Positions 1 through 64,000 of a stretch of 64,000 nucleotides of DNA are shown here, piece after piece. The notes beneath the pieces are model-generated. The model had not been told where the DNA came from. It made no database searches and saw only the letters and a program-made list of their open reading frames with translations. Positions within the stretch are counted from its first letter, which is position 1; each line of letters opens with the position of its first letter. Location: the IMG/VR virus record IMGVR_UViG_3300025030_000041, positions 62,001 through 126,000 of that record; one strand, 5' to 3'. The translations under genes were made by a program, and so were the position numbers.

Positions 1-190
1 TAATAATATCAAGTCTTTTCCTTTTAAATACACAGACCCTGATGGATTTTATATGGCAATTGAATATAACGAACATGAAATGACTAAATTTAAATTAAAA
101 ACCTTAATTAAATATAAAAAATAATTAATTTAATATCAATTAGTTATATTTTTATTTAAAAATAGGTGAAACAAATTAAAGATAAATTAA

Positions 191-198
191 TATATTTG
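191..198 (+). promoter_or_regulatory. Bacteroidota-type -7 promoter box (TAnnTTTG)
   Basis: TATATTTG about 40 bp upstream of the ATG at 237. Confidence 0.5.
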
Positions 199-236
199 CA
201 GTATAACAATCATTATTAACTTAAAACAATTAAAAA

Positions 237-458
237 ATGAAAACAAACAAACTGAAAACTGCTGTTAAAGCCGTTGCAAAAGTAACAAAAGGAAGTAGTG
301 ACGTAGTTCGTAAGATTAAAGTAGGTGATTATACTAAGATTGCTAGAGCGACTGGGTATGACTACAGCCATGTATGGAGAGTTATTAATGGAGAGTCTAG
401 TAATCCATCAGGAGAAATTATGAAATACACCGCTACGGTTATTAAAAACAGAAAATAG
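237..458 (+). CDS. small basic HTH DNA-binding protein
   Basis: YTKIARATGYDYSHVWRVING resembles an HTH; has its own promoter box and terminator. Confidence 0.6.
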   Translation: MKTNKLKTAVKAVAKVTKGSSDVVRKIKVGDYTKIARATGYDYSHVWRVINGESSNPSGEIMKYTATVIKNRK

Positions 459-480
459 TGAGTATTTTTTAAATTTATAA

Positions 481-510
481 AAATAGCCTAATTTTTAATT
501 AGGCTATTTT
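481..510 (+). terminator. intrinsic terminator
   Basis: aaatagcctaatt/aattaggctattt inverted repeat followed by T run. Confidence 0.75.
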
Positions 511-873
511 TATTTTAATGCTTATACGTATACCAATAGTTAAATTCAAATGATTATAGAACTAATAATTTTCTTTTTAAAAGTTTGGTCTATTTTATGG
601 ACTATACTTTTAGTTTTAATAATATATTCTAGTGCTGTGTTAAACTTAAAAAGACTAGAATTTAACCTTAATTTGAAAACCTGTGCGGAATTATCGCTGT
701 ATATTACTTCAATATACACATGGTTTTTATAAAAAAGATAAAAATACCAACTATTGATTATAAATAGCAAGTTGCAACGGAAACTTAATGGTGTCAAAAA
801 TGTCATTTCAGAGTATTATCATAGATATTTTCTTTACTACGTTATATATAGGGGTGATTTAAAACTATAAAAA

Positions 874-1116
874 ATGATAACAGAAAAAGAATACTTAAAA
901 GCAAAAATGATTGTTGAAGCATATGAATGTGAGCAATTGAATAAACCTGCTAGTATAAGCCATATGAAGTGCTGCGACAACCAAGATATAGAAATATTTT
1001 ATAAAAACACCAGTAATAAGGATGGGAGTGGAAGAATGGGTGTTACTCATAAGATATTTAAATGCAAGAATTGTGTTATGCAATCGGCTTTTATTTGTCA
1101 AATGTTTAATAATTAA
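874..1116 (+). CDS. hypothetical cassette-type protein (Cys pairs)
   Basis: ORF; N-terminus MITEKEYLKAK nearly identical to the 13345 ORF. Confidence 0.6.
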   Translation: MITEKEYLKAKMIVEAYECEQLNKPASISHMKCCDNQDIEIFYKNTSNKDGSGRMGVTHKIFKCKNCVMQSAFICQMFNN

Positions 1117-1141
1117 ATACTTAAAAAATAAAAACAGAATT

Positions 1142-1429
1142 ATGTTAGAAAACGAAAACTTGAATGAACCACAAAAAACGCAATTGAATATAAGTGAGGT
1201 TAGCCACAATTGTATTTGTTGCGGAAAAGAAATAAAGAAACTTGATGGACTGCCAAAAGATAAGGATTGGGAAGGTATGTGGAATGGTGGAATAGTTGAA
1301 AAGATAAGTGCTGGGTATGGCAGTTTACTTGATGGAGATATGTATGTTTTGGCTATATGCGATGACTGTGTAAAGTTGAAACAGCTAAAATACGTTGGTA
1401 ACTATATGTTCCCAGACAATTGTGACTAA
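1142..1429 (+). CDS. hypothetical cassette protein (CxxC pairs)
   Basis: Likely start ATG 1142 inside ORF 1022..1429; stop TAA is part of a TAAC site. Confidence 0.65.
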   Translation: MLENENLNEPQKTQLNISEVSHNCICCGKEIKKLDGLPKDKDWEGMWNGGIVEKISAGYGSLLDGDMYVLAICDDCVKLKQLKYVGNYMFPDNCD

Positions 1430-1571
1430 CTGATGACACTAACAGTCAGGTGGGGATTAAATGCACCGTACTTTCACTTGACGATAAGCTTCATTAGACA
1501 CAAGATAGCTTCAATGTGACACAAGCCCCCACTTGCTGTTATTGTATGTTATGGAGCGTTTATTGCCATCA
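1199..1571 (+). mobile_element. solo integron-like cassette array A (degraded)
   Basis: GTTAGCCACAATTGT 1199 / ACAATTGTGACTAAC ending 1430; hairpin TAAC1427-N5-arm...arm-N2-GTTA1548. Confidence 0.7.
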
Positions 1572-1675
1572 CAAATAATTATAAAAGATAATATGATTTA
1601 ACATTTAAGAATCCTAAAAAGTTAAGCAAAATAAAAATAGTAATCTAAATAAATAAAAAGAAAGGGATTAATTTA

Positions 1676-1996
1676 ATGAAAAAATATGTTAAAATCTTTG
1701 AAGATTTTATAAAAGACTCCGCCAATAATATTTATAATGAAGATTTAACTGAAATTATAGGCTGGCTATTAAAATACGGAAAATCTAAATCTGGAGAATC
1801 TGTAGAAGATGAATTAATTAAATTTAAAAAAGAGTTAAATACTAAAGGCATTGGCCAAGAGACTACTGATTTTTATGAATTAGAACAATACATTAGCAAA
1901 GATGAAAAAATAGTAATTATAGACAGCCTATTTAATATATTTTTAAATTTAAATGATTATTATAGAATTAATATGATAGGTAAAAACATCAGTTAG
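1676..1996 (+). CDS. hypothetical protein with MKKYVKIFEDF leader
   Basis: ORF; shared N-terminal motif. Confidence 0.7.
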   Translation: MKKYVKIFEDFIKDSANNIYNEDLTEIIGWLLKYGKSKSGESVEDELIKFKKELNTKGIGQETTDFYELEQYISKDEKIVIIDSLFNIFLNLNDYYRINMIGKNIS

Positions 1997-2037
1997 CATT
2001 TATACAGTAGAAGGAGATTGATTAAATTGGACAGGGT

Positions 2038-2412
2038 ATGAAAGATTTTATAAATTATATTAAAGAAAATAAAAAATATCCGTCTGGATTAAATATTTTT
2101 ATTGATATTGATAAAACAATTGCAATTTTAGATATTGATAAATATGGATTAGATTATTCTAAGAGCGAGCCTATTATAGAAAATATAGAAATAGTAAATG
2201 AGTTATATGATGCTGGAAATACTATAACATTTTATTCAGCTCGAGGCGCATCTTCTAAAATAGATTGGACTGTTGAAACTATAAAACAGTTTAATAGATG
2301 GGGAGTTAAATATCATAAAATAGATTTAACAAAACCTAATTATGATATTTTCATAGACGATAAAGCAATTAATAATTTTAAAGAATTAGATTCCTATTTA
2401 AAACAATTTTAA
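2038..2412 (+). CDS. HAD-superfamily phosphatase
   Basis: DIDKT motif I, SAR motif II, KP...FIDDKA motifs III/IV. Confidence 0.8.
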   Translation: MKDFINYIKENKKYPSGLNIFIDIDKTIAILDIDKYGLDYSKSEPIIENIEIVNELYDAGNTITFYSARGASSKIDWTVETIKQFNRWGVKYHKIDLTKPNYDIFIDDKAINNFKELDSYLKQF

Positions 2413-2488
2413 CAGTTTTTAATAAAATTTTTGAGTAAATGTTAAATTAACCTTTGTTATTTTAGCTTAAAAATAACTTTAATTATAA

Positions 2489-3145
2489 ATGGTAAATCAA
2501 TTCGATTATAATAGTAATAAAGAAACTGATGAATTAAATAACAGAAATGCTGAAACTGATCCATCCAACGATATTCATAATTTGCCCGAAACTGATATAG
2601 ACTATTCTAGACATACCTCTATTGAAGAGGTATCTGATTTAAATTGGGAAATACATTTAGAAAAAGCAAAGCATAATAAAATTTATAATACGTCATATAA
2701 TGACGGAAATAATTTAAAAGATCCATGTGAATATGAATACGGTAAGTCACTTCAAATTGACGCGTCTTACTCAAATTTATATATGGAAAATTATGAACCT
2801 GCTAAATTTATTATTAATAACATCTCGCAAAAACATATAGAGTCATATATAGAAAATAATGAAGATATTAGAACCTTATTAAATTTAAATAAAACATTAG
2901 AAAAAAGAAAATTTAATAAACAAGAAATCAATACTATTTTTTCAATGATTCTTGCTGAAGTTAAACCAATATGCAATGATTATACATTTATTAGTATATT
3001 TGATACAGTAAGTAAATATACTAATATCAATTATAAAAAATTATTTGATTTTTTAGATTATCAATATAAAGAACTAATAATTTTAGAATTAAACGAAGAA
3101 TATAATATTTTAAATAATTATAATAATTTTAACGATTTTTTTTAA
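2489..3145 (+). CDS. hypothetical protein
   Basis: 218 aa ORF. Confidence 0.7.
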   Translation: MVNQFDYNSNKETDELNNRNAETDPSNDIHNLPETDIDYSRHTSIEEVSDLNWEIHLEKAKHNKIYNTSYNDGNNLKDPCEYEYGKSLQIDASYSNLYMENYEPAKFIINNISQKHIESYIENNEDIRTLLNLNKTLEKRKFNKQEINTIFSMILAEVKPICNDYTFISIFDTVSKYTNINYKKLFDFLDYQYKELIILELNEEYNILNNYNNFNDFF

Positions 3146-3148
3146 ACA

Positions 3149-3505
3149 ATGTTTATAGAACATAAAAAAGAAGCAGAGCTAAAAGACAATATTTGGGTTA
3201 ATACTATCCAATTATTAAAGTCAAAACAAGAACAATCTTATCTTTTTAATAATAAATATGGTAAATTTAATATTAAAAAACTAGATGACTATAAAATCAT
3301 AATAGAATTTTTAAATACTACATTATCTAATCTAGATAATACAGGTTTTACAATTACATCACATGATTATGATAGCATTAGTATTAAATCAAATATAATA
3401 GGGTCATCTATAGAATCTATTCCTAATAGAGATACTTTAGAAATACTTTTTGAAATTATTTCCATAGAATTAAAAAAGGAAAAATTTAAAGCCTTAGAAT
3501 TTTAA
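3149..3505 (+). CDS. hypothetical protein
   Basis: 118 aa ORF, tightly packed. Confidence 0.65.
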   Translation: MFIEHKKEAELKDNIWVNTIQLLKSKQEQSYLFNNKYGKFNIKKLDDYKIIIEFLNTTLSNLDNTGFTITSHDYDSISIKSNIIGSSIESIPNRDTLEILFEIISIELKKEKFKALEF

Positions 3506-3506
3506 A

Positions 3507-4337
3507 ATGAAATCTGCAGTATTTATTGATGCTTCAAATTTAATGCACCGGGCATTACGTATCCCTTTTGCATGGAATAGTGTTAAGAATGATCCTAATA
3601 GTAATGCCGCAGTATATTTATTTGTAAATATATTCCATAAATTATATAAAGATAATGAAGGCCGAGATTTATTTTTTGTATTAGATGGATCACCTATACA
3701 AAAAAAGTCTGAATATTCTCAATATAAAGGAAATAGACAGAAATTAGATAATATATATTATCAACAGATGAATAAAATGAAGTCTATTCTTACTAATTTT
3801 CCTATTAAAACTGCATATTGTAAAGATCGAGAAGCTGACGATATTATATACTACTTATGTAAAAATCTAAATTCAAAATACCATGAAATTTTTATTATAA
3901 GTAATGATAAAGATTTTATTCAATTAAAACAACAATTTAATAATATTAAAATATATGACCCGATTAATAATTGTTTTAGAGAACTTCCTGATAAATTAAC
4001 GGGTAAATTTACAGATTATAAGGCTTTAACAGGAGATCCTAGTGACAATATAATTAAAATATTAAGTGAGTCTAAAGCGTTTAAAGCAGCAAATGGCATA
4101 GATAAATGGAAAAGCCTAGCGAGTGACGCCCAACTAAAGCAATATATCCAAAATATTACACTAATTGATTTTACCTTATTAGATTTTTCAGGATTAGAAA
4201 TTGAGAATACTGAATATACTTTTAATAAAGAAAATATAAAAACTTTATTTGAAGAATATAAATTTAATTCAATACTTAAGAAATTTAATGAATGGTCTCA
4301 CGTATTTGAACCAAGTATTTTTAATTCATTATTTTAA
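3507..4337 (+). CDS. 5'-3' exonuclease / T4 RNase H-like (FEN family)
   Basis: FIDASN, YKGNR, EADD, SNDKDF, LTGDPSDNI motifs. Confidence 0.9.
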   Translation: MKSAVFIDASNLMHRALRIPFAWNSVKNDPNSNAAVYLFVNIFHKLYKDNEGRDLFFVLDGSPIQKKSEYSQYKGNRQKLDNIYYQQMNKMKSILTNFPIKTAYCKDREADDIIYYLCKNLNSKYHEIFIISNDKDFIQLKQQFNNIKIYDPINNCFRELPDKLTGKFTDYKALTGDPSDNIIKILSESKAFKAANGIDKWKSLASDAQLKQYIQNITLIDFTLLDFSGLEIENTEYTFNKENIKTLFEEYKFNSILKKFNEWSHVFEPSIFNSLF

Positions 4338-4354
4338 AACTAGGGGTTATTCTG

Positions 4355-4570
4355 AAAATTGATACACCTAGCAAAGAATTAAGTGATGCTGACTTTGTAA
4401 AACTTAGTGAGTTTATACGTTCACATTATGGTATAAATATACTGTATCTAAAAAAGCATGTTACAGGTACGTTTGCAAACCAGATTAAGAAAAAACAACA
4501 TTCTTACTTTTAAAGAGTATTGTAATTTTGTTTTCTCCGGTAAAAATAATGATTCAGAAGTTGTACGCGT
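4355..4570 (+). pseudogene. cheR: frameshifted fragment resembling the N-terminal domain of chemotaxis methyltransferase CheR
   Basis: Hand translation ELSDADFVKLSEFIRSHYGINI.../MLQVRLQTRLRKNNILTFKEYCNFVFS...EVV. Confidence 0.6.
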
Positions 4571-4714
4571 AATTAGTTGAAGATTATGACCGTTTATCGT
4601 TTAGTATATTAATTATCAATTAATTATATTTAATTGATATATTTAGTTCAAAAATAAAGTACCTAAAAAATTTAATATATCAAAAATATTTCTTATTTTT
4701 GTATTAAATATAAC
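4571..4714 (+). repeat. promoter cassette copy 1
   Basis: ttatcaattaattatattt...tttagttcaaaaataaagtac...ttcttATTTTTGtattaaatataac; matches the other copies. Confidence 0.85.
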
Positions 4715-4776
4715 ATGGGCATAAAAGAAATGCCGAAATTAGAAGTACAAATTATCAATTTAAAACAAAAGTAAAT

Positions 4777-5043
4777 ATGAAAAACAAAACATCAATTTTA
4801 GTAGGAGCTCGGCATTTCTTTTATGCCTTATTAGTAGCTGTTATTTTTTGCGGTTGTGGAAACGGTGAAAATTCAGTGAATGGAGAAATAGAATATAGAA
4901 CAATTGTTGTAGATAGCTGTGAGTATATTGTAAAGTATAATGGCTATCAAAGAGGGTATATGTTTTCTCACAAGGGAAATTGTAAATACTGCTACAAACG
5001 TACCCCCATTTTGGTTAGTTGCGTGAAAATATTACAAAATTAA
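4777..5043 (+). CDS. putative lipoprotein (cassette)
   Basis: Hydrophobic stretch followed by FCGC lipobox-like motif; starts inside a hairpin loop. Confidence 0.6.
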   Translation: MKNKTSILVGARHFFYALLVAVIFCGCGNGENSVNGEIEYRTIVVDSCEYIVKYNGYQRGYMFSHKGNCKYCYKRTPILVSCVKILQN

Positions 5044-5192
5044 ATTGAAACATGGATGATAAATTGGATTAAAAACTTATTTAAAAGCAGGGGAAAAACA
5101 ATTAACTAAACATGTTGTTATACACAGTATTTTGTTGGTGGGATTTGACAAATTAAAAATAAATTAGCATATTTACAAAAAAAATAAAAATT

Positions 5193-5504
5193 ATGAAAGA
5201 ATTATTTGAAAAACAATTAAACGGAACACAACCATTAACAAAAGATGTTTTAGAAAAATTACAAGTTAAAACATATTTTAATGGTGAAGAAAAACAAATT
5301 GGTGAAGTTGTATTAATGGCGATGTTAATGGGTGAAGTAATTGAAAAGGAAGGTGAATATCCAAAAGTACCATTAAAATTAATAACATTAAACGAAAGCC
5401 ATTTTAATTTATTTGAATATGATGAAAGATTTAATAGAGGTAATAAATTACCAACAATTAAATTGAAACCTTTAGTTGTGGTGGGTAAAAAATATTGCGT
5501 ATAA
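5193..5504 (+). CDS. hypothetical cassette protein
   Basis: ORF ending in TAA of TAAC. Confidence 0.65.
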   Translation: MKELFEKQLNGTQPLTKDVLEKLQVKTYFNGEEKQIGEVVLMAMLMGEVIEKEGEYPKVPLKLITLNESHFNLFEYDERFNRGNKLPTIKLKPLVVVGKKYCV

Positions 5505-5564
5505 CGTCCACAGGTATATATAGTTGCGTAAATAACATATAAAATTAATTAAAAGCGATAAAGT

Positions 5565-5798
5565 ATGAAAACAGATAAAAGTAAATTAGAAGAACAAAAG
5601 CAGCAATTGGATATACATGTTGTTAGCGGTAGTTTAACTCATATTCCTTTGTTTCAATATAATGTTGCTGTTGAATCACACGGGAATACATTAGAACTAT
5701 TGCGAATTATACAAAACGATAAAAAGGAATTAAAAGAAGAGTTAGAAGCAACATATAAAGAAATTGATAGGTTAAAGGCTAAACTAAATTACTGCTAA
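5565..5798 (+). CDS. hypothetical cassette protein, coiled coil
   Basis: QLDIHVVSGS is the translated recombination-site arm. Confidence 0.7.
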   Translation: MKTDKSKLEEQKQQLDIHVVSGSLTHIPLFQYNVAVESHGNTLELLRIIQNDKKELKEELEATYKEIDRLKAKLNYC

Positions 5799-5801
5799 TG
5801 G

Positions 5802-6065
5802 ATGAGTATAAATTTAGTAAAAATAATACAAATGAAGAATAAAGATAAACTTTGGAATTTTGTTTATGAACAAGAACCAAGACTAATGGGAGAACCATTT
5901 GGTAGATTTAACGTTAAAGTAGAAAAAGATTTTTTTATTATAGAATGTGAATTACTTACAAACTTGGAAAATCCATTTATAAATACAGAATTGAAAAAGT
6001 GTAAGGTTGATCAAAAATCTTTTACTAATTGGAAGAACAAACAAAATTCTATTATTTTTTATTGA
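5802..6065 (+). CDS. hypothetical protein encoded inside a hairpin unit
   Basis: ORF lies between and overlaps arms agtataaatttagtaaaa / ttttattgaatttatact; start may be the later Met. Confidence 0.65.
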   Translation: MSINLVKIIQMKNKDKLWNFVYEQEPRLMGEPFGRFNVKVEKDFFIIECELLTNLENPFINTELKKCKVDQKSFTNWKNKQNSIIFY

Positions 6066-6281
6066 ATTTATACTTTGTTATGTTTAACGAAGTATAGTTG
6101 TGAGAAGCGAACAATTAAACATAACGGTTGGGTGTATATGTAATGTGAGATTTGAAACACTAAACTTGAATTAACCACAAATGATGATTAGAAGTAGGAT
6201 TGTTGAATATACCACTGAACCTCACATTACATATACACCTTGTTATGTGTAGTACGGTGTTAAACTTAAATTTTAAAACTT

Positions 6282-6578
6282 ATGGATACAATAAAAATTA
6301 AATTAGAAAGTGGAAATGAATATAAATTACCAGACATTTCATCAGAAAAGTTTGATGAATATGTTTGGAAAAGTGGTAGTAATGACGTTGAATATGAGAA
6401 ATATAAACGTGAAAACGGAATGATGGAATTAACTGACTTTAATTCTCAAACGACTAGTGAAATCACATTAGTGGTAGAACAATCTTGGAGAGGTAGAGTT
6501 TTAAAATTTAAGTGTGTTTATGATTTTGATAACGATGAAAACTTTGATGAAAAGGAATATTTCGGAGAACATGAGTAG
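6282..6578 (+). CDS. hypothetical acidic cassette protein
   Basis: ORF inside GTTATGTGTAGTAC...GTATTACACATAA body. Confidence 0.7.
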   Translation: MDTIKIKLESGNEYKLPDISSEKFDEYVWKSGSNDVEYEKYKRENGMMELTDFNSQTTSEITLVVEQSWRGRVLKFKCVYDFDNDENFDEKEYFGEHE

Positions 6579-6587
6579 TATTACACA

Positions 6588-6697
6588 TAAATATTATATA
6601 TATATATATACATGTATGTTTAAACTATAATAAAATCAATAGTATGAACGAAAAAATTATAAAGATTTGTAAACAAAAACTTATATATTTAACGTAA
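6588..6697 (+). pseudogene. attI-like terminal site plus putative truncated integrase start (MNEKIIKICKQKLIYLT)
   Basis: Near-identical inverted copy at 46900-47002; same layout as the site upstream of the intact integrase. Confidence 0.55.
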
Positions 6698-6752
6698 TGT
6701 AAAAAACTATTTTGATACATTAAAAATAATTAGTTATAATAGAGTCTAGTAT

Positions 6753-7403
6753 ATGGAATTTAATAAATTTATTAATATACACACTGATAAAACTGCAATA
6801 ATCTGTGGGTGTGGTCAGTCTTTAAATCTTATTAAAGACCGAGTAGATATACTAAATAATGAGAATATAATTACAATAGGAGTAAATGATGTTGCTAAAT
6901 TATTTACTCCTACTTATACGGTGGTTGTAGATTCTCCTAATAGATTTACTAACAATAGAAACTTGCTTATTACAAAAAGTAGTAGCTATATTTTTACACA
7001 AATCGTTGATTGGAAAATTGAATCTGGAAAAAAAGTATTATTTAAACTTGGATTAAAATCTAAATTAGAAAATCTTTATGATAAAAATAATATTATAGAT
7101 TATAGTAATAACTCTCCATATATGGCATGTATTATTGCATATAAAATGGGGTGTCATACAATCGCATTAATTGGAGTAGATTTTACATTAAATCATTTTT
7201 ATGCAGAAGATGGTGAACATAATTTAATTAAAGCAAATAGACTGAATGAAATTAATAATGATTATATAAATTTATATAATGCTTTCAAAATAAAAAATGT
7301 AAATTTATATAATTTAAGTGAAAATAGTAAAGTATTAGGTATACCTAAGCTTAATATTAATGAAATATTAAAAATACATACTAATAATGAAAGTAATAAC
7401 TAA
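6753..7403 (+). CDS. DUF115/MptE-like (glycosyltransferase-related) protein
   Basis: AIICGCGQSL, TIGVN, IALIGVDF motifs. Confidence 0.6.
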   Translation: MEFNKFINIHTDKTAIICGCGQSLNLIKDRVDILNNENIITIGVNDVAKLFTPTYTVVVDSPNRFTNNRNLLITKSSSYIFTQIVDWKIESGKKVLFKLGLKSKLENLYDKNNIIDYSNNSPYMACIIAYKMGCHTIALIGVDFTLNHFYAEDGEHNLIKANRLNEINNDYINLYNAFKIKNVNLYNLSENSKVLGIPKLNINEILKIHTNNESNN

Positions 7404-7623
7404 AGAATTAAAAGAAGTAGACGTACTTAAAGATATAGTGTGTGACTCATGTGGTAAAATGTGTAATACGGAGTATGGATTTGAATATCTAAAATTAAGT
7501 GCAAATTGGGGATTTGGAAGTTCTAAAGATTTGAAAGAATGGAACGCTCACCTTTGCGAAAACTGTACAGATAAAAAACTAGATTTTATTAAATTCAAAA
7601 TTACAAACTACCATCCATTATAA
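7387..7623 (+). CDS. hypothetical zinc-binding protein
   Basis: CDSC...CENC. Confidence 0.65.
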   Translation: MKVITKELKEVDVLKDIVCDSCGKMCNTEYGFEYLKLSANWGFGSSKDLKEWNAHLCENCTDKKLDFIKFKITNYHPL

Positions 7624-7634
7624 ATAAATATATT

Positions 7635-7841
7635 ATGACTACTGAAACCTTAGAACACATAAAAAACTTATATTCTACTCAAGATGAATATAGAGCTAAA
7701 AGTAATGAATTTAAAATAAAGGGATTATTATCAGATGACCCTAATGAAAAAATAAGTCTTAAAAAACAGGAAAGCCTATATTTTGAAAAAATGTCGGATA
7801 TTAATTCTAAAATAACTAAAATACTAAATCAAGAACAATAA
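7635..7841 (+). CDS. hypothetical protein
   Basis: ORF. Confidence 0.55.
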   Translation: MTTETLEHIKNLYSTQDEYRAKSNEFKIKGLLSDDPNEKISLKKQESLYFEKMSDINSKITKILNQEQ

Positions 7842-7879
7842 TTCTAAATAAACTATTATAAATTCTAATTTTTTAAAAT

Positions 7880-8197
7880 ATGTCAGGCGGACACTTTGAT
7901 TACCAGCAATATCATGTTAGTAATATTGCAGATTCTATTGAAAATGAACTTAATAAACAGGGTACTTTAAAACCAAAGGATGAGCTATATTATACCGATG
8001 AGTATTATAGTAAATATCCTGATGAAAAATATTATGCAGCTTATCCTATTGAAATTCAAGAAAAAATGAAAGATGCTATAAAAATACTAAGAACTGCTGC
8101 AATATACGCTCACCGAATTGATTGGTTATTATCTGGAGATGATGGAGAAGAGTCTTTTCTTGAAAGATTGAAAGAAGAACTTGATAAATTAGAATAA
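7880..8197 (+). CDS. hypothetical phage protein
   Basis: ORF with MSGGHFDY start and DWLLSGDDGEESF. Confidence 0.75.
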   Translation: MSGGHFDYQQYHVSNIADSIENELNKQGTLKPKDELYYTDEYYSKYPDEKYYAAYPIEIQEKMKDAIKILRTAAIYAHRIDWLLSGDDGEESFLERLKEELDKLE

Positions 8198-8236
8198 TTA
8201 AAATTCTATTAATTTAAAAATTGAATAAATAATAAC

Positions 8237-8827
8237 ATGGAATATGTTAAATTATTTGAAGCTTACCATAATATTATAAATGTTCCACTACCTCGAGTTT
8301 ATAGTAAAGACAAAAAATTTAGTTCTGCAGTTAATGGAAATAATAACACATTATCTCCTATTGGTTTTTATGAAATTAAAAATGCAATAGAAGAAAAAAT
8401 ACCGTTTACAATTATAACAGTTTGGAATAATAAAAATAAAGAAATTGATAACAAATTATTAATAGAAGAACTTTCTATAAATTTATTAAAACTTAATTTT
8501 AAATTTGCAGTACAAGAAGGAGTAACGCGAGCTGAAGATAATATAGGAGATAGACAAAAACTTAAATTTGAACAAAATATTTTTATATTGAAACCTAAAG
8601 AAATGTCAGATATTAATTTTTTAAGAATGATTAAATCTATAGTAGAATCAAATAAACAAACTAAATTTATATATGGGTTTACTAAAAAAAGAGATGGTAT
8701 TTTTCTATGGAGAAAAAATCAAAAATCTATAAAAATTGGTAAAGAACTGATAAATAGCACCGAGTACTTACCTGAAGACTTAGAGTGTTATTTTAATATT
8801 AATGGAATAAAATATATTTTTATTTAA
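8237..8827 (+). CDS. hypothetical protein with MEYVKLFE leader
   Basis: ORF preceded by AATAAATA. Confidence 0.7.
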   Translation: MEYVKLFEAYHNIINVPLPRVYSKDKKFSSAVNGNNNTLSPIGFYEIKNAIEEKIPFTIITVWNNKNKEIDNKLLIEELSINLLKLNFKFAVQEGVTRAEDNIGDRQKLKFEQNIFILKPKEMSDINFLRMIKSIVESNKQTKFIYGFTKKRDGIFLWRKNQKSIKIGKELINSTEYLPEDLECYFNINGIKYIFI

Positions 8828-8873
8828 TTTATTTTTATACTTTTACAAAAACTATTTACTAAATCGTTTTTTA

Positions 8874-9652
8874 ATGGATACTGATATTGAGACTAACTGT
8901 CTGCAAAAAAAGATGGTAATTTAATACATAATTTAATACCTAAATTTAAATACGAAAATAATTGGATAGCAGGAGGGTGTATTAGAGATATTTTAGATAA
9001 TACTAAATATAATGATATAGATATTTTTTCAAAAAATAGAGAAGACTCTATACGCTTTATAATAAACAATAATTTGCTAGATACTTATGAGATTTCTTTA
9101 GAACATTCTAAAAATAAAAAAGAAAGAAATCTTATTAAATATATTAAAGATGAAGTCTCTACTAAAAACCATAAACCTCTACTTAATTTACGTAATGATC
9201 CAAGAGTGTATAAATTAGATTTTATCAATAACGATAATCATATTCAAGTAATGATAGGCCAAAACTATCCCACTATAGAGTCTTGTATTTATGATTTTGA
9301 TTTTACCATATGCCAGTTTGGGTTTGATGGAAATGATATATATTACTTTGATAATTCAATTAATGATTTACAACAAAAAATAATTAAATTAGCAAAAATT
9401 AAAAATAATAGATTTATATACTTTGAAAGAATAATTAAGTTTTTGAATAGAGGATATAAATTAGATAAAGAATCTTATGAGTTTATTATTAAATCACAAC
9501 CTAGTCTTGAATATTTACAAGAAACTGGAAGAGCCTTAGACTGCGACTTTTTTAAATATATTAATAGTAAAAACTTAAGTGAGACGTTATTAAAAAATAA
9601 AATATCATTATTACATTTAGATGGAATGCTAAACACTACAAATTTAATTTAA
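8874..9652 (+). CDS. tRNA nucleotidyltransferase / poly(A) polymerase-like protein (needs a -1 frameshift near 8906-8912)
   Basis: WIAGGCIRD...NDIDIF lies in frame upstream of the called TTG 9074; FDFTICQ downstream. Confidence 0.7.
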
Positions 9653-9668
9653 TCTTAAAAACCATTAT

Positions 9669-10274
9669 ATGAAACTACCTGTAAAAAAAAATGAATTAAT
9701 ACAAGAATTATCTATTGAATTTAAAAGAACAAAATCTAAATTAGTTTATAATAAACTATATAACTTAATATTACCGCAAGTTCAGTTATATATATATAAA
9801 ATAGTGAAAGACTATGACGACTCTAATGATATTTCATCAGAAGTTATGATTAAGCTTTGGCAAAAAATTGATATGTATAATGAAAATTGGAGATTTAGTA
9901 CATGGATATATAGTATAGCTAGGTATGACGCCTTACAATTTATAAATTATAAAAAAAATACAGTCACATTAACTATTTTTCATGATACCGGCTCTAAAAA
10001 AGAGTTTAATAGCTTTGAAATCTTTAATTCAGAAAAAGACTTCGAAACTTTATATAATACAGTAGTTTCAGAAATACTTAAATTAAATGGTAGAAAAAAG
10101 GAAGTTCTTATTGACAGGGAAATAAATAGAATGAAATATAAGGATATATCGGTTAAATATAATATAAATATTGATACTATTAAAACCTTAATTCGTCAAT
10201 CACGAATACAGGTTTTAGCTAAATTATCAGAGAAAAAACATATAGTAGAACTAGCAAATGAAATTTTAAAATAA
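9669..10274 (+). CDS. ECF-type sigma-70 factor
   Basis: Region 2 DISSEVMIKLWQKI...FSTWIYSIAR; region 4 MKYKDIS...TIKTLIRQSR. Confidence 0.85.
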   Translation: MKLPVKKNELIQELSIEFKRTKSKLVYNKLYNLILPQVQLYIYKIVKDYDDSNDISSEVMIKLWQKIDMYNENWRFSTWIYSIARYDALQFINYKKNTVTLTIFHDTGSKKEFNSFEIFNSEKDFETLYNTVVSEILKLNGRKKEVLIDREINRMKYKDISVKYNINIDTIKTLIRQSRIQVLAKLSEKKHIVELANEILK

Positions 10275-10282
10275 AATAAATT

Positions 10283-10750
10283 ATGAGACTTTCTATACCT
10301 AATTTTATAAATCCTAACTTTATAATTAACAAATTTTATAATATTGTTTTAGAAGTAAATATTTACTTAAAATATATATCTGCATTAAAACAGATGAAAA
10401 ATAATAAAATAATAGGGGATACCCTAGAACTTAGAAAAGACTATATTAATAGGCTATACTCTGTTATTAATTTACCTCCTGAATTTCTTATAGAAGAAGA
10501 AAATAAAGAAGAATTAAATAGATTAGAGGTAGAATACCTTAAACATGAATTTAAAAAATATAATGACGTTTTTTTAGAATACGGAATACTAGACCTAATT
10601 AAAATGAAAACGGAAAAAATATGTACTAAAGACCATTACGCATTTATAATAAAAATAAAATATAAATGGAATGAAACAAATATAATATGGGTATTATACA
10701 TAGTATTCTTAATTGGCCTATTAATAAAACTATACACTATCTTTTTGTAA
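10283..10750 (+). CDS. hypothetical protein with C-terminal TM helix
   Basis: ORF with hydrophobic C-terminus. Confidence 0.7.
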   Translation: MRLSIPNFINPNFIINKFYNIVLEVNIYLKYISALKQMKNNKIIGDTLELRKDYINRLYSVINLPPEFLIEEENKEELNRLEVEYLKHEFKKYNDVFLEYGILDLIKMKTEKICTKDHYAFIIKIKYKWNETNIIWVLYIVFLIGLLIKLYTIFL

Positions 10751-10815
10751 ATTATCTTTTATAATATAGTAAACCTATTTTATTTTAGATACCTAATACC
10801 AAAAATTTAAGTCAT

Positions 10816-12519
10816 ATGGCAATAGATTTAAACTTACTTAAAGATCATAATACTAGACAAGATTATATTAATACTTTAACTAAAGACGAACTTAAAGCAT
10901 TAATTAATAAACTCAAACTGCAAGATAGTGCATTTAAGATTATATTAAATAGCTATTATGGTTCATCAGGTCAAAATTCCTTCGCATTTTTCAATTTAGA
11001 CATAGCGGCGTCAATAACTTTGCAAGGTCAAGATATTATTAAGTATACGGATAAGGTAATAGAACATTATTTTATTAATGAGTGGCATCTTGATAAAGAG
11101 CTTCATAAAAAATTAAGTATAGATCATTTAAAAATTAATCCTATAAAAATAACAAAAGGGCCACCTATAATATATGTTGACACGGATAGCGTCAACGAAA
11201 ATTCAATAATTTATGTAAAAAATATAGGAAAAATTAAAATTAAAGATTTTTTTAAATTATGTTATAAAATTAATAGTATTATTAAATTAAAAAATGGGAA
11301 TGAGATAATTGGTATTTCTAATTTTAGAATATTAAATTTTAATAATACCTTATATTATGCAAAACCTAAAAAACTGATTAGGCATAAAGTAAAAAAGAAA
11401 AAATGGTTATTGAGGTCTAAGTCTGGAAAATCAATAATATGCACAGAAGATCATTCACTAATTGTATTTCACGATGGAATACAATTAAAAATTAAGCCAT
11501 CTGAAATTAATACAAAAATTGATAAAATTTTAACAATTAACGAATTAGACTTAAATTTTAATTATCAATTTGAAGATATATCTGAATGTAAATGTATAGG
11601 TGAATTCGAAGATGAGTGGGTATATGATATTGAAATGGATGATGCAACTCATACGTTTATTGCTAATGATATTTTAGTTCACAATTCTGGTTATATTAAT
11701 TATGATTATATTATAAAGTCGATAGAGGGGTTTGATACATTAAAAATAAGTCCTATATTATTTGCAGCTGATATAATTAAATATAGGATGAATTCTTATT
11801 TAAATAATAAATTTGAAGAATACGCTAAGTCGTATAATGCAATAAACACCCATGATTTTAAATTAGAGCATATTAGTAATAGTGGTATTTTTATTGCAAA
11901 AAAAAATTATATATTAGATGTTGCATTTGAGGATAGACTATTACCTGAGTCGTATTTATTACCTAAGGGGTTTGATTTAGTAAAAGCGTCTTTACCAAAA
12001 TGGGCACGGGCTAAAGGTACAGAATTAATTAAGATTATTTTAAAGAATGGCGACTCTTTAAATATGGATGAGATATTAAATAAATTATTAGAATATAAAG
12101 AAGAATTTAAAGGGCTACACCCTGATGAGTTTAGTATGAATTTTAATCTACGAACATTTAAAAAATATGTCATTAAAGATGACGATCAATTAGTATTTGC
12201 AAAAGGCGCATCTATCTATCCAAGGTCCGCTGGTTATTATAACCATTTATTATATAAGCAAACTGATAATATACGCAAAAAATATAAAAAGGTAAGAACC
12301 GGAGATAAGGTTAGATTTTATAATTGTATGCCTGATGATACGTATAAGATAGATGCATTTAGTTATTTACCTGGAAAATTTCCAATTGAGTTTGCGCCTC
12401 ACGTAGATTATGATGAGCAATTTAATGTTATTATTTTAAATCCATTGAATAGGGCTCTAGAAGCTATGGATATGCCATTAATAGAAAAAAATGTAATGTA
12501 TTTTAATGATTTGTTTTAA
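10816..12519 (+). CDS. family B DNA polymerase, C-terminal subunit (split gp43-like), intein-containing
   Basis: KIILNSYYG (motif B), YVDTD/S (motif C), KKNY, KG; no exonuclease or motif A. Confidence 0.9.
   Translation: MAIDLNLLKDHNTRQDYINTLTKDELKALINKLKLQDSAFKIILNSYYGSSGQNSFAFFNLDIAASITLQGQDIIKYTDKVIEHYFINEWHLDKELHKKLSIDHLKINPIKITKGPPIIYVDTDSVNENSIIYVKNIGKIKIKDFFKLCYKINSIIKLKNGNEIIGISNFRILNFNNTLYYAKPKKLIRHKVKKKKWLLRSKSGKSIICTEDHSLIVFHDGIQLKIKPSEINTKIDKILTINELDLNFNYQFEDISECKCIGEFEDEWVYDIEMDDATHTFIANDILVHNSGYINYDYIIKSIEGFDTLKISPILFAADIIKYRMNSYLNNKFEEYAKSYNAINTHDFKLEHISNSGIFIAKKNYILDVAFEDRLLPESYLLPKGFDLVKASLPKWARAKGTELIKIILKNGDSLNMDEILNKLLEYKEEFKGLHPDEFSMNFNLRTFKKYVIKDDDQLVFAKGASIYPRSAGYYNHLLYKQTDNIRKKYKKVRTGDKVRFYNCMPDDTYKIDAFSYLPGKFPIEFAPHVDYDEQFNVIILNPLNRALEAMDMPLIEKNVMYFNDLF
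11188..11685 (+). mobile_element. mini-intein (166 aa) in DNA polymerase motif C
   Basis: Starts at S after YVDTD, block B CTEDH, block F VYDIE, ends LVHN followed by S; no endonuclease domain. Confidence 0.9.
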
Positions 12520-12907
12520 ATATGAAGATATTAAAGATAAAGCCTTACTATCTAAATTAATAAAAGAAGAGGCTGATAGGATATTTAATTCTAGTATTGC
12601 AAGAAGGCATAGAAGTTATGACATAATATCCAATAATGTCAAATTAGGTAAAACGGCTGAAGTATGGTTATATGAAAATTTCAATTATAAATTTACAAAT
12701 GACATTTATACAGATTTACTAACAGATAGGGGCAATATAATAGAAGTAAAAGTAAAAAGAATTAAAAATCTTAATTGTTTAAATGACCAAATACAAAATG
12801 ACCTTGAAAAAATTAAAAGTTCAAATGTAAATAATTCAACAGTTTATATATGCTTCTCATATAATGACAATATATATAAATTAGAAAAAATAATAAAACT
12901 AACATGA
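12506..12907 (+). CDS. putative PD-(D/E)XK nuclease
   Basis: GKTAE...TDLL...IIEVK. Confidence 0.5.
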   Translation: MICFKYEDIKDKALLSKLIKEEADRIFNSSIARRHRSYDIISNNVKLGKTAEVWLYENFNYKFTNDIYTDLLTDRGNIIEVKVKRIKNLNCLNDQIQNDLEKIKSSNVNNSTVYICFSYNDNIYKLEKIIKLT

Positions 12908-13131
12908 TACAAGTTATTAAATATGCATGTTGTGATAAAATATTTGCAGCATGCCATGAACCTCACTGCTACACTGATACTGACTGGCTTAAAAACCTAA
13001 AACAATATGTTAGGCGAGGCGATAAAGTGGAAATGATACATGGTGGAAATGGACTCCAAATGGGTCAATGCGAGTGTAATGAATTAGTGAAAAGTAAAGA
13101 CCTAAACTTATTTAGTAAAGCAACACAATAA
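12904..13131 (+). CDS. hypothetical Cys-rich protein
   Basis: ORF overlapping the previous stop (ATGA). Confidence 0.6.
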   Translation: MIQVIKYACCDKIFAACHEPHCYTDTDWLKNLKQYVRRGDKVEMIHGGNGLQMGQCECNELVKSKDLNLFSKATQ

Positions 13132-13169
13132 AACTATTCAGTTTAGCCTCACCCATATATAATACACAA

Positions 13170-13301
13170 AGAGTATTATATTTATCATTTAGTAGATTGA
13201 TTATCAATTAATTATATTTACTTGTTATATTTAGTTCAAAAATAAAGTACTAAAAATGTTAATATATCAAAAACATTTCTTATTTTTGTATTAAATATAA
13301 C
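13170..13301 (+). repeat. promoter cassette copy 2
   Basis: agtagattgattatcaattaattatatttacttGTTAtatttagttcaaaaataa...ttatttttgtattaaataTAAC. Confidence 0.9.
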
Positions 13302-13344
13302 AGTTTGCAGGTTTATTTAGTTGCGACTTTAAAAACGAAAAATT

Positions 13345-13515
13345 ATGATAACAGAAAAACAATACTTAAAAGCGAAAAAGTTAATTGCAGACTACGAAAG
13401 CCAGCAATTGAATAAACATGTTGTTATAAGCAGTAAGCCGACCTCAAAAAAGAAGAAGGTGATTATAGATGCAGATAAATTTTCAAAGATGTGTGATGTT
13501 ATTAAACGGATATAG
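13345..13515 (+). CDS. hypothetical cassette peptide, 56 aa (not in ORF track)
   Basis: MITEKQYLKAKKLIADYESQQLNKHVVISS... Confidence 0.65.
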   Translation: MITEKQYLKAKKLIADYESQQLNKHVVISSKPTSKKKKVIIDADKFSKMCDVIKRI

Positions 13516-13587
13516 GCTTATTGCTGCTAACGTTCATCAGATATATTCAGTTCTGATTTTAATATATAACTAAAATAAATTAATAAG

Positions 13588-13845
13588 ATGAAAGATAGAA
13601 AACATATAAAAACATTTGAAGATAAGACATCAGAATTGAATATATCTGATGTTATAAGTAGTAAAACTAAGGAAGAAATTCTAAAATTGATAAAAAGTTT
13701 AGATGATAGAGGGTATTTTTATATTTTCAATAATAGAGAGGATTTTGTAGAGGGTAGAACAGATTGGGATGATTTAAAAGATACTTGTGAAAACTTTTAT
13801 TATGTTATTGAAAATATAAAAGAATTAATAGAAAGAAATGAGTAG
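13588..13845 (+). CDS. hypothetical cassette protein with KHIKTFED leader
   Basis: ELNISDVISS is the translated site. Confidence 0.7.
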   Translation: MKDRKHIKTFEDKTSELNISDVISSKTKEEILKLIKSLDDRGYFYIFNNREDFVEGRTDWDDLKDTCENFYYVIENIKELIERNE

Positions 13846-13925
13846 TTTTATTACTTATAACGTGCCGCAGCTTGACGCTGTTGGCGATTTGAAACACGAA
13901 TTTTAATTAAACAACAAAAGTAAAT

Positions 13926-14270
13926 ATGGAAACGAAAACTTCAATTAACAACGAAACCGCCAATAGCGTTCAAGGTACTGTTAGGCGTAGGGCGGACATC
14001 AATCAGGAGATTGCCGAAAAATGGGAATTAATCGCTCAAATCAAAACAGAAATAGTTGCCTTGAAAAAAGAGGAACTTCTATTGTGTGATGACCACCAAA
14101 GATTTGAGGAAACGGAAGAAGAAATAACAATTTCAAGGCGACCAAAGAAAACCGAAAAGCGATTAATTGGGCGTATTCATTGGAAGGAAGAATTTAAGGA
14201 TGAAGATACAGAGCAATCTATTTGGATTGAGCGTTCACAGGTTGTTCGCGTCAATGGTGTGTGGCAGTAG
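13926..14270 (+). CDS. hypothetical cassette protein
   Basis: ORF; more GC-rich than the backbone. Confidence 0.75.
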   Translation: METKTSINNETANSVQGTVRRRADINQEIAEKWELIAQIKTEIVALKKEELLLCDDHQRFEETEEEITISRRPKKTEKRLIGRIHWKEEFKDEDTEQSIWIERSQVVRVNGVWQ

Positions 14271-14382
14271 CCTTACGCCTAACGTTTTGCGTATATGTGA
14301 AGTACGCATAGCAGAAACTTGAAATTAAATACAAACCTTAATGGCGTATTTCACATATACGCTGTTAGCAAATCGTAAAATT

Positions 14383-14559
14383 ATGACTAAGAAAGATATT
14401 TTAAAATTAGTAGAAGAAACATTCAGCGAAGAAATTTCAACTTCTTGTGCTGAAACTGTATTAGGACTTGAAAGTTGGATTGATGGTAAAGAAGAATTTA
14501 TGGAAAAGTTAGCAGAGAAGTTGAAATTGTTATTTGATGATAACGACTTATCTAAATAA
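14383..14559 (+). CDS. hypothetical cassette protein
   Basis: Start at 14383 or 14341. Confidence 0.6.
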   Translation: MTKKDILKLVEETFSEEISTSCAETVLGLESWIDGKEEFMEKLAEKLKLLFDDNDLSK

Positions 14560-14571
14560 TTTTATGTTTGC

Positions 14572-14731
14572 TAACGTTCTGTAAATATGATTAGTTGAAG
14601 AGTACTGTCATTTATAATTTAGTAGATTGATTATCAATTAATTATATTTACTTATTATATTTAGTTCAAAAATAAAGTACTAAACGTGTTAATATATCAA
14701 AAATATTTCTTATTTTTGTATTAAATATAAC
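14572..14731 (+). repeat. complete promoter-only cassette (copy 3)
   Basis: TAAC-gttct-GTAAATATGATTAGTTGA...TCAATTAATTATATTTAC-tt-ATTA-body-TAAC; no ORF. Confidence 0.9.
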
Positions 14732-14757
14732 GGCTACAGATAAACTCAGTTTTTATT

Positions 14758-14979
14758 ATGGAAAAGAAAATATATTACGAAAACAATTGGTTAAATCAGC
14801 ACTTAAATAAAGTTGGATTGCTCGATAAAAAATTGAGTTTATCTGATGTTATGTGTTGTGTTTGTGGGTCGGAACTCACAATTCAAGAGAATGAAGAAAA
14901 TCTAACTTATGATGTTAGAGAACGAATATGTGATAAATGTAATAGTGAGTTGAGCGAGGAAAGAAAACATTGCATATAA
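14758..14979 (+). CDS. hypothetical zinc-ribbon cassette protein
   Basis: CCVC...CDKC; stop is part of TAAC. Confidence 0.7.
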   Translation: MEKKIYYENNWLNQHLNKVGLLDKKLSLSDVMCCVCGSELTIQENEENLTYDVRERICDKCNSELSEERKHCI

Positions 14980-14997
14980 CGGCATCCGCTATGAGTA

Positions 14998-15291
14998 GTG
15001 GCGGATTTAGAACTACTCACTTTAAATTTAGCACAAATGACAATAGAAAGCACAGAACATCAAGAAAGCACTAACCCGCCATTACTTATATCGAGTGTTA
15101 GCGGTAGTGTTTTTCGTCCGAAGAATGGACACGAATTACTGCAAGCATTGAAAGAAAATAAACAATGTGAGATAGTAGATACACACGCATTTTTAGCAAC
15201 AAAAGCACTTGAAGACAACCATTGCGGATTTTCATTTTCTTTCAAGCTGTCAAAGTGGAATAAAGGATGGTCAGGTTTCGAGTGGTCTTAA
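14998..15291 (+). CDS. hypothetical cassette protein (integrase-proximal)
   Basis: LLISSVSGS translated site; start may be ATG 15037. Confidence 0.65.
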   Translation: MADLELLTLNLAQMTIESTEHQESTNPPLLISSVSGSVFRPKNGHELLQALKENKQCEIVDTHAFLATKALEDNHCGFSFSFKLSKWNKGWSGFEWS

Positions 15292-15300
15292 CATTACCGC

Positions 15301-15320
15301 TAACTATTATATATATACAA
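15301..15320 (+). other. attI-like terminal recombination site (TAAC-TAT-(TA)5)
   Basis: Last TAAC has no partner hairpin and lies 37 bp before the integrase ATG. Confidence 0.6.
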
Positions 15321-15340
15321 GTACGCTTAATATATTGAAT

Positions 15341-16156
15341 ATGAATACTAAATTTGATTGTATTATCAGAAAATTTGAAAAAACTCTGATAATAAAAAAT
15401 TATTCAACATGTACTATTAATAATTATAAAAGTTGTCTTTATAACTTTTTAATAGAAATAAACAATGATCCATACCATTTAAATTTAGAACAGTTAAACA
15501 ACTATTTATTTAATTTTAATTATTCGTCAGTATCACAGCAAAATCAAATACTTAATTCTTTAAAAATATTCTATTTATTAATTTTAAAAAAATCAATAAA
15601 ACATTTAATTAAAATTAAAAGACCACGAAGAGAAAAGAAATTACCACAAGTAATTTCGCATGATGAAATTGTGCAATCAATTTCCAAAATACAAAACTTA
15701 AAACATAAAGCTATCATATCGCTAGCATATAGTAGTGGATTAAGAGTTTCAGAAATATGTAATCTTAAATTAGAAGACATAGATTCAAAAAGAATGCTAA
15801 TTTTAGTTAAATCAGGAAAAGGAAGAAAAGATAGAGTTGTACCTCTTTCAAATCATATTTTAGGGCTTTTAAGAAAATACTATCTTAAATACAAACCTGA
15901 GTTTTATCTTTTTGAAAGCTATGCTCATGGAGTTAAATATTCTACTTCAAGTTGTAGGCAAATTTGGAATAATTTTAAAATTAATAAAAATTCAACTTTT
16001 CATACATTGAGGCATTCATGCTTTACAAATCTTTTAGAAAATGGAACGGACATACGAATAATTCAAAAAATAGCAGGGCATTCATCAATAAAAACTACAG
16101 AAATTTATACTCACATATCAACTAATATCTTAAATAAGATTAAATTACCAATTTAA
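15341..16156 (+). CDS. tyrosine recombinase / integrase (271 aa)
   Basis: SGLRVSE (R), GKGRKDR (K), HTLRH, GHSSIKTTEIY; N-terminal SAM-like domain; the track start 15209 overlaps a cassette, so 15341 is preferred. Confidence 0.95.
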   Translation: MNTKFDCIIRKFEKTLIIKNYSTCTINNYKSCLYNFLIEINNDPYHLNLEQLNNYLFNFNYSSVSQQNQILNSLKIFYLLILKKSIKHLIKIKRPRREKKLPQVISHDEIVQSISKIQNLKHKAIISLAYSSGLRVSEICNLKLEDIDSKRMLILVKSGKGRKDRVVPLSNHILGLLRKYYLKYKPEFYLFESYAHGVKYSTSSCRQIWNNFKINKNSTFHTLRHSCFTNLLENGTDIRIIQKIAGHSSIKTTEIYTHISTNILNKIKLPI

Positions 16157-16224
16157 AAAAAAAATATTAGTTTTAATACTAATTAAACTCCAATAATAGA
16201 AAAAACTTAAAAACAATTAAAAAT

Positions 16225-16965
16225 ATGCTTACACAAGATAATATTAAATCAGTATTACTTTTTGATTTAGAAACATGTGGTCAATCTAAGGAGTTATTTG
16301 GATTACCTCCTCTTTTACAAGATATATTTATACGTAGAACTTGGCAAAAAATTAAAGAAGAGTATAAAGATGAAAACGAAGGGTATTTAAAAAATGCCGG
16401 CTTATATGCTGAATATGGTAAAATAATATGTGCGTCGTTTGCCATGATTAAGTTTGATGAAAATATTAGTAGTATTAGTCTAATTAATATAGCAGATGAA
16501 AATGAAAAGATTCTTTTAGAAAAAGTGAGTAAATTATTAAATGACTTTTCATCTATTTTTAAAAATGGTAAATTATGTGGGTATAATATTAAAAATTTTG
16601 ATATACCATTTTTATCAAAACGATTTTTAATTAATAGATTAGATTTACCAAATTTATTAGATAACTATAACAAAAAGCCATGGGAAATATCATGTTATGA
16701 TTTATTTGAAATGTGGTCATTTGGCCAAAAAAAATTAATACCATTTGAATTAGTATTAGCGTCACTAAATATTGATACCCCTAAAGATGATATTCATGGC
16801 CATGAAGTCCATGAAACATATTATTCATCAGACAATAAAATAAATTCTCTTAATAAAATATCAAAGTATTGTGGAAAAGATGTTATAGCATCTTGCCAAT
16901 TATTATTACGTTTAAATAATATCGATGTAGTTAATAAAGATAATATTATTAGTAAAACAATTTAG
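16225..16965 (+). CDS. PolB-type 3'-5' exonuclease (DnaQ-like)
   Basis: FDLET, GYNIKNFDIPF, YCGKDV. Confidence 0.85.
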   Translation: MLTQDNIKSVLLFDLETCGQSKELFGLPPLLQDIFIRRTWQKIKEEYKDENEGYLKNAGLYAEYGKIICASFAMIKFDENISSISLINIADENEKILLEKVSKLLNDFSSIFKNGKLCGYNIKNFDIPFLSKRFLINRLDLPNLLDNYNKKPWEISCYDLFEMWSFGQKKLIPFELVLASLNIDTPKDDIHGHEVHETYYSSDNKINSLNKISKYCGKDVIASCQLLLRLNNIDVVNKDNIISKTI

Positions 16966-17002
16966 TAGTGTATATGTTATTTAATTTAAATACTTTTTAA
17001 TC

Positions 17003-17596
17003 ATGGAAACAATTATAAGAAAATGCAAAAAGCATGGAGAAACTGAATTTTATTTTTATAGCTCTAAAGTTTTTATATGTAAAGAATGTGCAAAAGCTAG
17101 AAGAAGAGAAAAATATAAAAAATCTCCTAAATATGATAAAGACTATTTTAAAAAATGGAAAGAAAAAAATAAAGATAAATTATATAGTTTACATAAAAAA
17201 TGGGTAGCTAAAAAAAGATTAAAAAAGAATTTAGTGTTTGAACAATTTTATCTTAATCATAACGACTATTTTAAATCTATTAAACACATTTTCGATTTAT
17301 CTTTATCTAAAGCCCAAATAAAAACAATATTTAAATGTAAAGATTTATTGCTAAAGCTAACTAATGACGACATTTTTAACATGATAGCTGAACATAAACT
17401 AAAAAAATTAAAGCCATATATATTATGGAGTCAATCTCGTATGGCAAAATTTAGATTTAGAAAAGAGATTTCTAAATTTGGCGAATATAAAAACTGTAAT
17501 AAAACATTAAAATCGGCAATTAAAAAAATGGCAGTTGATGATACTATAAAAAAACTTAAAGATAAGGCCATTGAATTTAATACTAAAAAAATATAA
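17003..17596 (+). CDS. basic hypothetical protein with N-terminal Zn-finger-like motif
   Basis: CKKH...CKEC. Confidence 0.6.
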   Translation: METIIRKCKKHGETEFYFYSSKVFICKECAKARRREKYKKSPKYDKDYFKKWKEKNKDKLYSLHKKWVAKKRLKKNLVFEQFYLNHNDYFKSIKHIFDLSLSKAQIKTIFKCKDLLLKLTNDDIFNMIAEHKLKKLKPYILWSQSRMAKFRFRKEISKFGEYKNCNKTLKSAIKKMAVDDTIKKLKDKAIEFNTKKI

Positions 17597-17701
17597 TTTT
17601 AAATTAATAAAAGATAAAAATAAAGTATTGTGGAATTTATGATATATGATTGTCTGCAATATTGTTAATACTAAATTAATAAGTTATAAAAATAAAATAA
17701 C

Positions 17702-17908
17702 GTGAGGCTTGAATTAAATTTAAGTAATGAGGAAAAAGAAAAAATATTAGAATGGAAAAAGTCTCTTCCAAATAATAACCGTGTGTTTATTTATGCATTT
17801 ATTGAAAATGGTAAATACTCAGATCGCCATTATAAACTTCACAAATTTGTAATAAAAAGTGATGACGCTTTTATATTAGAAGTTGCAGATAATGTTGAAA
17901 TGTTATAG
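17702..17908 (+). CDS. hypothetical protein
   Basis: ORF. Confidence 0.5.
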   Translation: MRLELNLSNEEKEKILEWKKSLPNNNRVFIYAFIENGKYSDRHYKLHKFVIKSDDAFILEVADNVEML

Positions 17909-17921
17909 CTAAATTAAAAAA

Positions 17922-18296
17922 ATGAGAACAATAAAGTACAGAGCAAAAGATATGTCAAATGAGTGGGTTTATGGTAATTTTATCCATTCTAAAAGATTTA
18001 AAGGATGCTCAAACGAATTTAGAATACACAATCCAGAAACTGGATTAGAAAGCGATATTTTAATTGATACACTTTGCCAATTAGTTGCAATTAGAAATGG
18101 TATTGAGTTTTACGAGCATGACATTGTAGAAGACTTTTTATCTATTCGTTGGAATGACGATATCGCTTCATTTGAATTTTATTGTACTCATTCAGGAGAA
18201 AGCTGCAATGGAGACACTAACTGGTATGAGAACGATGACATATTAAATAGAGTTATTGGCAATATTTTTGATAATCCTGAAATAGTAGAAGGCTAA
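17922..18296 (+). CDS. YopX-family protein
   Basis: MRTIKYRA...WVYG...YEHDIV...VIGNIFDNPE. Confidence 0.85.
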   Translation: MRTIKYRAKDMSNEWVYGNFIHSKRFKGCSNEFRIHNPETGLESDILIDTLCQLVAIRNGIEFYEHDIVEDFLSIRWNDDIASFEFYCTHSGESCNGDTNWYENDDILNRVIGNIFDNPEIVEG

Positions 18297-18380
18297 CTTA
18301 AATAGAATTAGGATAATTGCACATTAATAAAAATATTTTTATTTTTGAATAAATAATAAAATAAAACATTTTTAAAAACA

Positions 18381-18716
18381 ATGGAACAAAAATTATTATA
18401 TACATTAGTTGGAGTAAGTATATTTTTTTGTATGATGAGTGGGTGTTTTTCGTGTAGAACTTATACTAAAATTAATAATAATAACGAAACTACTATTAAA
18501 ATTCAAGATAGTTTAATAAATATTATTATAGATTTAAAAAAGTCGACTTATACTAAAAAACAATTAGACTTATTGTTTGAAAAACAGTCATATTATATGG
18601 AAAAAACTACACTATTTAATATGAATCAAATAGTTCTTACTAAAAATAGGCCAGACCAAAAGATTAACGAAATTGATCAAAGGATTAACGAAATTAATAA
18701 AAAAATTAATGAATAA
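18381..18716 (+). CDS. membrane-anchored hypothetical protein
   Basis: N-terminal hydrophobic helix. Confidence 0.65.
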   Translation: MEQKLLYTLVGVSIFFCMMSGCFSCRTYTKINNNNETTIKIQDSLINIIIDLKKSTYTKKQLDLLFEKQSYYMEKTTLFNMNQIVLTKNRPDQKINEIDQRINEINKKINE

Positions 18717-19340
18717 ATGATAAAACATTTTTCTAGTAAAAATATTCTTTTTATTTTCTTTGCTGTACCCTTCATCTCTAGTATTCTTTCAACTATACAT
18801 TTAATATCATTCGCTGGGTTAGCTAATCCTTTCTTTCTATCTGTATTACTCGCTACTACGTTTGAACTAGGGTCTCTTGTGTCATTTATAGTTGGTAGCG
18901 GCAAAACTCTATTGAAAAAAATTAAAAAGAGTTATGTTATCTTAATGTTCTTAATTCTTTTTATTTTACAAGCCTTTGGTAATGTTTATGCGTCATATGA
19001 TTATATACGCCATAAATTAATGGAAGACCCAACTTGGCTAGATACATTCATGGATATGATGCTAGGTGCATTAGATTTACAAATGAGTAAGTTTATTGTA
19101 TCAATATTAATAGGATTGCCTATACCATTAATATCATTAATTTTATTGAAATCTGGAGTAGACTATATATCCGAAGAAGAGGATGACATATTACCTAAAC
19201 AGGAAAAAATAATAGAACCAGTTATAGTAGTAAAAACTGAAGATACTATACTACCTAATTTTGAAATAAATAAACCAGAAGAAACTATACAAACAATAGA
19301 TGGAAAAAATAATACTATAGGCGAACCCTATATGCAATAA
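18717..19340 (+). CDS. multi-pass membrane protein
   Basis: About 4 hydrophobic helices. Confidence 0.75.
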   Translation: MIKHFSSKNILFIFFAVPFISSILSTIHLISFAGLANPFFLSVLLATTFELGSLVSFIVGSGKTLLKKIKKSYVILMFLILFILQAFGNVYASYDYIRHKLMEDPTWLDTFMDMMLGALDLQMSKFIVSILIGLPIPLISLILLKSGVDYISEEEDDILPKQEKIIEPVIVVKTEDTILPNFEINKPEETIQTIDGKNNTIGEPYMQ

Positions 19341-19341
19341 T

Positions 19342-19845
19342 ATGGCTCAGATAACTAGAATTTGTGCAGATAGTCAAGATACAATTAAAAAACTAATTAT
19401 TCAAAATAATAATTTTGATATTATTTTAAAAGATAAGGTGCTTTTTAGTTTTTTAATGGCTGGATTTGTATATCCAGTTGATTCTTATGAATATATTTCA
19501 GATACCCTTACATATAACCAATCTATAAATCTTTTTGATAATACCAATTTAACTAAACAAGTCAAAGGCATAATTATTAAAGTAAATTATCCTTTACAAG
19601 ATAATAAGCAATATATACCACTTGAAAAACAATACTTGCAAATGGATATATATGATGATAATTTACCCAGTAGTCCGTCTATGTATGTAAGACAAAAAAT
19701 ACATAATTTATATGTTAACTTAATGCCACCAACTACTGATACAATACTATTAAATATAGGCCTAATTAATAGTATCACATTAACTAATATACACCAAGAA
19801 AATTATAATATAGAAGTATCTATATTATTGATAAAACAAAAATAG
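19342..19845 (+). CDS. hypothetical protein
   Basis: ORF. Confidence 0.65.
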   Translation: MAQITRICADSQDTIKKLIIQNNNFDIILKDKVLFSFLMAGFVYPVDSYEYISDTLTYNQSINLFDNTNLTKQVKGIIIKVNYPLQDNKQYIPLEKQYLQMDIYDDNLPSSPSMYVRQKIHNLYVNLMPPTTDTILLNIGLINSITLTNIHQENYNIEVSILLIKQK

Positions 19846-19861
19846 GTGTTATATTTAAATG

Positions 19862-21613
19862 CTATCTTTTCCAAACAAAAATATAGTTACCACTATTATA
19901 ACATTCTTTATAATCCAATCCATGCATTATCTCAAACTCCGTTTTATCAATACTATAATTACTTAATTTATGCTTAACGTAAACTTGTCTATTATACCTC
20001 TTATAATTTTTAGTATAAAAATACCCAGGTCTAGACTCTCCTAAATAATCAAACCCCATATTAATATAAACATTTTCGTCAAATCTAAACGCCCAATCTC
20101 TATTAGAATACGTTAAAACCAAATTAATTTCACTATACTTATTAATAAAATAAGAAAATAACCTATTAGCTGCCCCAATAACATTAGTATTCAACTTATT
20201 ACAAAACCTATACAACTCTAAATCATATTTTTCCTTGTTTTTATTCCCATACCTAATCTTTCCAAATGTCATCAAACTAACTAACTCCTCTCCATAATAC
20301 AAACCTATATTATATTTACTCATACACTTGCCCTGCAAATGATTATCTTCTAAAAATTTATTAGACTCTTTAAACGATACTTCTCGTATCACACACTTCC
20401 TAGAATATATCCTATTAGGAGTTTTATTTAAAAGGTTAAGTATACGTGATTTAATAATATTTTTTCTATATAACCAATCATCTTCCCATATATGAACTAG
20501 ATGGACCTTTTGTTTTATACAATTAACGGTTTTATTTAAATGATAATTTTTATTTTTTAGTATTACATTATTATGTGCATAAAAACTATTATATTCAAAT
20601 GCTAAGTTTAATTCAGGTATATAAATATCTAATTCCTTTGGTGAAATAACAGTTCTATTATTTTGAATAACATTAAAGTCAGTATTATTTTTAATAAATT
20701 CATAAATTTCAGTTTGACAAATACTTGAGCTTAATGGATTACAATTTAAGCATGGAGTTTCTATTTTATATTTTTCTACTCTTTGCTGTAAAAGATTATT
20801 ATTAATAATATATTCAGTATTACATTTATCACATAGTATAGTTATATCTCTATCATAATCTACATTAATAATATTTAAGTTTGGATATTGCGCTAGTATT
20901 CGTTTTCTAGTTTTTTCTAGTTTTTTCTTTTTAATTTCTTCTCTATTTATCTTAAGAGATTCTATTCCAGCTAATCTAACTTCAGGAACTTGAAATGGAT
21001 GAAAATATTTTCCATTAGTTTTTTCTATAAATGTCTTTCTCTTTTTTTCTTTTAGTTTAATACTACTATCAGTTCCTTTTCCATAATTTTTTGAAAAAGT
21101 ATTTGATGCTTTTTCTTTAACCCAACTAATTTGTTTAATATTGTCTACACCATACTTATCTCTAATTGTATCTTTTCTTTTTAAATACGCAGTATTTCCT
21201 TTCGCTAATGGGTTATCCTCTCCTTTTAAATGCTTATGATTTCCAGAAATATGATTCTTAATATACTTTTCTTTCTTTTTAAGTTTAACGTCTAAATCAT
21301 TATTAATACATTTCATACTACAATATACTGAATATCCTAATGACAACCCTCTAAATTTAGGGAAATTAATCTTACAACACTTACATATAGGTACACAGTT
21401 CAATTCATAAATATAATGATAAATCTGTTGTGTAAATGATAGATCTATCAAATCATTTAATTTACTATTCTCTTCTATTAAATTAAATAAATCAGGATTA
21501 TTATTATTTAACTTTTTTCTGACACACTTCCACCCTGATTTATTATCAGTCATAAAATATTCTAATACTTCAGTTTTCATTTTTCCATTCAAATTTATAA
21601 TTTCCACAATCAT
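19862..21613 (-). CDS. putative homing endonuclease (Hef/Vsr-like PD-(D/E)XK) paralog 1
   Basis: KYGVDN repeats, ELDIYIPELNLAFEYN, HIWEDDW, C-terminal NHLQG...ELYRFC domain. Confidence 0.7.
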   Translation of the reverse strand: MIVEIINLNGKMKTEVLEYFMTDNKSGWKCVRKKLNNNNPDLFNLIEENSKLNDLIDLSFTQQIYHYIYELNCVPICKCCKINFPKFRGLSLGYSVYCSMKCINNDLDVKLKKKEKYIKNHISGNHKHLKGEDNPLAKGNTAYLKRKDTIRDKYGVDNIKQISWVKEKASNTFSKNYGKGTDSSIKLKEKKRKTFIEKTNGKYFHPFQVPEVRLAGIESLKINREEIKKKKLEKTRKRILAQYPNLNIINVDYDRDITILCDKCNTEYIINNNLLQQRVEKYKIETPCLNCNPLSSSICQTEIYEFIKNNTDFNVIQNNRTVISPKELDIYIPELNLAFEYNSFYAHNNVILKNKNYHLNKTVNCIKQKVHLVHIWEDDWLYRKNIIKSRILNLLNKTPNRIYSRKCVIREVSFKESNKFLEDNHLQGKCMSKYNIGLYYGEELVSLMTFGKIRYGNKNKEKYDLELYRFCNKLNTNVIGAANRLFSYFINKYSEINLVLTYSNRDWAFRFDENVYINMGFDYLGESRPGYFYTKNYKRYNRQVYVKHKLSNYSIDKTEFEIMHGLDYKECYNSGNYIFVWKR

Positions 21614-23324
21614 ACACTCTATAAATATTCCGGCTTAGCATTATCTCATGCCCTGTCATATTCTTATCGTATCCTTCTCTTACTAATACATCCTTCCTAA
21701 AATTAAACCTATGCCTCCTTACTCCATCTATAACATACCAATAATTAGGTCCACTTGTACTAGCATACCTAAATCCTAACTTAATATATAAATTATCATC
21801 CTTATAATTTGTCCAACCCTGGTCGGCATAACTTATAATTTTATATGGATTATATGTTTCTATAAAATATTTAAATAGTTTAGAGGCCGCTCCTACTACA
21901 CTAGTATTTAACTTATTGCAAAACCTCAATAACTCATACTCGTCAATCTTATTTTTACTGCCTAATGACTTCCTCAATTTACCAAATGTCATCAAACTTA
22001 CTAACTCCTCCCTGTTATACAAACCTATATTGTATTTACTTACGCACTTTCCCTGCAAATGATTATCTTCTAAAAACTGATTAGACTCTTTAAACGACAC
22101 TTCTCTAACCCCGCACTTCCTAGAATATATCCGATTAGGAGTCTTATTTAAAAGGTTAAGAATTCGTGATTTAATAATATCTTGCTTAAATACCCAGTTA
22201 TCCTCAAATATGTGAATTAAGGTTATACCAGTTTTATTACACTCAAACGTTTTATTTAAATGATAATTATTGCCTTTAAATAACTCATTATGCCAATATA
22301 CTCCATTAAATTCAAATGCTAATTTATAATCAGGTAAATATGCATCTAATTCATTATATTTAAAATTTTTTAAAACTTTTTTATTCTCATATACATATTC
22401 ATTAGACTTAACATTATCTTTTATAAAATTTAATAACTCTTTTTCAGCAATAGAACATTTTTTAAAAATAGGAGGATTACCCTTGCGACATGGGGAAGTT
22501 TTAAATTTAATACATCTATTAAATGGTCCAACTAAAATATCAAAAATTGAATTACAACTATTACAACTTACAGTATAGGATTTCATATTATACTCTATGA
22601 TGATATTAATATTTAAAAAATCGTTAGATATTTTCTTTTTTATATTTAAAGCGTTTAAACTTTTAGTTTTACCACTCCTTTTACCTATATCTTTAAATTG
22701 TGATACATTTTTTACATTATATTTTTTTAAATTAGTTTGTTTAGTTTTTTCTTTAATAATACTACTAGCTAATCCTACTCCATTATATAATCTCATGTGC
22801 GTATCAAGAGCTTTCTGTTTTATTTCATTAGACTGTAAAGGAGATTCTACACCATATAAATTGAGCGTCGTATTCTTATATGTTTCTCTTACTTTAGGAT
22901 TAGACCAATTATGATAATACCCAGTTTTTTCAAAACACTTCTGCTTAAATTTATTTTTAGCATCATTATTTTTTAAAAAATGGTCTTCACCATATTTTTT
23001 TTTACACGTATTTTTAAAAGAATCATTCTTAGATTTTATCTTACATTCTTTATTTCCACATGTTTTATGATAATACCCTGTAAATAATAATGGATTATTA
23101 CAATAATTGCACCTTTTAATTTCTTTTATATCATATATTAAACTATGTATTCTTTGAGTTATTGAAGCGCTTATTAAATCTAAATAGGAAGTCTCAATAA
23201 CTATAATTTTATTAAAACTCTCACGATTCTTTGCTAAAAGAACTAATGAACTATACCTTATATTAGATGACTCCTTTATATGTTTAATTTCATTAAACAA
23301 AAATTCTCTATTGTATACTTTCAT
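21570..23324 (-). CDS. putative homing endonuclease (Hef/Vsr-like PD-(D/E)XK) paralog 2
   Basis: KKYG repeats, ELDAYLPDYKLAFEFNGVYWH, same C-terminal domain. Confidence 0.7.
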   Translation of the reverse strand: MKVYNREFLFNEIKHIKESSNIRYSSLVLLAKNRESFNKIIVIETSYLDLISASITQRIHSLIYDIKEIKRCNYCNNPLLFTGYYHKTCGNKECKIKSKNDSFKNTCKKKYGEDHFLKNNDAKNKFKQKCFEKTGYYHNWSNPKVRETYKNTTLNLYGVESPLQSNEIKQKALDTHMRLYNGVGLASSIIKEKTKQTNLKKYNVKNVSQFKDIGKRSGKTKSLNALNIKKKISNDFLNINIIIEYNMKSYTVSCNSCNSIFDILVGPFNRCIKFKTSPCRKGNPPIFKKCSIAEKELLNFIKDNVKSNEYVYENKKVLKNFKYNELDAYLPDYKLAFEFNGVYWHNELFKGNNYHLNKTFECNKTGITLIHIFEDNWVFKQDIIKSRILNLLNKTPNRIYSRKCGVREVSFKESNQFLEDNHLQGKCVSKYNIGLYNREELVSLMTFGKLRKSLGSKNKIDEYELLRFCNKLNTSVVGAASKLFKYFIETYNPYKIISYADQGWTNYKDDNLYIKLGFRYASTSGPNYWYVIDGVRRHRFNFRKDVLVREGYDKNMTGHEIMLSRNIYRVYDCGNYKFEWKNEN

Positions 23325-23397
23325 ATTAATCTTTATTTTATAGTATTCCTATTACTTATATTATTTATTTAGCAAAATGTTTTAGTCTATATAAAAT

Positions 23398-23428
23398 AAA
23401 AATGGCCCCTATTTCTAGGAGCCATTTT
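23398..23428 (-). terminator. terminator after major capsid gene
   Basis: aaaatggc-cct / agg-gccatttt hairpin. Confidence 0.65.
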
Positions 23429-23448
23429 AGAACTAATCTAATTTAGAA

Positions 23449-25068
23449 TTAGATAAGATTTCCGCCATCTACTACTTTAAATACAAAGTACTGATTTTGA
23501 GGATGGAATCCTGCATCAGTGATTGCATATCTACTCTTTATAGCAAGTTTTGGCCCAAATGTAGATTCGCTAATGGTCTGAAGAGATTCTGCCATAATGT
23601 ATGGAAGGAATTTCAATCCAGGTTCATCATCTTTTCCTTTTCTACCAACTAGAACTCTTTGGTCATTCCAGTTGAGGTTAGGGTCAACGTAGATAGAGAG
23701 GCCATAAACTTTTCCCATTGGGTAGAGTTGTCCAGCTCCTTTTGGCATGTCCATAGGAGCAGAGTTGAATGAATAACCTTGGTTATCCATCATAGCAGCT
23801 GCTATACGGCCATTTGTTACTACGTATTCACCGGCTCCGAAGCGACCTCTGTGGTAGATCAATTGAGATACTTGCATAACTCTTGAGATTAATCTTCTTT
23901 GGAAAGTTGATTGATTTTCAAAAGTTGAAGTAATTGCAGTAAGATCTAGAATTTTAAGGTCTGAACCTTCTGCTTTAACTAATTGATTTGCATGAGTTGT
24001 TCCAAGTTTGAAAAGTTCAGCAACAATTTTCTTAGAAATTGATTGAGAAATTTCGTTAACCCCAACATTTTCAAGCATAGAGATTACATCATAATTCCAT
24101 ACTCGGTTAAGGTCTTGGATTTGTTCAACTGTAGCAGAGATAGATACTTGGTCTCCTTTAGCTTCTATCCATTTAGTGAACATTTTAAGGTTCATTTGAC
24201 GGAAAGTTGAGTTTTCTGCAGTTTCACGGGTCATTCCACCAACTGTGTATGTAGACATATCAGAAGGTAAGAAGTTTCCATTCCAGTCTTGGTCATCATT
24301 ATCACCAGCTCCAGAGAAACCAGAAATATGATTTTCAAGAGCAGAAACTAAAGATGCAGCGTGGGTAGAACCCAAGTTGAAACTATAGGTATTAATTCCT
24401 ACAGTAAGATTCATCTCATTAGCAGATGTAACAACATCTGCAATTGAAAGAGCATCATCAACAGAAACTACTCTGAAGATAATAGCGCCATCAATACGAG
24501 ATTTACCAACAACTTTAAAAGTTGCTAGAACTGTAGCAGGAGATCCATCAGCTGTAACTGTAATAGTTTGACCAGCAGAAAGATCACCGAAAGTAGCAGC
24601 AGGTGAACCTGTTAATGTAGTATCAACGTCGATGTTAGATACTTTAATTAGGAAAGGTTCATTTACACTGTCTAATTTACCACCAGCATAAACATAGTCT
24701 AAGTAAGGAAGGAATCCTACTGGAGAATCCATTGGAATTACCGGAACTAGGTCGAATGCGATAGTTTTAGCTGCAACTTGCATAGCAACAGGAAGAAGTG
24801 TTGGAAATTTATCACCTGATCCTAAAGCTGTACGTGTTGGTGCTAAGGGTGCTCCCATACCATTAATTGAATTAGGGGTTTGGAAGTTTAAGCCTGGAGT
24901 TGATTCAAATAGAGCGCCAGAATTGTCAAACATAGCATGATAATGACAATATTCAGCAATCCATTGCTTTTTATATGTGTCAGTAATACCCTGTTTGTCA
25001 ATCATATGACTCCATGTCTCATTAATCTCTTGGCTGTTTAATTTGCGAAATACTCTTGAATTTGACAT
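23449..25068 (-). CDS. major capsid protein (T4 gp23-like)
   Basis: DLVPVIPMDSPVG, EQIQDL, VYVDP-like IYVDP, FLPYI, PKLAIKSRYA; directly downstream of the protease. Confidence 0.92.
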   Translation of the reverse strand: MSNSRVFRKLNSQEINETWSHMIDKQGITDTYKKQWIAEYCHYHAMFDNSGALFESTPGLNFQTPNSINGMGAPLAPTRTALGSGDKFPTLLPVAMQVAAKTIAFDLVPVIPMDSPVGFLPYLDYVYAGGKLDSVNEPFLIKVSNIDVDTTLTGSPAATFGDLSAGQTITVTADGSPATVLATFKVVGKSRIDGAIIFRVVSVDDALSIADVVTSANEMNLTVGINTYSFNLGSTHAASLVSALENHISGFSGAGDNDDQDWNGNFLPSDMSTYTVGGMTRETAENSTFRQMNLKMFTKWIEAKGDQVSISATVEQIQDLNRVWNYDVISMLENVGVNEISQSISKKIVAELFKLGTTHANQLVKAEGSDLKILDLTAITSTFENQSTFQRRLISRVMQVSQLIYHRGRFGAGEYVVTNGRIAAAMMDNQGYSFNSAPMDMPKGAGQLYPMGKVYGLSIYVDPNLNWNDQRVLVGRKGKDDEPGLKFLPYIMAESLQTISESTFGPKLAIKSRYAITDAGFHPQNQYFVFKVVDGGNLI

Positions 25069-25099
25069 TGTTTAATTAATTTGTTTTTTTTGGAGTTTT

Positions 25100-27145
25100 T
25101 TATAAATTTTTGTTAATCATTCCTTGGATTTTTTCCAAGTATTCTTTACTATAATTTCTAGTCGTAAATTTCGGCTCATTGGTCTTCTCTTCTTTACTTT
25201 GAGAAGTTTTATTTGATTCGTTTACTTTTTTAGTAGACGATTCTTCTTTAAATTTAGAAACTAAACCTTTAAGGTCTAATCGTGTATCCCAGAAGTTTTT
25301 AACTTGGTATGGGGTTTTTACTTCTCTAACTGAGGCTTGATTATAAATAACAGTTTTTTGTGCTTCATTTAAATTTTCCCATACTTGTTTATATTCTTCT
25401 GGCATATATTTAATAAAAGTAGGAGTATTATTTTCTATAGTCGTTACGGTTCCTTCTATAATTGACATTACATCTTTTTCATTGAAGTATACTCCTTTAT
25501 TTAAAGCTTCAACTATTTTTTCTTTTGTTTTATAATCATAAGAATAGAATTTATCTTTCTTGCTTTCTGATAATAGAGCTAAGAACGGATATTTTTTACT
25601 TTCGATAATTGCTTTAGGTTCATTTGAATTAATTTCAGCTAGAGTTTTTTCTATTTTCTCATTTAGTTTAGTATAGTAATCTAAGTTATTGTTTATATTT
25701 TTTACAGTTGAATTTGATTCTTGAACTTTTTCAACTAAAGTTTCCATTTTAGGAGTTACTTTAGGAGCTATTGCAAACATATTTGTATTTAAATTTTCTG
25801 CAATATGTTCAGTATATTTAATACCACAGTTTAATTGTTCAGCAAGATAATCGCTAAATTCTAAAGAATCATTAATAGAAGTCGACAAATAATTACTAAA
25901 GTTAATATTATTTTCAAGTAGTTTAGCAATATGTTCTGAATATGATATACCATTATTAATGGATTCCGCTAAATAATTTCCGTATTTAATTGCTTCATTA
26001 GTTTTTTGAGCAACATGTTCAGAGTATCCAATTGTATTATTAATATTTTCCGCTAAATAATTACTATGCTCAATTGATTTATTAAGATTTTCTGCAATAT
26101 AATTAGAGAAGTTAATATTATTATTAGTATTTTCTGCTACGTGCTGTGTATAATTGATATTATTATTAATGTGTTCAGCTAAATATTCATTATATTTAAT
26201 AATACCATTCATATTATCAGCTAAATGATCTATATATTCAACTATTTTATTAATTTCTGTTTTATCAGAATTAGCTGGTATATTAGACTCTTTATTTTCA
26301 GTAACAGGAACTAACTTAGATTTAACATCAGATAGCTGTGTTTTAAGAGTTTCAAATTCTTTTTTTACTATTTCAGAATAACCTTGCATTTGATTGCGCG
26401 TTACGTATTCATTTTCTTTAACTTCTGTCATATTAGTTGAAGTATTTTTTTCTTTATTTATTTGTTTATTTATATTAGAATTTTCGGTTGGAATCTCGAA
26501 TACCTCTACATCATCACCGAAGTTTAAACTTTCAGAAATATTTTTAAGTTTTGAAGTAATAGAATTTTTCTTAATAGTTTGTAAACTTTCAAAAATAAAA
26601 TTATAATTACTATTTAAGCTTTCATTAAGAGTTGGTTTTAATATAGCCTCACTAAATCCAGGTTCGCATACTAAATCATAAGTAAAAATTTTATGTAAAT
26701 TTACTTTACCTTCATTTGTCACTTGTCCAGCTGCTCTAGATGATACAGCAATTGGAATACCTGAATCAACTAAAGTTTTAGCGATTTTACCCATTGGAGT
26801 ATCTAATATTCTCAATTTAATAGATATTGTTCTACTATCTTGATTATAATTTAAATTTTCTATAATATGAGAAGCATTCTTATATGATACTTCAAATGCC
26901 TCAGGATGGTCAAGCTCTCCTAATAACATTCGCTTACTAATCTTTTCATTTAACGCATCCAAATGAGGTAAATAGTCTTTCTCTTCATATATTCTATTAT
27001 TATTATTTCTTTTACCAAATACTGCGCAAATACCTTCTAAAACATACGAATCATTTTCTTTCTTTAAAGAAAGAGGAGCCGACTTTTCTAAAATCAAAAC
27101 TTCATTAAATGAAGGAGTTTCAGACATGATTTTACCTACTGCCAT
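25100..27145 (-). CDS. prohead protease (gp21-like) fused to scaffold/core domain
   Basis: NNNRIY, GELDHP, VSSRAAG, YDLVCEPGF, followed by 14-aa repeats. Confidence 0.9.
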   Translation of the reverse strand: MAVGKIMSETPSFNEVLILEKSAPLSLKKENDSYVLEGICAVFGKRNNNNRIYEEKDYLPHLDALNEKISKRMLLGELDHPEAFEVSYKNASHIIENLNYNQDSRTISIKLRILDTPMGKIAKTLVDSGIPIAVSSRAAGQVTNEGKVNLHKIFTYDLVCEPGFSEAILKPTLNESLNSNYNFIFESLQTIKKNSITSKLKNISESLNFGDDVEVFEIPTENSNINKQINKEKNTSTNMTEVKENEYVTRNQMQGYSEIVKKEFETLKTQLSDVKSKLVPVTENKESNIPANSDKTEINKIVEYIDHLADNMNGIIKYNEYLAEHINNNINYTQHVAENTNNNINFSNYIAENLNKSIEHSNYLAENINNTIGYSEHVAQKTNEAIKYGNYLAESINNGISYSEHIAKLLENNINFSNYLSTSINDSLEFSDYLAEQLNCGIKYTEHIAENLNTNMFAIAPKVTPKMETLVEKVQESNSTVKNINNNLDYYTKLNEKIEKTLAEINSNEPKAIIESKKYPFLALLSESKKDKFYSYDYKTKEKIVEALNKGVYFNEKDVMSIIEGTVTTIENNTPTFIKYMPEEYKQVWENLNEAQKTVIYNQASVREVKTPYQVKNFWDTRLDLKGLVSKFKEESSTKKVNESNKTSQSKEEKTNEPKFTTRNYSKEYLEKIQGMINKNL

Positions 27146-27199
27146 ATTAAATCTTTATTTTTATTATTTATATAAATTTTTTTATTATAAAACCTTTTT

Positions 27200-27721
27200 T
27201 TAAACATAAACTTTTCCTTTTACATCAATTACTTTTCTTACTTCTCTTACTGTAAATTTTTTAGTATTATTCTCAATATTAAAGTATTCTCCTACCGCTG
27301 TAGGAGCTCCTTCAAGACTAGTTAAATAATTATCAGAACAATCAAAATCACCACCTACTATTTTTGGACTTCCTTCTAAACTAGTTAAATTATTATTATA
27401 ATAACAACAACCAAAAAAACCAGTTACTTCTTCTAGGTTTAGCTCTTTCAAATTATTTATTTCTTTTAGTCTAACATTACCAATTATAACTTTAATATTC
27501 TTAAAGTCTTGTATATTATTTTTAGTTATAATAATCGTTTTATCGAAGGGTTTAGCTACGAATATTTGTTCTTTGGTATAACCTTTATTGAGGTAAGGAA
27601 GTAATAAATCATCCCACCGTTCTTTAAGTCGTCTAGGTATAAATATATCTTTAGCACTAAGCTTAGACTTATTAGATTCTTCTTCAGATATAAATTGTTC
27701 AAATAGCTTTATATGCTTCAT
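27200..27721 (-). CDS. LRR-like (LTSLEG) paralog with MKHIKLFEQF leader
   Basis: 22-aa repeats; paralog family. Confidence 0.85.
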   Translation of the reverse strand: MKHIKLFEQFISEEESNKSKLSAKDIFIPRRLKERWDDLLLPYLNKGYTKEQIFVAKPFDKTIIITKNNIQDFKNIKVIIGNVRLKEINNLKELNLEEVTGFFGCCYYNNNLTSLEGSPKIVGGDFDCSDNYLTSLEGAPTAVGEYFNIENNTKKFTVREVRKVIDVKGKVYV

Positions 27722-27724
27722 TAT

Positions 27725-28348
27725 TTAAAATAGCATTTTATAAGTTTCTACAAAATTTATAGTAGAGCTAAATGATGGTTTGATTTTTTGAATTATATTA
27801 GAGTCTGGTTCTAAATCTTTGCCATTAATTCTAAAAGAAGTAGTAGTAGGTTTAGCGTTACTGATTATAGTAATATCTTCTTTTAGATCAGCTTCAAATA
27901 TAAAATCGTCATAATTATACTCAGTAACTATTTTAAGACGTAATTCTAAAGTTGGTAATACTCTTAATATATCACCAATTAATTCCATTTTTGAATATTT
28001 TTCCTTTGGTATGCCTAAGTCATCAAAAAATTCAGTTTCTTCAGTTTTTATTATAAAGTCAAGAGGAATTAACATTAAGTCATTATAATTAATAGTAGGT
28101 TCATTAATTGATAATAAACCTATTTTTGCTCCTTTTATTTCTTTATTAACTCCAGATTTTATATCAAATGTAGAATAATAATATTTCTCTTCAATATGAT
28201 TAATTTTACCTCCTAAAACCTTAAGCTTTTTAATACACGCCGTAGTAGTTGAAAAATTTATTTTAATATCTTCTTCAGAATGCTGCTTAATTTCATTAAT
28301 CTTATAATTATTCTTTATTTTATATTCACAGAAATTATCAAATATCAT
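27725..28348 (-). CDS. hypothetical protein
   Basis: ORF. Confidence 0.7.
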   Translation of the reverse strand: MIFDNFCEYKIKNNYKINEIKQHSEEDIKINFSTTTACIKKLKVLGGKINHIEEKYYYSTFDIKSGVNKEIKGAKIGLLSINEPTINYNDLMLIPLDFIIKTEETEFFDDLGIPKEKYSKMELIGDILRVLPTLELRLKIVTEYNYDDFIFEADLKEDITIISNAKPTTTSFRINGKDLEPDSNIIQKIKPSFSSTINFVETYKMLF

Positions 28349-28365
28349 TTTCGTGTATTTTATTT

Positions 28366-29001
28366 TTAAACATAAACTTTTCCCTTTACATCAACTACTT
28401 TTCTTACTTCTTCTTCTATAAATTTTTTAGTATTATTCTCAATATTAAAATATTCTCCTACCGTGGTAGGAGCTCCTTCAAGACTAGTTAAATTATTATT
28501 AGAACAACTAAAATAGCCGTTTACCGTGGTAGGAGCTCCTTCAAGACTAGTTAACTTATTATTATAACAATAAAAATTTCCACTTACTATAGTAGGAGCC
28601 CCTTTAAGACTAGTTAACTTATTATAAGAACAATCAAAAAATCCACTTACTATAGTAGGAGCCCCTTTAAGACTAGTTAACTTATTATAAGAACAATCAA
28701 AATATCCAACTACTTCTTCTATACCTAATACTCTCAAATCATTTATTCCACTTATTCCAACATTACCTATTATTACTTTAATATTCTTAAAATCTTCTAT
28801 ATTATCTATAGTTATAATAATCGTTTTATCAATTGGTTTAGCAATAAATATTTGTTCTTTGGTATAGCCTTTATTTAGGTAAGGAAGTAACAGGTCATCC
28901 CAACGTTCTTTAAGTCTTCTAGGTATAAATATATCTTTAGTGCTAAGCTTAGGAGTTTCTTCTTCAGATATAAATTGTTCAAACAGTTTTATATGTTTCA
29001 T
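28366..29001 (-). CDS. LRR-like paralog with 4 repeats
   Basis: 66-nt near-identical tandem repeats at about 28450-28710. Confidence 0.85.
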   Translation of the reverse strand: MKHIKLFEQFISEEETPKLSTKDIFIPRRLKERWDDLLLPYLNKGYTKEQIFIAKPIDKTIIITIDNIEDFKNIKVIIGNVGISGINDLRVLGIEEVVGYFDCSYNKLTSLKGAPTIVSGFFDCSYNKLTSLKGAPTIVSGNFYCYNNKLTSLEGAPTTVNGYFSCSNNNLTSLEGAPTTVGEYFNIENNTKKFIEEEVRKVVDVKGKVYV

Positions 29002-29363
29002 TATTCTTCAGTTTTAGGTTCAATTTCAGTAGAAGTTTCTTCTGGTTTAATGTCTTCGCTAGGGGTTTCTAATAATTTTTTTTCTAGGTATTCTTTTTGA
29101 GTTTCATAGAATTGTTTAATAGTCGGCCAAGTTAGTGTTACTTCTTTATATAATTCTTCCATTTTTGGTCTAATACTTTTAATATCTGAATTATCATTTA
29201 ATAATACATCTAGTAGAACTGTACGAAATTTAGTTAAACCATTATATGCAGTATCAAAATCTTTTTCATCTAATGTTAGAGATTCTGGATCTTTTTTAAT
29301 ATCAGTAGCCTCATTAAGAATTCCATTTTTAAATTCTTCGTAAAGTTTAAATTTTTTATTCAT
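29001..29363 (-). CDS. hypothetical protein (KLYEEF leader)
   Basis: ORF. Confidence 0.7.
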   Translation of the reverse strand: MNKKFKLYEEFKNGILNEATDIKKDPESLTLDEKDFDTAYNGLTKFRTVLLDVLLNDNSDIKSIRPKMEELYKEVTLTWPTIKQFYETQKEYLEKKLLETPSEDIKPEETSTEIEPKTEE

Positions 29364-29392
29364 GATAAAGTATTTTATTTTTATTTATTTAT

Positions 29393-29944
29393 TTAATCTA
29401 TTGCAACTTTTAAATTAAAATCAAAATAATTAAATGTTGCATCAAATGTATTAAAAGTTGGAGTATTACTGCTATATGATAATTTTAGGCTTGACATTCC
29501 TTTTAATATAACTTTATTATATTCAATTTGGCTAATCGCTTTACCTTCACTATTTAACATTAATACTATAAATGGTGGAAAAACATCAAGCTCAGTATTA
29601 TTAAAATCTAAATAATTTAATGCATTTTCAAGCATAATGAAATAATTTAAAAAAGCGTCCGTTAATTTAAAAGTTAATGTAAATTCTCTAGTAAATAAGT
29701 CTTGAATAGGTTTACTATTTTTCATTTCACGAGTCTTTCCTAATAGTAAAGTTTGAGAAGATGTTGTCATTGACCATCCTGGAAAATCAATTTGTTGTAC
29801 TGTACTTGACATAAAATCAGATATTGTATCATAAGGTAATATTAAACTCTTATAATAATCTTTATATTTATTTTCAATTTCAGAATTAAAAAATTCTTTT
29901 GGAAATTGAAATACAAAACTACTTTGTCTATTATTTAATATCAT
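29393..29944 (-). CDS. putative tail tube-like / virion protein
   Basis: QQIDFPGWS...FTLTFKL...LSYSS...FDATFNY pattern; structural context. Confidence 0.5.
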   Translation of the reverse strand: MILNNRQSSFVFQFPKEFFNSEIENKYKDYYKSLILPYDTISDFMSSTVQQIDFPGWSMTTSSQTLLLGKTREMKNSKPIQDLFTREFTLTFKLTDAFLNYFIMLENALNYLDFNNTELDVFPPFIVLMLNSEGKAISQIEYNKVILKGMSSLKLSYSSNTPTFNTFDATFNYFDFNLKVAID

Positions 29945-29947
29945 TTA

Positions 29948-30484
29948 TTAAAATGTTAAAATTGAAACTATATTATTTTTAATAGTTTGTGTTAAATACG
30001 ATTTATCAATAGACGAAATTGAATCTAATAATGGCTGTTTATATCCGTCTTTATATAATTCAATATACGATTTTACAGTATTTAATAAGTCGAATGCATT
30101 AGATTGTCCAACTGTATTTAATACATATATTTTTGCCTCATCAATAACATTCTCTCTACGAATAATACCTTCATTTATAGATTCTTGAGGAGAATAATAT
30201 TTTATATTAGTTTTAGTATATCCAATATTTCCATTTTCTAAATACCAATCTGAAACTAAAGTTCTATATAAAACTAATCCTAATGAATTTCTAGTATAAA
30301 TTCTAGTTTCTCTAACTATTAAATCTGAATAATCAATCCCATTATAATATTTATAATATTCAATGATAGATAATTCCCCTTTTATAATAGTCCGTTTTTT
30401 ATGAAACCCCATAATATCATAATCGAATAACTCCGGCGAATCATACTTACTATGTATTTTAAATTTAGAACTAATTACAGTCAT
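29948..30484 (-). CDS. hypothetical protein
   Basis: ORF. Confidence 0.7.
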   Translation of the reverse strand: MTVISSKFKIHSKYDSPELFDYDIMGFHKKRTIIKGELSIIEYYKYYNGIDYSDLIVRETRIYTRNSLGLVLYRTLVSDWYLENGNIGYTKTNIKYYSPQESINEGIIRRENVIDEAKIYVLNTVGQSNAFDLLNTVKSYIELYKDGYKQPLLDSISSIDKSYLTQTIKNNIVSILTF

Positions 30485-30500
30485 TTACTTATATATTTTT

Positions 30501-31010
30501 TTAAATAATAACTTCATCTTTTACATCAACTATTTCTCTAACTTCTTCTTCTGTAAATTCTTTGTCATTACCACTAATCCAAAAATCATTTTTAACTATC
30601 ATAGGTGCTCCATTTAAATTAGTTAAATAATTATCAGAACAATCAAAATCACCACCTACTATTTTTGGGCTTCCTTCTAAACTAGTTAGCTTATTTAAAT
30701 AACATTTGAAATTTCCGAATACTTCTTCTATATTTAGCTCTCTTAAATCACTTATTCCTTTTATTCTAACATTACCTATTATAACTTTAATACTTTTAAA
30801 GTCTCCTATATTATCTTTAGTTATAAGCATATCTTTATTAAAAGGTTTAGCAATGAATATTTGTTCTTTAGTATAGCCTTTATTGAGGTAAGGAAGTAAT
30901 AAGTCATCCCACCTTTCTTTTAGTCTTCTAGGTATAAATATATCTTTAGCTCTAATTTTAGGTTTATCTTCCTCAGATATAAACTGTTCAAATAGTTTAA
31001 TAGGTTGCAT
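30501..31010 (-). CDS. LRR-like paralog
   Basis: MQPIKLFEQF...DIFIPRRLKERWDD; LTSLEG repeats. Confidence 0.85.
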   Translation of the reverse strand: MQPIKLFEQFISEEDKPKIRAKDIFIPRRLKERWDDLLLPYLNKGYTKEQIFIAKPFNKDMLITKDNIGDFKSIKVIIGNVRIKGISDLRELNIEEVFGNFKCYLNKLTSLEGSPKIVGGDFDCSDNYLTNLNGAPMIVKNDFWISGNDKEFTEEEVREIVDVKDEVII

Positions 31011-31011
31011 T

Positions 31012-32691
31012 TTATAAGTTTTTAGGTCTTGATATTATTTGTTTTATTTGTATATTTACAGAAGATAGATTATTGTCCGAAATTCCAGTATCAAATTCTA
31101 TATTATTTCTTGTAGAGAATCCTCCTCTAATTAGAGGTAATTCATTTTCTTCTATAATAATATCATTAAATTCGTCTAAACCTATATCAGTTATTGTACT
31201 TAATGTTAGATCTTTATTAATATATTGTAATTCATTCTTTTCACTTATAATATTTATATTAACACTATCTACATCATTAATATTTTCTATTAATTTAATT
31301 AGGTCAGACCGTGGAATCCGGTCTCTTCTCTTGCTATTAATAAAGTATTCTGCAATTTCCTTTAATATTTCATTTTTAATTTGCGGAGGCCCTCCTAATG
31401 CGTCATCATAAATAATAACTGATACATTTATTACATATCTGCTAACTATAGGATCAAGTATTTTAATATCACTTCCAATTAGTTTTGTACCAGATTTTTC
31501 TATATACTCTAATAATTTAGATTTTTGAAATTTGTTTAATGAAAAGCGTTCAACTGGGGTAGAGTAATAATCTTCACTTTTAGAAAATGTTTTTGTAATA
31601 TTGGGTATTACAAAAAGATTAATTAATCTATCATTTTCAGGATCTAAAAATACTCTTATAATAGAAAAGAAATTCATTTTTCTAAGTAATATTTCATAGT
31701 TATCTGCATTTACTAGAGCGAAATTTTTGCTAGCTTTAGGAGCAATTAACCTAGTTAATGCTATAGGTTCAGGGTTAGCCCCAAACGTAGGAGGAGTTTT
31801 AACATTAATTGAAAAAACTTCATTTAAGTCTATTTCATTTCCAAATTGGTCAAATCCAGTATCTATAAATGTAAAAAATAGTCCCTTTGGATTTTGGGTT
31901 ATATCAATATTTCCAGATCCACCCTCATTAACTAAATACTCAACCCTAATATCACTTCCTAGTGTAGGGATAGCCCCAAAATTTCCATTACCAAAAAATA
32001 GGTCTATTCCACTAGTCATACCTGTTTTAATTATATAAGTATTTGCATTTCTAGGCATATCATAAAAACTGTCATACTTATCCCATTTTTCGCCATTTAT
32101 ATAAACGTCTACATTAAATTGATCTACAAAAAAGTTCTTTGAATATTGGACAGCATAACTCTGTAATTGCTGTCCAGTTCCAGTAAATATTTGGGTTTCT
32201 ATAAATCCCTGCTTTATAGTCATACTTTTACCATTATCTAGACCTGTTGTAGATACTTTTATTTCGTCAGTTGGAAATTCAAGTATATATGTTAAATTAT
32301 TGTTTTGGCATTGCAATTTAGTATATTTAGGTATAATAACTATATTATTAGCAACTTGAGTTATAAAATCAGATTTAATATATAATGATATTTCGCCGCT
32401 CGCTGAAATAGACCTAGTAGGTGAATGCCCCGCTAAACTAGCTAATGAATAGATACTAGTTTCTCTAGACGCCTGAAAAATGTTTAATTCAGTAATACTA
32501 TCAGATATATAATATAAAGCCAGCTGCATTAAATTTTCTGATACAAATATAATTTGACCAAATGGAGAAGCCACTGTGAAAATATTGCGTGACTGATTAA
32601 ATTTATCTACTAAATAATCAACTGTGTCACGTAATAATTCAAATGTCTTTAACCGATGTAATCTAAATATCTTAAGTTCTGTAGTAGCCAT
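31012..32691 (-). CDS. baseplate wedge subunit (T4 gp6-like)
   Basis: SIYSLASLAGH, LFFGNGNFGAIP, VEYLVNEG, GANPE, LVNADNYE. Confidence 0.8.
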   Translation of the reverse strand: MATTELKIFRLHRLKTFELLRDTVDYLVDKFNQSRNIFTVASPFGQIIFVSENLMQLALYYISDSITELNIFQASRETSIYSLASLAGHSPTRSISASGEISLYIKSDFITQVANNIVIIPKYTKLQCQNNNLTYILEFPTDEIKVSTTGLDNGKSMTIKQGFIETQIFTGTGQQLQSYAVQYSKNFFVDQFNVDVYINGEKWDKYDSFYDMPRNANTYIIKTGMTSGIDLFFGNGNFGAIPTLGSDIRVEYLVNEGGSGNIDITQNPKGLFFTFIDTGFDQFGNEIDLNEVFSINVKTPPTFGANPEPIALTRLIAPKASKNFALVNADNYEILLRKMNFFSIIRVFLDPENDRLINLFVIPNITKTFSKSEDYYSTPVERFSLNKFQKSKLLEYIEKSGTKLIGSDIKILDPIVSRYVINVSVIIYDDALGGPPQIKNEILKEIAEYFINSKRRDRIPRSDLIKLIENINDVDSVNINIISEKNELQYINKDLTLSTITDIGLDEFNDIIIEENELPLIRGGFSTRNNIEFDTGISDNNLSSVNIQIKQIISRPKNL

Positions 32692-32706
32692 TAATATTAT
32701 TTATTT

Positions 32707-33285
32707 TCAAACTGTAACTTCACCTTTTACATCAATCACTTCTCTTACTTTTTCTGTAAATTTCCTTGTATTATTATTAATATAAAAATTTCCATTAACT
32801 ATTTTAGGAGCTCCTTTAAGATTAGTTAGTTTATTATTATAACAATGAAAACTACCATTCACTATAGTAGGGCCTTCTTCTAGACTAGTTAGTTCATTAT
32901 TAGAACAAAAGAAATTACCATTCACTATAGCAGGACCTCCTTTAAGACTAGTTAGTCTATTATAAGAACACTTAAAATATCCATTTACTTCTTCTATACC
33001 TAACTCCCTCAAATCAGTTATTCCAATTATTCTAATTATTCTAACATTACCAATTATAACTTTAATATTCTTAAAATCTTCCATATTATCTTTAGTTATA
33101 AGTAGCTCACTATCAATTGGTTTAACTATAAATATTTGGTCTTTGGTATACCCTTTATTAAGGTAATGGATAAGTAAGTCATCCCATCTTTCTTTAAGCC
33201 TCCTAGGTATAAATATATCTTTAGCACTAAGTTTAGGAGTTTCTTCCTCAAATATAAATTCTTCAAATAATTTAATATGCTTCAT
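32707..33285 (-). CDS. LRR-like paralog
   Basis: MKHIKLFEEF; 3 repeats. Confidence 0.85.
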   Translation of the reverse strand: MKHIKLFEEFIFEEETPKLSAKDIFIPRRLKERWDDLLIHYLNKGYTKDQIFIVKPIDSELLITKDNMEDFKNIKVIIGNVRIIRIIGITDLRELGIEEVNGYFKCSYNRLTSLKGGPAIVNGNFFCSNNELTSLEEGPTIVNGSFHCYNNKLTNLKGAPKIVNGNFYINNNTRKFTEKVREVIDVKGEVTV

Positions 33286-33311
33286 TATTTTTATTTATTT
33301 TTATTTAAAAT

Positions 33312-33338
33312 AAAAAAGGCTGATGTAAATCAGCCTTT
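33312..33338 (-). terminator. intrinsic terminator
   Basis: aaaggctgat/atcagccttt hairpin with A run on + strand. Confidence 0.7.
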
Positions 33339-33361
33339 ATATAAACAAAAATAGTTTTTTG

Positions 33362-33961
33362 TTAAACGTAAACTTCTCCTTTTACATCAATCACTTCTCT
33401 TACTTCTTCTTCTGTAAATTGCTTTGCATTATTATCAATATAAAAGTTTCCTTTAACTATTTTAGGAGCTCCTTCGAGGCTAGTTAATTCATTATAAGAA
33501 CAATTAAAATATCCATTTATTTTAGTAGGACACCCCTTTAGACTAGTTAAATTATTTGAAAAACAATAGTAACCTCCAGTAACAACTGGACCATTTTCTA
33601 AACTAGTTAATCTATTATTAGAACAATCAAACTCTCCATTAACACGTTTTATATGACCATCAAAACTACTTATATTATTAGTATTACAAGAATAACCTCC
33701 TGTTATTTTTGGACTACCCTTTAAACTTGTTAAGTTATTATCAAAACAACTAAAAGTACCAATTATGCGTTCAATACCTAATTCTTCTAAATTAGATATA
33801 CCCTGTACTGCAACATGGGCAGTTATAACATCTGTATTTTTATACTTATTAATATTTTTTTTAGTAATAACGATATGTTCTTTTGTATCTGGTCTATACG
33901 AACTTGGATAACTTATAGAGTCATTAACAAAGTCTTCAAATAATTTTACATATTTTTCCAT
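33362..33961 (-). CDS. divergent LRR-like paralog
   Basis: MEKYVKLFEDF; about 5 repeats; same C-cap. Confidence 0.85.
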   Translation of the reverse strand: MEKYVKLFEDFVNDSISYPSSYRPDTKEHIVITKKNINKYKNTDVITAHVAVQGISNLEELGIERIIGTFSCFDNNLTSLKGSPKITGGYSCNTNNISSFDGHIKRVNGEFDCSNNRLTSLENGPVVTGGYYCFSNNLTSLKGCPTKINGYFNCSYNELTSLEGAPKIVKGNFYIDNNAKQFTEEEVREVIDVKGEVYV

Positions 33962-34016
33962 TTTCTTATTATATTTTTTAATTATTTATATTGAAAAATT
34001 TCTAAAAATTTATAAA

Positions 34017-34060
<44 letters not shown>

Positions 34061-34095
34061 GATACTCAATTAAATAAAATTTAAAAATAATTTAA

Positions 34096-37000
34096 TTAAA
34101 TGAGTTTAATTTTAATAGATGGAGATATTTTAAATCCGTTATTAGATTCTTTTCTTAAAGTAAATTGAATAACTAAATTATCTAATTTTTGTATAGATAT
34201 GTCTTTTAATAATGAATATCCTTCACTATTTCTAGTCTCGTCATCTATGAAATTAAAGGTAATTTCGTTTGATTCTTTTGTTCTTTGAATATAGAATTCA
34301 GTTTTATCAATTGTATATAGCCTAAGTATATTAGTTTCTAAATATGATTGTATATATTGGTCTAAATTTAATTTATTTAAATATTGAGAGTCGTCTATTA
34401 AAAATTCTTTAAATTTAGTATCTGCTCCATCATCAATTAAATATTTAAGTAATACATTTTTAATATTTATTAAACCGCTTATATTATCGGCGGTTTCTTT
34501 TATAACTATTTGATAGTTGTCTATATTTATATCTTTTAATTCAGAATTTCCAATATTAAATAATTCATAGTTATTAAGTTCTATAGCAAATGGTACATTT
34601 AATACTTTATTCATAAATGAATTATCTTCAGATACTCTAAAACTTCCCGCAACTGGAGTAGATTCAATTTTAGATATATTTTTTTGATGAAATCCCCAGT
34701 CCCAGTTAGATGAAAATATTTGTAAATCTTTTTGAGATATAGATACTTCATCTATTAATGGATAAACCAAATTTCCTTGGTCTAATAGCATTATATTATT
34801 TTCAATAACTTTTAAATAATTAAAATTCTTTATTATTCCAAAATCAGAATGACTATTATTTAAAACCAAATTTGCAAAATTAATTTTAATATTAGGGTCA
34901 TCTTGCCATTTGAAGTCTAAATTATCTTTAAATTTCAAAATATCATTAAAAATAGGTTCATACCCACCATTATATCTAAATACTTCAACATTATTTTTAA
35001 TTGGAAATTGATGATACTCGAATCCAATTAAATCACTAGTTTTTACAGCATCAGGCTTATTATCATCAGCTGAATATCCTAATAAAGTTTCTTTTTTAAT
35101 TATACTTGAATTTAAAATTTCAATATAAAAATTATTTTTAGAACTATTTTTAGTAGGGTTACTCTCATCTATATTACTAGTGGAATTTACAGTATGATAT
35201 TCGATAATTGGTTGATACCTATTAATATAGTCTTTTATTTTTGCAAATGATAATTTTTTAAATAATGACTCATAATATTGTAATCCTCCATTTTTTTGTT
35301 TAAATATTACATTATCTTGAACATAATATAGTGGTAATAGTGACGGTAATATATGACTAATTTGTTCTAGTATTAATCGCTCATTACGACCTGATTCAAT
35401 GATAGTTTGCATTATAATTCCACTTGGAGAAACTCCAGATATTGGACTTATACTATATGTAGTTCCAGCCGGAAATCCTGTAGGGTTAGGATAAGAACTA
35501 GGAGCCCCCTCTATTGAATTAAATCTAATAATATCAAACTCAGTTGATGTAGTATTATTTCTAAATATTAAAGTACCATATGGCTCATACACGCTTGGGT
35601 ATGGACTACCATCATAGTTATCAGAATCAACTTGAAAAGTTTTTAAAAATGAATGTATTTCATCAACTGGATTAGAGTCGTATGTACTAATATTAGGATT
35701 AGCTATTTTAGTGTATTGTCTTAATGTTGTATTATTAATGGCACTTATATCAATAGTATTATTACTATCTAGCCCTACATAAAAAGATAATTTAATATTA
35801 GAATATCTATGATTAGAAACAGGAGAAGATATAGACGGGTATATACCATATCCATTAGATAAATCAGGCAAAATACTTTTCTTATGTTTTAAACTATATA
35901 ATAAGTTATATGAAAAATCACTTATATTATTAGTAAAATTAATTCTATAGTCACCGTCCGTATTATTATCGAAATACCCTACACTAACTTCAATTAAGAA
36001 TAGAATAAATTTATAGTCTTCGTGTTCAATAAATCTAAATCGTATAGGAGGTTGTTTGTTATCATTAATATCTTCTTTTATAGGTTTTAATAAAACTGAA
36101 AACTTATATCCATCATACTTTTTAGAACCAGTTTTATATATAGGTTTTTTATCTTCACCTACTATATCTTTATTTAAAACTTCTTTAAATATAAGTTTAG
36201 TTCCTTTGAAAAATGTTTCACATAGATTTTTATCGTTATTGTATTTTATAAATGAGTATCTAGATTGCAGATTATCTAATTCTTCCCCATCTAATTCATT
36301 TTTAAAATTAAAATAGTCAATGAAATAATCTGAATTAGTAAGGCATTCGTTTAAATCAAATTCAGTATTAAAATATGAATAATTCTTTTTTAGAATATCT
36401 TTGTCTTTTATAAAATCATAAGACGCTTCTAGATATGGCCATTCGTGTGTAAAATTTTCAGGATTTTGTGTAGTGTCATTATGATTTGAGCTAAAATTAT
36501 TAATACCAAATTGAACATTGGTGTTTAATCTATACTCATTATCTCTAATATCTTTGCCACCCTTATATCCCCATTTAGCTATATATGGTAATAATTTGCT
36601 AGTTAACGCAAAATCCTTTACGTAATTCTCTTTATAATAATCGTATTCAGTATTTATTGCTCCATTAATAAATCGATCACGCCTTTCCCATAACTCAGTT
36701 TCCTCACTAGGCTTAGCTAAAACTGGATCTTTTAATATAGAAAATCCAATGAATGCTTTTAATTCGTTATCCTCATCATCTGTCAAATCATCGTTATATA
36801 TGACAATAGGACTTCCAGTATTAATAGTATAACTATTAATACTAGATATTCCAGTAAATATATCATCTATTGCATAAATAACGCTATTATACGAGATTGT
36901 TCCAGTTCCTTTAACTTTATAAACTATTCCAGCTTCAATTAAATCTTTTTTCTCAGGAATAAAATAATATTTGTAATACTCCCATAAAGGCGACTTATTA

Positions 37001-39096
37001 TAATTGCTTGAATAAAAATCATAATTAAAATCCTTTATTGGAAATATTGATAATAATCCAAATTTTGAATTAAACCTATTTTTTATGATAAATTGATTTG
37101 TTTTAACACTTGGTTTTTCTTTATCTTTTAATGTTAAAACTATATTACTAAAATATTTAGAAAAATTTTCTACTCTTAATTCTTCAGTATCAGTATTAAC
37201 CTCATTTATTGTATCAATATAATATGATACCCCTTCAATATATGAATAACCATTCTGGGTTCTTACACAAATATCATTTATATTTTGTAATATTTTATCT
37301 TTATATTTAGAATCTAGTACTAATCTATTTTCGCTAAGTGTATTTCCGCCTTGTAATAAAATATCAGTATTTTGCAATTGCGTTCCAGAATATCCATTAA
37401 TTTCTATAGATGAATAATTAGTATTATAAGGAACATATTTAAATTGTATAGTATCATTAAAATTTCCTGCAGTTCTTAACTTTAAAATAATAGTATCGTT
37501 TTGAGAAAATACTTCAAAATTTCTATGGTTAACCCCTTTAAATAATTCATATATCGCTGCTGTAATAACAGAGAAATTATTTTGTGTAGTTTTAGCACTG
37601 AAATAATACACATCTTCTGTATCAGAATAATTAATATAGAAATCACCTGGTGAATTTATTGGAATAAAATTAGGAACAACTTCATTATTAATCGTATGGT
37701 CTAATGCAACAAACTCATCATATTTATTACCATCAATATCTAGTTTAGAACCAAATGCAGAGTATATAATTATTTTGTCTAAATGTTCAAATTCTCCTTT
37801 AATTTTAATATATGCATTAGAATATCCCTTTTCAGTTGGAACAGAACCAGAGTCTTTAATAAAATCATCCTTAGTACCAAAAAGATTTCCAAGATTAATT
37901 TTAGTATTGCTTAATGTAATTCTATTTTTAGTTTCATCAATCGCGTCAGTCGTATGAGGTAAATATAAATTTCCAAGTTTATCTTCTATATAATTAAAAT
38001 ATAATTTGTCTTTATCAAGTTCTTTATTAAAAAGTAAATTAGATTCGTTTTTATAAAAAATATTAACACCATTAGTGTTTCCTATATTTTCAACAACATC
38101 ATCTATTTCAGTCCATTTCTTTTTTAAATAAAAAGGAGTATTATTATACTCTCCATTTAATCTATATTGTGAGTCTATATCTAATGTAAATTTACCTAAA
38201 TCTATTTTATTAATATATAAACCAATATACCTATTCATATCGTATTTTTCAACTTCATCAGTTTCATCAAATAAAAATTCAAGGTTTAATATATTTGGAA
38301 ATATAATATTATTACGATGATACCCTGTTGTAATATAGTCTTCAACTTTTTTTAGGGGGTATTCTGTCTTGAAAAAGCTATTTAAAAATTCTCCTTTACT
38401 TGTAAACATGCCAGACTGAACGGATATACCATTCCATGTGGATAATAAATCTTCTTCGAAATTAATTGTTAATGGGCTAGACGGAAATAATGGGTCTGAT
38501 ATGTATTTTTTTATATATTTCCCAATTTTTGTATTTTCAGTTAAATCAAACGTTTTTATAATTGACGCATTTTTAAATAAGTCATAAATATAATCTTTTT
38601 GAATAAATGGAAATTTTTGTTTTGATTCATCTATTTTATAATTCATAGGGTCTTTAATCCTAAAAATAACAAAATATTCAGGTAATATATCTTTTAAATA
38701 TAATGGCGCGAAATATGAAAGTTTTTCGTCTCTAGTTTTAGAAGTTAAATAGTTAACTCCAGCATAATATAAAGAAAAATCATATTGGTCTTCATATTTT
38801 AAAGAAGGTTTTGTTGGATCGACTTCAGTTTTTAAATCAAAAACTATATTAGATGGAGTTTTTCCATTCTTAAAAAATTTTTTAATATTTATAGTATGCG
38901 CATAATTTATATCAATAGGAATACTTTTATATTCTTCCTTTGATAGTTCTTCGTTTGCATCAATAGAATTTAAAAATAAATTATTATCAGATGAGACTGT
39001 TAGCTTAACATTTCCGGTTAATAGAGGAGAGGTTCTTACAAGACTAAAACTAGTGTGCTCATCTAATAATTTTTTATAAGTTGGGTTAGATGCCAC
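34096..39096 (-). CDS. large putative virion structural protein (1666 aa)
   Basis: Long ORF in the structural module. Confidence 0.7.
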   Translation of the reverse strand: MASNPTYKKLLDEHTSFSLVRTSPLLTGNVKLTVSSDNNLFLNSIDANEELSKEEYKSIPIDINYAHTINIKKFFKNGKTPSNIVFDLKTEVDPTKPSLKYEDQYDFSLYYAGVNYLTSKTRDEKLSYFAPLYLKDILPEYFVIFRIKDPMNYKIDESKQKFPFIQKDYIYDLFKNASIIKTFDLTENTKIGKYIKKYISDPLFPSSPLTINFEEDLLSTWNGISVQSGMFTSKGEFLNSFFKTEYPLKKVEDYITTGYHRNNIIFPNILNLEFLFDETDEVEKYDMNRYIGLYINKIDLGKFTLDIDSQYRLNGEYNNTPFYLKKKWTEIDDVVENIGNTNGVNIFYKNESNLLFNKELDKDKLYFNYIEDKLGNLYLPHTTDAIDETKNRITLSNTKINLGNLFGTKDDFIKDSGSVPTEKGYSNAYIKIKGEFEHLDKIIIYSAFGSKLDIDGNKYDEFVALDHTINNEVVPNFIPINSPGDFYINYSDTEDVYYFSAKTTQNNFSVITAAIYELFKGVNHRNFEVFSQNDTIILKLRTAGNFNDTIQFKYVPYNTNYSSIEINGYSGTQLQNTDILLQGGNTLSENRLVLDSKYKDKILQNINDICVRTQNGYSYIEGVSYYIDTINEVNTDTEELRVENFSKYFSNIVLTLKDKEKPSVKTNQFIIKNRFNSKFGLLSIFPIKDFNYDFYSSNYNKSPLWEYYKYYFIPEKKDLIEAGIVYKVKGTGTISYNSVIYAIDDIFTGISSINSYTINTGSPIVIYNDDLTDDEDNELKAFIGFSILKDPVLAKPSEETELWERRDRFINGAINTEYDYYKENYVKDFALTSKLLPYIAKWGYKGGKDIRDNEYRLNTNVQFGINNFSSNHNDTTQNPENFTHEWPYLEASYDFIKDKDILKKNYSYFNTEFDLNECLTNSDYFIDYFNFKNELDGEELDNLQSRYSFIKYNNDKNLCETFFKGTKLIFKEVLNKDIVGEDKKPIYKTGSKKYDGYKFSVLLKPIKEDINDNKQPPIRFRFIEHEDYKFILFLIEVSVGYFDNNTDGDYRINFTNNISDFSYNLLYSLKHKKSILPDLSNGYGIYPSISSPVSNHRYSNIKLSFYVGLDSNNTIDISAINNTTLRQYTKIANPNISTYDSNPVDEIHSFLKTFQVDSDNYDGSPYPSVYEPYGTLIFRNNTTSTEFDIIRFNSIEGAPSSYPNPTGFPAGTTYSISPISGVSPSGIIMQTIIESGRNERLILEQISHILPSLLPLYYVQDNVIFKQKNGGLQYYESLFKKLSFAKIKDYINRYQPIIEYHTVNSTSNIDESNPTKNSSKNNFYIEILNSSIIKKETLLGYSADDNKPDAVKTSDLIGFEYHQFPIKNNVEVFRYNGGYEPIFNDILKFKDNLDFKWQDDPNIKINFANLVLNNSHSDFGIIKNFNYLKVIENNIMLLDQGNLVYPLIDEVSISQKDLQIFSSNWDWGFHQKNISKIESTPVAGSFRVSEDNSFMNKVLNVPFAIELNNYELFNIGNSELKDINIDNYQIVIKETADNISGLINIKNVLLKYLIDDGADTKFKEFLIDDSQYLNKLNLDQYIQSYLETNILRLYTIDKTEFYIQRTKESNEITFNFIDDETRNSEGYSLLKDISIQKLDNLVIQFTLRKESNNGFKISPSIKIKLI

Positions 39097-42000
39097 TAGT
39101 AAATGTTATTTTTCTAAGTAAAGTTCCTGTTGCTGGAATATCAATTGGAGTTAATATTGAAATATCTTTATTATATTTACATTTAATATCAATATCAAAA
39201 CTAAAAGTATTTTGGTCTTTTAAATAAATATCAAGGCCTATAGTTTTTCTATATTCAATATTTGTAATATTTCCAGATAGTCTATATCCTCCAACATATT
39301 CTAATTTATCAGAACACCTGAATTGATAAACAATTGGTATATTAATAGCATTATCTGTTCCAGATTCAACTACTCTTCTTGCAATAGACAAGTTATTTCC
39401 CTCTATTGATATATCTTCATACTTAGATGGCGCCATAAATAAATAAGAACCGCATGTGAATTTACCAACTAAATACTCGTCATTAGGAGAAAATCCTAAT
39501 TTAGCAGGATACATTGCAAAAGTAGTATTATTTGCCTCACTTGCATTATCTGGGCCAAGTGTGTCATAATACTCTAATTGTTGTTCAGAGCTACCCCCAA
39601 AATATCCAGACGAATCACTTATTGATGTATCAAAATTATACGCATGAGAAATCGGAATATATTTTTGAGTAGCATTTCCAGTAGTTGTATTATAATCAGT
39701 AAATACTGGTCTCATAAAATCATTCTTATCATCTGACCAATAAAAATTAGTATCTAAATTAGGCAAATCTGGATGGTCTTTATGTATAGAAAACTCTGTT
39801 AAATACCCTTGTCCAAGTGGGGTATTAACATTATTAATACCATTCCATATATTTGCATTAGTCATACTTCCAGTAAGAGGAAGGGCCGGGTTAAATGGTA
39901 AATAATGTACGCCGTCTAACGGTATTTTATGATTAGCATTAGCTGGATCAGACACCCCCTCATAGTTATATAGTGTATTGAATGGAGTTGAGGGTACAGT
40001 GTATAGATTATTATTTAATCCATAGCTTTTATATCTAGTATAAATAAATTGGCTCTTAGCGTGGTTAGACTGGTATGGCGCTTTAAACTTAAATCCATCC
40101 TTTGTAGTTCCATCAGATAGAGTTAGGACCGATAATGTAGTTAAATGATATTTACGTATACCAGTGTAATCTGGAGTAAGGTCATCACTAACTTGTTCGT
40201 CTATACCTCCAGTAACTCGGCTTATTAATTCTAATGGAGTACTTGAACTATTAGATATACTTATAATATATGTTTTAGTAATAATTTTACCGTGTTTATA
40301 GGTAGTAGTATTATCTATAGTTTGAGCAATTAAGTCCTTATAGAATCCTGCAAATAGACTAATAGTTTGTCCATTTTTAACTTCTATTATATTTCCAACT
40401 TCATCGGTTATTGTTACTTTAATAACTCCTTTATCTTTTTTAAGAGAAGTTTCTAATGCACTAATTCGGTCTTGCATTTCTTTAAGCTTATCATACAGAT
40501 TAATTACTATATTTTGATTAGTAGTAAATCCACTTGCTATATCTTCAGTCCTATGTGAATAATATTTATCTCCAGTTGTAAACGCGTTTAATACGTGAAT
40601 ATCTAAACTTCTCGCATTTAGTTCTTCTTGAAATTTAATTTGTATATCTTCAGCTTGAATATCTTTGCTAAGAACTGACGATTCTATTGTATTTTCTAAA
40701 TCATCAGGAAAAGGTATATTAACAGTATTAGACCAGTCAGATTCAATTGGATTAATTGGATAACCTGCTTCTGAAATAGACTTTATTCTTATTTCAACTG
40801 ATTCGCCTTTCGTAATTGGAATATCTAATTGGTTTATATTAACTGCCTGAGGGTCATCTACTTTTTCAGAAGACCATTCGTATTTACCAGTATTTTGATT
40901 AAATTCTTTTGCTCTTATTTTGGTAGTATATTCGTTCCAATTAGAAAAAAAACCAGTTCGTTCAGCCCCATCAGTATCAATAAACTTAAGTTGGTCAACG
41001 TTATTAGCTGTACCTTTTTTACTTATATATCTATATGATATTTTAAATTGTATAATTTCCTGTTTACCAACTTCAGTTTCTTTAGATCCTGGAATATTCC
41101 AAAACCCTCTAACTCTATATTTAGGGTCAGTCTGAAAGGTTGGAGCATTTTTAAGGTCTAATGTAATTTCTTTAACTAGAGTTGATACTTGTGTAAATAA
41201 ATTAGTTTTTTTAGTATTTAAATTAGTAATTGTATTTCTAATGTTTTGACGTTCCGACTCATTAGTTATTTCAGCAGTATTTAATTTAGCTTTATTAGTT
41301 TCAATTGTTTTATTTAATTCATTAATTTCGTTTTGTAATCTTTCTTTATTTGCGATTTTAGTTTTAAGTTGGTCATTATCTTTATTTTCTTTTAAATGGT
41401 TATTAATTTGTACAACTTTAAAATTATTCAAGTCTAATGCTGTAGAATCCGGAATTACCCCTAATATAGACGGAATATTTCTGTCTTTTGCAAAATTTAT
41501 AAACAATAATCCAAAGTCATCCACGAAATTATTATAATATGTATCTAACTTAGTAATACTGCCGTCGCTTAATGTAATAGATAAATCGTTAGAGTGAAAT
41601 GCTATACCTTTTGAATATTTATCAATTGTTAATTTTTGAGTTCTAGAAATTGGTTTAATAAAAATTATTTGTCTTTCGTTATACCCAATATTAATTTGTA
41701 ATTCTGGTATTCTTAAAATTACAGATTTAATAGTAAATACGTCTACTCCAATACTTGGAGTTTCTTTACCAAATACTCTAGTTAAAATAACAGTATTATC
41801 ATCCTTATTAATTGAATTAACTTTATATTCGGTCCCATTTGACGTAATTAATATATCGTCTACTTTTAAAGTTTTAGTATTTTCTTTCCCGTCTAATATA
41901 TCCGTGTAAGTTAACTTATCTAACTTATATTTAATACGAGTAACTGTACTAGTAGTTCCGTCAGCATTTGTTGTTATAATTTCTTCCTGAAATTTCTTTA

Positions 42001-42670
42001 ATACACTAAAATTACCACGTATTCTATTTATAGCAATTGATAAATCTACAGTCTCATCATCTGTAAAGAACTTTATATTTTGGCCATTTAAGTCATTTAA
42101 TAATTGGTTCAACTCAATATCAGTTTTACCTTTTAATTGAGTATCAAAATATTCTGAATCTGTTGTAGTATCTATTTTTACAATTATCCGTTTAACTGCA
42201 AAAGAATCAATTTCATTTATACTAGAACTTATATATTGGCTTATATCTAACGTAATAAATAATAGAGGATTTAAAAAAGATTCAAAAAACCAATTATTCT
42301 TAATTCTAAAATCAGTTGGTATACTGAAAGTTGAATCTTGTAATTTTTCTAAGTCTTTAATAACTTGATTTACTGAGTCGACTTTAAATTTTCTTACAGT
42401 TCCATCTTGAAACTGCAGTCCTATTGAGTTATCATTAATATTAATTAACTCTTCAATTTTATTATTTAAATTAGACACTTGATCTTTTAAATAACCAAAT
42501 GACGGTATATCTAAGGTTGCTGTAGTTCCATCATCTTTAGTATAATCAACTGACACAGTTTCATTGCTAGATATTAATGACGAATTTAATTTTTGAAAAA
42601 AACTAATAATATTTTTTTGTAATATTGCTAATTGTTTTAATGATTCTGATATTGAATTTTTTCCATCCAT
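39086..42670 (-). CDS. large putative virion protein with coiled coil (1194 aa)
   Basis: Long ORF overlapping the next gene. Confidence 0.7.
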   Translation of the reverse strand: MDGKNSISESLKQLAILQKNIISFFQKLNSSLISSNETVSVDYTKDDGTTATLDIPSFGYLKDQVSNLNNKIEELININDNSIGLQFQDGTVRKFKVDSVNQVIKDLEKLQDSTFSIPTDFRIKNNWFFESFLNPLLFITLDISQYISSSINEIDSFAVKRIIVKIDTTTDSEYFDTQLKGKTDIELNQLLNDLNGQNIKFFTDDETVDLSIAINRIRGNFSVLKKFQEEIITTNADGTTSTVTRIKYKLDKLTYTDILDGKENTKTLKVDDILITSNGTEYKVNSINKDDNTVILTRVFGKETPSIGVDVFTIKSVILRIPELQINIGYNERQIIFIKPISRTQKLTIDKYSKGIAFHSNDLSITLSDGSITKLDTYYNNFVDDFGLLFINFAKDRNIPSILGVIPDSTALDLNNFKVVQINNHLKENKDNDQLKTKIANKERLQNEINELNKTIETNKAKLNTAEITNESERQNIRNTITNLNTKKTNLFTQVSTLVKEITLDLKNAPTFQTDPKYRVRGFWNIPGSKETEVGKQEIIQFKISYRYISKKGTANNVDQLKFIDTDGAERTGFFSNWNEYTTKIRAKEFNQNTGKYEWSSEKVDDPQAVNINQLDIPITKGESVEIRIKSISEAGYPINPIESDWSNTVNIPFPDDLENTIESSVLSKDIQAEDIQIKFQEELNARSLDIHVLNAFTTGDKYYSHRTEDIASGFTTNQNIVINLYDKLKEMQDRISALETSLKKDKGVIKVTITDEVGNIIEVKNGQTISLFAGFYKDLIAQTIDNTTTYKHGKIITKTYIISISNSSSTPLELISRVTGGIDEQVSDDLTPDYTGIRKYHLTTLSVLTLSDGTTKDGFKFKAPYQSNHAKSQFIYTRYKSYGLNNNLYTVPSTPFNTLYNYEGVSDPANANHKIPLDGVHYLPFNPALPLTGSMTNANIWNGINNVNTPLGQGYLTEFSIHKDHPDLPNLDTNFYWSDDKNDFMRPVFTDYNTTTGNATQKYIPISHAYNFDTSISDSSGYFGGSSEQQLEYYDTLGPDNASEANNTTFAMYPAKLGFSPNDEYLVGKFTCGSYLFMAPSKYEDISIEGNNLSIARRVVESGTDNAINIPIVYQFRCSDKLEYVGGYRLSGNITNIEYRKTIGLDIYLKDQNTFSFDIDIKCKYNKDISILTPIDIPATGTLLRKITFTSGI

Positions 42671-42691
42671 TAAAAATTTTTAATTATTTTT

Positions 42692-42795
42692 TTAAACATA
42701 AACTTCTCATTTAACTATCTAAGTGTTCCTTCTAAACTTAGGAGTAAATGTTTCTTCTTCAGATATAAATTGTTCAAATAATTTATAAGTTGCAT
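42692..42795 (-). pseudogene. collapsed remnant of an LRR paralog
   Basis: Reverse strand reads MQL..LFEQFISEEE..PK, a LEG-like piece and terminal EVYV*. Confidence 0.75.
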
Positions 42796-42829
42796 ATTTA
42801 TTATTTATTATCGTCCTCTTAAATACTGA

Positions 42830-44788
42830 TTATCTAATATACCCAGGTATATCAATTAATAAGTTATTATTAGTAGTATTAGTCGGCGCAGTGTTTATAT
42901 TTGTTATATTATTGGTATTAGTTAATGATGTTATTTGGTCTTCTAATTCTATTATTTTAGTTTCTATAGTACTTTGTTTTTGAGTAAATTCATTTGAATT
43001 TTTAATATGGTCTTCAACTATACTAACGTTTGATACAGAATACCATCGTCCATGATAAATTATTGTTTCAGAATTGTCTTTTGAAATTGAAGTAATATAA
43101 AATGTATTATTAGAAGAATTTAAAATTTTTGTTGAATTATCACTTGTTATTTTAAATATAATTTCTCCTTGACTTAAATTTTCTTTAGTTGAATCATTAA
43201 TATTGGTAAATCTAAGTTTATTTTCAGTTGAATCAATAAATACTAAGTTTATAGTATTACCTAATGCTAAATTAGAAGGTATTTGTTTATTATTCTTTTT
43301 CTTATATATTTTAAATTTTATAACATTATCAAATGGATTTATAATCATCCATAGATTACCTTGTCCAAATGCAATTGTATTATTTTCATCTTTCTCCATT
43401 ATTAATAAATTCTCAGTAGCAACTGTAATATTATTATAATTAAAAAATAATGGCACAAATACATTTTGAGTTATAATTTCTGGAGCTGTTGAAGACCCTG
43501 TATTTTGTGTAGTTCTAATACTAGATTGTCCGTTAGTATTAAATGCAGTTTCAGTTTTACTAGGTTCTATAAATAATAAAGTTGACTCAAATTCTTTTTG
43601 AATAATTTTATTATATATTTTGTGACTTCTAGGAGCATCAGTTAATTCTATTTTTAGAATATTTCTACCCCATTTTTTAACGTCAAATGAACTATATGAC
43701 GCGCTTCGTATAATCTGTTCGCCATTCTTTTGGTTAACTAATCTTAATAAATAATCAATAGAGAAGCTTAGTGCGGTATTTCCGTATTTTAATATAGGCC
43801 TAAAAACTTGAGGTTCATCAAATTTATTTTCCTGAATAAACATCTGTTTAGCAGTATTAATAAATGCACTGCCAACTTGTTCAAATATTGATAGCTGATG
43901 TAGTACTATCCAGTTATTGCCAGAGGTTTCTTGATTTAATTTAGAAATAAAATCTTCTACGAATTGATCATTATATTCAGCAAAAAACTCTATATAATCA
44001 CCACCAGAAGAATCTTGTATAACAGCATTTAAATTATCAAATTGATCACTCTGTGTTATTTTAGTTTCTATATGGTCGTCTATTTTGAATATTTCATATA
44101 CAGTTTGGTCAGTTGTCTGTTCAATAATTTCTCCTATTATATCTAGAGTAATTATAATATTTGAATCTTTAATAAATCCTTTAAACCCAGATGTATTATT
44201 AGGAGTAATTTTAGCAGCAAAGGTTAAAGATTTAGTTAATGAGCTATAATAGTCATCATTAATTAGTTTAATAGCTGGTATTTTAATTTCTATATATTTG
44301 TCGAATATAACATCAGTTAAAAATATAGGTTTAGAATTAAAAATAATTAAATCATTAAATGTTTGTGGATATACTATAATGTTTGAAAATATATTAGGAG
44401 TTCCATCATTTTCAGTATTTCTTACGCCTAAAACTATTCCTTTATATGTATCTAAATTAAACCCACTCGCAAAATGATACCGTATTTTATCAACTGGAAC
44501 AGTATATCCATTGATTTCTGAATACTCTAAATTCGTATCATAGTCTAAATAATTTGGTACCTTTTCTAAATCTAAATAAGCTTGCTGATTATTTCCAAGA
44601 TGGACTGACGTAATATCTTGTATATTATTACTTGTAACAGAAGAGTCATTAAATATCTGATTAATTCCTAAATACTTATTCTTTAATACTATAAAACTAT
44701 CAGATATTTCATCTGGATTTAAATTTGATGTATATATATATTCTACTAACAAAAAGGGGGATAGCCTAACTAATCTAGATTTTGCCAT
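42830..44788 (-). CDS. putative virion structural protein (652 aa)
   Basis: Long ORF; context. Confidence 0.7.
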   Translation of the reverse strand: MAKSRLVRLSPFLLVEYIYTSNLNPDEISDSFIVLKNKYLGINQIFNDSSVTSNNIQDITSVHLGNNQQAYLDLEKVPNYLDYDTNLEYSEINGYTVPVDKIRYHFASGFNLDTYKGIVLGVRNTENDGTPNIFSNIIVYPQTFNDLIIFNSKPIFLTDVIFDKYIEIKIPAIKLINDDYYSSLTKSLTFAAKITPNNTSGFKGFIKDSNIIITLDIIGEIIEQTTDQTVYEIFKIDDHIETKITQSDQFDNLNAVIQDSSGGDYIEFFAEYNDQFVEDFISKLNQETSGNNWIVLHQLSIFEQVGSAFINTAKQMFIQENKFDEPQVFRPILKYGNTALSFSIDYLLRLVNQKNGEQIIRSASYSSFDVKKWGRNILKIELTDAPRSHKIYNKIIQKEFESTLLFIEPSKTETAFNTNGQSSIRTTQNTGSSTAPEIITQNVFVPLFFNYNNITVATENLLIMEKDENNTIAFGQGNLWMIINPFDNVIKFKIYKKKNNKQIPSNLALGNTINLVFIDSTENKLRFTNINDSTKENLSQGEIIFKITSDNSTKILNSSNNTFYITSISKDNSETIIYHGRWYSVSNVSIVEDHIKNSNEFTQKQSTIETKIIELEDQITSLTNTNNITNINTAPTNTTNNNLLIDIPGYIR

Positions 44789-44813
44789 TAAATATTACTA
44801 TACTTTTTGTTAT

Positions 44814-45623
44814 TTATTTTATTTTTCTTAAAAATGTAAATCCTACCATTTGATTTGTTGAACCTTCGATTAATATTATATTTTTTTGGTTAAACCAAAG
44901 TCCTCCTGCTATACTAATTATATTGGATTTATCTAAATTAAGTACTTTCTTGTACCCCACCCCTAATAATATAGAAAATTTCTTATTATCCTCTTGGCTA
45001 AACCGTTTTTTAGGAATTGAATTAATTTTAATATCATCTACTTTTAAATATTCAGGCCCTTTTAAATAATATTTCCATATACCGTCATCTTGCTCTGTTA
45101 ATACAATATCTAAATTAAACTTATTAAATACCCATTTACCTATTACACTATCAATCTTTATATTTTTATCAGCCCCAATAAAAATATAAGTTTTTCCATG
45201 ATATTCTATAAACCAGTCATTATTAAATTCATTTGATGGATATTTTGACACAAAATCAATTACTGAGCTACTCGAATCACTCTTTATATTTACCTTAATA
45301 TTTTTATCAATTTCATTTTTAAATGTTACTGCCGCATTAGAAATCATTAATAGTTTTTCATCATTCTTTTTTATTATTTTATAGAGGTCTTCGTTTTGAT
45401 TTTTAAGTTTATTCTTTAAATCTTTTTCAGTATTATATGAATCAACTAATTTTCTATATGACCCATCTTGTTCTTTAACTAAAGTGTCAAGCGATAATAT
45501 TTTTTTTATTAAAATATCATTTTCATCTTTCATATTAGTATTGTCACATCCTTTTACTAAAAGAAAAAATGCTAATCCTAATATTATTATGATATAAAAA
45601 GTCTCTCTGTTAAATATTTTCAT
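44814..45623 (-). CDS. membrane-anchored or lipoprotein-like protein
   Basis: N-terminal TM helix plus KGC, coiled coil. Confidence 0.65.
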   Translation of the reverse strand: MKIFNRETFYIIIILGLAFFLLVKGCDNTNMKDENDILIKKILSLDTLVKEQDGSYRKLVDSYNTEKDLKNKLKNQNEDLYKIIKKNDEKLLMISNAAVTFKNEIDKNIKVNIKSDSSSSVIDFVSKYPSNEFNNDWFIEYHGKTYIFIGADKNIKIDSVIGKWVFNKFNLDIVLTEQDDGIWKYYLKGPEYLKVDDIKINSIPKKRFSQEDNKKFSILLGVGYKKVLNLDKSNIISIAGGLWFNQKNIILIEGSTNQMVGFTFLRKIK

Positions 45624-45882
45624 TTTTATTAATTTTTAGTTCAACTATTTTTTTGTATAACTCGTAAATATTTTCAACTGGAAATTTAGAATTTAAAGTA
45701 TTATCATTTTTAATAACCTCTAATAATTCTTTTTCTTTTGTTCTATTATAGTCTAAATCTTTTAGAATACTCTCTCGTTCATTTGATAAAAGTTGTAATC
45801 TGTTTTCAACATCGTTAATGTCGTCATATATTTTATTATATTCATTTATAATTTCAAGAATTTGCTCAACTATTTTTTCCAT
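45610..45882 (-). CDS. hypothetical coiled-coil protein
   Basis: ORF. Confidence 0.65.
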   Translation of the reverse strand: MEKIVEQILEIINEYNKIYDDINDVENRLQLLSNERESILKDLDYNRTKEKELLEVIKNDNTLNSKFPVENIYELYKKIVELKINKNENI

Positions 45883-45897
45883 TTAAATATTTTATTT

Positions 45898-46866
45898 TTA
45901 TTTATTTTCACCAAATAAATTACATAGTTCAAACACTAATGCAACTAAATTTACAGCTTTATCCATTACAAAACTTCTTTTATATTGGTATTCTGCAACT
46001 TTAATAAGTACTTTATTTATAAGAATACCTTTACTTGGATATTCTTTTATTATAAAATCTATAAATTGATTACCTAATTTTTCTAAGCATGCGTCACTAT
46101 TTTTTGAATATTTACTAATTATAAATTGATAATTTTTTATAGTATCATTATTACTAAAAAGTATTAACTTATATAATTCGACATATTGTTCGTCTATTTC
46201 ATTACTTGTTATTAATGATAATAAATCAGTGGAGCCACTATTTTTAAGTTCTTGTATTTTATTTAAAGTTCGTCTAAAGTCTGGAAAATTAGTTTCAATT
46301 AAATGATTTAGGGTAATACTATCATACTTTATATTAAATTTAGATAAAATTATTTTCAAAGTTGATACCCATTTATCTTTTAATTCATTTTTTTCATTAT
46401 TATCAATTGAATCAAAATTAATTGGGGTTAACCTACTTTTTATTTCAGCGGGTATTTTATTAATATTATTACATGTTGCGATGAACCGAGTATATTTACT
46501 ATATGTTTCAATAGTCGCTCTTAAACTTGCAAAAAAATTAGCACTTCCATACTCAGCTTCATCTAAAATAACAACTTTTATATCTGACTTTTGATCAATG
46601 CTTCTATTTTTACAAAAATCTATTATTTTTGTTCTTACTGTTTCAACAGACGACTCGTCTGAAATATTTAAATATAAATTATCATAATTAGACGCTAATA
46701 TTTTAGACACGCTAGATTTGCCTGTACCAGGACCGCCATATAATAATATATTTTGATTTAATTCTTGGTCTAAACTTGATATTATATTTTTAACCCTAGT
46801 TGGAAGTATTAATTGAGATATTTGTTTAGGCCTAAGTTTTTCTGTTAATAGTTCTTTTATTATCAT
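45898..46866 (-). CDS. sliding-clamp loader ATPase (gp44 / RFC small subunit)
   Basis: EKLRP, GGPGTGKS, VILDEAE, FIATCN, KSRL. Confidence 0.92.
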   Translation of the reverse strand: MIIKELLTEKLRPKQISQLILPTRVKNIISSLDQELNQNILLYGGPGTGKSSVSKILASNYDNLYLNISDESSVETVRTKIIDFCKNRSIDQKSDIKVVILDEAEYGSANFFASLRATIETYSKYTRFIATCNNINKIPAEIKSRLTPINFDSIDNNEKNELKDKWVSTLKIILSKFNIKYDSITLNHLIETNFPDFRRTLNKIQELKNSGSTDLLSLITSNEIDEQYVELYKLILFSNNDTIKNYQFIISKYSKNSDACLEKLGNQFIDFIIKEYPSKGILINKVLIKVAEYQYKRSFVMDKAVNLVALVFELCNLFGENK

Positions 46867-47258
46867 GTTTTTTTTAATTTGTGGGATTTCTCTAAGACAC
46901 TATATAAGTTTTTGTTTACAAATCTTTATAATTTTTTCATTCATAGTATTGATTTTATTATAGTTTAAACATATATATATATATATATATATATAATAGT
47001 TATAAAACATTAAAACGATTTTATAACAACAAATATATGTTATTTAAGTATTTCATCTGTTGAATATCCTGTTAATAATAAGCTTTTTATTTCCAACCCA
47101 ATCATTCGTAAAAAAATTAAAAATGCTCTCATATTAGGCTTTCCTTGTTTTACAGTCTTCCAGTAATTGTTAAAAATGTATTTCAATGTAATAAACATAT
47201 TTTTAATTTTTTAGTTAAACACAAAGTTTATACCAAACTGTTAGGTGCATTTTTGTTT

Positions 47259-47741
47259 TCAATTTTTTTTGCCAACGCTCTTAAAAAGTTCGTTATACTT
47301 TGAAACCGTTACTTCTTCACAATCCTTTGGTATTTTAACATTCCATTTTTCATCAACGATAAAGCCGAAATATTCCTTATTGTTTTGAGCAAATCCAATC
47401 GTTTTAAATGGCGCACCATCAAATCCTATACATTGGTTTAATTCATCAATAGTAACTCTCATCGTAGCATCTAATTTGGCTTGTATTTCCTTCCCTGCTT
47501 TTGTATTCATTCTTGGTAGCCACTCGTTACCATTTACTTTTTTGAATACTTTCTCATCGGGTTTATCCTTAAATATTAAGGATGAAAAACCCCCCCACAC
47601 AAGCCAATAGCCACCTCGCCATTGATCAAAACCGATTTCTTTTGCAATGGCTTTATCTGCTTTTAATACTGCATCCGCTTTTTCGGATATTACTTGGAAT
47701 TTATTCCCTGTTTCTGATGTTTTTTTTGTTATAAAGTGCAT
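47259..47741 (-). CDS. hypothetical cassette protein
   Basis: ORF, higher GC, ends near site 47240. Confidence 0.75.
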   Translation of the reverse strand: MHFITKKTSETGNKFQVISEKADAVLKADKAIAKEIGFDQWRGGYWLVWGGFSSLIFKDKPDEKVFKKVNGNEWLPRMNTKAGKEIQAKLDATMRVTIDELNQCIGFDGAPFKTIGFAQNNKEYFGFIVDEKWNVKIPKDCEEVTVSKYNELFKSVGKKN

Positions 47742-47845
47742 ATCATTTATTTTAAATTGTTATATAGTCGTGTTCCAATCAAACATTCGTGGTAAATTGA
47801 ACGAGAGAAAAGAAAACAGTTTTGACACCCCGCTTAATGATTTAA

Positions 47846-48364
47846 TTATCCAAATCTAATTCTTCCATTAGGGTATTTAATCCAAAACTTTTTTATTTCT
47901 TCAATGACGGCATCTTTTCCTATTTCAGACAGTGAGTATACCAAAAATATGTCATTATTTCTTTTCTCAAAGAAATCCAATGTTTCTTCTAAAGATAACA
48001 ACTCATCATCTGGATATTTTCCTATTCTAAATATATCATGTATTCCATCAATGCCTTTGTAAAAACTATTATTTTTTTCACAATATTCTAACCTTAAAAC
48101 ATCTTGTGAATGATGTAGAGTAGCCAATTTACAAAGCCGTTTTTCAACTCTGCTATAAATTCTTTTTAATACAGATAAACAATATTTAGAATTTTCTATT
48201 GTTTTGTCATCAAATAAGAATTTCTCATCTTCTAATAATTTATTGTCAATGTGTCTTTCGTAATAACCCATTTTTTTACTTAAATGTATTAAATACTTTT
48301 CTCTTACTTCTTCATAAGAGGGTTGAATTTCTAATTTATTTGAAAACCAAGTATGACATCCCAT
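47846..48364 (-). CDS. hypothetical cassette-region protein
   Basis: ORF MGCHTWF. Confidence 0.75.
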   Translation of the reverse strand: MGCHTWFSNKLEIQPSYEEVREKYLIHLSKKMGYYERHIDNKLLEDEKFLFDDKTIENSKYCLSVLKRIYSRVEKRLCKLATLHHSQDVLRLEYCEKNNSFYKGIDGIHDIFRIGKYPDDELLSLEETLDFFEKRNNDIFLVYSLSEIGKDAVIEEIKKFWIKYPNGRIRFG

Positions 48365-48526
48365 ATTTTTAATCGTTTAATTATTTCCTTTCCTAAAAAT
48401 GTTTTATTTTTTCTTCTGCTCCGAATGAATTGTAGTGGAAGCTCCTGCTGCTAACAAAGGATATAAGAAAGTAATTTTTTCTTGTCTATTTTTAATGGTA
48501 AAAAATTCCATTCTCATATCCTCATC

Positions 48527-48643
48527 GTTATATTTAATACAAAAATAATAAAAAGTTTTGATATATTATAGAGCTTAGTACTTTATTTTTGTATTAAATA
48601 TAACGAGTAAATATAATTAATTGATAATCAATCTACTAAATTA
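48527..48643 (-). repeat. promoter cassette copy 4 (perfect 22-bp terminal IR)
   Basis: gttatatttaatacaaaaataa / ttatttttgtattaaatataac. Confidence 0.9.
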
Positions 48644-48688
48644 TTAAATTTATTGAGTATATAGTTTTAAATAAATAAATAACATAAT

Positions 48689-49384
48689 ATGAAATATTTT
48701 TATTCTTATATTGAATTTATTAATGAAAGTTTAAGCAGTGATACTTTAAAATTTGAAAAAAAATATAGTATTAAACTTGATAAAACTATTGCATTAGAAT
48801 ATTTAGACGTTTTAAATAAAATATTTAATTTATTTGATTTAGCATATATTAATTCTATATTTTCTAAAATTACATTTTTAAATTTAGGAGCCATCCACGG
48901 CGAATACGACCCATATAGTAAAGCCTTAATTATTAATCCAAAAATTTTTAAATATAAAAAGCATTATGGTACTAAAGATAATAAATATCCGTCGTATATT
49001 CACACTATAATACATGAGATCGGCCACGCGATTGATAATTATAAATTGTCGTTATCACCAGATTGGCTAGCTATTTCAGATTGGAAAAAGCATTCAATAG
49101 AAAATCAAGTTCCAAATGAGTATTTAAGATACACTGAAAAACGAATTGGTAGAACAACTGATAACTTAAAATTAGATACGTCAGACTGGATTTATAAAAA
49201 AAATTCTAGCTTTGCTAGAGAATATAGCAAAAAAAGTCCAATGGAAGATTTTGCTGATTCGTTTAGTTTTGTAATACTCGGGTTTGATGATAAATTCAAA
49301 GGTGATACTGGCCAACTAAAATTAAAATATATAAAAAATATTTTAAAAGATAAAGTTAAAAAAGAAAATTTAAAGGAGCTTTAA
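48689..49384 (+). CDS. zinc metallopeptidase-like protein
   Basis: HEIGH and EDFADS. Confidence 0.75.
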   Translation: MKYFYSYIEFINESLSSDTLKFEKKYSIKLDKTIALEYLDVLNKIFNLFDLAYINSIFSKITFLNLGAIHGEYDPYSKALIINPKIFKYKKHYGTKDNKYPSYIHTIIHEIGHAIDNYKLSLSPDWLAISDWKKHSIENQVPNEYLRYTEKRIGRTTDNLKLDTSDWIYKKNSSFAREYSKKSPMEDFADSFSFVILGFDDKFKGDTGQLKLKYIKNILKDKVKKENLKEL

Positions 49385-50072
49385 TTCAAATAAATTAATA
49401 TTGAAATGTTTTTAGTATGATAAAGCTCGCAATTTTCTAATTTAATTAGTAAAGTTTCCATTATTTTTATTTTTAGTTAAATTTATAAATTTAATTAAAA
49501 AAGAATGTAGGATTACTCCATTAATGCAGACGGCATACTGCGATTTTTATTTTATAACTCAACCAATATAGTTATTCGCGCCGTGTTTATTTTTATAATT
49601 AATTTCTTGTTAATTCAAAAATACATTCTTTTTATTTAAAAATTACGCCAGATACCCATATTAATATAAACTCTAACCACTATAATCTACTACGGTAGAG
49701 ATGTTTGCAAGTTGTCTCATATAGAACTGAACCTATCAGTTTTGATAAAGCTATTATTTAAGATAATAAACTTATTGCAATCATTATTAATGGGGTTTCA
49801 AATAACTACATGTTTAATAGTGTAAAAATAATAAATTCTAGCGATATAAAAAATAGTTTTTATAACTATTTGACAATTAGTAAATTAAAATTTAGAGGAT
49901 TGGCTTTCTTGGTATATTGTTATTAATAGTGTTATAACTTGGCATTTTTGAACATCGTCTAAATTAGAATTAATAATGAACAATTCAATATCATTTAGTT
50001 TATTTTCAGAAAAATTTGTATTTTTCTTGAAATTATTAAATAGTTTTTTCCATTCCATTGTATTACATAGTT

Positions 50073-51179
50073 TTATTGATTTCTAAGGTCTACTTCTATT
50101 TCTTTTCCTATTTTCTTTAATTTTTCAATTCCATTTTTATTATCAGTTGCTAAAATATCTTTCATTATAGAATTAAAGTCTTGCGCTTTTAGATGAGACA
50201 AATATGCTATTATATTATTTCTATATTTTTCATATCCTGAATCATAAATTGCAGTATTTAGTTTTTCCCAATAGGCTGGACCAATTCGTAATGCCATATT
50301 TTCTTGGCTTAACGAATCAGTTTTATCTATTACATATTTATTCTCTTCTGGAGATAGCTGGGTGTGCTGAGTTAACACTTCAACTACGCCTTTAACTAAT
50401 TCATGTACCAAAAAAGGAAATGATGTTGCCATTGATTCCACTTTAGGAGTATCTCCGGATAAATCTATTTTAACTTTACCTACTCCAGCTTTCTGGCCAG
50501 CTTGCTTTATAATTTCATCAGGAGTTATCCAATACCCATATTCAGTTAATATATTTAAAATAGTATACATATCAGTTAACCCAGGGTGTATCTTTTCGAG
50601 GTCATCTTGTATTAAATAATATGCATATTGTGTTTTTACGGCTGCTCCTTGAATTAACCCATTAATAAATTTACGTTTTTCAACTTCTAAATTTAATTCC
50701 TCTAAATTTTTTAATTTTTTAGGGTCTACTGGAATATCAGATATATCTATATTGCCACCGCCTTCGCTTAAATTTGCATTTAATATTAAGTCATCGTCAG
50801 ACAAATTAAATTCTTTTTTAACAAGGTCAACTGCCAATTTTTCTAATTTTTTAGAATTATTAGCTTCTATTTTTAATATAGTATTATATACATTAACTAA
50901 TATTGGATGTACGTCTCTAATATTAATAACTTCAGTTTTAATATTTAAATATTTTTTTAGTCTATCAATTACATCTTTAAATCTTTTAGATGCTATTAAT
51001 TGGTCAAATGTATCATTATTTTCAGGGTTAGGATATGCTGGATTTTTAGCAAGAGGGTGTTCGCCTTTATTAAAAGACTTCTCTATTCCAGATTCCATAC
51101 GATTTTGGTCATCGTATGATATTGGAGCTTCTGTAATAAATTCTTCAAATAATTTTGTATATTTATTTACACATTTCAT
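50073..51179 (-). CDS. hypothetical protein (KLFEEFITE leader)
   Basis: 368 aa ORF. Confidence 0.75.
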   Translation of the reverse strand: MKCVNKYTKLFEEFITEAPISYDDQNRMESGIEKSFNKGEHPLAKNPAYPNPENNDTFDQLIASKRFKDVIDRLKKYLNIKTEVINIRDVHPILVNVYNTILKIEANNSKKLEKLAVDLVKKEFNLSDDDLILNANLSEGGGNIDISDIPVDPKKLKNLEELNLEVEKRKFINGLIQGAAVKTQYAYYLIQDDLEKIHPGLTDMYTILNILTEYGYWITPDEIIKQAGQKAGVGKVKIDLSGDTPKVESMATSFPFLVHELVKGVVEVLTQHTQLSPEENKYVIDKTDSLSQENMALRIGPAYWEKLNTAIYDSGYEKYRNNIIAYLSHLKAQDFNSIMKDILATDNKNGIEKLKKIGKEIEVDLRNQ

Positions 51180-51188
51180 AGTGTAGTA

Positions 51189-51737
51189 TTATTTTATTTT
51201 TTTAGATTTAGTATTAGTTCCTTGACTATAAGATCCGCCTATAAGTTTTTGCTTAATTTGATCAATTAATACTGTATATTTTTTATTAGTAATAACTCCT
51301 AAATTTTCTATCACTGAAATTAAATATTCCATATTTATATATCCTAATATAAATGTATGAAGCCCACTATATATGCTATATATTATACTATTATTTTTTT
51401 CATACTGTAATTTTAAGCTCTGTACTACAAAGACCACACATATCCATACGAATACCTTTAATCCAAATCTAGAAAATTTCCTTGATTCAATTTTGTGTCC
51501 TTTAATCTTCGATGCTACAATTCCAGTTATTAATTCTAATATTAATAGGATAAAAAATGCAGCGAACGTTATTATATATAAACCTAAAAATTTTTCTGAA
51601 AAATATTGTAAACTCGTAACAATTATACTAAATGGTATAGTAAACCATAAAAACTTAGTATGAATTAAAGACTGGCTAAAGTCTATATAATCATTAAACC
51701 CAAAATTTATGACTAATGAATCAAATAACTTTCTCAT
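51189..51737 (-). CDS. putative holin
   Basis: TM helices, ELITGIVAS...IESRK...EYLISVIENLG. Confidence 0.7.
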   Translation of the reverse strand: MRKLFDSLVINFGFNDYIDFSQSLIHTKFLWFTIPFSIIVTSLQYFSEKFLGLYIITFAAFFILLILELITGIVASKIKGHKIESRKFSRFGLKVFVWICVVFVVQSLKLQYEKNNSIIYSIYSGLHTFILGYINMEYLISVIENLGVITNKKYTVLIDQIKQKLIGGSYSQGTNTKSKKIK

Positions 51738-51785
51738 AAAAAACTCACATTTTTATTTATTTATATAAGTTTCTTGTGTATTAAT

Positions 51786-52841
51786 TCATAAGGACTCTAT
51801 GTAATTCTTAACTTCTTCAATTTGTTCCAGTTGTATATCAGGAAAAATAATATTTAAATTTAAAATATACGAGGTCAATACTCCTGAGATATTAATTCCT
51901 TTATATGGAATAGTAATAGATTTCTTTTCTAGCTTTGGTTTTATATTTAAATTATAAGTTGATCCTTCGATAGTTTCAATTTGTTTAATACATCCAAACC
52001 ATGCATCAGTTAATGTTAAATTAATAAGTTGGGTAATATTAAAATTATTATCAAATTCTATAGTATTTGGTATTTCACTTATTACATTAATAAATAAATT
52101 TCCGATATAATATTTATTATTTTCTAGGTATTCATTTCCTTGATTTTGTATTTTAATTTTAAAAGTTAAATATTTTTTGTCTTTATTTTTAAATATAGAA
52201 TAATTAAAAGGTTTATGACGTATATTTAAATTTATTTTAATTCGTTCTTTTATTGTATTATGACCATCATTACATGTATTACATTTACTTTTTATTTTTC
52301 CAGCTCCGTTGCAGTTAGAACATGGTTCAACATTTGCACCATATAAATAATACTCTGGATTTTTATCCATTTTATATCCTTTCCCACTACATTCCGTACA
52401 TATATTGTATGATTTAGTTTTACAATTTACACAAAGTTGTATTTGGTCATAATTTAAATAATAGTCTATACCATTTAATAAATCCTTAAAAATAACGGTA
52501 ATTTCCTTATTAATATCTAAATTTAATTTAGACTTAAATGACGATGTATAAAAACTAGTATTAAAACTGCCAAAATCTGAAAAATCAAATTTTTGATGGT
52601 GGTTCCAATTAAATCTATTATTGCTAGTATTAATATTTAATTTATAATCGTAATTACGTCTTTTTTGTATATCTGATAAAGTAGAGTACGCTTCATTTAT
52701 AGTTTTCATTTTTTCTTCAGACTCTTTATTATTTGGGTTTCTGTCTGGATGCAACTCCATTGCTAATTTTTTATACGCTCTTTTTATATCTTCTATTGAT
52801 GCATTTGTAGAAATACCAAGGGTATTATAAAAATTTTTCAT
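51786..52841 (-). CDS. dnaJ: DnaJ-like co-chaperone
   Basis: J domain with HPD, CxxCxGxG zinc finger, C-terminal domain. Confidence 0.85.
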
Positions 52842-52862
52842 TTTATTTTTTATTTTTAAAAT

Positions 52863-52895
52863 AAAAAGGCCTATTGATGAATCGATAGGCCTTTT
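52863..52895. terminator. intrinsic terminator (possibly bidirectional)
   Basis: aaaaggcctat/ataggcctttt. Confidence 0.75.
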
Positions 52896-52914
52896 TCAAA
52901 TTATTTAATGTGAT

Positions 52915-54075
52915 TTATAAAACATTGAATAATTTAGTAAAGTGATCTTTAAATGAATTTTTAAGTTTAGTATAATTATTAGAAGACTTAATAGTATTGC
53001 AGTCGGCCTTTTCAATAATCTTAAGTAAAACTGATGCAAATTCGTCATCACTTAATATTTTAAAAAACTTTATTAAGTTGTCAATCTGTGTATCAGTTAA
53101 GTTTTCAATTTTAATATCTTCTTTTATTTTAAATAAAAGTTCACTTATTTTATCCCTAGACGACCCCTTAATTTGTTTTTCTATAATATTATATTTATTT
53201 AAAATGTCATCTACTGTAAAATACTTAGAATTTTCGCAAAATTTAATAAATTTAGCAATAGAAGCACCAATATATGAACTCCCAATACTTTTTAAATCTA
53301 AAAGCCAGTTATCTGTATTATCTAAATTAATTCCATAATTTTTTATAATATAGTCTGACAGAAATGTCCAACTTCTAGGAGTGGCGTATGCTGCTTGATT
53401 TTCATTAGGTAATTTAAATAATTCTTCAGGATATGTCTTTATATAATCAATAATAATTGGATGAATGTTAGTATCGATAGTAGCAAAATCATCTAGCCAT
53501 TCTTGTGTTGTTAAATTATGCTTTTTATGTATTAATCTATTGTTTAAAGCAGAATCAAAAATTTCTACTTCTGTTCCGTCTTCTTCTCCTAAATTCCCGG
53601 AAGCAATCATTAAGACATTATCATTAAATTTAAAATTGGTTCCTATTCCCCTCTCTAATAAAATCTGTAATGCTGCATTACGAACAGATAACGACGCCCT
53701 ATTTAATTCTTCAAAATGAACTATTGTAGGATTAATATTAGACTCGACTGACCATTTTGGGATAGCATAATCTAAAACTGGTATTTCATTATTATTATAA
53801 TTAATCTTTGAAAGAACTGGGTATAATCCAATGTCAGTTTCATCAATTAGACTAAGACGAATATCCATATATTGGAATCCTAATTTTTTAGCAATTGCTC
53901 GAGGAGTTGCTGACTTAGCTACTCCAGGTGGTCCGGATATAAATAATACTCCACTTTTTGCGTTCATAATCTTAAAGTACTGTAATTGTACTTTAGTTAA
54001 AGTTGAAAGTTTTTTTTGAATATCTTTCATATCCTTTCCATTTTTCAAAATTGAAATTCCATTTTTTAAATTCAT
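52915..54075 (-). CDS. MoxR-like AAA+ ATPase
   Basis: GPPGVAKS, HFEELNRA, ASGN, ALNNRL, TPRSW. Confidence 0.85.
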   Translation of the reverse strand: MNLKNGISILKNGKDMKDIQKKLSTLTKVQLQYFKIMNAKSGVLFISGPPGVAKSATPRAIAKKLGFQYMDIRLSLIDETDIGLYPVLSKINYNNNEIPVLDYAIPKWSVESNINPTIVHFEELNRASLSVRNAALQILLERGIGTNFKFNDNVLMIASGNLGEEDGTEVEIFDSALNNRLIHKKHNLTTQEWLDDFATIDTNIHPIIIDYIKTYPEELFKLPNENQAAYATPRSWTFLSDYIIKNYGINLDNTDNWLLDLKSIGSSYIGASIAKFIKFCENSKYFTVDDILNKYNIIEKQIKGSSRDKISELLFKIKEDIKIENLTDTQIDNLIKFFKILSDDEFASVLLKIIEKADCNTIKSSNNYTKLKNSFKDHFTKLFNVL

Positions 54076-54143
54076 TTTTTTTTCGTTTTATTTAATTTAA
54101 AAAGCCAGTATTTAAACTGGCCTTCTAAATTAGAATTTAATTT

Positions 54144-54326
54144 TTATGATTTTTTAGTTTTCTTATTTTCTTGAACATCAAGCCGAAGTTCTTGAAATAA
54201 TTTTTTTCCATCTTGCGCGGATTTTCTAAGTCTAGAACCTGCACTAGAGTTACCTTTTTCATAAAATTTATTAGCATCGTCTTCCATAGAAGCTACTAAT
54301 TCTTTAAGTTTGTTAAAAATTTCCAT
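54144..54326 (-). CDS. histone H1-like (Hc1-type) small protein
   Basis: DANKFYEKGNSSAGSRLRK. Confidence 0.75.
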   Translation of the reverse strand: MEIFNKLKELVASMEDDANKFYEKGNSSAGSRLRKSAQDGKKLFQELRLDVQENKKTKKS

Positions 54327-54377
54327 GTTTTGTTTTTATTATTTTATTGTTTTATATATTAAGATATTGATTTTGTT

Positions 54378-55658
54378 TTAAAAATTTTCAGTTATTATTA
54401 TTTTTCTTACTTTCTTTTTTCCACATATAGGGGGCTCTCCTTTATATGCTGATATATATAATACTTTACCTTTTAATTTATCAAAATTTAAACTCTCATG
54501 CATAGTATCACTAAGAACTACTGTATTAAATTTATTTAGTTTAGTATCTTTTACAATATAATCAATTCCTGGCTGTAAGACTGTACCGCCTAATCCAGTT
54601 ATTTTTAAATTTTTAAAATCATTTAAGGTTTTAATTTTATCTATTTTATTAATTTGGGTATCACACTGTATTAAGTTTATAGTAATATCGCTTCTAAAAA
54701 TATATGATAAAACTTTTTCAAAATACCCATTCATTGATCCTGATGTATCTAATAAACAATTTATTTCAAATCCAGGTATTTTAAATTTTCCTTTTAAACC
54801 TAGTATTTTACGATTTGGTTTATGATACGACTTATCTTTAAGACTATTATTTTTAATTGTGCCTATTGCTTTTTTAATTTCTTTTAAATAATCCTTTTTT
54901 TGTCTTCTTAAATTTCCTAAAAGAATTTCAGTATTTCCATGAACTAATCCTCTGTTTTTTAATCCTTGAATCATATCTTTTACTAACTCTTTCTTCATTT
55001 CATCAGATATTTCATCTTCTAAATGCTGATCAAAAAATTGACCATCATTTTCTTCTCCATTTTTAAAAATAGTATCTAAATCATACATATCTTGATTATT
55101 TTTACCAAAATTTCCATAATTAGGGCTAGTTGGACCTGAATTATTAGATTTTTGTTTGTTTTTATACTCTTGATATTTATCATATAACCAATCATATAAA
55201 ATCTCAAAACTTTCATATCCAGTATAGTCGTTTGGTATAAATAATATAGCATTATTTCCATGTTCATCTTTAATAGGATTTGCCCAGCCTGTAAAATATC
55301 GTATAATATTTTGATTAATAATCATATCCTGGGCTTCATTTGCAAGTTTTTTAATATGAAATTTAGTAGTTCGGCTAGGATGGTCCCATAACAAATGACT
55401 TATTTCATGAACAACCAAAAAATTAATTTCTGTTGTATTTAATGAATCTATAAATTCAGAATTATAATAAAAATTCATTCCTTTACTTGTAACATTAACT
55501 CCTGCTGTTTGTATAGACTTAGTTTCAATAAAATTAGTTCTTAATGCAATTTCCGCATAAAATAAATAATCCTGCCTAGTTAACATTCCTATAATACAAT
55601 CTGAAATTTTTTGATGAACTTTATGCCTATCAAAAATATTTACTTCTATATTTTTCAT
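54378..55658 (-). CDS. metallopeptidase-VWA protein (DUF2201-like)
   Basis: HEISH, DTSGSM, GLGGT. Confidence 0.85.
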   Translation of the reverse strand: MKNIEVNIFDRHKVHQKISDCIIGMLTRQDYLFYAEIALRTNFIETKSIQTAGVNVTSKGMNFYYNSEFIDSLNTTEINFLVVHEISHLLWDHPSRTTKFHIKKLANEAQDMIINQNIIRYFTGWANPIKDEHGNNAILFIPNDYTGYESFEILYDWLYDKYQEYKNKQKSNNSGPTSPNYGNFGKNNQDMYDLDTIFKNGEENDGQFFDQHLEDEISDEMKKELVKDMIQGLKNRGLVHGNTEILLGNLRRQKKDYLKEIKKAIGTIKNNSLKDKSYHKPNRKILGLKGKFKIPGFEINCLLDTSGSMNGYFEKVLSYIFRSDITINLIQCDTQINKIDKIKTLNDFKNLKITGLGGTVLQPGIDYIVKDTKLNKFNTVVLSDTMHESLNFDKLKGKVLYISAYKGEPPICGKKKVRKIIITENF

Positions 55659-55672
55659 AAATTTTATTTTTG

Positions 55673-55882
55673 TTATTCATACTTAACATCAGATTTCTTA
55701 AGTTCTTCTACTTCATAGATAGCGTTTTGTTCAGCGTCTATTGCTGCTTTAAATATTTCAATCAACTCTTGTTTTGCCTCACTGAAGGTTTCATAAACAT
55801 TTCCTTCTCTTTTAGTAGTTGCAACAATTTCCCAACTATCACACCTATTATCTGTTATTCTATAGTAAATTTTGTCTTTCAT
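55673..55882 (-). CDS. hypothetical protein
   Basis: ORF. Confidence 0.6.
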   Translation of the reverse strand: MKDKIYYRITDNRCDSWEIVATTKREGNVYETFSEAKQELIEIFKAAIDAEQNAIYEVEELKKSDVKYE

Positions 55883-55916
55883 TATAAAGTTTTAAGTAGA
55901 GTAAACCCCTGTTAAA

Positions 55917-56357
55917 TTAAGACACTGTAATTACCATAGTTTCAAAATCAATTTCTACATCTTGTGGAATGCACATTCCATCTTCTCCTATTTTAAATTC
56001 GCTTGCAATAGCCCATTTTTTACCATTCCATTCTTTATAACTATCAACTTCAAACCATCTACTTATGGTTCCATTTTGATATTCCTTTCCGCCTGCTATA
56101 ATTAGCGTATCTTTTTCTTCTTTGGTTAAATCCTCAGTATAAACTTCCCACTCAATAGTTGTAACAACTCGAGTTGCATAAACTGAAATTGATCTTATTC
56201 CCCAGCGTCTTGCCTCAGGCTCTAATACCCAATTTACGTAACACTTGGGTTTTCCTGTATCAATATCTACAGTAGGAACTCCAAAAAAATTATTCAGCCC
56301 ATAGACTGTACAGTCATTAACTAATGTTTGGTAATCACACTCTAATAAAGTTGACAT
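55917..56357 (-). CDS. hypothetical protein
   Basis: ORF. Confidence 0.7.
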   Translation of the reverse strand: MSTLLECDYQTLVNDCTVYGLNNFFGVPTVDIDTGKPKCYVNWVLEPEARRWGIRSISVYATRVVTTIEWEVYTEDLTKEEKDTLIIAGGKEYQNGTISRWFEVDSYKEWNGKKWAIASEFKIGEDGMCIPQDVEIDFETMVITVS

Positions 56358-56431
56358 ATTTTTTGTTTTAATTATTTTTTATTTTATTTAATATAACGCC
56401 ATACATTTTCCGTAAATGCTATACGTAAAAA

Positions 56432-56614
56432 TTATGAGATGATGATAAAATTATAGCCACACTCACTGGTATTTGTTATAAATTCAACCGTCATACCAAT
56501 ATAAGGTTGGATAGATTGTCTCCTCCACTCTGATTTACCGCCAACTCTAGTAGCATCTATTAAAACTTCTGGAAATTCTTTATCATCCATTCCTCTAATT
56601 GGTAATAAAAACAA
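56432..56614 (-). CDS. hypothetical protein (5' end uncertain)
   Basis: ORF. Confidence 0.45.
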   Translation of the reverse strand: MFLLPIRGMDDKEFPEVLIDATRVGGKSEWRRQSIQPYIGMTVEFITNTSECGYNFIIIS

Positions 56615-56726
56615 TTTTCCATCAGCGGTTTCTACAAATCCATCTTTTTTAATAAAACCTGTTTTTTTTTTCCATTTGTATAATTTTTAGAAATAAAATC
56701 CATCATGATACTAATATCGATAAAAA

Positions 56727-56966
56727 CTAAGGGTGTTCACGTTCTAACTTTTCATTAATAGCGTCAACAATAAACTGTCCTACTTTATCTTGAAATTCAG
56801 CAGCCATATCTACGTCTAATTTGAAAATATTTTGCAACTCACCCCATCCTCTTACATCTGCTACATGGTGTAAGTAATCCGCCTCCTTAGCCTTTTCTAC
56901 TGCCCATATTTGAGCGCCACTATTATCATATTGCACTCCATTTTTAAACCACTCTTTTATTGTCAT
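56727..56966 (-). CDS. hypothetical protein
   Basis: ORF just downstream of a half promoter cassette. Confidence 0.7.
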   Translation of the reverse strand: MTIKEWFKNGVQYDNSGAQIWAVEKAKEADYLHHVADVRGWGELQNIFKLDVDMAAEFQDKVGQFIVDAINEKLEREHP

Positions 56967-56981
56967 ACTTGTAATTTTTAA

Positions 56982-57022
56982 ATTTAATACAAAAATAAGA
57001 AAAAGTTTTGATATATTAAAAC
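56982..57022 (-). promoter_or_regulatory. half copy of the promoter cassette
   Basis: atttaatacaaaaataagaaaaagttttgatatattaa. Confidence 0.7.
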
Positions 57023-57036
57023 TTTAAAATCCTATC

Positions 57037-57336
57037 TTAATAGCTTATACCAGGTAAAAGACCTGGAGTCTTTGATGGCGAAGCCATCATATTATATAGT
57101 ATAGCATCATCAGTAGAGTTATTACTCCTTTTTTTATAATTTTTATTAGGTTTATGCTCATAATTAATATCTCCATGATGCATATCGTAATATTCATCGC
57201 ACTCGCAATGAGAACTATATTCGTATTTTATTTTATTGTAGTCATTGCGGTGTTTTGTAGTAATGCCACTAAATATTCCAAGGGCAAGGCCTATACCAAT
57301 TGCACATATTAAAATAATTCTATTAAAAATTTTCAT
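57037..57336 (-). CDS. membrane-anchored hypothetical protein
   Basis: N-terminal TM helix. Confidence 0.6.
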   Translation of the reverse strand: MKIFNRIILICAIGIGLALGIFSGITTKHRNDYNKIKYEYSSHCECDEYYDMHHGDINYEHKPNKNYKKRSNNSTDDAILYNMMASPSKTPGLLPGISY

Positions 57337-57443
57337 TATTTATAGTTTTTTAAGATATATGATTATTAAATATTTTTTTATTAAAATTAAATAGAGATTT
57401 AATCTAAACTCTTTAAAAATGTGTATTTTTACTAAAAACATTT

Positions 57444-58265
57444 TTAACTCGAGTCATCTATTTTAACTAGTATACTATTTAAAATTTCGTTTGAGTTTGA
57501 TACTATTATTTCTTCGAAAATATCATTTTTATTCTTTTGAGCTTTCATTTTACCAGTTTTAAGTATTTTAAATTTCCAATTATTTTCAATTATAGAACTA
57601 AATAATATGTTATTAAAAATATTAGATTTCTTTAAAAAATTTGTTAAAATGAAATTTTTATTAATTAAATAATTATAAAGAGTTTTTTCTTTATTTTCTG
57701 ACCAACTTGTATTATATCCAGCTGCAGATATTAGATATGGCGGATCTACAAAATATAAATACTCTGGATGATTTATAGTTTCATAAGATTCATTATAAAA
57801 AATGATATTTTTATGTTTTATTCTACTATGAAAATTTCGTAATTTATTTTCCATAGAGCTATTAAACTTTCGTTTACCCCATGTCTGATTAAATTTAAAG
57901 TTTGAGTTAAATCTAATCATATTATTTGTACAAGTTGAAAGTAAACACATAAATACTATTGGGCAATTTGTAGTATTAAAGGTTTCTCTTAAACTATTAT
58001 ATTGTTCTTTAGATTCTATCTTAGATGTTATTTTAAATAAATCATTTATTATTGAATTTAGTTCAGTATATGACGACTTGTATATTAATTCTTGAAATTG
58101 AATTAGTGGAGTAATTATGTCATTAACTATTATATCATTAGATTTAACATTAGACCGTATTCCGCCGCCACCTCCAAATAAGTCAACGAAAGGCACATTT
58201 ATTTCATGTAAATTAAAATAATTTGATTTACTTCCAGAAAAATTAAAAGGACATGTTTTTATCAT
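57444..58265 (-). CDS. dam: DNA adenine methyltransferase (Dam / D12 class)
   Basis: FSGSK, DLFGGGG, VND, DPPY. Confidence 0.85.
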   Translation of the reverse strand: MIKTCPFNFSGSKSNYFNLHEINVPFVDLFGGGGGIRSNVKSNDIIVNDIITPLIQFQELIYKSSYTELNSIINDLFKITSKIESKEQYNSLRETFNTTNCPIVFMCLLSTCTNNMIRFNSNFKFNQTWGKRKFNSSMENKLRNFHSRIKHKNIIFYNESYETINHPEYLYFVDPPYLISAAGYNTSWSENKEKTLYNYLINKNFILTNFLKKSNIFNNILFSSIIENNWKFKILKTGKMKAQKNKNDIFEEIIVSNSNEILNSILVKIDDSS

Positions 58266-58290
58266 TTAAAATACCATTAGTATTAATCTT

Positions 58291-58494
58291 TTATTGTTTA
58301 TCATTTTTAAATAAAGATAATTGGTCTTCTTTTTTGTATTTGCTAGGATAAACAGTAGACTGTATTAGTAAATGCTTAGTTTTTTGTTTAGGAGTCCAAT
58401 ATAACTTTGCCTCTATTACTTTTAAATGTAGGTTTCTATTAATTCTAAAACCATTAATGTTTTCTACACATTTAATAATTTGCGAGTTTATCAT
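58291..58494 (-). CDS. hypothetical protein
   Basis: ORF. Confidence 0.5.
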   Translation of the reverse strand: MINSQIIKCVENINGFRINRNLHLKVIEAKLYWTPKQKTKHLLIQSTVYPSKYKKEDQLSLFKNDKQ

Positions 58495-58500
58495 GTTTTT

Positions 58501-59061
58501 TTATTTTATAAATTTTTCTTTATATTTATCAGCTATTTTTTTTATTTTTAACGAGTACAGAGAATCTCCAGCATACGATTTTTGTAAGTACTCATAATAC
58601 TCCTTTTCATTTTTTATATTTGATAAATATCTAGCTTGATATAATGCATAGTCTAAAATACTTTCTTTCCATGAACAATAAAAAGAATACCCGCTGTATT
58701 CCATTGTAGAAGTTGTTACTCTAGACTTTGGATGTTTCATTCCAAATAAATTATTGTTTTCTATAAATAATTTACTTTTAAAATTATTACTTTCAAGTTT
58801 AGATTGAGCAAACACAATCCATGGAAATTTAATATTTAATTCTTTTAAATAATCTTTTAAATTATCTTCAGAAAAATACTCAGTTGAATCAACCTGAACA
58901 ACATTTTCATTTTTTGTAATATGGCTTCTATTCTTAACCTTTGTTAATGAATATGTAAATATACAAAAAATAAGTAATATTAAAAATAAAAATACGTATA
59001 TAAGTTTATGATTTATTTTTTTAAACTCTAAACTTTGCTTATCATAGTAAAATAAATTCAT
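58501..59061 (-). CDS. GH73 glucosaminidase-like peptidoglycan hydrolase with N-terminal TM helix
   Basis: AQSKLES, NNLFGMK, YAGD. Confidence 0.8.
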   Translation of the reverse strand: MNLFYYDKQSLEFKKINHKLIYVFLFLILLIFCIFTYSLTKVKNRSHITKNENVVQVDSTEYFSEDNLKDYLKELNIKFPWIVFAQSKLESNNFKSKLFIENNNLFGMKHPKSRVTTSTMEYSGYSFYCSWKESILDYALYQARYLSNIKNEKEYYEYLQKSYAGDSLYSLKIKKIADKYKEKFIK

Positions 59062-59121
59062 AGTTTAAATTATTTAATGGTTAGACTACACTTTAAATTT
59101 CAATATAGTTGGTACACAGCA

Positions 59122-59325
59122 TCATGTAAGCCATTTATCATGTAAAAAATAAAAGCGTTCCTGTAGTTTAGACACCTTTATTTTTATTCTATTGCATTTA
59201 TCAGTATTAAAATTACGTTTATCATTCATGTCACTGTGATGTAATAACATTTGATTAAACTTAGAAATTTCACCAGATAGTTTAATCATTTCAAGAATTT
59301 CGTATTTTAAATTGGATAAACCCAT
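59122..59325 (-). CDS. hypothetical protein
   Basis: ORF. Confidence 0.55.
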   Translation of the reverse strand: MGLSNLKYEILEMIKLSGEISKFNQMLLHHSDMNDKRNFNTDKCNRIKIKVSKLQERFYFLHDKWLT

Positions 59326-59329
59326 ATTT

Positions 59330-59566
59330 TTAATTGTATTTTCTAATTAATTGAAAAATTTTACCAATATTACTACATGCTATGTTTTGACATTCTCTTA
59401 TAGGAAGAATACATACGACGAAACCATGTTCACTATTAAATTTTTCCTTTATAACTTTCCCATTAATTTTAATAATATAAACCCAAGGAAAATTACCCAT
59501 TAATTCTATATTAATGTTTATTTTTTTCATTCTATTTACAAAAATATCTAATCTGTTATTCGTCAT
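59330..59566 (-). CDS. hypothetical phage protein
   Basis: ORF. Confidence 0.65.
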   Translation of the reverse strand: MTNNRLDIFVNRMKKININIELMGNFPWVYIIKINGKVIKEKFNSEHGFVVCILPIRECQNIACSNIGKIFQLIRKYN

Positions 59567-59607
59567 ATTACTTTATAATAGGGTAACACTAAATACCCTT
59601 AATAAAA

Positions 59608-59952
59608 TTATTTACATTGGGCTTCTAATAATTCAAAAGCTTTCTCATAACATGCAAGTTCAGCCTTTTCTCGGGTTCTATATTTTAAATTTGATGAATA
59701 CATTAATCTACTTTTTGTTAGTATCCCGTAGTGCCAGTCTTTTCCATTTACTGTATAACAATAAGTATTAATATTTCTGCTATCAAAAAAGTCAAATAAA
59801 TGTCTTAATACCCACTTTGGTTCATTAATAAATATTCCCCAAATGTCTGGGTTGTCGATTTCTCCCCAAACATCAACTGTAGAGTGGTCTTTACATAATT
59901 CAGCAAACGCTTTTTGATACGTTGCACTAATTCGTTTCCAATATTTTTTCAT
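59608..59952 (-). CDS. hypothetical protein
   Basis: ORF. Confidence 0.7.
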   Translation of the reverse strand: MKKYWKRISATYQKAFAELCKDHSTVDVWGEIDNPDIWGIFINEPKWVLRHLFDFFDSRNINTYCYTVNGKDWHYGILTKSRLMYSSNLKYRTREKAELACYEKAFELLEAQCK

Positions 59953-60010
59953 AGCTATTTTAAATTATCTTATTTAATTTGATTCACGTCAAGAAAAATT
60001 AAAAGGACAA

Positions 60011-60196
60011 CTAATTACAAAACTCACGGCATTTAGCACACTTCTGGCCGTCTGCTGTTTTTATAGCAGGAAGTCGTGATAAGGCTAATTCAAAACCTGC
60101 TATAAAAGCATCCCAGCTGGGCTTATTTCCCATTGGCGTGCCATACTTGTCTATACAGTATTTTTCCGCTAATTTTTCTATTTCCAATTTTGTCAT
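60011..60196 (-). CDS. hypothetical protein
   Basis: ORF. Confidence 0.55.
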   Translation of the reverse strand: MTKLEIEKLAEKYCIDKYGTPMGNKPSWDAFIAGFELALSRLPAIKTADGQKCAKCREFCN

Positions 60197-60267
60197 ATCA
60201 ATTCAAATTTATTGTTAATGTGTTATTGAAATTATTAAATTTAAGTTATGAAGCTAAACCTTTACGA

Positions 60268-60390
60268 AATATTTAATATAAAAATAAGAAATAGTTTTGA
60301 TATATTAAAATATTTAGTACTTTATTTTTAAACTAAATATAACGAGTTAATATAATTAATTGATAATCAATCTATTAAATGATAAATACT
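60268..60390 (-). repeat. promoter cassette copy 5 (diverged)
   Basis: tagtactttatttttaaactaaatataacgagttaatataattaattgataatcaatcta. Confidence 0.85.
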
Positions 60391-60456
60391 TACTCATTTA
60401 AATAGTTCTTAAATTAGACTACTATAAACTTTATCATTTTTGTTTGTGCTTTATAA

Positions 60457-60726
60457 TTAATTAATTCGGTTTTCATTTTTATCAATCGCGTAATTTGCAA
60501 ATACTTTTATAGATTTAACACTATCAAATATAAAATACCAAATATCTTCTAATTTAATAAGTAATGCAGTCAAATACTTATTTTTATTAAACATTTGGCT
60601 AGACAACATTTTAGGTAAAATTTTACCCTTATAATCATACCCAGTATTCTTTATATTATCTTTACGATGCCTTAATATATAATATGGACTTTCAGTAGGA
60701 TTTATACTTATTTTTACCATTGACAC
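60457..60726 (-). CDS. hypothetical protein
   Basis: ORF. Confidence 0.65.
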   Translation of the reverse strand: MSMVKISINPTESPYYILRHRKDNIKNTGYDYKGKILPKMLSSQMFNKNKYLTALLIKLEDIWYFIFDSVKSIKVFANYAIDKNENRIN

Positions 60727-60865
60727 TAATTTAAGATATTTATTTTATTTATTAAATAGTAAAGTAAATGTATTTTTGTCATAACATTTTTAAATAGGTG
60801 ACATATTGTCATTTTTAGTAAATTGGCATAGTATTTATGAGATAGATTAAAAAACTTTTAAAATT

Positions 60866-61198
60866 ATGTTAAGTAAATTTAATTTATTCGATTTATTTGG
60901 AGGATTAGAGTTATTTGAAACTCCAGGGTTTTCCTCTCCTGATGAATTATTTAAAGATGTTAAATACCAAAAAGTAGAAGAGTCAGGTGAAGACTCTAAT
61001 TTTTCATGGAGAAGCGAGTCATGGAAAAGTGATACTGGCGAAATCCAGTATTATAAAAAAGTTTATACTACTAAAGGGTTTAAAGAAAAAACACCAGATT
61101 TAAAAGATTTACAAAAAAAATTACAGAGTGCAATAGATACACAGAGATTTGAGGATGCTGCTAAAATAAGAGACCAAATTAAAAGTATAAAGCTTTAA
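60866..61198 (+). CDS. UVR (UvrB/UvrC) motif protein
   Basis: LQSAIDTQRFEDAAKIRDQI. Confidence 0.8.
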   Translation: MLSKFNLFDLFGGLELFETPGFSSPDELFKDVKYQKVEESGEDSNFSWRSESWKSDTGEIQYYKKVYTTKGFKEKTPDLKDLQKKLQSAIDTQRFEDAAKIRDQIKSIKL

Positions 61199-61205
61199 TT
61201 AATTT

Positions 61206-61231
61206 AAATAGGAGGTAAACCCTCCTATTTT
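61206..61231 (+). terminator. intrinsic terminator
   Basis: aaataggagg/cctcctattt plus T run. Confidence 0.8.
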
Positions 61232-61613
61232 TATTTTATATGAAATAAATGATCTATAAAAAATGATATTACTTAATCATTTTTATTCATACACAAATTA
61301 CTATGTTCATTTATGTACATTTTATAAGACTTACTAAAGTAAGTTTTAATATGGGTTGACCATTCACCCTTAGCTATTTTCTTAGCAATATATGTTGCTC
61401 AATTTAAATTCTTAATAATTAATTTTAATTAACTTTTAAAAATTCTATTACTACACTTTTAAACTTTAACTTCTAAAAATGCTATAAATCTACTTATCAT
61501 AAGTTGATTTAATTATAAAGTTATTTATTTAAAATAAATAAATAAAAAAGATAAAGCATTAGCAATATTATCTTTTATAATCTTATAGTAAAAAATATCA
61601 TAGTTAAGATTAA

Positions 61614-62345
61614 ATGACATTAGAAGCTTTAATTCAGGATGTACAGAATGAATTAACATATAGTTGTTCTTTACCTAGTAGTCTTCCACCTACTGAAATA
61701 AAAAGAATAATTGATAGAACTGCAAATTGGTTCTATGATAATTATTCTAGGGCAGTTGAGAGACGTTATTTATATTTGCCATTAAGTATATTTAAAAATC
61801 CTGCATTTAAAGAATTTAGAGAAATTAAATTGCCTGATTGTATAAGATACCTCGGAGAATTAAGAGAAATTAGAGGTGGCAGTATTTTTGGAACTTATGA
61901 TAAGGATTTTAGTACTACAAAATTTATAGGGTCTGAGGTTTTTCTTAATATAGGAGCAGGAGAAGGACTAGTTAATCGTACTATAATGTTTAGTTTTTTA
62001 GATTTAGCAAAAAGCTATATTCTTGAAACAATTTCTTTTAATTATAATAAAAATACTCATAAATTATTTATAATGGGGCATACCCCAAAATTAGACGTAG
62101 TAGCCTTAGTATTTAAAGAAATAGAAAGAGAAGCACTATACTCAGACGACTATTTTCAAAGATGGGTAAGAGCTGACGCTAAAATTAGATTAGGCAATAT
62201 GCTTGGTACATACGAGTATTCTCTCGCGGGCGGGATAAAACTTAACGTGGATAGATTTATTGCAATAGGAGAAAAAGAATTACAAGAAGTAAAAGAAGCT
62301 ATAAAAACTGAAAATAGTCCATCTTTTATGTTTTTTAGTTATTAA
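61614..62345 (+). CDS. neck protein (T4 gp13-like)
   Basis: C-terminal WVRADAK...LAGGIKLNVDRFI...E pattern. Confidence 0.7.
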   Translation: MTLEALIQDVQNELTYSCSLPSSLPPTEIKRIIDRTANWFYDNYSRAVERRYLYLPLSIFKNPAFKEFREIKLPDCIRYLGELREIRGGSIFGTYDKDFSTTKFIGSEVFLNIGAGEGLVNRTIMFSFLDLAKSYILETISFNYNKNTHKLFIMGHTPKLDVVALVFKEIEREALYSDDYFQRWVRADAKIRLGNMLGTYEYSLAGGIKLNVDRFIAIGEKELQEVKEAIKTENSPSFMFFSY

Positions 62346-62346
62346 A

Positions 62347-62796
62347 ATGAAAATGAAATATTTTTTAGTCATACTTGTTTTTTTATTTTTAAATTTAGTA
62401 TCGTATTCTCAAATTAAACAATATAGTAATACATACCGAGCTTTATTTCCAAATAATTCGAGTGGGTATAACTGGCAGTTAATTGGAAATGTATGTCAAG
62501 GGTGTGGAGCAGGTTATATTGGTATTGAAAGGAGTCAATTTACAAATAGCTTTGGAAATTATCAATATATAGTATATTTGTACACTTCGTCGTTTAATAA
62601 TAATAACCAATTATCATATACTTATTTTAATAAAGTTAAAGTTTATGCATTATTTAATAATCAATGGATAGCCTTAGATAATAATTTACCGTTTGATATG
62701 ATAGTTGGAAGTCAACCAACTATAGCATATACATTATTTAGTCCGTCGTCTTTACAATATATTTTGGTTACAATTGAAACAATAACACCTTATTAA
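62347..62796 (+). CDS. secreted hypothetical protein
   Basis: Signal peptide ending SYSQ. Confidence 0.65.
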   Translation: MKMKYFLVILVFLFLNLVSYSQIKQYSNTYRALFPNNSSGYNWQLIGNVCQGCGAGYIGIERSQFTNSFGNYQYIVYLYTSSFNNNNQLSYTYFNKVKVYALFNNQWIALDNNLPFDMIVGSQPTIAYTLFSPSSLQYILVTIETITPY

Positions 62797-63048
62797 ATGG
62801 CAAAGAAATTATCTGAAAATAGTACAATAGTAATTCATTTAAACATAAAGACTATGCTATATATATTAGGTGTATTAATTTCAGTATATAGTGTTGGATT
62901 TTATTTTTTAAATAATAAATTAATTGATGTAAATAAGTCAGTTGACCAACTTAAAAAGGAAGACATAGAAATTTTAAAAACTTCTATGAATAGAACAGAA
63001 GGCCAATTACAAATTTTAATTAAGTACGTAGATAAAAAAACAAAATAA
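62797..63048 (+). CDS. small membrane protein
   Basis: TM helix plus coiled coil. Confidence 0.6.
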   Translation: MAKKLSENSTIVIHLNIKTMLYILGVLISVYSVGFYFLNNKLIDVNKSVDQLKKEDIEILKTSMNRTEGQLQILIKYVDKKTK

Positions 63049-63060
63049 TATTTTATAAAA

Positions 63061-63783
63061 ATGGATAAAATAAAAGGCGGAAAATCTGATAATATGAATC
63101 AAGATGATATTGCAAAAATGCATAAAGTTGAGGTAAACCATATTTTAAATCAGCTTGAACTAGGTATTCAAGTTGAGTTTGAGCATACTAATGATTATTA
63201 TCTTGCAAAAGAAATAGCATTAGACCATCTTTATGAAAATCCAAACTATTATACTGAAAGTAGGCCAAACAAGTGGGCAGAACAAGAATTAAAAAAAGAA
63301 AAAGTTTATGAATATGTAAAAACTTTCTCCCAATTTGTTAAAGAAAATGAAAATTCTTATATAAATATTCCAAATAATTTTAAATCAAGATTAGATATTG
63401 AGAAGAAAAAGTCAGAAGGCTATTTAAAAAGTCCTATTGAATATAAATTAAAAATAAAAATACTATCTGATTTTAATTATGCTTATAATAGATTTTTAGA
63501 AACTTTAGAATATAAACAAATATATGATGAAAATTCTAATGAAGCTGAAACTATTTTTAATAGTGACTTTAAAAATATTATATTAGATAGTTTAAAATCT
63601 ACATATTATTATTTTAGTCAAGGTAAATTTACAGATTTAAATAAAATCACGTTTGACGAATTTATAAGCATTTTTAATAGCGAATTAGATAAATTTAAGT
63701 ATACGGATTTTATAGAAAATACTAAAAACAGAATTAAATTAGCTGAAGATGTATCTAATTTAGTAAGTAATAAATTAAAATAA
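63061..63783 (+). CDS. DUF5661-like phage protein
   Basis: GIQVEFEHT...AKEIALDHLYENPNYY. Confidence 0.7.
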   Translation: MDKIKGGKSDNMNQDDIAKMHKVEVNHILNQLELGIQVEFEHTNDYYLAKEIALDHLYENPNYYTESRPNKWAEQELKKEKVYEYVKTFSQFVKENENSYINIPNNFKSRLDIEKKKSEGYLKSPIEYKLKIKILSDFNYAYNRFLETLEYKQIYDENSNEAETIFNSDFKNIILDSLKSTYYYFSQGKFTDLNKITFDEFISIFNSELDKFKYTDFIENTKNRIKLAEDVSNLVSNKLK

Positions 63784-63791
63784 ATAATTAC

Positions 63792-64000
63792 ATGTTAAGA
63801 GAACTCCCATTTAGAGATGAATTAGACCCCAATTATTTAGTAGATCATGTTGAAATAAATGACGACGTTGAAGCTCTTATATATCAACTGCAAAGCATTA
63901 TGCTAACTAGCAAAGGAGAAGTCTTAGGAGCGTCAGACTTTGGAGCAAACTTAGAAGACTTATTATTTACGTTTAATGCTAATGAATTTACAATTAATAC
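63792..64000 (+). CDS. gp25-like baseplate protein (partial, runs off window)
   Basis: MLTSKGEVLGASDFGANLEDLLF. Confidence 0.65.
   Translation, partial: MLRELPFRDELDPNYLVDHVEINDDVEALIYQLQSIMLTSKGEVLGASDFGANLEDLLFTFNANEFTIN

Follow-up and report, generated by a model that had tools for sequence, protein, structure and literature searches.

In integrons, a tyrosine recombinase (IntI) lies beside an attI site and an array of promoterless cassettes, whose attC sites are imperfect hairpins conserved in structure rather than sequence, with ...AAC/GTT... cores. The cassette ORFs lie on the strand opposite the folding strand, are followed by their attC, and are transcribed away from attI by Pc. A second system, the rAID-1 (recombinase-associated acquired interbacterial defense) arrays of Bacteroidales, has a XerD-like recombinase of about 270 aa beside an array of short genes separated by repetitive intergenic sequences that the authors called "reminiscent of integrons" (Ross et al. 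2019, bioRxiv 10.1101/471110; 10.1101/2025.05.03.651265). These papers describe neither hairpins nor a mechanism, and state that rAID biogenesis is unresolved.

In T4-type phages, small variable early genes are flanked by PeSL (promoter-early stem-loop) motifs, which have no dedicated recombinase and are thought to act through homologous recombination (PMC2839356, PMC4122927). Canonical attC clusters (CALINs) have been found with IntegronFinder in virulent phage genomes, including a Polaribacter (Flavobacteriia) phage, and are recombined by bacterial IntI1, but had no phage-encoded recombinase of the family studied here, no reversed gene polarity and no translated sites (Qi et al. 2023, PMC9892861).

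Here, we analyzed a 64,000-nt stretch (the window; positions 62,001 to 126,000 of IMG/VR record IMGVR_UViG_3300025030_000041) of a giant phage, which carries an integron-like array of small genes next to its own recombinase gene. A sequence-only reading had proposed that the genes point toward the integrase, start inside the hairpin loop and translate part of a dual-coding recombination site. Our comparative analysis supports both the recombination sites and the reversed polarity. To our knowledge, this apparent gene-shuffling device has not been described in viruses.

Results

Organization of the array

Positions 13298-15304 hold seven units, each bounded by TAAC and each beginning with an imperfect hairpin (TAAC-G...T-GTTA) of about 88 or 125 nt. 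All point toward a tyrosine recombinase gene (15341-16156, +), and all cargo ORFs lie on the + strand, upstream of and co-directional with it. To locate the sites, we first built a covariance model of the short sites (R1). As this model alone missed the long sites, a second model (R2) was built.

The upstream edge of the array is a promoter-like repeat (13169-13301, +), a partial copy of a unit that we named D7, which ends in TAAC. More than 15 copies occur in the genome at 87-96% identity, most of them ending in AAATATAAC and followed by a site. The repeat contains TATTTTTG, which matches the Bacteroidota -7 box TAnnTTTG, and its promoter role is inferred.

Site 1 (13298-13426, 129 nt, R2 84.3 bits) opens cassette 1 (13302-13531), whose ORF 13345-13515 starts in the loop. 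The same 237-nt unit occurs at 99% identity in the two other arrays of the genome with different neighbors, bounded by TAAC on both sides. Site 2 (13528-13654, 127 nt, R2 66.2 bits) opens cassette 2 (13532-13861), whose ORF 13588-13845 also starts in the loop. Its 23-nt arms are 96% complementary, with a G.T as the single mismatch, and the ends of the unit (13651-13669 and 13843-13861) are 95% complementary to each other. Site 3 (13858-13983, 126 nt, R2 95.8 bits) opens cassette 3 (13862-14283), with ORF 13926-14270 starting in the loop. Site 4 (14280-14367) belongs to the 88-nt short class, scores 85.9 bits with R1 on the + strand against 31 on the - strand, and has a DNA fold z-score of -4.6. 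The ORF of its cassette (14284-14575) most likely starts at 14383, after GTTA.

The next unit (14576-14731) has no ORF. It consists of a short hairpin (14572-14654, weak, R1 32.8 bits) plus the D7 promoter-like repeat, with TAAC on both sides, and has three full copies in the genome at 95-99% identity, each flanked by TAAC and by different neighbors. Site 6 (14728-14851, 124 nt, R2 67.1 bits) opens cassette 6 (14732-14980), whose ORF 14758-14979 starts in the loop and stops at the TAA of the next TAAC. Site 7 (14977-15100, 124 nt, R2 89.8 bits) opens cassette 7 (14981-15304), with ORF 15037-15291 starting in the loop. Thus, in five of the seven units the ORF starts in the loop and reads through the right arm and GTTA.

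The last TAAC is followed by TATTATATATA (15301-15340), 37 nt before the recombinase ATG. TAAC followed by TAT(T/A)ATATATA is conserved 35-55 nt upstream of the ATG in nearly all related phage loci, and we refer to this junction as attI-like.

Sites were also found elsewhere in the window. A second array (4592-6612, +), without a recombinase, has a promoter repeat (4592-4713), sites at 4711-4833, 4996-5120 (weak), 5502-5625 and 6122-6245, ORFs 4777-5043, 5193-5504, 5565-5798, 5802-6065 and 6282-6578, and an attI-like relic with TAAA in place of TAAC at about 6586-6612. An isolated site lies at 1427-1551 (+, R2 63.7 bits), and its TAA closes ORF 1142-1429. A single unit on the minus strand (48452-48647) consists of a site (48452-48530, R1 46.4 bits and R2 38.6 bits, both on the minus strand), a promoter repeat (48527-48647) and ORF 47846-48364.

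The sites are translated

The peptides proposed to arise from translation of the right arm are all present: QLNKHVVISS (13345-13515), ELNISDVISS (13588-13845), NSVQGTVRRR (13926-14270), LSLSDVMCC (14758-14979), LLISSVSGS (15037-15291), QLDIHVVSGS (5565-5798) and QLNISEVSHN (1142-1429). However, ORF 1142-1429 carries only a right-arm remnant with no matching left arm. In the window, 7 of the 12 + strand sites have an ATG in the loop that opens the cassette ORF. In the wider family this holds for 62% of the ~125-nt sites and 8% of the ~88-nt sites, and GTT of GTTA is read as a codon in 57 of 76 cases. In the long sites, the loop carries the start codon and about 15 codons, while the right arm, GTTA and the conserved AGT that follows are read as ...L-x-x-x-x-V-x-x-S.

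The TAA of TAAC is the stop at 1429, 5504 and 14979. Family-wide, it is the stop at 46 of 239 sites (19%), against 4% for all TAAC in the genome, and a second peak of stops lies 12 nt upstream of TAAC. The TAAT variant proposed at 5798 was not confirmed, as the model search found no site there.

In the loop part of one leader family, substitutions by codon position are 37/66/119, biased to the third position. The same leader is fused to unrelated bodies, with 0 of 28 and 0 of 15 body pairs being similar. ORF 4777-5043 has a lipoprotein-type signal peptide whose residues 11-17 are encoded by the right arm. The further suggestion that the hairpin sequesters the translation start is not supported, since the ATG sits in a large open loop.

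Conservation of the fold and linkage to the recombinase

To test whether the hairpins could arise by chance, we examined stem covariation. We found compensatory changes in 18 of 20 and 16 of 18 stem pairs, and 95.6% of cells are paired, against 58.9% in shuffles and 37-48% when the pairing is slid. TAAC and GTTA are invariant, and one G.T pair is kept in 50/51 and 55/56 sequences. Stem mismatches are 371 G.T-type on the + strand against 43 A.C-type, and orientation is fixed, with TAAC-G in 217/225 sites and T-GTTA in 220/225. DNA folding energies did not separate the two strands, and three of six sites in the window are not significantly more stable than shuffles. Our choice of folding strand rests on the G.T statistics instead.

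The layout recurs upstream of about 70 related phage recombinases. In 80 phage loci, 320 sites lie upstream and 17 downstream of the recombinase gene, the sites are 24 times denser upstream than downstream, and 183 of 183 model hits are on the recombinase strand. ORFs lie on the folding strand in 142 of 164 cassettes and point toward the recombinase. In this genome, all three arrays lie upstream of a recombinase gene or a fragment of one.

Units are exchanged at TAAC

We next asked where the boundaries of the mobile units lie. Each unit's start after GTTA is complementary to its own end before the next TAAC at 8.87 of 14 positions, against 4.81 for same-site flanks and 4.78 for random pairs. 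Shared units begin and end exactly at TAAC, and the inner arms always travel with the downstream body. A crossover at GTTA, which would split each ORF between two cassettes, was rejected because shared units are bounded by TAAC.

The MITEKQ cassette and the promoter cassette occur at 99% identity in different contexts, although the two recombinase paralogues are only 52% identical. Among the phage loci compared (designated L), the pairs L064/L065 (99.8%), L015/L016 (100%) and L081/L082 are alike only from the attI-like TAAC onward, while L050 and L067 carry the same cassette blocks in a different order, with breakpoints at TAAC. L004 proved to be the same phage and was uninformative. In addition, a recombinase gene fragment is truncated at ...GATAAC. 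Assembled contigs from public runs gave no clear circular or deletion joints; the joints seen had short sides and probably reflect the repeats, and low-depth samples lack some cassettes, which does not show absence. Taken together, sequence comparison points to site-specific recombination just after TAAC.

The recombinase and the cargo

The 271-aa recombinase matches Pfam PF00589 at 131.6 bits, as well as PF13495. It aligns end to end with archaeal XerA structures, and we read conserved catalytic motifs by eye in these alignments, including the R, HxxR, H and Y positions. Against VchIntIA (2a3v), query residues 179-204 span chain residues 179-250, so about 46 residues are missing, corresponding to the integron-specific insertion. 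The protein scores below the cut-offs of all NCBIfam models, including TIGR02249 (170.7 bits in two stretches, against a cut-off of 265). It is Xer/XerA-like, and not an integron integrase in the strict sense.

The genome is T4-like, with a Gp23-type capsid protein and a prohead protease. DNA similarity to isolated phages gave only a 103-nt stretch, and no isolated phage in the collection searched has a close homologue of the recombinase, the best being 36% identical. Searches of ten cassette proteins from the window against Pfam and PHROGs gave nothing significant except an unnamed PHROG for the lipoprotein (ORF 4777-5043), the match starting at residue 14. Related phage cassettes include methylases, Tad6, an RNA ligase and ADP-ribosyltransferases.

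Chromosomal homologues in Bacteroidota

As a genus-level search aimed at B. fragilis rAID-1 reached a five-genome genus, we used an order-level sample, in which 55 of 151 genomes have a homologue, and four loci. The chromosomal recombinases are 41-48% identical to that of the window, and the phage recombinases form a separate clade (SH-aLRT 100). The phage site model hits the chromosomal sites at up to 99.5 bits, and in 64 of 64 model hits the sites lie antisense to the genes, with the ORFs between the sites. The flank test gave a similar outcome, with 9.24/14 for a unit's own ends against 4.73 for same-site flanks. These arrays lie downstream of the recombinase and are co-directional with it, and they match the published rAID-1 architecture, although the assignment rests on architecture only. 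These results indicate that the fold is a DNA feature and that the phage gene polarity is truly reversed.

Discussion

We consider it likely that the locus is a phage-encoded cassette platform that works like an integron, built from a different branch of the Xer/IntI recombinase group and with its genes inverted relative to the sites. Each mobile unit runs from just after one TAAC to the next, and its 5' part is a site that folds on the + strand into a 20-25-bp stem carrying the nearly invariant G.T pair, with a 4-5-nt bulge on one strand (consensus GGTTG) next to TAAC and a loop of 10-75 nt. In the excised circle, the unit's own two ends would extend this stem by another 15-19 bp. By analogy with integrons, we infer that a folded single strand is the substrate, that the neighboring recombinase would cut the + strand at or next to TAAC and exchange it with the attI-like junction or another site, and that the product is resolved by replication; this would insert, excise and reorder cassettes. 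Because the genes lie on the folding strand, the long sites double as the 5' end of the gene. Transcription runs toward the recombinase and appears to be supplied by the promoter-only cassettes.

Some observations weigh against this model, for which recombination has not been shown experimentally. The recombinase lacks the IntI domain that integron integrases use to read folded sites, so how it would recognize a hairpin is unclear. Within an array, the outer part of the stem is formed from two different cassettes and is mismatched, and the substrate for excision would therefore be weaker than the one for integration. Homologous recombination between the 70-85% similar sites could also add to the shuffling.

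Like integrons, the locus has a recombinase of the Xer/IntI group beside promoterless cassettes, hairpin sites with AAC/GTT cores, a crossover at the core so that each cassette's first bases pair with its own far end, an attI-like site adjoining the recombinase gene, and one strand that appears to be favored for folding. Relative to site polarity, the recombinase gene is divergent, as in canonical integrons. It differs in the missing IntI insertion, in genes that point toward the recombinase and translate the site, in an outer stem of 15-19 bp rather than 7 bp, in a G.T pair and one-sided bulge that may take the place of extrahelical bases, in promoters that travel as cassettes with no fixed Pc, and in its viral host. 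The nearest described system is rAID-1 rather than a canonical integron, but in the phage the array lies upstream of the recombinase, the sites are on the sense strand and translated, and the cargo is not immunity genes.

Alternatively, cassettes may be shuffled only by homologous recombination between similar repeats, as proposed for PeSL motifs, without a site-specific enzyme. The T4-like nature of the phage, the 70-85% similarity of the sites across phages, and the resemblance of the promoter cassette to a PeSL agree with this. However, it seems unlikely, because breakpoints fall at one position right after TAAC and not anywhere within the 125-nt homology, the inner arms always travel with the downstream body, the arms covary, which homologous recombination does not require, and the arrays sit next to a recombinase gene with a conserved attI-like junction.

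It is still less likely that the hairpins are RNA elements of the phage mRNAs, such as 5' leaders controlling stability, processing or translation, with the neighboring recombinase unrelated to them. In phages the foldable strand is the transcribed sense strand, the conserved non-Watson-Crick pairs are G.U-compatible and the start codon sits in the loop, and mRNA folding very likely happens as a side effect. However, the homologous chromosomal sites lie antisense to the genes, so the fold there cannot be in the mRNA, and an RNA role does not explain the complementarity between a unit's two ends, the exact TAAC junctions or the attI-like motif. A search of 12800-15500 against Rfam at E up to 1 gave no match. 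Finally, that the recombinase is a lysogeny integrase or a dimer-resolution (Xer/Cre-like) enzyme beside a hypervariable region is very unlikely: although it is a small Xer-like protein and large phages often carry such enzymes for other purposes, this genome has two copies plus a fragment, each directly downstream of an array, the linkage holds in about 70 phage loci with fixed site orientation, the bacterial cousins show the mirror arrangement, and cassette differences between near-identical phages abut the gene at a conserved motif.

A broader reading, about as likely as not, is that large T4-like phages of Bacteroidota run their own integron analogue that does not depend on IntI, in which the folded sense-strand sites would serve at once as recombination substrate, translation-start module and portable N-terminal leader peptide. 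The phages would use the arrays as a shuffled bank of small host-takeover and counter-defense genes, a role that is inferred, mirroring bacterial integrons and rAID arrays, which bank defense and immunity genes. It is much less likely that the leaders themselves have a function, for example in routing the proteins into the capsid through the T4-type prohead protease pathway.

A recombination site that tolerates being translated is unusual in itself, and could be useful as a compact genetic part. The sites are easy to find, so they flag hundreds of small phage genes as recently exchanged accessory cargo; the few recognizable ones are anti-restriction methylases, a Thoeris inhibitor, an RNA ligase and ADP-ribosyltransferases, which gives a direct route to new counter-defense proteins. 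The system would also supply the missing site anatomy for the unexplained rAID arrays of gut and environmental Bacteroidota. It would place an active cassette-capture system inside viruses, and would show that hairpin-site cassette recombination is not confined to IntI enzymes.

Genomic context of the cassette array

The window covers bases 62001-126000 of a 246-kb virus record, about 25% G+C and 92% complete by CheckV, which was found in groundwater metagenomes. It encodes a T4-type major capsid protein and a prohead protease, as well as a family-B DNA polymerase, a sigma factor and a flap nuclease. The family-B DNA polymerase appears to be split, with a polymerase-domain ORF carrying an intein-splicing-domain match (10816-12519, within 10816-13131) upstream of the cassette array and recombinase, and a separate 3'-5' exonuclease-domain ORF (16225-16965) downstream of them. 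On the minus strand, a run of about nine paralogous genes of 170-210 aa, plus one of 559 aa, was noticed at 27200-33961; these genes share 63-nt (21-residue) tandem repeats with a weak leucine-rich-repeat match. According to a TAnnTTTG-type -7 box in a repeated promoter-like sequence and the taxa that hold the nearest cellular homologues, we inferred that the host is probably a member of Bacteroidota.

Between 13298 and 15304 there are seven consecutive units on the + strand, each ending in TAAC, and they are followed 37 nt later by a 271-aa tyrosine recombinase gene at 15341-16156. Six units begin with an imperfect inverted repeat, TAAC-G...T-GTTA, of 124-129 nt, one of them being 88 nt, and one unit holds only a short hairpin and a promoter-like repeat. 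In five units an ATG in the loop opens the ORF, which then reads through the right arm and GTTA. The sequence-only reading had listed seven peptides produced by such read-through and three stops at the TAA of TAAC, and all of these were verified. Two of its details failed: no site was found at the TAAT of 5798, which had been taken as a variant of TAAC, and the ORF at 1142 keeps only a right-arm remnant.

The promoter-like repeat is about 120 nt long, contains the TAnnTTTG-type box and occurs 17 or more times, at 13169-13301, 14610-14731, 4592-4713 and 48527-48647 (minus strand) of the window and in at least 12 more places in the genome. Copies that precede a cassette end in TAAC, copies elsewhere do not, and three copies are complete TAAC-bounded promoter cassettes.

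Conservation and covariation of the hairpin sites

To test whether the hairpins are more than chance, we scanned 80 IMG/VR loci that encode relatives of the recombinase (50-64% identity). This gave 320 such hairpins upstream of the gene and 17 downstream, or 0.94 against 0.04 per kb. Site lengths cluster at about 88 and 125 nt, and a minimal 48-nt class also exists (TAAC, a 10-11-bp stem, an 11-nt loop, GTTA), which sits at cassette boundaries in two phage loci, L050 (111-158, 736-783 and 1553-1600) and L067 (583-630 and 1539-1586). This shows that the long loop is dispensable for the presumed recombination role. Orientation is fixed relative to the recombinase gene, with G following TAAC in 217 of 225 sites and T preceding GTTA in 220 of 225.

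Alignments of 51 short and 56 long sites show strong covariation, with compensatory changes in 18 of 20 and 16 of 18 stem pairs, respectively. We found 95.6% of cells paired, against 58.9% after shuffling and 37-48% with the pairing slid. One G.T pair in mid-stem is kept in 50/51 and 55/56 sequences, while its neighbours covary. Overall, stem mismatches are 371 G.T-type on the + strand against 43 of the A.C type, indicating that one strand, the + strand, is selected to fold.

Position of the presumed crossover

Three lines of evidence from sequence comparison place a recombination crossover at or next to TAAC, although no recombination event was observed directly and the cleaved bond, the single-strand substrate and the role of the neighbouring enzyme are inferred. 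First, the 14 nt after a site's GTTA are complementary to the 14 nt before the next TAAC at 8.87 of 14 positions, but not to the flank on the other side of the same site (4.81, against 4.78 for random pairs). This is the signature known from integron cassettes, where the two halves of the outer stem lie at the two ends of one cassette.

Second, sequence shared between arrays or phages starts and ends at TAAC, not at GTTA. Within this genome, a 237-nt cassette (13298-13532) recurs at 99% identity in two other arrays with different neighbours, and one of those copies lies directly against the attI-like sequence of the second recombinase gene, whereas the two recombinases are only 52% identical.

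Third, near-identical phages differ exactly there. The phage loci L064 and L065 are 99.8% identical over 6.8 kb, starting at the TAAC before the recombinase gene, and are unrelated upstream of it; the pairs L015/L016 (100%) and L081/L082 behave the same way. L050 and L067 carry cassette blocks that are 99.9-100% identical but in a different order, and one cassette end (...GTGTATAAC) is followed by the attI-like sequence in L050 and by another cassette's site in L067.

That attI-like sequence, TAAC followed directly by TAT(T/A)ATATATA, is conserved 35-55 nt upstream of the start codon in nearly all phage loci. Further, a 5' fragment of a third recombinase gene in this genome (161196-161245) is truncated at ...GATAAC. 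A second cassette array at 4592-6612 of the window has no recombinase gene and ends in an attI-like relic in which TAAC has become TAAA (about 6586-6612), as if the recombinase gene had been lost.

The recombinase and its chromosomal homologues

The protein aligns end to end with archaeal XerA structures and, compared with the Vibrio integron integrase, lacks about 46 residues at the position of the IntI-specific domain. It scores below the cut-offs of the XerA, IntI, XerC and XerD models. It is therefore a Xer/IntI-group recombinase, but not an integron integrase in the strict sense.

Chromosomes of many Bacteroidota encode recombinases 41-48% identical to that of the window. The genera include Flavobacterium, Chitinophaga, Algoriphagus and Pseudopedobacter, plus members of the order containing the Bacteroides-labelled MAG L101 (presumed Bacteroidales), in which 55 of 151 sampled genomes have the recombinase. 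Downstream of these genes, which encode Xer-like proteins of about 269 aa, the site model built from phage sequences finds 64 sites, all on the strand opposite the recombinase gene and scoring up to 99.5 bits. Arrays of such sites of about 126 nt lie, for example, in the chromosomal loci L163, L119, L143, L118, L092, L193 and L194, at locus coordinates above 7100 or downstream of the recombinase gene. There the genes lie between the sites, starting 12-50 nt after GTTA and ending shortly before TAAC, on the strand that does not carry the G.T pairs.

This architecture matches the rAID-1 arrays of Bacteroidales, whose repetitive intergenic sequences were called reminiscent of integrons (10.1101/471110) and whose biogenesis is still listed as unresolved in a 2025 paper (10.1101/2025.05.03.651265). 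The site anatomy, with TAAC/GTTA cores, an invariant G.T pair and the crossover logic, does not appear in the papers read.

Two consequences follow. The conserved fold cannot be an mRNA feature in bacteria, so it acts as DNA. Moreover, relative to site polarity, phage genes really are inverted, as the sequence-only reading had proposed: phage sites lie on the sense strand in 183 of 183 model hits, and 142 of 164 cassettes have their longest frame on that strand. Phage recombinases form one clade, separate from the chromosomal ones, with SH-aLRT 100. The recombinases of L084 and L085, contigs of a 'Gammaproteobacteria' MAG and a Flavobacterium MAG, nest inside the phage clade next to this genome's second paralogue, and L084 has a phage-type upstream site, so these contigs are probably phage sequence binned into bacterial MAGs.

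Full-text searches found canonical attC clusters in phages (PMC9892861), rAID-1 in bacteria and PeSL motifs in T4-type phages (PMC2839356, PMC4122927), but, with subscription-only literature not included, no description of a phage-encoded array with this recombinase, this polarity or translated sites. IntegronFinder surveys report almost no integrons in Bacteroidetes.

Translation of the sites

Among long sites, 62% have a loop ATG whose frame continues at least 25 codons past GTTA, while among short sites 8% do. GTT is a codon in 57 of 76 cases. The pseudo-motif shared by unrelated proteins has a simple source: L comes from the conserved ATTG of the right arm, V from the GTT of GTTA, and S from the conserved AGT of the outer stem.

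Leader families such as MKDxKHIKxFNE..NLNISDV recur in different phages, fused to bodies with no detectable similarity (0 of 28 and 0 of 15 pairs). In the unpaired loop part of one leader family, substitutions concentrate at third codon positions (37/66/119), which argues that the leaders are translated. ORF 4777-5043 is a lipoprotein-type precursor whose signal peptide is partly encoded by the right arm. The sequence-only reading had also suggested that the hairpin may sequester the translation start, but the start codon lies in a large open loop, so this is not supported. A modest effect of the stem on early elongation remains possible.

Cassette cargo

The cassette proteins of the window are orphans. 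We next examined the 80 largest cassette proteins of related phages (cassette ORFs of the phage loci L005-L080), of which 71 have no Pfam match. The nine with matches are three N6/N4 DNA methylases, an MT-A70 methylase, a Tad6-type Thoeris inhibitor (E 4.6e-41), an RNA ligase with a PHA02142 OB domain (840-1904 of phage locus L049), two ADP-ribosyltransferase-type proteins and an Rv2179c-like exoribonuclease; the DNA methylases are orphan enzymes. Although for this window it is an inference, this fits a bank of host-takeover and counter-defence genes.

Follow-up and report, generated by a model that had tools for sequence, protein, structure and literature searches.

The window analysed here, a 64,000-nt stretch of IMG/VR record IMGVR_UViG_3300025030_000041 (positions 62,001 to 126,000 of that record), derives from a large T4-like phage and contains an integron-like array of small gene cassettes that ends immediately upstream of a tyrosine recombinase gene. 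Each cassette runs from the C of one TAAC to the TAA of the next and comprises a 5-6 nt spacer (consensus ggttg), an attC-like hairpin (the A stem, whose loop often holds the start codon of the cassette ORF), a 1-2 nt spacer followed by GTTA, and the ORF body, which is enclosed by a second, cassette-specific stem that includes GTTA/TAAC (the B stem). The window additionally harbors two further arrays and a minus-strand element. The individual features are as follows.

780-1560 (+): third, short array remnant with B stem 1199-1214/1415-1430; one ORF (874-1116) has a leader paralogous to cassette 1.
4592-6590 (+): second array with no adjacent integrase, starting with a P element and including, for example, hairpin 6131-6152/6218-6239; partly decayed and ending CACATAA|ATATTATATATA.
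13180-13301 (+): truncated ORF-less 'P' cassette at the far end of the main array; palindromic B stem 13224-13245/13280-13301 with wobble G13234·T13291; contains TAtTTTTG, which reads as a Bacteroidota-type -7 promoter box (consensus TAnnTTTG).
13301-13530 (+): cassette 1; A hairpin 13308-13330/13397-13420 (G13320·T13408), ORF 13345-13515, B stem 13423-13439/13515-13531 (G13433·T13521). Unitig 13319-13531 is 3-4x deeper than its neighbours and ends at the C of TAAC.
13531-13860 (+): cassette 2; A hairpin 13536-13557/13629-13650 (G13550·T13636), ORF 13588-13845 starting in the hairpin loop, B stem 13651-13669/13843-13861 (G13661·T13851).
13861-14282 (+): cassette 3; A hairpin 13871-13890/13954-13974 (G13880·T13964, extrahelical T13970), ORF 13926-14270, B stem 13980-13993/14270-14283 (G13990·T14273).
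14283-14574 (+): cassette 4; A hairpin 14289-14307/14344-14362 (G14302·T14349), ORF 14341-14559, B stem 14364-14384/14556-14575 (bulged T14373, G14375·T14565).
14575-14730 (+): complete ORF-less 'P' (promoter-like) cassette; A hairpin 14581-14598/14634-14651 (G14589·T14643, G14594·T14638), degenerate core ATTA 14652-14655, B stem to 14731 (G14664·T14721).
14731-14979 (+): cassette 5; A hairpin 14738-14754/14828-14844 (G14749·T14833), ORF 14758-14979 whose stop codon is the TAA of TAAC, GTTA at 14848, weak B stem (G14853·T14975, G14858·T14970).
14980-15303 (+): cassette 6, next to attI; A hairpin 14987-15007/15073-15093 (G14993·T15087, G14998·T15082), ORF 15031-15291, B stem 15097-15111/15290-15304 (G15107·T15294).
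15301-15340 (+): attI-like junction TAAC|TATTATATATATACAAG.
15341-16156 (+): tyrosine recombinase, 271 aa.
48456-48640 (-): minus-strand P element with a perfect 24-nt palindrome, followed by an A hairpin whose wobble is G·T on the minus strand.

An Rfam scan returned no match at gathering threshold anywhere in the window. Pfam and PHROGs searches with ten cassette proteins assigned no function, and a DNA search of the array against deposited phage genomes returned a single 103-nt hit, in a 642-kb uncultured phage.

G·T wobbles in the cassette stems

A first-pass annotation of positions 13528-15304 had proposed that mismatches between the hairpin arms are mostly G·T wobbles on one strand. This observation holds and lies far beyond chance. 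The six stem examples it gave are all present (G13550·T13636, G13661·T13851, G13990·T14273, G14749·T14833, G14589·T14643 with G14594·T14638, and G15107·T15294), and it had missed others, namely G13880·T13964, G14302·T14349, G14375·T14565, G14664·T14721, G14853·T14975, G14858·T14970, G14993·T15087 and G14998·T15082. A full count over this interval, which had been set beforehand as a test of strand bias, used stems defined by type-blind alignment and yielded 15 G·T, 1 T·G, 2 A·C (both at the frayed loop-side ends of alignments), 3 other mismatches and 2 single-T bulges (T13970 and T14373); 16 against 2 corresponds to p of about 0.001 in a binomial test. The annotation's further claims were likewise confirmed: the minus-strand hairpin at 48456-48527 shows A·C on the + strand, that is, G·T on its own strand; the extrahelical T of unit 13858-13983 is T13970; and the asymmetric loop beside the core recurs in 237 related hairpins, with spacers of 5/2 nt in 91 cases, 5/1 in 75 and 6/2 in 24.

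To extend the count, we collected stems from related phage arrays. As a chain-finding run with lenient thresholds linked chance stems over kilobases, the thresholds were raised and only stems scoring 10 or more were counted. Across 502 non-redundant stems there were 611 G·T, 66 T·G, 33 A·C and 47 C·A pairs, i.e. 677 against 80 (p about 1e-118). Rather than representing mismatches that happen to be tolerated, as the annotation had implied, the wobbles occupy two nearly invariant positions, with G in the 5′ arm and T in the 3′ arm in an AGT/ATT context. Position 11 of the B stem is G·T in 194/201 stems, the 3′ arm base there being T in all 265 stems, and the pair 15 nt before GTTA in the A stem is G·T in 212/225. 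Outside these recurrent positions there was no G·T excess over A·C (60 vs 51), and a general signal of wobbles being tolerated on this strand is therefore not seen, although many of those mismatches lie at frayed stem ends. Single-T bulges occurred in a minority of stems (82 in the 5′ arms over the 502 stems), often 3 nt 5′ of the invariant G, whereas the constant irregularity is the G·T wobble. Some arrays in the window are decayed and lack the wobble, for example the perfect hairpin 4718-4736/4809-4827.

The arms covary. At variable positions all four Watson-Crick pair types occur, with 95-100% of positions paired as compared to 27-40% when partner arms are shuffled, albeit with figures inflated by ascertainment since stems were found by their complementarity. 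Folding both strands with DNA parameters showed the + strand to be the more stable in 7/7 reconstructed sites of the window (sum -159.8 vs -137.5 kcal/mol) and in 277/281 sites from related loci (mean difference -4.5 kcal/mol).

Cassette boundaries, strand polarity and the recombinase

Homology blocks shared between arrays ran from TAAC to TAAC in 13 cases and from GTTA to GTTA in none. In two of the related loci, designated L049 and L066, L049 2634-3593 matches L066 583-1542 at 99.9%; this segment is the last cassette before attI in one array and internal in the other, and the match breaks exactly at TAAC on both sides. The cassettes are thus discrete mobile units bounded at the core site, and the crossover point TAA|C proposed by the annotation is compatible with these data, the resolution being the 4-nt core. 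An integrase search confirmed 219 relatives in IMG/VR. Of 68 fetched loci with enough upstream sequence, 53 carry an array that ends in TAAC|TATTATATAT (junction TAAC|TAtTATATAT) 27-236 nt (mostly 37-104) before the integrase start. The cassettes, about 370 nt at the median, are almost all of unknown function, and no conserved accessory gene was found next to the integrase across 80 loci. In the public runs, in which this phage is represented by contigs that would not reveal rare excision or circle junctions, the listed joints had short sides (30 nt or less in the two runs that hold the phage) or fell in the multi-copy P element, and none was taken as evidence.

In the phages, 314 of 322 cassette ORFs point towards attI and the integrase, such that reverse-oriented cassettes within phage arrays could not be used to separate selection on RNA from selection on DNA. 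Bacterial relatives (Bacteroidota, Nitrospirae) supplied this test instead. There, the integrase is co-oriented with the cassettes and lies upstream of them, with ORFs on the integrase-sense strand (38 vs 5). However, that strand carries 99 A·C and 7 C·A against 18 G·T plus T·G, and the spacer asymmetry is reversed, while on the non-coding strand the same two positions are G·T in 32/36 and 26/34 cases. The wobbles hence follow the polarity of the site and not the coding strand, which is incidental; the relevant strand is the one that runs 5′ to 3′ from the array towards attI and the integrase. By position this is the integron 'bottom' strand, on which phage cassettes happen to encode their ORFs. 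Coding constraint was also rejected as the cause of the fixed T and G: T15 to C would be synonymous in the window example (TTG to CTG), and the G lies in the translated arm of B stems while in A stems it is the T that lies in the translated arm.

The recombinase is a Xer-like two-domain tyrosine recombinase that carries Phage_integrase and SAM_4 domains and is closest to XerA, with the XerA structures 4a8e and 5hxy as best matches and NF040815 giving the top score. The catalytic residues R135, K160, H221, R224, H247 and Y256 are invariant in 22 homologues. In contrast, the enzyme lacks the IntI-specific additional (I2) domain around patch III that is defined as necessary for attC recombination (PMC9668308): residues 179-204 span what is residues 179-250 in VchIntIA (2a3v), leaving about 45 residues missing, and TIGR02249 scores 170.7, below its 265 cutoff, and in two stretches. 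By its defining domain, therefore, the recombinase is not an integron integrase.

A folded-strand model and its alternatives

The annotation's interpretation, that the substrate is folded single-stranded DNA recombined as in integrons, is partly supported: the pairing is under selection and strand-specific, and the sites are built like attC hairpins next to a tyrosine recombinase, but neither the notion of tolerated wobbles nor that of an integron integrase is supported. We favor, with reasonable confidence, a Xer-type integron variant whose folded single strand carries two built-in G·T marks. In this model, the B stem, the asymmetric internal loop and the A stem would stack into one long hairpin on the strand running towards attI, either in the excised circle or by coaxial stacking of neighbouring hairpins in the array. 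The hairpin would offer two similar half-sites, 5′-A-T*-T-N-Y-N-T-A-T-A-3′, each with its T* paired with G, giving one wobble per half-site as the second pair from its outer end, and with about 6 nt between the half-sites on the 3′ strand. There is no single conserved duplex site of the dif type; rather, an arrangement resembling an 11-6-11 Xer core, with 4-5 extra unpaired bases in the strand carrying TAA|C, is inferred in the folded form only. The element's own recombinase would bind this strand, cleave in TAAC, and exchange it with attI or another cassette site. The strand asymmetry is consistent with only one folded strand, the bottom strand, being the substrate. The wobbles would make only this strand fold well, as the complement has C·A at both places, and probably also serve as a structural mark for strand choice, the job done by extrahelical bases and the I2 domain in classical integrons. 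Precedents exist in that integron attC sites recombine as folded bottom strands with unpaired features setting strand choice (PMC5027507, PMC4792948), and XerCD acts on the folded single strand of CTX phage (discussed in PMC4792948). While our sequence analysis establishes the anatomy, conservation, covariation, cassette boundaries, and the strand asymmetry with its independence from transcription, the use of single-stranded DNA, the exact cleavage point and the role of the wobbles are inferences without direct evidence of single-stranded substrates, excised circles or cleavage, and absence of the I2 domain, which integron integrases use on folded attC, speaks against them.

Among the alternatives, recognition of ordinary duplex TAAC sites appears unlikely but is the strongest. 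The fixed T (TAAC side) versus G (GTTA side) and the ggttg/tt spacers would then distinguish the recombining TAAC sites from inverted GTTA sites and so prevent inversions, with hairpin potential being secondary. In its favor, the enzyme is Xer-like and lacks the IntI insertion, about 18 conserved positions surround TAAC, enough for sequence-specific duplex binding, and there is no strand bias outside the fixed positions. Yet this gives no reason why variable arm positions covary with a partner 40-2000 nt away or why G is kept at about 97% on the GTTA side, which in this view is not a recombination site, and the two half-site-like motifs would adopt the inferred 11-6-11-like arrangement only when folded. 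It is also very unlikely that the wobbles are relics of an unknown cassette-generating process that copies a template hairpin already containing them. A hairpins do form sequence families shared among different ORFs, and how integron cassettes arise is unknown (PMC4889954), but the wobble is kept at 94-97% across integrases only 40-57% identical and across phyla, while flanking stem positions have turned over completely, which argues for purifying selection on the G·T itself.

Selection on mRNA folding, which the annotation had raised, would have G·U pairs serving translation control, stability or processing of cassette transcripts, and would fit the coding-strand location of the phage wobbles and the roughly one third of ORFs that start inside the A loop. 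It is contradicted by the bacterial relatives, where the mRNA-sense strand carries A·C, and rendered very improbable also by stems that are registered to the crossover core and not to start or stop codons, by B stems that span whole ORFs, and by the absence of Rfam matches. Mutational bias, whereby strand-asymmetric C-to-T or A-to-G changes on the non-template strand create G·T in neutral inverted repeats, can draw on the positive GC skew of the + strand but is all but excluded by the confinement of the bias to fixed positions, the 611 to 66 preference for G in the 5′ arm, and the flipped polarity relative to transcription in the bacterial relatives.

More broadly, and about as likely as not, these arrays belong to a widespread lineage of integron-like elements without the I2 domain in Bacteroidota-type bacteria and their large T4-like phages, in which a plain Xer-type recombinase recombines folded single-stranded cassette sites and two nearly invariant wobbles encode strand choice instead of extrahelical bases read by an IntI-specific domain. 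Such a lineage could be an ancestral-like stage or an independent solution to the question of whether attC or the I2 domain came first, and would bear on how attC sites and IntI co-evolved, including the suggested viral link (PMC4792948). As integron recombination is the textbook case of a recombinase reading DNA shape and not sequence, and is thought to depend on the IntI-specific domain and extrahelical bases, a plain Xer-like enzyme using a different structural code would show the strategy to be broader than integrons proper. It would also give virulent phages a dedicated platform for capturing and shuffling accessory genes. The wobble is a simple, mutable signal. Literature searches for a phage or Bacteroidota Xer-type integron, or for wobble pairs in attC, found no relevant paper. 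Integron finders that require the IntI domain would file these arrays as integrase-less clusters or miss them.

With integrons, the arrays share a tyrosine recombinase next to an attI-like site and mostly single-ORF cassettes, and imperfect hairpin sites of the attC type (RYYYAAC...GTTRRRY cores, here TAAC/GTTA) with an unpaired central spacer, variable sequence and conserved structure, as well as boundaries in the core and the orientation of the best-folding strand. Besides the missing I2 domain, they differ in an R stem that extends to 12-20 bp and is cassette-specific, a spacer of 5-6 vs 1-2 nt, and two nearly invariant wobbles where integrons rely on extrahelical bases; parsing of canonical class 1 attC sites for the wobble recovered only one site in one plasmid locus. 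Nor are the phage cassettes promoterless units read away from attI from a common promoter Pc: their ORFs lie on the folding strand, ORF-less promoter-like cassettes are present, and no integrase-side promoter can drive the cassettes because they are transcribed towards it.

In CTX phage integration, a Xer-type recombinase without an I2 domain likewise acts on a hairpin folded from one strand, attP(+), that mimics a dif-like core with an imperfect central region (PMC4792948), but that phage borrows the host XerCD and integrates a whole genome at dif, whereas here the element encodes its own recombinase and, in our model, uses many different hairpins to move cassettes at its own attI. CALINs and attC sites with cassette-like ORFs were reported in virulent phage genomes, including a Polaribacter phage (Qi et al. 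2023, PMC9892861); those were sporadic sites found with canonical attC models and tested with IntI1, without a described phage-encoded dedicated recombinase family, attI or conserved wobble. Finally, pdif modules on Acinetobacter plasmids are small Xer-dependent gene modules bounded by alternating, inversely oriented sites. However, pdif sites are conserved 28-bp duplex sequences used by the host XerCD, while the arms described here vary in sequence and covary with a distant partner, which is the signature of a folded site.

Architecture of the cassette array and the wobble count

The 64-kb window has a G+C content of 25% and derives from a T4-like phage, encoding a Gp23 major capsid protein, a prohead protease, a clamp loader and a gp6-like baseplate protein, together with a sigma factor, a 5'-3' exonuclease and a family-B DNA polymerase fragment (10816-12519) interrupted by an intein (Pfam DNA_pol_B plus Intein_splicing). 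Its nearest deposited relatives, Tenacibaculum jumbo phages and Lak-type megaphages, are distant; a split, intein-containing polymerase is likewise annotated in the Tenacibaculum phages PTm1 and PTm5. Public sequencing runs containing this phage are groundwater metagenomes.

In 13150-15340, two kinds of stem alternate along the + strand. The 'A' stems are attC-like hairpins, consisting of TAAC, a 4-6 nt spacer, a 17-23 bp stem, a loop of 36-83 nt, the return arm, 0-3 nt and then GTTA. The 'B' stems start at that GTTA and pair with the sequence ending in the next TAAC, so that they enclose the body of a small ORF. The array comprises six ORF cassettes, in all of which the ORF starts before the GTTA and reads through it; in five the start codon lies in the A loop, while in the sixth it opens the return arm. 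The remaining parts are as follows:

13180-13301 (+), truncated copy of the ORF-less cassette, at the far end of the array
14575-14730 (+), complete ORF-less cassette
15301-15304 (+), terminal TAAC, followed by TATTATATATATACAAG
15341-16156 (+), tyrosine recombinase gene (271 aa)

At 31.4%, the G+C content of the array (13301-15304) exceeds that of the window as a whole (25.5%), which suggests the cassettes to have been acquired from elsewhere. No function could be assigned to the cassette proteins.

The first-pass annotation had claimed that mismatches between the arms are mostly G·T wobbles on one strand. To test this by a full count, we defined stems by an alignment that scores every mismatch type alike. 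In 13528-15304 this returned 15 G·T, 1 T·G, 2 A·C (both at frayed ends), 3 other mismatches and two single-T bulges. All six pairs that the annotation had listed are present, as are its minus-strand example, the asymmetric loop beside the core and the extrahelical T (T13970). The observation therefore holds. With DNA folding parameters, the + strand is the more stable in all 7 reconstructed sites.

We next searched for related loci. The recombinase has 219 confirmed relatives in IMG/VR at 50-57% identity, many on contigs of 100-360 kb. In 53 of 68 loci with enough upstream sequence, a chain of A and B stems ends 27-236 nt (mostly 37-104) before the integrase start, at a conserved TAAC|TAtTATATAT junction. 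After removal of duplicates, this yielded 237 A stems and 265 B stems, which on the integrase-sense strand carry G·T 611, T·G 66, A·C 33, C·A 47 and 256 other mismatches. The reconstructed site is more stable on that strand in 277 of 281 cases, by 4.5 kcal/mol on average.

Fixed wobble positions, arm covariation and cassette boundaries

The wobbles sit at fixed places. In B stems, position 11 counted from the G of GTTA is G·T in 194 of 201 aligned cases, and the 3' arm base there is T in all 265. In A stems, the pair 15 nt before GTTA is G·T in 212 of 225, with further G·T pairs recurring at 10 and 12 nt before GTTA (58 and 45 cases) and one subfamily having C·A at 6 nt before GTTA. The G is always in the 5' arm, in an AGT/ATT context. 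Recurrent positions hold 572 G·T, 45 T·G, 2 A·C and 27 C·A, while everywhere else the count is 60 against 51, with no bias. The signal is thus not a general tolerance of wobble mismatches, but a built-in feature of the site.

Is pairing itself selected? At variable stem positions all four Watson-Crick pair types occur, and pairing is 95-100%, as compared to 27-40% when partner arms are shuffled among stems. Ascertainment by complementarity inflates this figure, but the stems are long and the sequences very diverse.

To delimit a cassette, we compared homology blocks shared between different arrays. These start at TAAC far more often than at GTTA (122 against 11), and blocks that include an ORF run TAAC to TAAC in 13 cases and GTTA to GTTA in none. 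Two blocks in arrays of related loci, L049 2634-3593 and L066 583-1542, are 99.9% identical; in one array the block is the last cassette before attI and in the other it is internal, and identity breaks exactly at TAAC on both sides. Another pair keeps the upstream A hairpin and loses the downstream one. Hence, a cassette is C-spacer-A hairpin-GTTA-ORF-B 3' arm-TAA, and the crossover lies within TAAC; the TAA|C crossover inferred in the first-pass annotation is compatible, at 4-nt resolution. In the metagenome graph, the unitig covering cassette 1 (the first ORF cassette from the far end) is 3-4 times deeper than its neighbours and ends at the C of TAAC, in line with several contexts for one cassette, albeit as weak evidence. 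Two cassettes in different arrays (874-1116 and 13345-13515) share a conserved N-terminal leader (MITEK[EQ]YLKAK...QLNK) encoded upstream of the GTTA core, followed by unrelated C-terminal parts; in the first, the core has decayed to GTATAAGC.

The ORF-less cassette is a repeated element of about 120 nt, found in the window at:

13180-13301
14575-14730
4592-4713
48525-48640 (-)
60266-60390 (-)
56977-57020 (-)

Its B stem is a near-palindrome around a 34-nt loop, and each arm holds TAtTTTTG, which matches the Bacteroidota -7 promoter consensus TAnnTTTG. It may be a mobile promoter cassette, and depth in the metagenome suggests roughly 8-10 copies.

The recombinase and its bacterial relatives

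The recombinase matches XerA structures best (4a8e, 5hxy), followed by VchIntIA (2a3v) in two pieces. Its residues 179-204 correspond to 179-250 of IntI4, so that about 45 residues are absent, including the IntI-specific domain. The top NCBIfam model is 'site-specific tyrosine recombinase/integron integrase' (XerA_Arch), and the integron-integrase model stays below its cutoff. The catalytic residues are invariant in 22 homologues. By the defining feature quoted in PMC9668308, the enzyme is therefore not an integron integrase. No accessory gene is conserved beside it.

Given that 314 of 322 cassettes in the phage arrays have the ORF on the wobble strand, we turned to bacterial relatives to distinguish selection on RNA from selection on DNA. 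A scan of one genome per species found homologues at 37-50% identity, mostly in Bacteroidota (for example Flavobacterium limicola, Pseudopedobacter and Chitinophaga) and also in Nitrospirae and other MAGs. In 17 arrays from 16 of these loci, most starting about 100 nt downstream of the integrase gene, ORFs are on the integrase-sense strand (38 vs 5). There, the coding strand carries A·C 99 and C·A 7 against G·T + T·G 18, and the spacer asymmetry is reversed (1 vs 5 nt). In contrast, on the non-coding strand the same two positions are G·T in 32/36 and 26/34. The wobble strand therefore follows the polarity of the site and the side on which attI lies, not transcription, and selection on mRNA folding, an alternative raised in the first-pass annotation, is excluded as the general cause. 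By position, the folding strand is the one that runs from the array towards attI and the integrase, like the integron bottom strand; the phages simply encode their cassette ORFs on it.

In the bacterial relatives (L109 8820-8930; L088, L129 and other loci), the attI-like region between integrase and array holds a direct repeat, for example GTCATACATAT twice in Flavobacterium limicola, ahead of ...TATATACAA|GTTA, which is reminiscent of the accessory integrase-binding repeats of attI1. The closest plasmid homologue (L162, Flagellimonas marinaquae plasmid NZ_CP092416.1; 43% identity) is annotated 'xerA: site-specific tyrosine recombinase/integron integrase' and sits beside erm(F) and a Tn3-family transposase, whereas the annotated neighbours downstream (a recombinase-family protein and an AAA ATPase) are not cassette-like. 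Thus, not every member of the family serves an array.

A proposed folded-strand substrate

In the most likely mechanism, in which single-strand use, the cleavage point and the function of the wobbles are all inferred from sequence, the B stem, the 5-6/1-2 nt internal loop and the A stem would form one long hairpin, either in the excised circle or by stacking of neighbouring hairpins in the array. Aligned on the wobble T, the B 3' arm and the A 3' arm share 5'-A-T*-T-N-Y-N-T-A-T-A; in the B arm the last T-A are the T-A of TAAC, and in the A arm they are the nearly invariant T and A at 8 and 7 nt before GTTA. This would give two 11-nt half-sites with about 6 nt between them on the 3' strand and 4-5 extra unpaired bases (ggttg) on the strand that carries TAA|C, a shape resembling a Xer 11-6-11 core that exists only in the folded strand. 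The two wobbles would lie at dyad-related positions, each as the second pair from the outer end of its half-site, and on the complementary strand both become C·A. We propose that they mark and stabilise the correct strand, the job done in integrons by extrahelical bases read by the I2 domain (PMC5027507, PMC4792948). The nearest mechanistic precedent for a Xer enzyme on a folded strand is CTX phage (discussed in PMC4792948). The earlier interpretation of a folded single-stranded substrate is partly supported.

Among the competing explanations, a duplex model, in which the fixed differences distinguish TAAC from inverted GTTA sites, explains the conserved bases, but neither the covariation nor the conserved G on the non-recombining side. 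Selection on mRNA structure is contradicted by the bacterial arrays, and mutational bias fails because the G·T excess is confined to fixed positions. A relic of cassette genesis does not explain 94-97% conservation across deep divergence.

Full-text literature searches found sporadic attC clusters in phages tested with IntI1 (PMC9892861), but nothing on a phage or Bacteroidota Xer-type cassette platform or on wobble pairs in attC sites. We regard the system as integron-like in architecture and probably in mechanism, yet lacking the domain that defines IntI and, on present evidence, using a different structural code.

Runs of TA dinucleotides flank array ends, the attI-like site being TAAC|TATTATATATA, and similar runs elsewhere in the genome could be secondary insertion targets. 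Such runs were noted at:

15305-15320
6596-6612
13150-13165
34026-34056
46966-46996

GC skew and gene orientation switch together near 19-20 kb (19000-20000). Arrays left of the switch are on the + strand and those right of it on the - strand, so that in this window the folding strand is always the G-rich, gene-sense strand. Finally, five paralogous ORFs with 63-nt periodic internal repeats and conserved 5' and 3' ends (27200-33960, minus strand) lie next to a gp6-like baseplate gene and are probably variable tail-fibre or receptor-binding proteins.

What the first reader, a model, noticed from the sequence alone, without database searches (positions are those of the whole stretch)
14572..14731. 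Promoter-only cassette repeated through the window and heading arrays
SEEN: a ~160-bp ORF-less unit has full cassette anatomy (16/18-bp hairpin arms plus a GTTA/ATTA...TAAC body). Copies: 4571-4714, 13170-13301, 14572-14731 (mid-array, complete), inverted 48527-48643 and 60268-60390, half copy 56982-57022. Each lies directly upstream of co-oriented small ORFs. The body ends contain TATTTTTG on both strands (perfect 22-bp IR in the 48527 copy; the 60268 copy has drifted). KNOWN: TAnnTTTG is the Bacteroidota primary-sigma -7 element; classical integrons use a fixed Pc near attI. INFERENCE: expression is supplied by a mobile, possibly bidirectional promoter cassette whose insertion point determines which cargo is expressed.
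Basis: partly seen in the sequence, partly recalled or inferred. Interest (0 to 1): 0.85.

Follow-up and report, generated by a model that had tools for sequence, protein, structure and literature searches.

The report
Repeated promoter module in jumbo phage
A 246-kb phage that probably infects Bacteroidota carries at least 15 near-identical copies of a 120-160-bp gene-less unit that looks like a host-type promoter, and this unit and small-gene modules have been copied between gene arrays at a shared short junction motif, much like the "mobile regulatory cassettes" known from T4-like phages.

Summary
The window has five full copies and one half copy of a 120-160-bp ORF-less repeat at the stated coordinates; chance expectation is zero. 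At least nine more copies lie elsewhere in the same 246-kb phage contig. No copy was found in any other genome searched.

All copies are intergenic, and 13 of 15 point at a co-oriented ORF. Similarity ends abruptly at ...ATATAAC. Truncated copies keep only the 3' 43-75 nt. That core holds a perfect Bacteroidota -7 box (TATTTTTG), which puts the predicted start 9 nt before the end of similarity. Translation signals also look Bacteroidota-like (1 of 84 ORFs has an SD; A-rich at -14 to -11).

The best reading is a repeated, probably early, host-sigma promoter module. The "cassette" idea is partly right. A 162-nt promoter unit and a 237-nt ORF module recur at 99% identity in different arrays, with breakpoints at a TAAC motif. 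Each small ORF is preceded by a roughly 125-nt TAAC...GTTA hairpin leader with strong covariation. Two Xer-like recombinases flank arrays.

Integron membership fails on several defining features. The closest known system is the PeSL cassettes of T4-like phages. No transcription start or mobility was shown.

The parts
14572..14731 (+). Promoter unit c3, long form. Sub-parts: 5' extension 14572-14609 (starts at TAAC|GTTCTG); 5' module 14618-14650 with palindrome 14627-14637; left arm of inverted repeat 14654-14675; invariant box AATATATCAAAA 14691-14702; -7 box TATTTTTG 14711-14718; right arm 14710-14731; predicted start about 14723.
   Evidence: 99.4% identical over 162 nt to contig 159791-159952 with unrelated flanks
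4586..4714 (+). Promoter unit c1 (-7 box 4694-4701, predicted start about 4706), 62 nt upstream of ORF 4777-5043
13180..13301 (+). Promoter unit c2, short form (-7 box 13281-13288, predicted start about 13293), 43 nt upstream of the 56-aa ORF 13345-13515
48527..48646 (-). Promoter unit c4 in a divergent intergenic region. The core promoter arm occurs on both strands (48527-48548 on -, 48583-48604 on +) as a perfect 24-nt inverted repeat. The + arm faces ORF 48689-49384.
60266..60393 (-). Promoter unit c5, drifted: both -7-like boxes read TATTTTTA and the end reads TATTTC
56977..57025 (-). Half copy c6: only the core (invariant box plus -7 box plus start region), 15 nt upstream of ORF 56727-56966
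4705..4841 (+). Structured leader element (TAAC, 19-bp stem, 72-nt loop holding ATG 4777, then ATTAG) directly fused to unit c1
13292..13434 (+). Leader element fused to unit c2. It is part of the 237-nt module 13296-13532 that is present three times in the genome at 99% identity.
14722..14859 (+). Leader element fused to unit c3 (stem 14737-14754 with 14828-14845, ATG 14758 in the loop, GTTAT after the stem)
13522..15108 (+). Further leader elements inside array 1 that have no promoter unit in front: 13522-13662, 13852-13991, 14274-14375, 14971-15108. More lie upstream at 1421-1559, 4990-5128, 5496-5633 and 6116-6253.
   Evidence: covariance model R1, E 1e-5 to 1e-25
15341..16156 (+). Xer-like tyrosine recombinase at the downstream end of array 1. 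A 51%-identical paralogue follows array 3 elsewhere in the contig.
9669..10274 (+). Phage-encoded sigma-70-family protein (regions 2 and 4), a possible alternative reader of the repeated promoter

Best explanation
The unit is a repeated transcription-initiation module of a large, distantly T4-like phage whose host is probably a Bacteroidota bacterium. Its 3' 43 nt form the core promoter: an invariant A/T-rich box at about -32 to -21, a perfect primary-sigma -7 element TATTTTTG at -12 to -5, and a start at the first A of AAATATAAC. The upstream 80-115 nt hold a mirrored copy of the core and a palindrome, and they look like accessory or regulatory DNA that some copies have lost. Transcripts would begin exactly at the 5' edge of a conserved structured leader (TAAC ... 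long stem ... GTTA) that holds the start codon of the first small ORF in its loop. In this way the unit switches on runs of small ORFan genes, most likely early in infection. Copies, and ORF-plus-leader modules, have spread between at least five gene arrays by recombination whose breakpoints fall at the shared TAAC motif. This gives a cassette-like, PeSL-like architecture. Shown: the repeat, its anatomy, orientation, truncation pattern, module duplications with their junctions, and the leader structure. Inferred: promoter activity, the sigma factor used, the early timing, and the recombination mechanism.
For: Repeat and copy number. There are at least 15 copies, all in one 246-kb contig that was assembled identically in two samples. 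Orientation: 13 of 15 copies face a co-oriented ORF. Similarity among copies stops within 1-2 nt after ATATAAC, and downstream sequences are unrelated. The truncated or degenerate copies (56977-57025, contig 235520-235594, contig 46540-46642) keep the 3' core and lose the upstream arm or 5' module. A 43-nt weight matrix scores the six window copies above 53 bits and nothing else above 12 bits. The -7 box fits TAHHTTTG with G at -5, as defined by transcript mapping in Flavobacterium johnsoniae, where the -33 element is weak (PMC6847099). The start predicted from this lies 1 nt inside the first position of the leader covariance model. Host type: 1 of 84 ORFs has an SD-like motif, and A is enriched at -14 to -11 and at -3. 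The closest capsid relatives include Prevotella Lak phages and Tenacibaculum phages. In the 48527 copy the mirror arm has become identical to the core exactly where a divergent gene exists. Modularity: the 162-nt unit and the 237-nt ORF module recur at 99% identity in different contexts. Eight of 14 repeat boundaries fall at TAAC against 3.4% expected, P about 4e-9. PeSL precedent: PMC2839356 and PMC4122927.
Against: No transcription start data exist. TAnnTTTG is common in this 25% GC DNA (119 sites in the window) and is not enriched in the sense orientation overall. There is no -33 TTTG at the canonical spacing on the sense strand. Two copies have A instead of the near-invariant G of the -7 box. 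One long copy (contig 180197-180358) has no co-oriented ORF downstream. The 90-99% identity over 120-160 nt is more than a promoter needs, so the upstream part must have another role or reflect recent copying. The host is inferred, not known.
Confidence: 0.55

Rival explanations
1. Integron-like system. The TAAC...GTTA hairpins are attC-like single-strand recombination sites, the two Xer-like tyrosine recombinases move modules between arrays, and the unit is a true ORF-less mobile promoter cassette.
For: The hairpin elements end in YTAAC and GTTA(G/T), the same core letters as integron RYYYAAC/GTTRRRY. They are 105-125 nt long, conserved in structure but variable in sequence, and have an asymmetric internal loop next to the core. 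Module boundaries fall at TAAC. Two paralogous recombinases each sit right after an array. The long unit begins GTT and ends AAC, and its 5' half scores weakly as a hairpin element.
Against: The recombinases are XerA-like. The integron-integrase models score below cut-off, and the alignment to IntI4 breaks where the IntI-specific insertion lies; the proteins are 267-271 aa against 320 aa. Breakpoints are at the 5' TAAC, not at G|TT of the 3' core. ORF start codons lie inside the loops. The conserved stem mismatch is G opposite T on the sense strand (9 of 11), which favours a sense-strand RNA fold; integrons use the bottom strand. The recombinases are co-oriented and lie at the downstream end, with no attI or Pc. 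Short-form units have 5' ends that are not at TAAC.
Confidence: 0.13
2. The unit is a promoter, but it is read by the phage-encoded sigma factor (window 9669-10274) or needs a phage activator bound to the invariant box at about -30, as at a T4 MotA box. That would make it a middle or late promoter, not an early one.
For: A sigma-70-family protein with regions 2 and 4 is encoded in the window. The block at -32 to -21 is invariant while the canonical -33 position is the most variable part of the unit. The copies form a discrete class with no graded weaker sites.
Against: The -7 box matches the host consensus perfectly. The genes served are small ORFans and replication genes, which are typical early or middle cargo. 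A different repeated TATA-rich box right after TAAC (6595, 15305, 46993) is a better candidate for the phage sigma.
Confidence: 0.17
3. The unit is not primarily a sense promoter. It could be a protein-binding operator or insulator, a terminator-like hairpin for upstream transcripts, or an antisense promoter that makes a short RNA across the conserved 5' module.
For: There is a 22-nt inverted repeat with 91% of positions paired, and folding z-scores reach -5.6. The antisense strand has TTTG, 23 nt, then TATTTTTG (reading). The 5' module is highly conserved without an obvious promoter role.
Against: Covariation in the inverted repeat is not significant: 53-87 of 500 shuffles reach the observed values. 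Truncated copies lose the left arm and the 5' module but keep the sense core. Antisense folding has z = 0.2. Changes in the 5' hairpin break pairs. No U-tract follows the hairpin.
Confidence: 0.1
4. A selfish miniature repeat (MITE-like) with no role in expression.
For: Many near-identical copies are confined to one genome. The unit contains inverted-repeat arms. One copy has no downstream gene.
Against: The inverted repeat does not bound the conserved unit, and no target-site duplications are seen. Orientation is strictly tied to gene direction. Truncations are always from the 5' side and preserve the -7 core.
Confidence: 0.05

Closest known systems
PeSL (promoter-early stem-loop) mobile regulatory cassettes of T4-like phages (Arbiol et al. 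2010, PMC2839356; Comeau et al. 2014, PMC4122927)
   Same: Both are repeated intergenic units of about 100 bp in the variable, ORFan-rich regions of a T4-type genome. Both combine a host-type early promoter with an inverted repeat that can overlap the promoter boxes. Degraded half copies occur in both. Both are associated with insertion, duplication and replacement of small ORF modules. The PeSL authors themselves compared PeSL-plus-ORFan units to integron cassettes.
   Different: Here the promoter is of the Bacteroidota -7 type, not sigma-70 -35/-10. Copies are far more alike (87-99% over 120-160 nt). The stem is A/T-rich and is not followed by a terminator-like tract. Breakpoints fall at a 4-5-nt TAAC motif shared with a separate structured leader family, rather than inside the promoter unit. 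An ORF-less unit behaves as a module of its own. Two Xer-like recombinases lie next to the arrays. Mini-circles and promoter or terminator activity were shown for PeSLs but not here.
Integron gene cassettes and attC sites
   Same: Both have arrays of small co-oriented ORFs separated by structured sites of about 60-140 nt whose ends read ...YTAAC and GTTA.... Structure is conserved while sequence varies, and a tyrosine recombinase gene is adjacent.
   Different: There is no IntI-specific insertion and no attI or Pc. The recombinase is co-oriented and downstream. Breakpoints are at the 5' core. ORF starts lie inside the loops. The sense strand folds better because of a conserved G.U. The promoter sits on a repeated unit instead of at one fixed Pc.
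Bacteroidota primary-sigma promoters (TTTG / TAnnTTTG; refined to TAHHTTTG in F. johnsoniae, PMC6847099)
   Same: TATTTTTG fits the -7 consensus at all six near-invariant positions, the upstream DNA is A/T-rich, and the predicted start is an A 5 nt after the G.
   Different: There is no -33 TTTG at 19-21 bp. An invariant 12-nt box occupies -32 to -21 instead. No experimental start is available.

Membership tests
PeSL regulatory cassette | Repeated intergenic motif in the variable ORFan regions of a T4-type phage genome | tested here: met
   T4-like capsid, prohead protease, baseplate wedge and clamp loader are present. Copies lie between small ORFs of unknown function.
PeSL regulatory cassette | Strong sigma-70-like -35/-10 early promoter | tested here: not met
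   No sense-strand sigma-70 consensus is present. The sigma-70 scan finds as many sites as shuffles do, 168 against 166. A Bacteroidota -7 box takes its place.
PeSL regulatory cassette | Stem-loop next to or overlapping the promoter | tested here: met
   A 22-nt inverted repeat has its right arm containing the -7 box, with 91% of positions paired across 13 copies.
PeSL regulatory cassette | Recombination between copies gives indels between close relatives and mini-circles | tested here: inconclusive
   No close relative carries the unit. Paralogous arrays do show module exchange, but with junctions at TAAC. Contigs from other samples that join different arrays may be assembly chimeras.
PeSL regulatory cassette | Measured promoter and terminator activity | not testable with these tools
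   This needs reporter fusions in a suitable host.
Integron | IntI-type integrase with the extra domain near patch III | tested here: not met
   TIGR02249 scores 169.8 against a cut-off of 265, in two stretches. The best model is XerA. The PDB match to IntI4 (2a3v) breaks at residue 179, and the best hits are XerA 4a8e and 5hxy.
Integron | attC: imperfect inverted repeat of 57-141 bp bounded by RYYYAAC and GTTRRRY | tested here: inconclusive
   The elements are bounded by YTAAC and GTTA(G/T) and are 105-125 nt long. Only some fit the full 7-nt consensus. The stem is 16-22 bp with a 36-87-nt loop.
Integron | Cassette boundary at G|TT of the 3' core, with the ORF upstream of its attC | tested here: not met
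   Duplicated modules begin right after TAAC. Start codons lie inside the loops.
Integron | intI divergent from the array, with attI and a fixed Pc | tested here: not met
   Both recombinase genes are co-oriented and lie at the downstream end of their arrays.
Bacteroidota primary-sigma promoter | -7 element TAnnTTTG (TAHHTTTG) | tested here: met
   TATTTTTG is present in 11 of 13 aligned copies and in the half copy. Two copies have A in place of G.
Bacteroidota primary-sigma promoter | -33 TTTG 19-21 bp upstream | tested here: not met
   Positions -37 to -33 are the most variable part of the unit. This element is weak in F. johnsoniae.
Bacteroidota primary-sigma promoter | Mapped transcription start about 5 nt after the G | not testable with these tools
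   No transcript data are available.
MITE / small transposable element | Terminal inverted repeats that bound the element, plus target-site duplication | tested here: not met
   Another 45-80 conserved nt lie outside the left arm, and no duplicated flank is seen.

The most novel reading that the evidence does not exclude
The TAAC...GTTA hairpin elements are recombination sites of a phage-borne, integron-like gene-shuffling system run by the two Xer-like recombinases. In that system promoters themselves travel as ORF-less cassettes, so expression of early cargo genes is rewired by cassette order.
Probability: 0.12. Interest if true: 0.9.

Novelty: new variant of a known kind. Interest (0 to 1): 0.6.

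Why it matters
Promoters of phages that infect Bacteroidota are almost unmapped. A 43-nt core kept in 15 copies is a ready candidate for a strong, portable phage promoter for this phylum. The architecture extends the PeSL idea beyond Proteobacteria phages: regulatory units that double as points of modular exchange. It adds two features that were not part of the PeSL description. One is a structured leader, supported by covariation, that holds each ORF's start codon in a loop. The other is a short shared junction motif next to tyrosine recombinase genes. If the junctions prove to be site-specific, this would be a new way for large phages to shuffle and re-wire accessory genes.

Tried and rejected
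- blastn and megablast of window pieces against INPHARED phages found no match.
- Single-protein searches of IMG/VR with the capsid and clamp-loader proteins returned only the same phage.
- A pattern scan of 241 million metagenome records and of GTDB genomes gave 117 and 8 stretches. nhmmer showed that only those from the same contig carry the unit, so the rest are chance 27-mers.
- Relatives with 66-70% identical clamp loaders (L146-L149) lack the unit and show no comparable repeat in about 17 kb each.
- The sigma-70 promoter and terminator scan was uninformative in this AT-rich DNA.
- TAnnTTTG is not generally enriched in the sense orientation.
- The 11-mer TGCTAACGTTC with mismatches was not above chance. 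The signal only appeared when TAACG was combined with the hairpin that follows it.
- Covariation in the unit's own inverted repeat was not significant.
- Rfam gave no match, even at E up to 1 around the arrays.
- PHROG, Pfam and NCBIfam gave no function for the ORFs downstream of the units.
- Contigs from other samples that join different arrays across the 237-nt module (L156, L158), and one that runs into MazE/PIN genes (L157), were not used as evidence. Short-read assemblers can create such joins at repeats.
- I considered small invertible-promoter switches of the Bacteroides type and rejected them, because the segment between the arms is only about 34 bp.

Full report
**What the window is.**
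- The window is 25% GC, densely coded, and has no tRNA genes.
- It encodes a T4-type major capsid protein, prohead protease, baseplate wedge protein and clamp loader. It also encodes a DnaJ-like protein, a family-B DNA polymerase piece with an intein, and a tyrosine recombinase.
- It is positions 62001-126000 of a 246,115-bp contig (IMGVR_UViG_3300025030_000041 = Ga0209518_1000025). The same sequence was assembled in a second sample.
- No cultured phage is close. The best capsid matches are an uncultured huge phage (38%), Prevotella Lak phages (33%) and Tenacibaculum phages (about 30%).
- Only 1 of 84 ORFs has an SD-like motif. A is enriched at -14 to -11 and at -3. This is the pattern described for Bacteroidota (PMC6847099). 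A Bacteroidota host is therefore likely but not proven.

**The observation.**
- The six copies are real and lie at the stated places.
- Two internal motifs of 23-25 nt match 5 and 7 times, against 0.00-0.01 expected. nhmmer E-values are 1e-27 to 1e-32.
- Pattern scans plus nhmmer found nine more copies in other parts of the same contig, giving at least 15 in the 120 kb I could hold.
- No copy was found in any other viral contig, metagenome record or GTDB genome. Phages whose clamp loader is 66-70% identical also lack it.

**Anatomy of the unit.** Reading in gene sense:
- The long form has a 38-nt extension that begins right after a TAAC.
- Next comes a 33-nt module with the palindrome TTGATTATCAA.
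- Next comes a 22-nt left arm, then a 34-nt spacer that holds the invariant box AATATATCAAAA between two variable patches.
- Last comes a 22-nt right arm, TTATTTTTGTATTAAATATAAC.
- Similarity among copies stops within a base or two after that final AAC.
- Copies form a nested set that shares the 3' end. There are four long forms of about 160 nt, seven forms of 115-130 nt, one of 75 nt, one of 44 nt, and one that has lost half of the left arm. What always survives is the last 43 nt.
- A weight matrix of those 43 nt scores the six window copies at 53-61 bits. Nothing else in the window exceeds 12 bits, and the best of 20 shuffles reached 7.4 bits.

**Why a promoter.**
- The right arm contains TATTTTTG. 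This fits the Bacteroidota primary-sigma -7 element at all six near-invariant positions.
- In F. johnsoniae the G is at -5 and the -33 element is weak.
- That places the start at the first A of AAATATAAC, 9 nt before similarity ends. For c3 this is about 14723.
- Thirteen of 15 copies face a co-oriented ORF, usually within 70 nt.
- In the one window copy that sits between divergent genes (48527-48646), the left arm has become identical to the right arm. The result is a perfect 24-nt inverted repeat that also points a core at ORF 48689-49384.
- The genes served are small ORFans and, further down, replication genes, which suits an early class.

**Weak points of the promoter reading.**
- No transcript data exist.
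- TAnnTTTG is frequent in this DNA and is not sense-enriched overall.
- Two copies have A in place of the G.
- One long copy has nothing co-oriented downstream.
- The phage has its own sigma-70-family protein at 9669-10274.

**The inverted repeat of the unit.** It is real: 91% of positions pair, against about 48% in slid controls. Its few changes do not covary significantly. Truncated copies do without the left arm. I therefore treat the upstream part as accessory, for example an operator, a weak antisense promoter or a relic of a bidirectional ancestor, and not as the essential feature.

**The cassette question.**
- TAACG followed within 14 nt by the 5' arm of a long-range inverted repeat occurs at 12 of 131 TAACG sites. 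Six control 5-mers give about 1%.
- Perfect arms of 14 nt or more with 25-120-nt gaps occur 8 times in the window, against 0.3 in shuffles.
- The 3' arm is nearly always followed by GTTA(T/G). TAAC to the end of the 3' arm is 118-120 nt in 7 of 15 cases.
- The start codon of the next small ORF lies in the loop.
- Eleven such elements align as one family. RNAalifold finds an 18-bp stem, and 15 of its pairs show compensatory changes.
- 92.9% of cells pair against 63.9% in shuffles, and 58 double-change cells are seen against 18 expected. None of 500 shuffles reaches the observed values.
- One pair is G.U in 9 of 11 members. This favours folding of the sense strand, most simply as RNA.
- A covariance model finds 11 members in the window, all on the sense strand between 1.4 and 15.1 kb. 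It also finds members directly after units c1, c2 and c3, starting 1 nt before the predicted transcription start.
- The same model weakly recognises the 5' half of the long-form promoter unit (E 0.001-0.5).
- Rfam has no such family.

**Modules have moved.**
- The 162-nt long unit (14572-14733) is 99.4% identical to contig 159791-159952, with unrelated flanks on both sides.
- A 237-nt module holding the 56-aa ORF (13296-13532) occurs three times at 99% identity in three arrays, again with different neighbours.
- Eight of 14 boundaries of such repeats lie within 3 nt of a TAAC, against 3.4% expected (P about 4e-9).
- Array 1 ends in a Xer-like recombinase (15341-16156). Array 3 ends in a 51%-identical paralogue.

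**Why it is not an integron.**
- The recombinases are XerA-like and lack the IntI insertion.
- Breakpoints are at the 5' TAAC, not at G|TT.
- ORF starts lie inside the loops.
- The recombinase genes are co-oriented and downstream.
- Short-form units do not start at TAAC.

T4-type recombination needs only short patches of identity, and it was proposed to move PeSL-plus-ORFan units between PeSLs (PMC2839356). The same process acting on a family of homologous leaders would give the pattern seen here. I therefore file the element as a PeSL-like regulatory cassette of a Bacteroidota-type phage. I keep the site-specific reading as the main novel alternative.

**Verdict.** The promoter reading is likely but unproven. 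Cassette-like modularity is real. The integron-like mechanism is not supported. The element is a new variant of a known kind.

Noticed in passing
window 1421-1559, 4705-4841, 4990-5128, 5496-5633, 6116-6253, 13292-13434, 13522-13662, 13852-13991, 14274-14375, 14722-14859, 14971-15108 (all +): A family of roughly 125-nt structured elements: YTAAC, a long stem of 11-23 bp, a loop that holds the next ORF's start codon, then GTTA(T/G). Covariation is very strong (58 compensatory cells against 18 expected, 0 of 500 shuffles) and one G.U pair is conserved. There is no Rfam match. The function is unknown; it could be a translation or stability leader, or a recombination site.
   Followed up: partly
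window 6595-6687(+), 46901-46993(-), 15299-15392(+), 34020-34050; contig 50987-51059 and 161145-161247: A second repeated intergenic class: a (TA)n or TATTATATATATA box, in several cases right after a TAAC, followed by about 70 conserved nt. It lies upstream of the clamp-loader gene, the recombinase gene and others. It may be a different promoter class, perhaps for the phage sigma.
   Followed up: partly
window 15341-16156(+) and L150:4239-5042: Two paralogous small Xer-like tyrosine recombinases (51% identity) in a phage that otherwise looks lytic and T4-like. Each lies immediately after an array of small ORF modules. Their nearest clusters are viral, then Bacteroidota.
   Followed up: partly
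window 9669-10274(+): A phage-encoded sigma-70-family protein of 201 aa with regions 2 and 4.
   Followed up: partly
window 13296-13532; contig 158403-158639 and 234575-234808: A 56-aa ORF with its leader is present three times at 99% identity in three different arrays. Short contigs from other samples (L156, L158) join different arrays across this module. They are either real recombinants or assembly chimeras.
   Followed up: partly
window 10816-12519(+) and 16225-16965(+): A family-B DNA polymerase fragment with an intein-like insert and a separate PolB-type exonuclease ORF lie on either side of array 1. Arbiol et al. noted PeSL-like sequences between split polymerase cistrons in Aeromonas T4-like phages.
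   Followed up: no
window 19862-21613(-) and 21570-23324(-): Two tandem paralogous proteins of about 583 aa that match PHROG families labelled homing or HNH endonuclease (E down to 1e-114). They share an 84% identical 248-nt stretch.
   Followed up: no
window 27200-33961(-): Five or more paralogous genes of 170-210 aa with internal 63-nt (21-aa) tandem repeats and conserved ends, interleaved with baseplate genes. They are probably a diversified fibre or receptor-binding family.
   Followed up: no
L007 4502-4664 (contig 180197-180358): A long-form promoter unit that ends in TATAAT instead of TATAAC. It faces convergent genes and has no ATG in the next 170 nt, so it looks like a dead-end copy.
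   Followed up: partly

What the first reader, a model, noticed from the sequence alone, without database searches (positions are those of the whole stretch)
27200..33961. Dispersed LRR-like paralog family with variable repeat number, interleaved with structural genes
SEEN: five genes (27200, 28366, 30501, 32707, 33362) share a C-cap (FTxxEVRxVIDVKGxVxV) and 2-5 22-aa repeats (LTSLxGxPxxVxGxFxCxxNx). Four share a near-identical N-terminus (DIFIPRRLKERWDDLL). They sit singly between unrelated genes rather than in one tandem block. Variation concentrates at the xFxCxx positions. INFERENCE: a diversifying binder family, for example anti-defence or host-interaction proteins, spreading by duplication and repeat slippage.
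Basis: partly seen in the sequence, partly recalled or inferred. Interest (0 to 1): 0.6.

Follow-up and report, generated by a model that had tools for sequence, protein, structure and literature searches.

The report
Phage LRR family with capsid-targeting leader
A 246-kb T4-like groundwater phage carries 18 copies of a small leucine-rich-repeat binder protein whose shared N-terminal tag closely resembles the signal phage T4 uses to load proteins into its head, so these are probably a variable set of proteins injected into the host with the DNA, though no experiment yet shows it.

Summary
The five genes are members of an 18-copy family in a 246,115-bp, 26 % GC, T4-like phage from groundwater metagenomes. 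The repeat is 21 aa, not 22. It is an Internalin-J-type leucine-rich repeat with an invariant Cys. AlphaFold gives a confident LRR solenoid with a disordered 28-residue N-terminus.

The new finding is that N-terminus. MKHIKLFEQFISE matches the T4 capsid-targeting sequence MKTYQEFIAE at the residues needed for targeting (4, 7) and for cleavage (8, 10; L/I-x-E). It is under strong purifying selection (pN/pS 0.15 at pS 0.45). Ten unrelated proteins of the same genome also carry it. The phage encodes a gp23 capsid protein and an S77 (gp21-type) prohead protease.

Related LRR arrays occur in many large phages: 438 stretches in IMG/VR, and 11 of 15 large contigs tested are gp23+/S77+. Each genome has its own uniform leader. 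A cultured T4-like Vibrio phage has one such gene.

Best reading (about 0.45): these are late-made LRR binders that are packaged, processed and ejected, analogous to T4 internal proteins. Packaging, cleavage and targets are all untested.

The parts
27200..27721 (-). LRR paralog, 173 aa: leader, N-cap, 2 LTSL-type repeats, C-cap
28366..29001 (-). LRR paralog, 211 aa (P0001): leader, N-cap, 4 units of 21 aa, C-cap. This is the protein modelled.
   Evidence: 63-nt tandem array 28447-28708, 87 % matches
30501..31010 (-). LRR paralog, 169 aa
32707..33285 (-). LRR paralog, 192 aa
   Evidence: 63-nt array 32782-32989
33362..33961 (-). LRR paralog, 199 aa. It has a leader (MEKYVKLFEDFVND) but lacks the DIFIPRR N-cap module; 5 units.
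28963..29001 (-). Leader-coding segment (13 codons, MKHIKLFEQFISE) of the 211-aa gene. The equivalent segments of the other four genes are 27683-27721, 30972-31010, 33247-33285 and 33920-33961.
   Evidence: pLDDT below 50 for residues 1-28; pN/pS 0.15
29001..29363 (-). Non-LRR 120-aa gene with the same type of leader (MNKKFKLYEEF...)
1676..1996 (+). Non-LRR 106-aa gene with a leader (MKKYVKIFEDFI...)
50073..51179 (-). Non-LRR 368-aa gene whose leader follows an 8-residue extension (...KLFEEFITE)
25100..27145 (-). Prohead protease (Peptidase_S77, gp21 type, residues 6-150) fused to a long repeat-rich C-terminal region that is probably scaffold. This is the proposed enzyme that removes the leaders.
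23449..25068 (-). gp23-type major capsid protein
31012..32691 (-). gp6-like baseplate wedge subunit lying between two LRR genes
33983..33990 (-). TATAAATA (T4 late-promoter consensus) 29 nt upstream of the ATG of 33362-33961. The upstream region (~90 nt compared) and the leader are also found, near-identical by eye, at a non-LRR gene at genome position 186431.
27165..27172 (-). TATAAATA 27 nt upstream of the protease-scaffold gene
33315..33338 (-). Terminator-like hairpin (10 pairs plus T run) between the two adjacent LRR genes

Best explanation
The genes encode small (148-297 aa) Internalin-J-type LRR solenoids. The 21-aa unit is F-x-C-S-x-N-x-L-T-S-L-E-G-A-P-x-I-V-N-G-x, with a Cys ladder. 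An N-cap helix and a C-cap are conserved, and the exposed positions are variable.

Proposed mechanism:
1. The genes are transcribed late with the structural genes (inferred).
2. The disordered 13-residue leader acts like the T4 capsid-targeting sequence and docks the protein on the scaffolding core of the prohead (inferred from the sequence match).
3. The S77 prohead protease cuts after the Glu of F-I-S-E, an L/I-x-E site (inferred).
4. The mature LRR proteins stay in the head and enter the next host with the DNA (inferred by analogy with T4 IPI, IPII, IPIII and Alt).
5. Their diversified surfaces bind host proteins, most plausibly defence or other early-acting factors (inferred).

Shown here: the family, the fold prediction, the leader's conservation and its sharing with unrelated proteins, and the presence of the gp23/S77 machinery.
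For: - T4 IPII and IPIII begin MKTYQEFIAE and IPI begins MKTFKEFTS. The T4 CTS is the first 10 residues; targeting depends on residues 4 and 7, processing on residues 8 and 10, and gp21 cuts after L/I-x-E (PMC9026906). The leader core F-E-Q-F-I-S-E aligns with Y-Q-E-F-I-A-E at all four positions.
- The motif [LIVM][FY]E[EQD][FY] occurs 27 times in the first 30 residues of 334 genes and 3 times elsewhere (Fisher p 5e-21). Ten non-LRR genes carry it. The extended form ending I/L-x-E occurs 23 times at N-termini and never internally.
- Leader codons have pN/pS 0.15 with pS 0.45, so the constraint is on the peptide and not on recent copying or RNA.
- AF2 leaves residues 1-28 disordered and folds the rest confidently.
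- The phage has a gp23 capsid protein and an S77 protease-scaffold fusion.
- The five genes lie in the co-directional structural block. TATAAATA lies 27-29 nt upstream of the protease gene, of one LRR gene and of one leader gene, and 9 of 17 upstream occurrences fall at -26 to -31.
- In other phages, every LRR gene of an array and some neighbouring non-LRR genes share a genome-specific leader of the same form, for example MKRISNYKTFINE, MKLQELFLKE and MIKLKDILLE.
- 11 of 15 large LRR-bearing viral contigs have gp23 and S77.
- The cultured T4-like Vibrio phage VB_VaC_SRILMA has an LRR gene starting MCTFEEWFGE.
- One leader-bearing neighbour has a sub-threshold match to phiKZ-type internal head proteins (PF12699 E 7.5e-4; phrog_2497 E 0.003).
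Against: - There is no proteomic, cleavage or packaging evidence of any kind.
- The similarity to the T4 CTS spans only 7-10 residues.
- The mature proteins are near-neutral (pI 4.9-9.1), unlike the basic T4 IPs.
- Four of 15 LRR-bearing contigs, including one complete genome (G008, whose sampled LRR N-terminus shows no such leader) and one 88 % complete genome with similar leaders (G001), show no gp23/S77 or phrog_207/138 match.
- The strict T4-like pattern is present in only 4 of 102 and 7 of 59 distant homologues. Most have a looser ...LFE-S/A form.
- One paralog (genome 168289) has no leader.
- TATAAATA is not enriched overall.
- The complex prediction of leader with protease-scaffold gave no verdict.
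- A 150-280-aa folded solenoid would have to pass the tail channel or unfold.
Confidence: 0.45

Rival explanations
1. The proteins are intracellular binders that are not packaged. The LRR proteins act inside the infected cell, in host takeover, anti-defence or assembly chaperoning. The shared N-terminal tag serves another purpose, such as recognition by a phage chaperone, a protease-controlled lifetime, or localisation.
For: - LRR fold with variable surface.
- The leader also occurs in contigs without detectable gp23/S77.
- The proteins are near-neutral and not DNA-binding-like.
- Several copies lie next to replication genes: topoisomerase II and an exonuclease.
Against: - The leader matches the functional positions of the T4 CTS and ends in the protease's cleavage motif.
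- The window copies sit inside the late structural block.
- An early-acting anti-defence protein made only late would be of little use unless it were packaged.
Confidence: 0.25
2. The proteins are virion-surface adhesins. The conserved leader and N-cap would anchor the LRR proteins to a common site on the baseplate, fibres or capsid, and the variable LRR faces would bind different cell-surface receptors and so broaden host range.
For: - Copies lie next to gp6-like baseplate wedge, tail-fibre-like and tail-sheath genes.
- The closest solved sequence relative, Internalin-J, is a surface adhesin.
- The N-cap is very strongly conserved (pN/pS 0.07).
- Late expression is likely.
Against: - No fibre, trimerisation or baseplate-attachment domain was detected.
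- Eighteen paralogs would compete for one anchor site.
- The same leader sits on ten small unrelated proteins, and on an LRR paralog that lacks the N-cap.
- In relatives the genes form arrays of up to about 20 away from the tail genes that were identified.
Confidence: 0.15
3. The proteins are prohead core or scaffold accessories. They would be targeted to the prohead by the leader but serve assembly (space filling, size determination) and be degraded or expelled before DNA packaging, with no role in the next host.
For: - CTS-like leader and S77 protease.
- T4 core proteins gp67 and gp68 behave this way.
Against: - Diversification at exposed positions, copy-number flux and genome-specific expansions are hard to explain for an internal filler.
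- Internal L/I-x-E sites were not analysed here, so this is untested rather than excluded.
Confidence: 0.1

Closest known systems
[quoted passage not shown]
   Same: - A short N-terminal leader shared by otherwise unrelated proteins, with aromatic residues at positions equivalent to 4 and 7 and an I-x-E site at 8-10.
- The phage has gp23 and a gp21-type S77 protease.
- The cargo set is variable between phages.
   Different: - The leader is 13 residues, with 3 extra after Met-Lys.
- The cargo is an LRR solenoid of 135-284 aa, near-neutral rather than small and basic.
- There are 18 paralogs plus 10 other leader-bearing genes, against three IP genes in T4.
- There is no sequence homology of the mature parts, and packaging is unproven.
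Listeria Internalin-J (PDB 3bz5), the 21-residue Cys-ladder LRR
   Same: The unit length (21 aa), register and conserved Cys in the core position are the same. The profile match is E 1.5e-16 over three stretches. The Cys ladder was described by Bublitz et al. 2008, cited in PMC7291126.
   Different: InlJ is a large LPXTG-anchored bacterial surface protein with 15 repeats and extra domains. The phage proteins are short, have their own caps, no signal peptide and no anchor.
phiKZ / 201phi2-1 / SPN3US inner-body and ejection-protein paralog families
   Same: They are multi-copy families of head-internal proteins in jumbo phages, processed after Glu by a gp21-related protease (PMC9026906; PMC5694885 listed).
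   Different: The fold family differs: PF12699 does not match the LRR proteins. Only one neighbouring leader-bearing gene gives a sub-threshold PF12699 hit. This phage is gp23/T4-like, not phiKZ-like.
Bacterial injected LRR effectors (SspH1/2, IpaH, YopM type)
   Same: Short bacterial-type LRR units. The profile matches SspH2, SspH1 and IpaH7.8 LRR domains at E 1e-6 to 1e-4, and the structural match is Z about 10. The concept is also shared: a delivered LRR module that binds host proteins.
   Different: There is no NEL E3-ligase or other catalytic domain and no type III secretion. Delivery would be by phage ejection into bacteria.
LRR multigene families of giant viruses and uncultured Caudovirales
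   Same: The closest predicted viral structures are annotated LRR proteins of Marseille-, Mimi-, Pitho- and Klosneuviruses and of uncultured Caudovirales. Short LRR units in dsDNA viruses were surveyed by Matsushima et al. 2021, cited in PMC10945359.
   Different: In the papers I could search, none of those annotations links the proteins to a capsid-targeting leader or a T4-type protease.

Membership tests
Leucine-rich repeat superfamily (InlJ-type 21-residue Cys-ladder class) | Tandem 20-30-aa units with an LxxLxLxxN-like core | tested here: met
   68 units of 21 aa. F1, C3, N6, L8, L11, G13 and P15 are nearly invariant. The period at DNA level is 63 nt.
Leucine-rich repeat superfamily (InlJ-type 21-residue Cys-ladder class) | Right-handed solenoid with one beta-strand per unit (predicted) | tested here: met
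   AF2 pLDDT 86.6 with strands every 21 residues. All 50 best VIA-align matches are LRR proteins, Z 9-13, rmsd 2.7-3.7 A for the top ten apart from a designed LRR at 5.6 A.
Leucine-rich repeat superfamily (InlJ-type 21-residue Cys-ladder class) | Cys replacing a core Leu in every unit, with a 21-residue period | tested here: met
   C3 is present in 68 of 68 units. The profile aligns in register with InlJ 3bz5 at E 1.5e-16.
Leucine-rich repeat superfamily (InlJ-type 21-residue Cys-ladder class) | Pfam LRR model above its gathering score | tested here: not met
   The best score is LRR_4 at 25.9 bits against a cut-off of 27, and the other four genes score lower. This shows limited model sensitivity for this subclass; the fold evidence is unaffected.
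T4-type capsid-targeted internal head proteins | N-terminal leader with targeting residues (4, 7) and an L/I-x-E processing site (8-10) | tested here: met
   The sequence matches in 15 of 18 paralogs (F-I-x-E), with L-K-E in one. This is a sequence-level test only.
T4-type capsid-targeted internal head proteins | Leader shared by unrelated proteins of the same phage | tested here: met
   Ten non-LRR genes carry it; 27 N-terminal against 3 internal occurrences.
T4-type capsid-targeted internal head proteins | Phage encodes a gp21-type prohead protease and a gp23 capsid | tested here: met
   PF03420 at 34.7 bits (cut-off 27) and PF07068 at 118 bits.
T4-type capsid-targeted internal head proteins | Protein physically present in the head, leader removed, ejected on infection | not testable with these tools
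   This needs virion proteomics and N-terminal mapping. The complex prediction gave no verdict.
T4-type capsid-targeted internal head proteins | Homology of the mature part to IPI, IPII, IPIII or Alt | tested here: not met
   No internal-protein family appears among the Pfam or PHROG hits of the LRR proteins. They would be analogues, not homologues.
phiKZ-like internal head proteins (PF12699) | Match to the family profile | tested here: not met
   The LRR proteins give no hit. Only a neighbouring leader-bearing 280-aa gene matches, at 19.2 bits against a cut-off of 27.
IpaH/SspH NEL effectors | C-terminal NEL E3-ligase domain after the LRR | tested here: not met
   The proteins end 20 residues after the last unit in a conserved C-cap, and no further domain is present.
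Tail fibre / receptor-binding proteins | Fibre, trimerisation or baseplate-attachment domain | tested here: not met
   No tail category appears among the PHROG or Pfam hits of the five proteins.

The most novel reading that the evidence does not exclude
Large T4-like phages carry expandable arsenals of LRR 'effectors'. These are loaded into the capsid through a lineage-specific capsid-targeting leader, trimmed by the prohead protease and injected with the genome. Their hypervariable faces would neutralise diverse host defence or sensor proteins at the moment of entry. That would make them a phage counterpart of bacterial injected LRR effectors, and a large extension of the T4 IPI paradigm.
Probability: 0.35. 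Interest if true: 0.8.

Novelty: new variant of a known kind. Interest (0 to 1): 0.62.

Why it matters
Only a handful of phage proteins are known to travel inside the capsid and act at the instant of infection (T4 IPI, Alt, P1 Dar, phiKZ ejection proteins).

If this LRR family is packaged, hundreds of environmental T4-like jumbo phages carry diversifying arrays of pre-made binders. That would be a large untapped source of inhibitors of bacterial immunity. It would also be a natural example of modular protein delivery: a leader joined to a designable repeat scaffold.

The leader rule found here is uniform within a genome and differs between genomes. It gives a simple sequence handle for predicting the packaged proteome of uncultured T4-like phages. 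A cultured Vibrio phage with one such gene makes the idea directly testable.

Tried and rejected
- Reads and contigs. Only Logan contigs of groundwater metagenomes were available. They break at the LRR genes, and the 'joints' are cross-mapping between paralogs. This gave no evidence for or against repeat slippage or expression, and no RNA run holds the region.
- Complex prediction of the protease-scaffold protein with residues 1-45 of the 211-aa LRR protein. The result was no verdict (score 0.00, folded without alignments). It counts neither for nor against binding.
- Foldseek against PDB gave only weak rows (E at least 0.015, TM 0.23-0.43), all but a few of them LRR proteins. VIA-align was needed to show the fold.
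- The sigma-70 promoter scan showed no enrichment (60 found against 55 expected).
- TATAAATA is not enriched overall in the window (37 against 46 expected). Only its positional clustering at -26 to -31 is suggestive.
- Rfam found nothing in 26000-35000. No tRNA genes were found in the window.
- A capsid-protein search of IMG/VR with a single sequence found only a fragment of the same phage.
- Repeat-number differences between metagenome alleles cannot be separated from collapse of 63-nt repeats by short-read assemblers, so I do not count them as proof of slippage.
- The word-based protein search sees only proteins of 0.55-1.75 times the query length and scored only the best 8000 candidates. 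Counts from it are lower bounds.
- Only genetic code 11 was used.
Full report
**What the window is.** The window is bases 62001-126000 of a 246,115-bp IMG/VR virus record (CheckV 92 % complete, 26 % GC). The same DNA is held by groundwater metagenome runs from three studies. The region around the finding is the structural block of a T4-like myovirus, all on the minus strand:
- a gp23-type major capsid protein (23449-25068; PF07068, 118 bits);
- a 681-aa protein whose N-terminal 150 residues are a gp21-type prohead protease (25100-27145; PF03420, 34.7 bits, cut-off 27), followed by a long repeat-rich part;
- a gp6-like baseplate wedge subunit (31012-32691);
- two very large unannotated proteins of 1666 and 1194 aa.

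**Checking the observation.** All five share the C-cap. Four share the DIFIPRRLKERWDDLL module and the fifth (33362-33961) lacks it.
- A profile of the five finds 18 ORFs in the whole genome at E 4e-60 to 2e-149, so the window shows under a third of the family.
- The repeat period is 21 aa (63 nt at DNA level), not 22.
- Among 68 extracted units, C3 is invariant and F1, N6, L8, L11, G13 and P15 nearly so. Entropy is highest at positions 21, 2, 5 and 7, which flank the short beta-strand, and also at 14, 16 and 17.

**Fold and class.**
- Pfam gives only sub-threshold LRR_4 scores.
- An AlphaFold2 model of the 211-aa member, built on 21 family sequences, is confident (mean pLDDT 86.6, pTM 0.78). 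Residues 1-28 are below pLDDT 50. A helix spans 28-43, and then paired short strands recur every 21 residues up to a C-terminal helix and strand.
- VIA-align against 48,161 PDB representatives returns only LRR proteins in the top 50: Roco LRR at Z 13.0, then InlF, InlC2, SDS22, Leptospira LRR proteins, and SspH1 and IpaH further down.
- A family profile against PDB sequences hits Internalin-J (3bz5) at E 1.5e-16, in register over three stretches, followed by SspH2, SspH1 and IpaH7.8 LRR domains.
- InlJ is the described 21-residue LRR with a cysteine ladder (Bublitz et al. 2008, as cited in PMC7291126).
- These are therefore InlJ-type Cys-ladder LRR solenoids with their own caps and no other domain.

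**The N-terminus is a leader.** Seventeen of the 18 paralogs carry an N-terminal leader of this type: 15 have the F-I-x-E form (consensus MKHIKLFEQFISE), one has L-K-E, and the fifth window gene has MEKYVKLFEDFVND.
- The same kind of N-terminus is present on ten genes that are not LRR proteins. Three of them are in the window: 1676-1996, 29001-29363 and 50073-51179.
- Over 334 non-overlapping ORFs, the motif [LIVM][FY]E[EQD][FY] occurs 27 times within the first 30 residues and 3 times in the remaining 65,608 positions (Fisher p 5e-21). The longer form ending I/L/V-x-E/D occurs 23 times at N-termini and never internally.
- Among paralogs the 14 leader codons have pN/pS 0.15 at pS 0.45. The peptide, not the RNA or recent copying, is therefore what is conserved. 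The N-cap helix region is even more constrained (0.07) and the linker between them less so (0.49).
- Homology between paralogs starts at the ATG and stops at the stop codon.
- One case stands out. The fifth window gene and a non-LRR gene at genome position 186431 share about 90 nt of upstream sequence, including an (AT)n tract and TATAAATA, plus the leader. Their mature parts are unrelated.

**Comparison with T4.** I fetched the T4 record. IPII and IPIII begin MKTYQEFIAE and IPI begins MKTFKEFTS. According to the review of Black's work (PMC9026906):
- the first ten residues of IPIII are sufficient for encapsidation;
- residues 4 and 7 matter for targeting and residues 8 and 10 for processing;
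- gp21 cleaves after Glu in the motif L/I-x-E;
- the CTS is thought to let T4-like phages load varied proteins into the head.

Aligning F-E-Q-F-I-S-E with Y-Q-E-F-I-A-E matches all four positions. The capsid protein of this phage also has an L-F-E site at residues 53-55, ahead of the start of the Gp23 domain match at residue 89.

**Likely timing.** All five window genes lie in the co-directional structural block. TATAAATA, the T4 late-promoter consensus, lies 27 nt before the protease-scaffold gene, 29 nt before the fifth LRR gene and 28 nt before the leader-bearing gene at 186431. Nine of the 17 occurrences within 100 nt upstream of genes fall between -26 and -31. The octamer is not enriched overall, so this is suggestive only.

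**Relatives.**
- The LRR part has more than 7000 metagenomic relatives in the word search and 438 stretches in IMG/VR.
- Of 15 large LRR-bearing viral contigs, the same 11 carry gp23 and S77 matches. Four do not, including one complete genome, and these also lack phrog_207 and phrog_138 matches.
- In these phages the family forms tandem arrays of about 5 to 20 genes.
- Within each genome all LRR genes, and some adjacent non-LRR genes, share one leader, and the leader differs between genomes. Examples are MKRISNYKTFINE, MKILDSNEYINE, MKLQELFLKE, MKLKQLFES, MIKLKDILLE, MKNLKTYKMFES and MKHIQSFSLFEA. In all but one of the eight arrays sampled (G002 is the exception), the leader places hydrophobic or aromatic residues before a Glu within the first 8-13 residues.
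- One genome (G005) also has the IF(I/V)PRR N-cap module.
- The strict T4-like pattern is present in only 4 of 102 and 7 of 59 distant homologues.
- Among cultured phages, Vibrio phage VB_VaC_SRILMA (195.8 kb; gp23 361 bits, S77 87 bits) has one LRR gene with the same 21-aa unit. It starts MCTFEEWFGE.

**Diversification.**
- Crude per-position pN/pS across units is 2-3 at positions 2, 4 and 5, and about 1 at positions 14, 16, 19 and 21 (1.4 at 17). It is 0-0.13 at F1, C3 and L8, and 0.33 at N6. Single-codon estimates are noisy and partly saturated.
- Paralogs are old: median 80 % nucleotide identity in the N-cap, with the closest pair at 97 %.
- A few adjacent units are 94-97 % identical, which indicates recent unit duplication.
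- Three metagenome proteins are 100 % identical to paralogs except for clean 21- or 42-aa deletions. Two others look like chimeras between paralogs. Assembly collapse of 63-nt repeats could produce the deletions.

**Interpretation.** The best-supported reading is that these are late-made LRR binders addressed to the prohead by a CTS-type leader, trimmed by the S77 protease and delivered with the DNA. This would be analogous, not homologous, to the T4 internal proteins, of which IPI blocks a host restriction enzyme (PMC3012670). I put this at about 0.45.

The weaknesses are:
- the shortness of the motif;
- the near-neutral charge of the proteins;
- the presence of leaders in contigs without detectable T4-type head genes;
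- the complete lack of physical evidence.

The rivals are unpackaged intracellular binders (0.25), surface adhesins anchored through the conserved N-cap (0.15) and prohead core accessories (0.10).

**Novelty.** LRR proteins in phages and giant viruses are already annotated and have been surveyed (Matsushima et al. 2021, cited in PMC10945359). The T4 CTS and variable internal proteins are textbook. In the searchable literature I found no link between LRR multigene families and a capsid-targeting leader. I therefore rate this a new variant of a known kind.

Noticed in passing
window 19862-21613 and 21570-23324 (-): Two paralogous genes of about 584 aa lie directly downstream of the capsid gene and overlap by 44 nt. 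Both match homing/HNH endonuclease PHROGs (phrog_3339, E 1e-97 and 1e-114) and DUF7487. One has a weak Mom-like hit.
   Followed up: partly
window 25100-27145 (-): The S77 prohead protease is fused to about 450 further residues containing a run of degenerate repeats (N-I-N-x-S-x-Y-I-A-E-like). Other large phages have S77 ORFs of 664-773 aa, so a protease-scaffold fusion seems typical of this lineage.
   Followed up: partly
window 33994-34056; genome about 186833-186930: An (AT)n microsatellite together with a promoter-like segment and leader is duplicated, near-identical by eye, upstream of an LRR gene and of an unrelated 133-aa gene. It is a promoter-plus-leader cassette shared by different cargo genes.
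   Followed up: partly
genome 168289-168993 (L032:2289-2993, -): One paralog (234 aa) has a degenerate N-terminus with no leader and a damaged IFIP-LKERR module. It is possibly a decaying or differently started copy.
   Followed up: no
proteins P0040 and P0026 (metagenome alleles): These look like chimeras: the N-terminal part matches one paralog and the rest another. This suggests recombination between dispersed copies in the population.
   Followed up: partly
genome 210301-211143 (L013:2566-3408, +): A leader-bearing 280-aa coiled-coil protein next to an LRR gene has sub-threshold matches to phiKZ-type internal head proteins (PF12699 E 7.5e-4; phrog_2497 E 0.003).
   Followed up: partly
window 34096-39096 and 39086-42670 (-): Two giant proteins (1666 and 1194 aa) match only PHROGs of unknown function (phrog_31887, phrog_29329). 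They are probably baseplate or fibre components.
   Followed up: no
L115-L122 (LRR arrays of other phages): Long spurious antisense ORFs run through the LRR arrays, a side effect of the repeat's codon pattern. Gene callers may report them as genes.
   Followed up: no
window 50073-51179 (-): A 368-aa leader-bearing protein has weak CdiI-like (E 4e-4) and LRR_4 (E 0.04) hits, both below threshold. Its function is unknown.
   Followed up: no
phage records LR756501-3 and Lak phages: The same LRR unit type occurs in 540-735-kb 'huge phage' genomes, with up to 14 places per record. The family therefore reaches well beyond T4-like phages.
   Followed up: no
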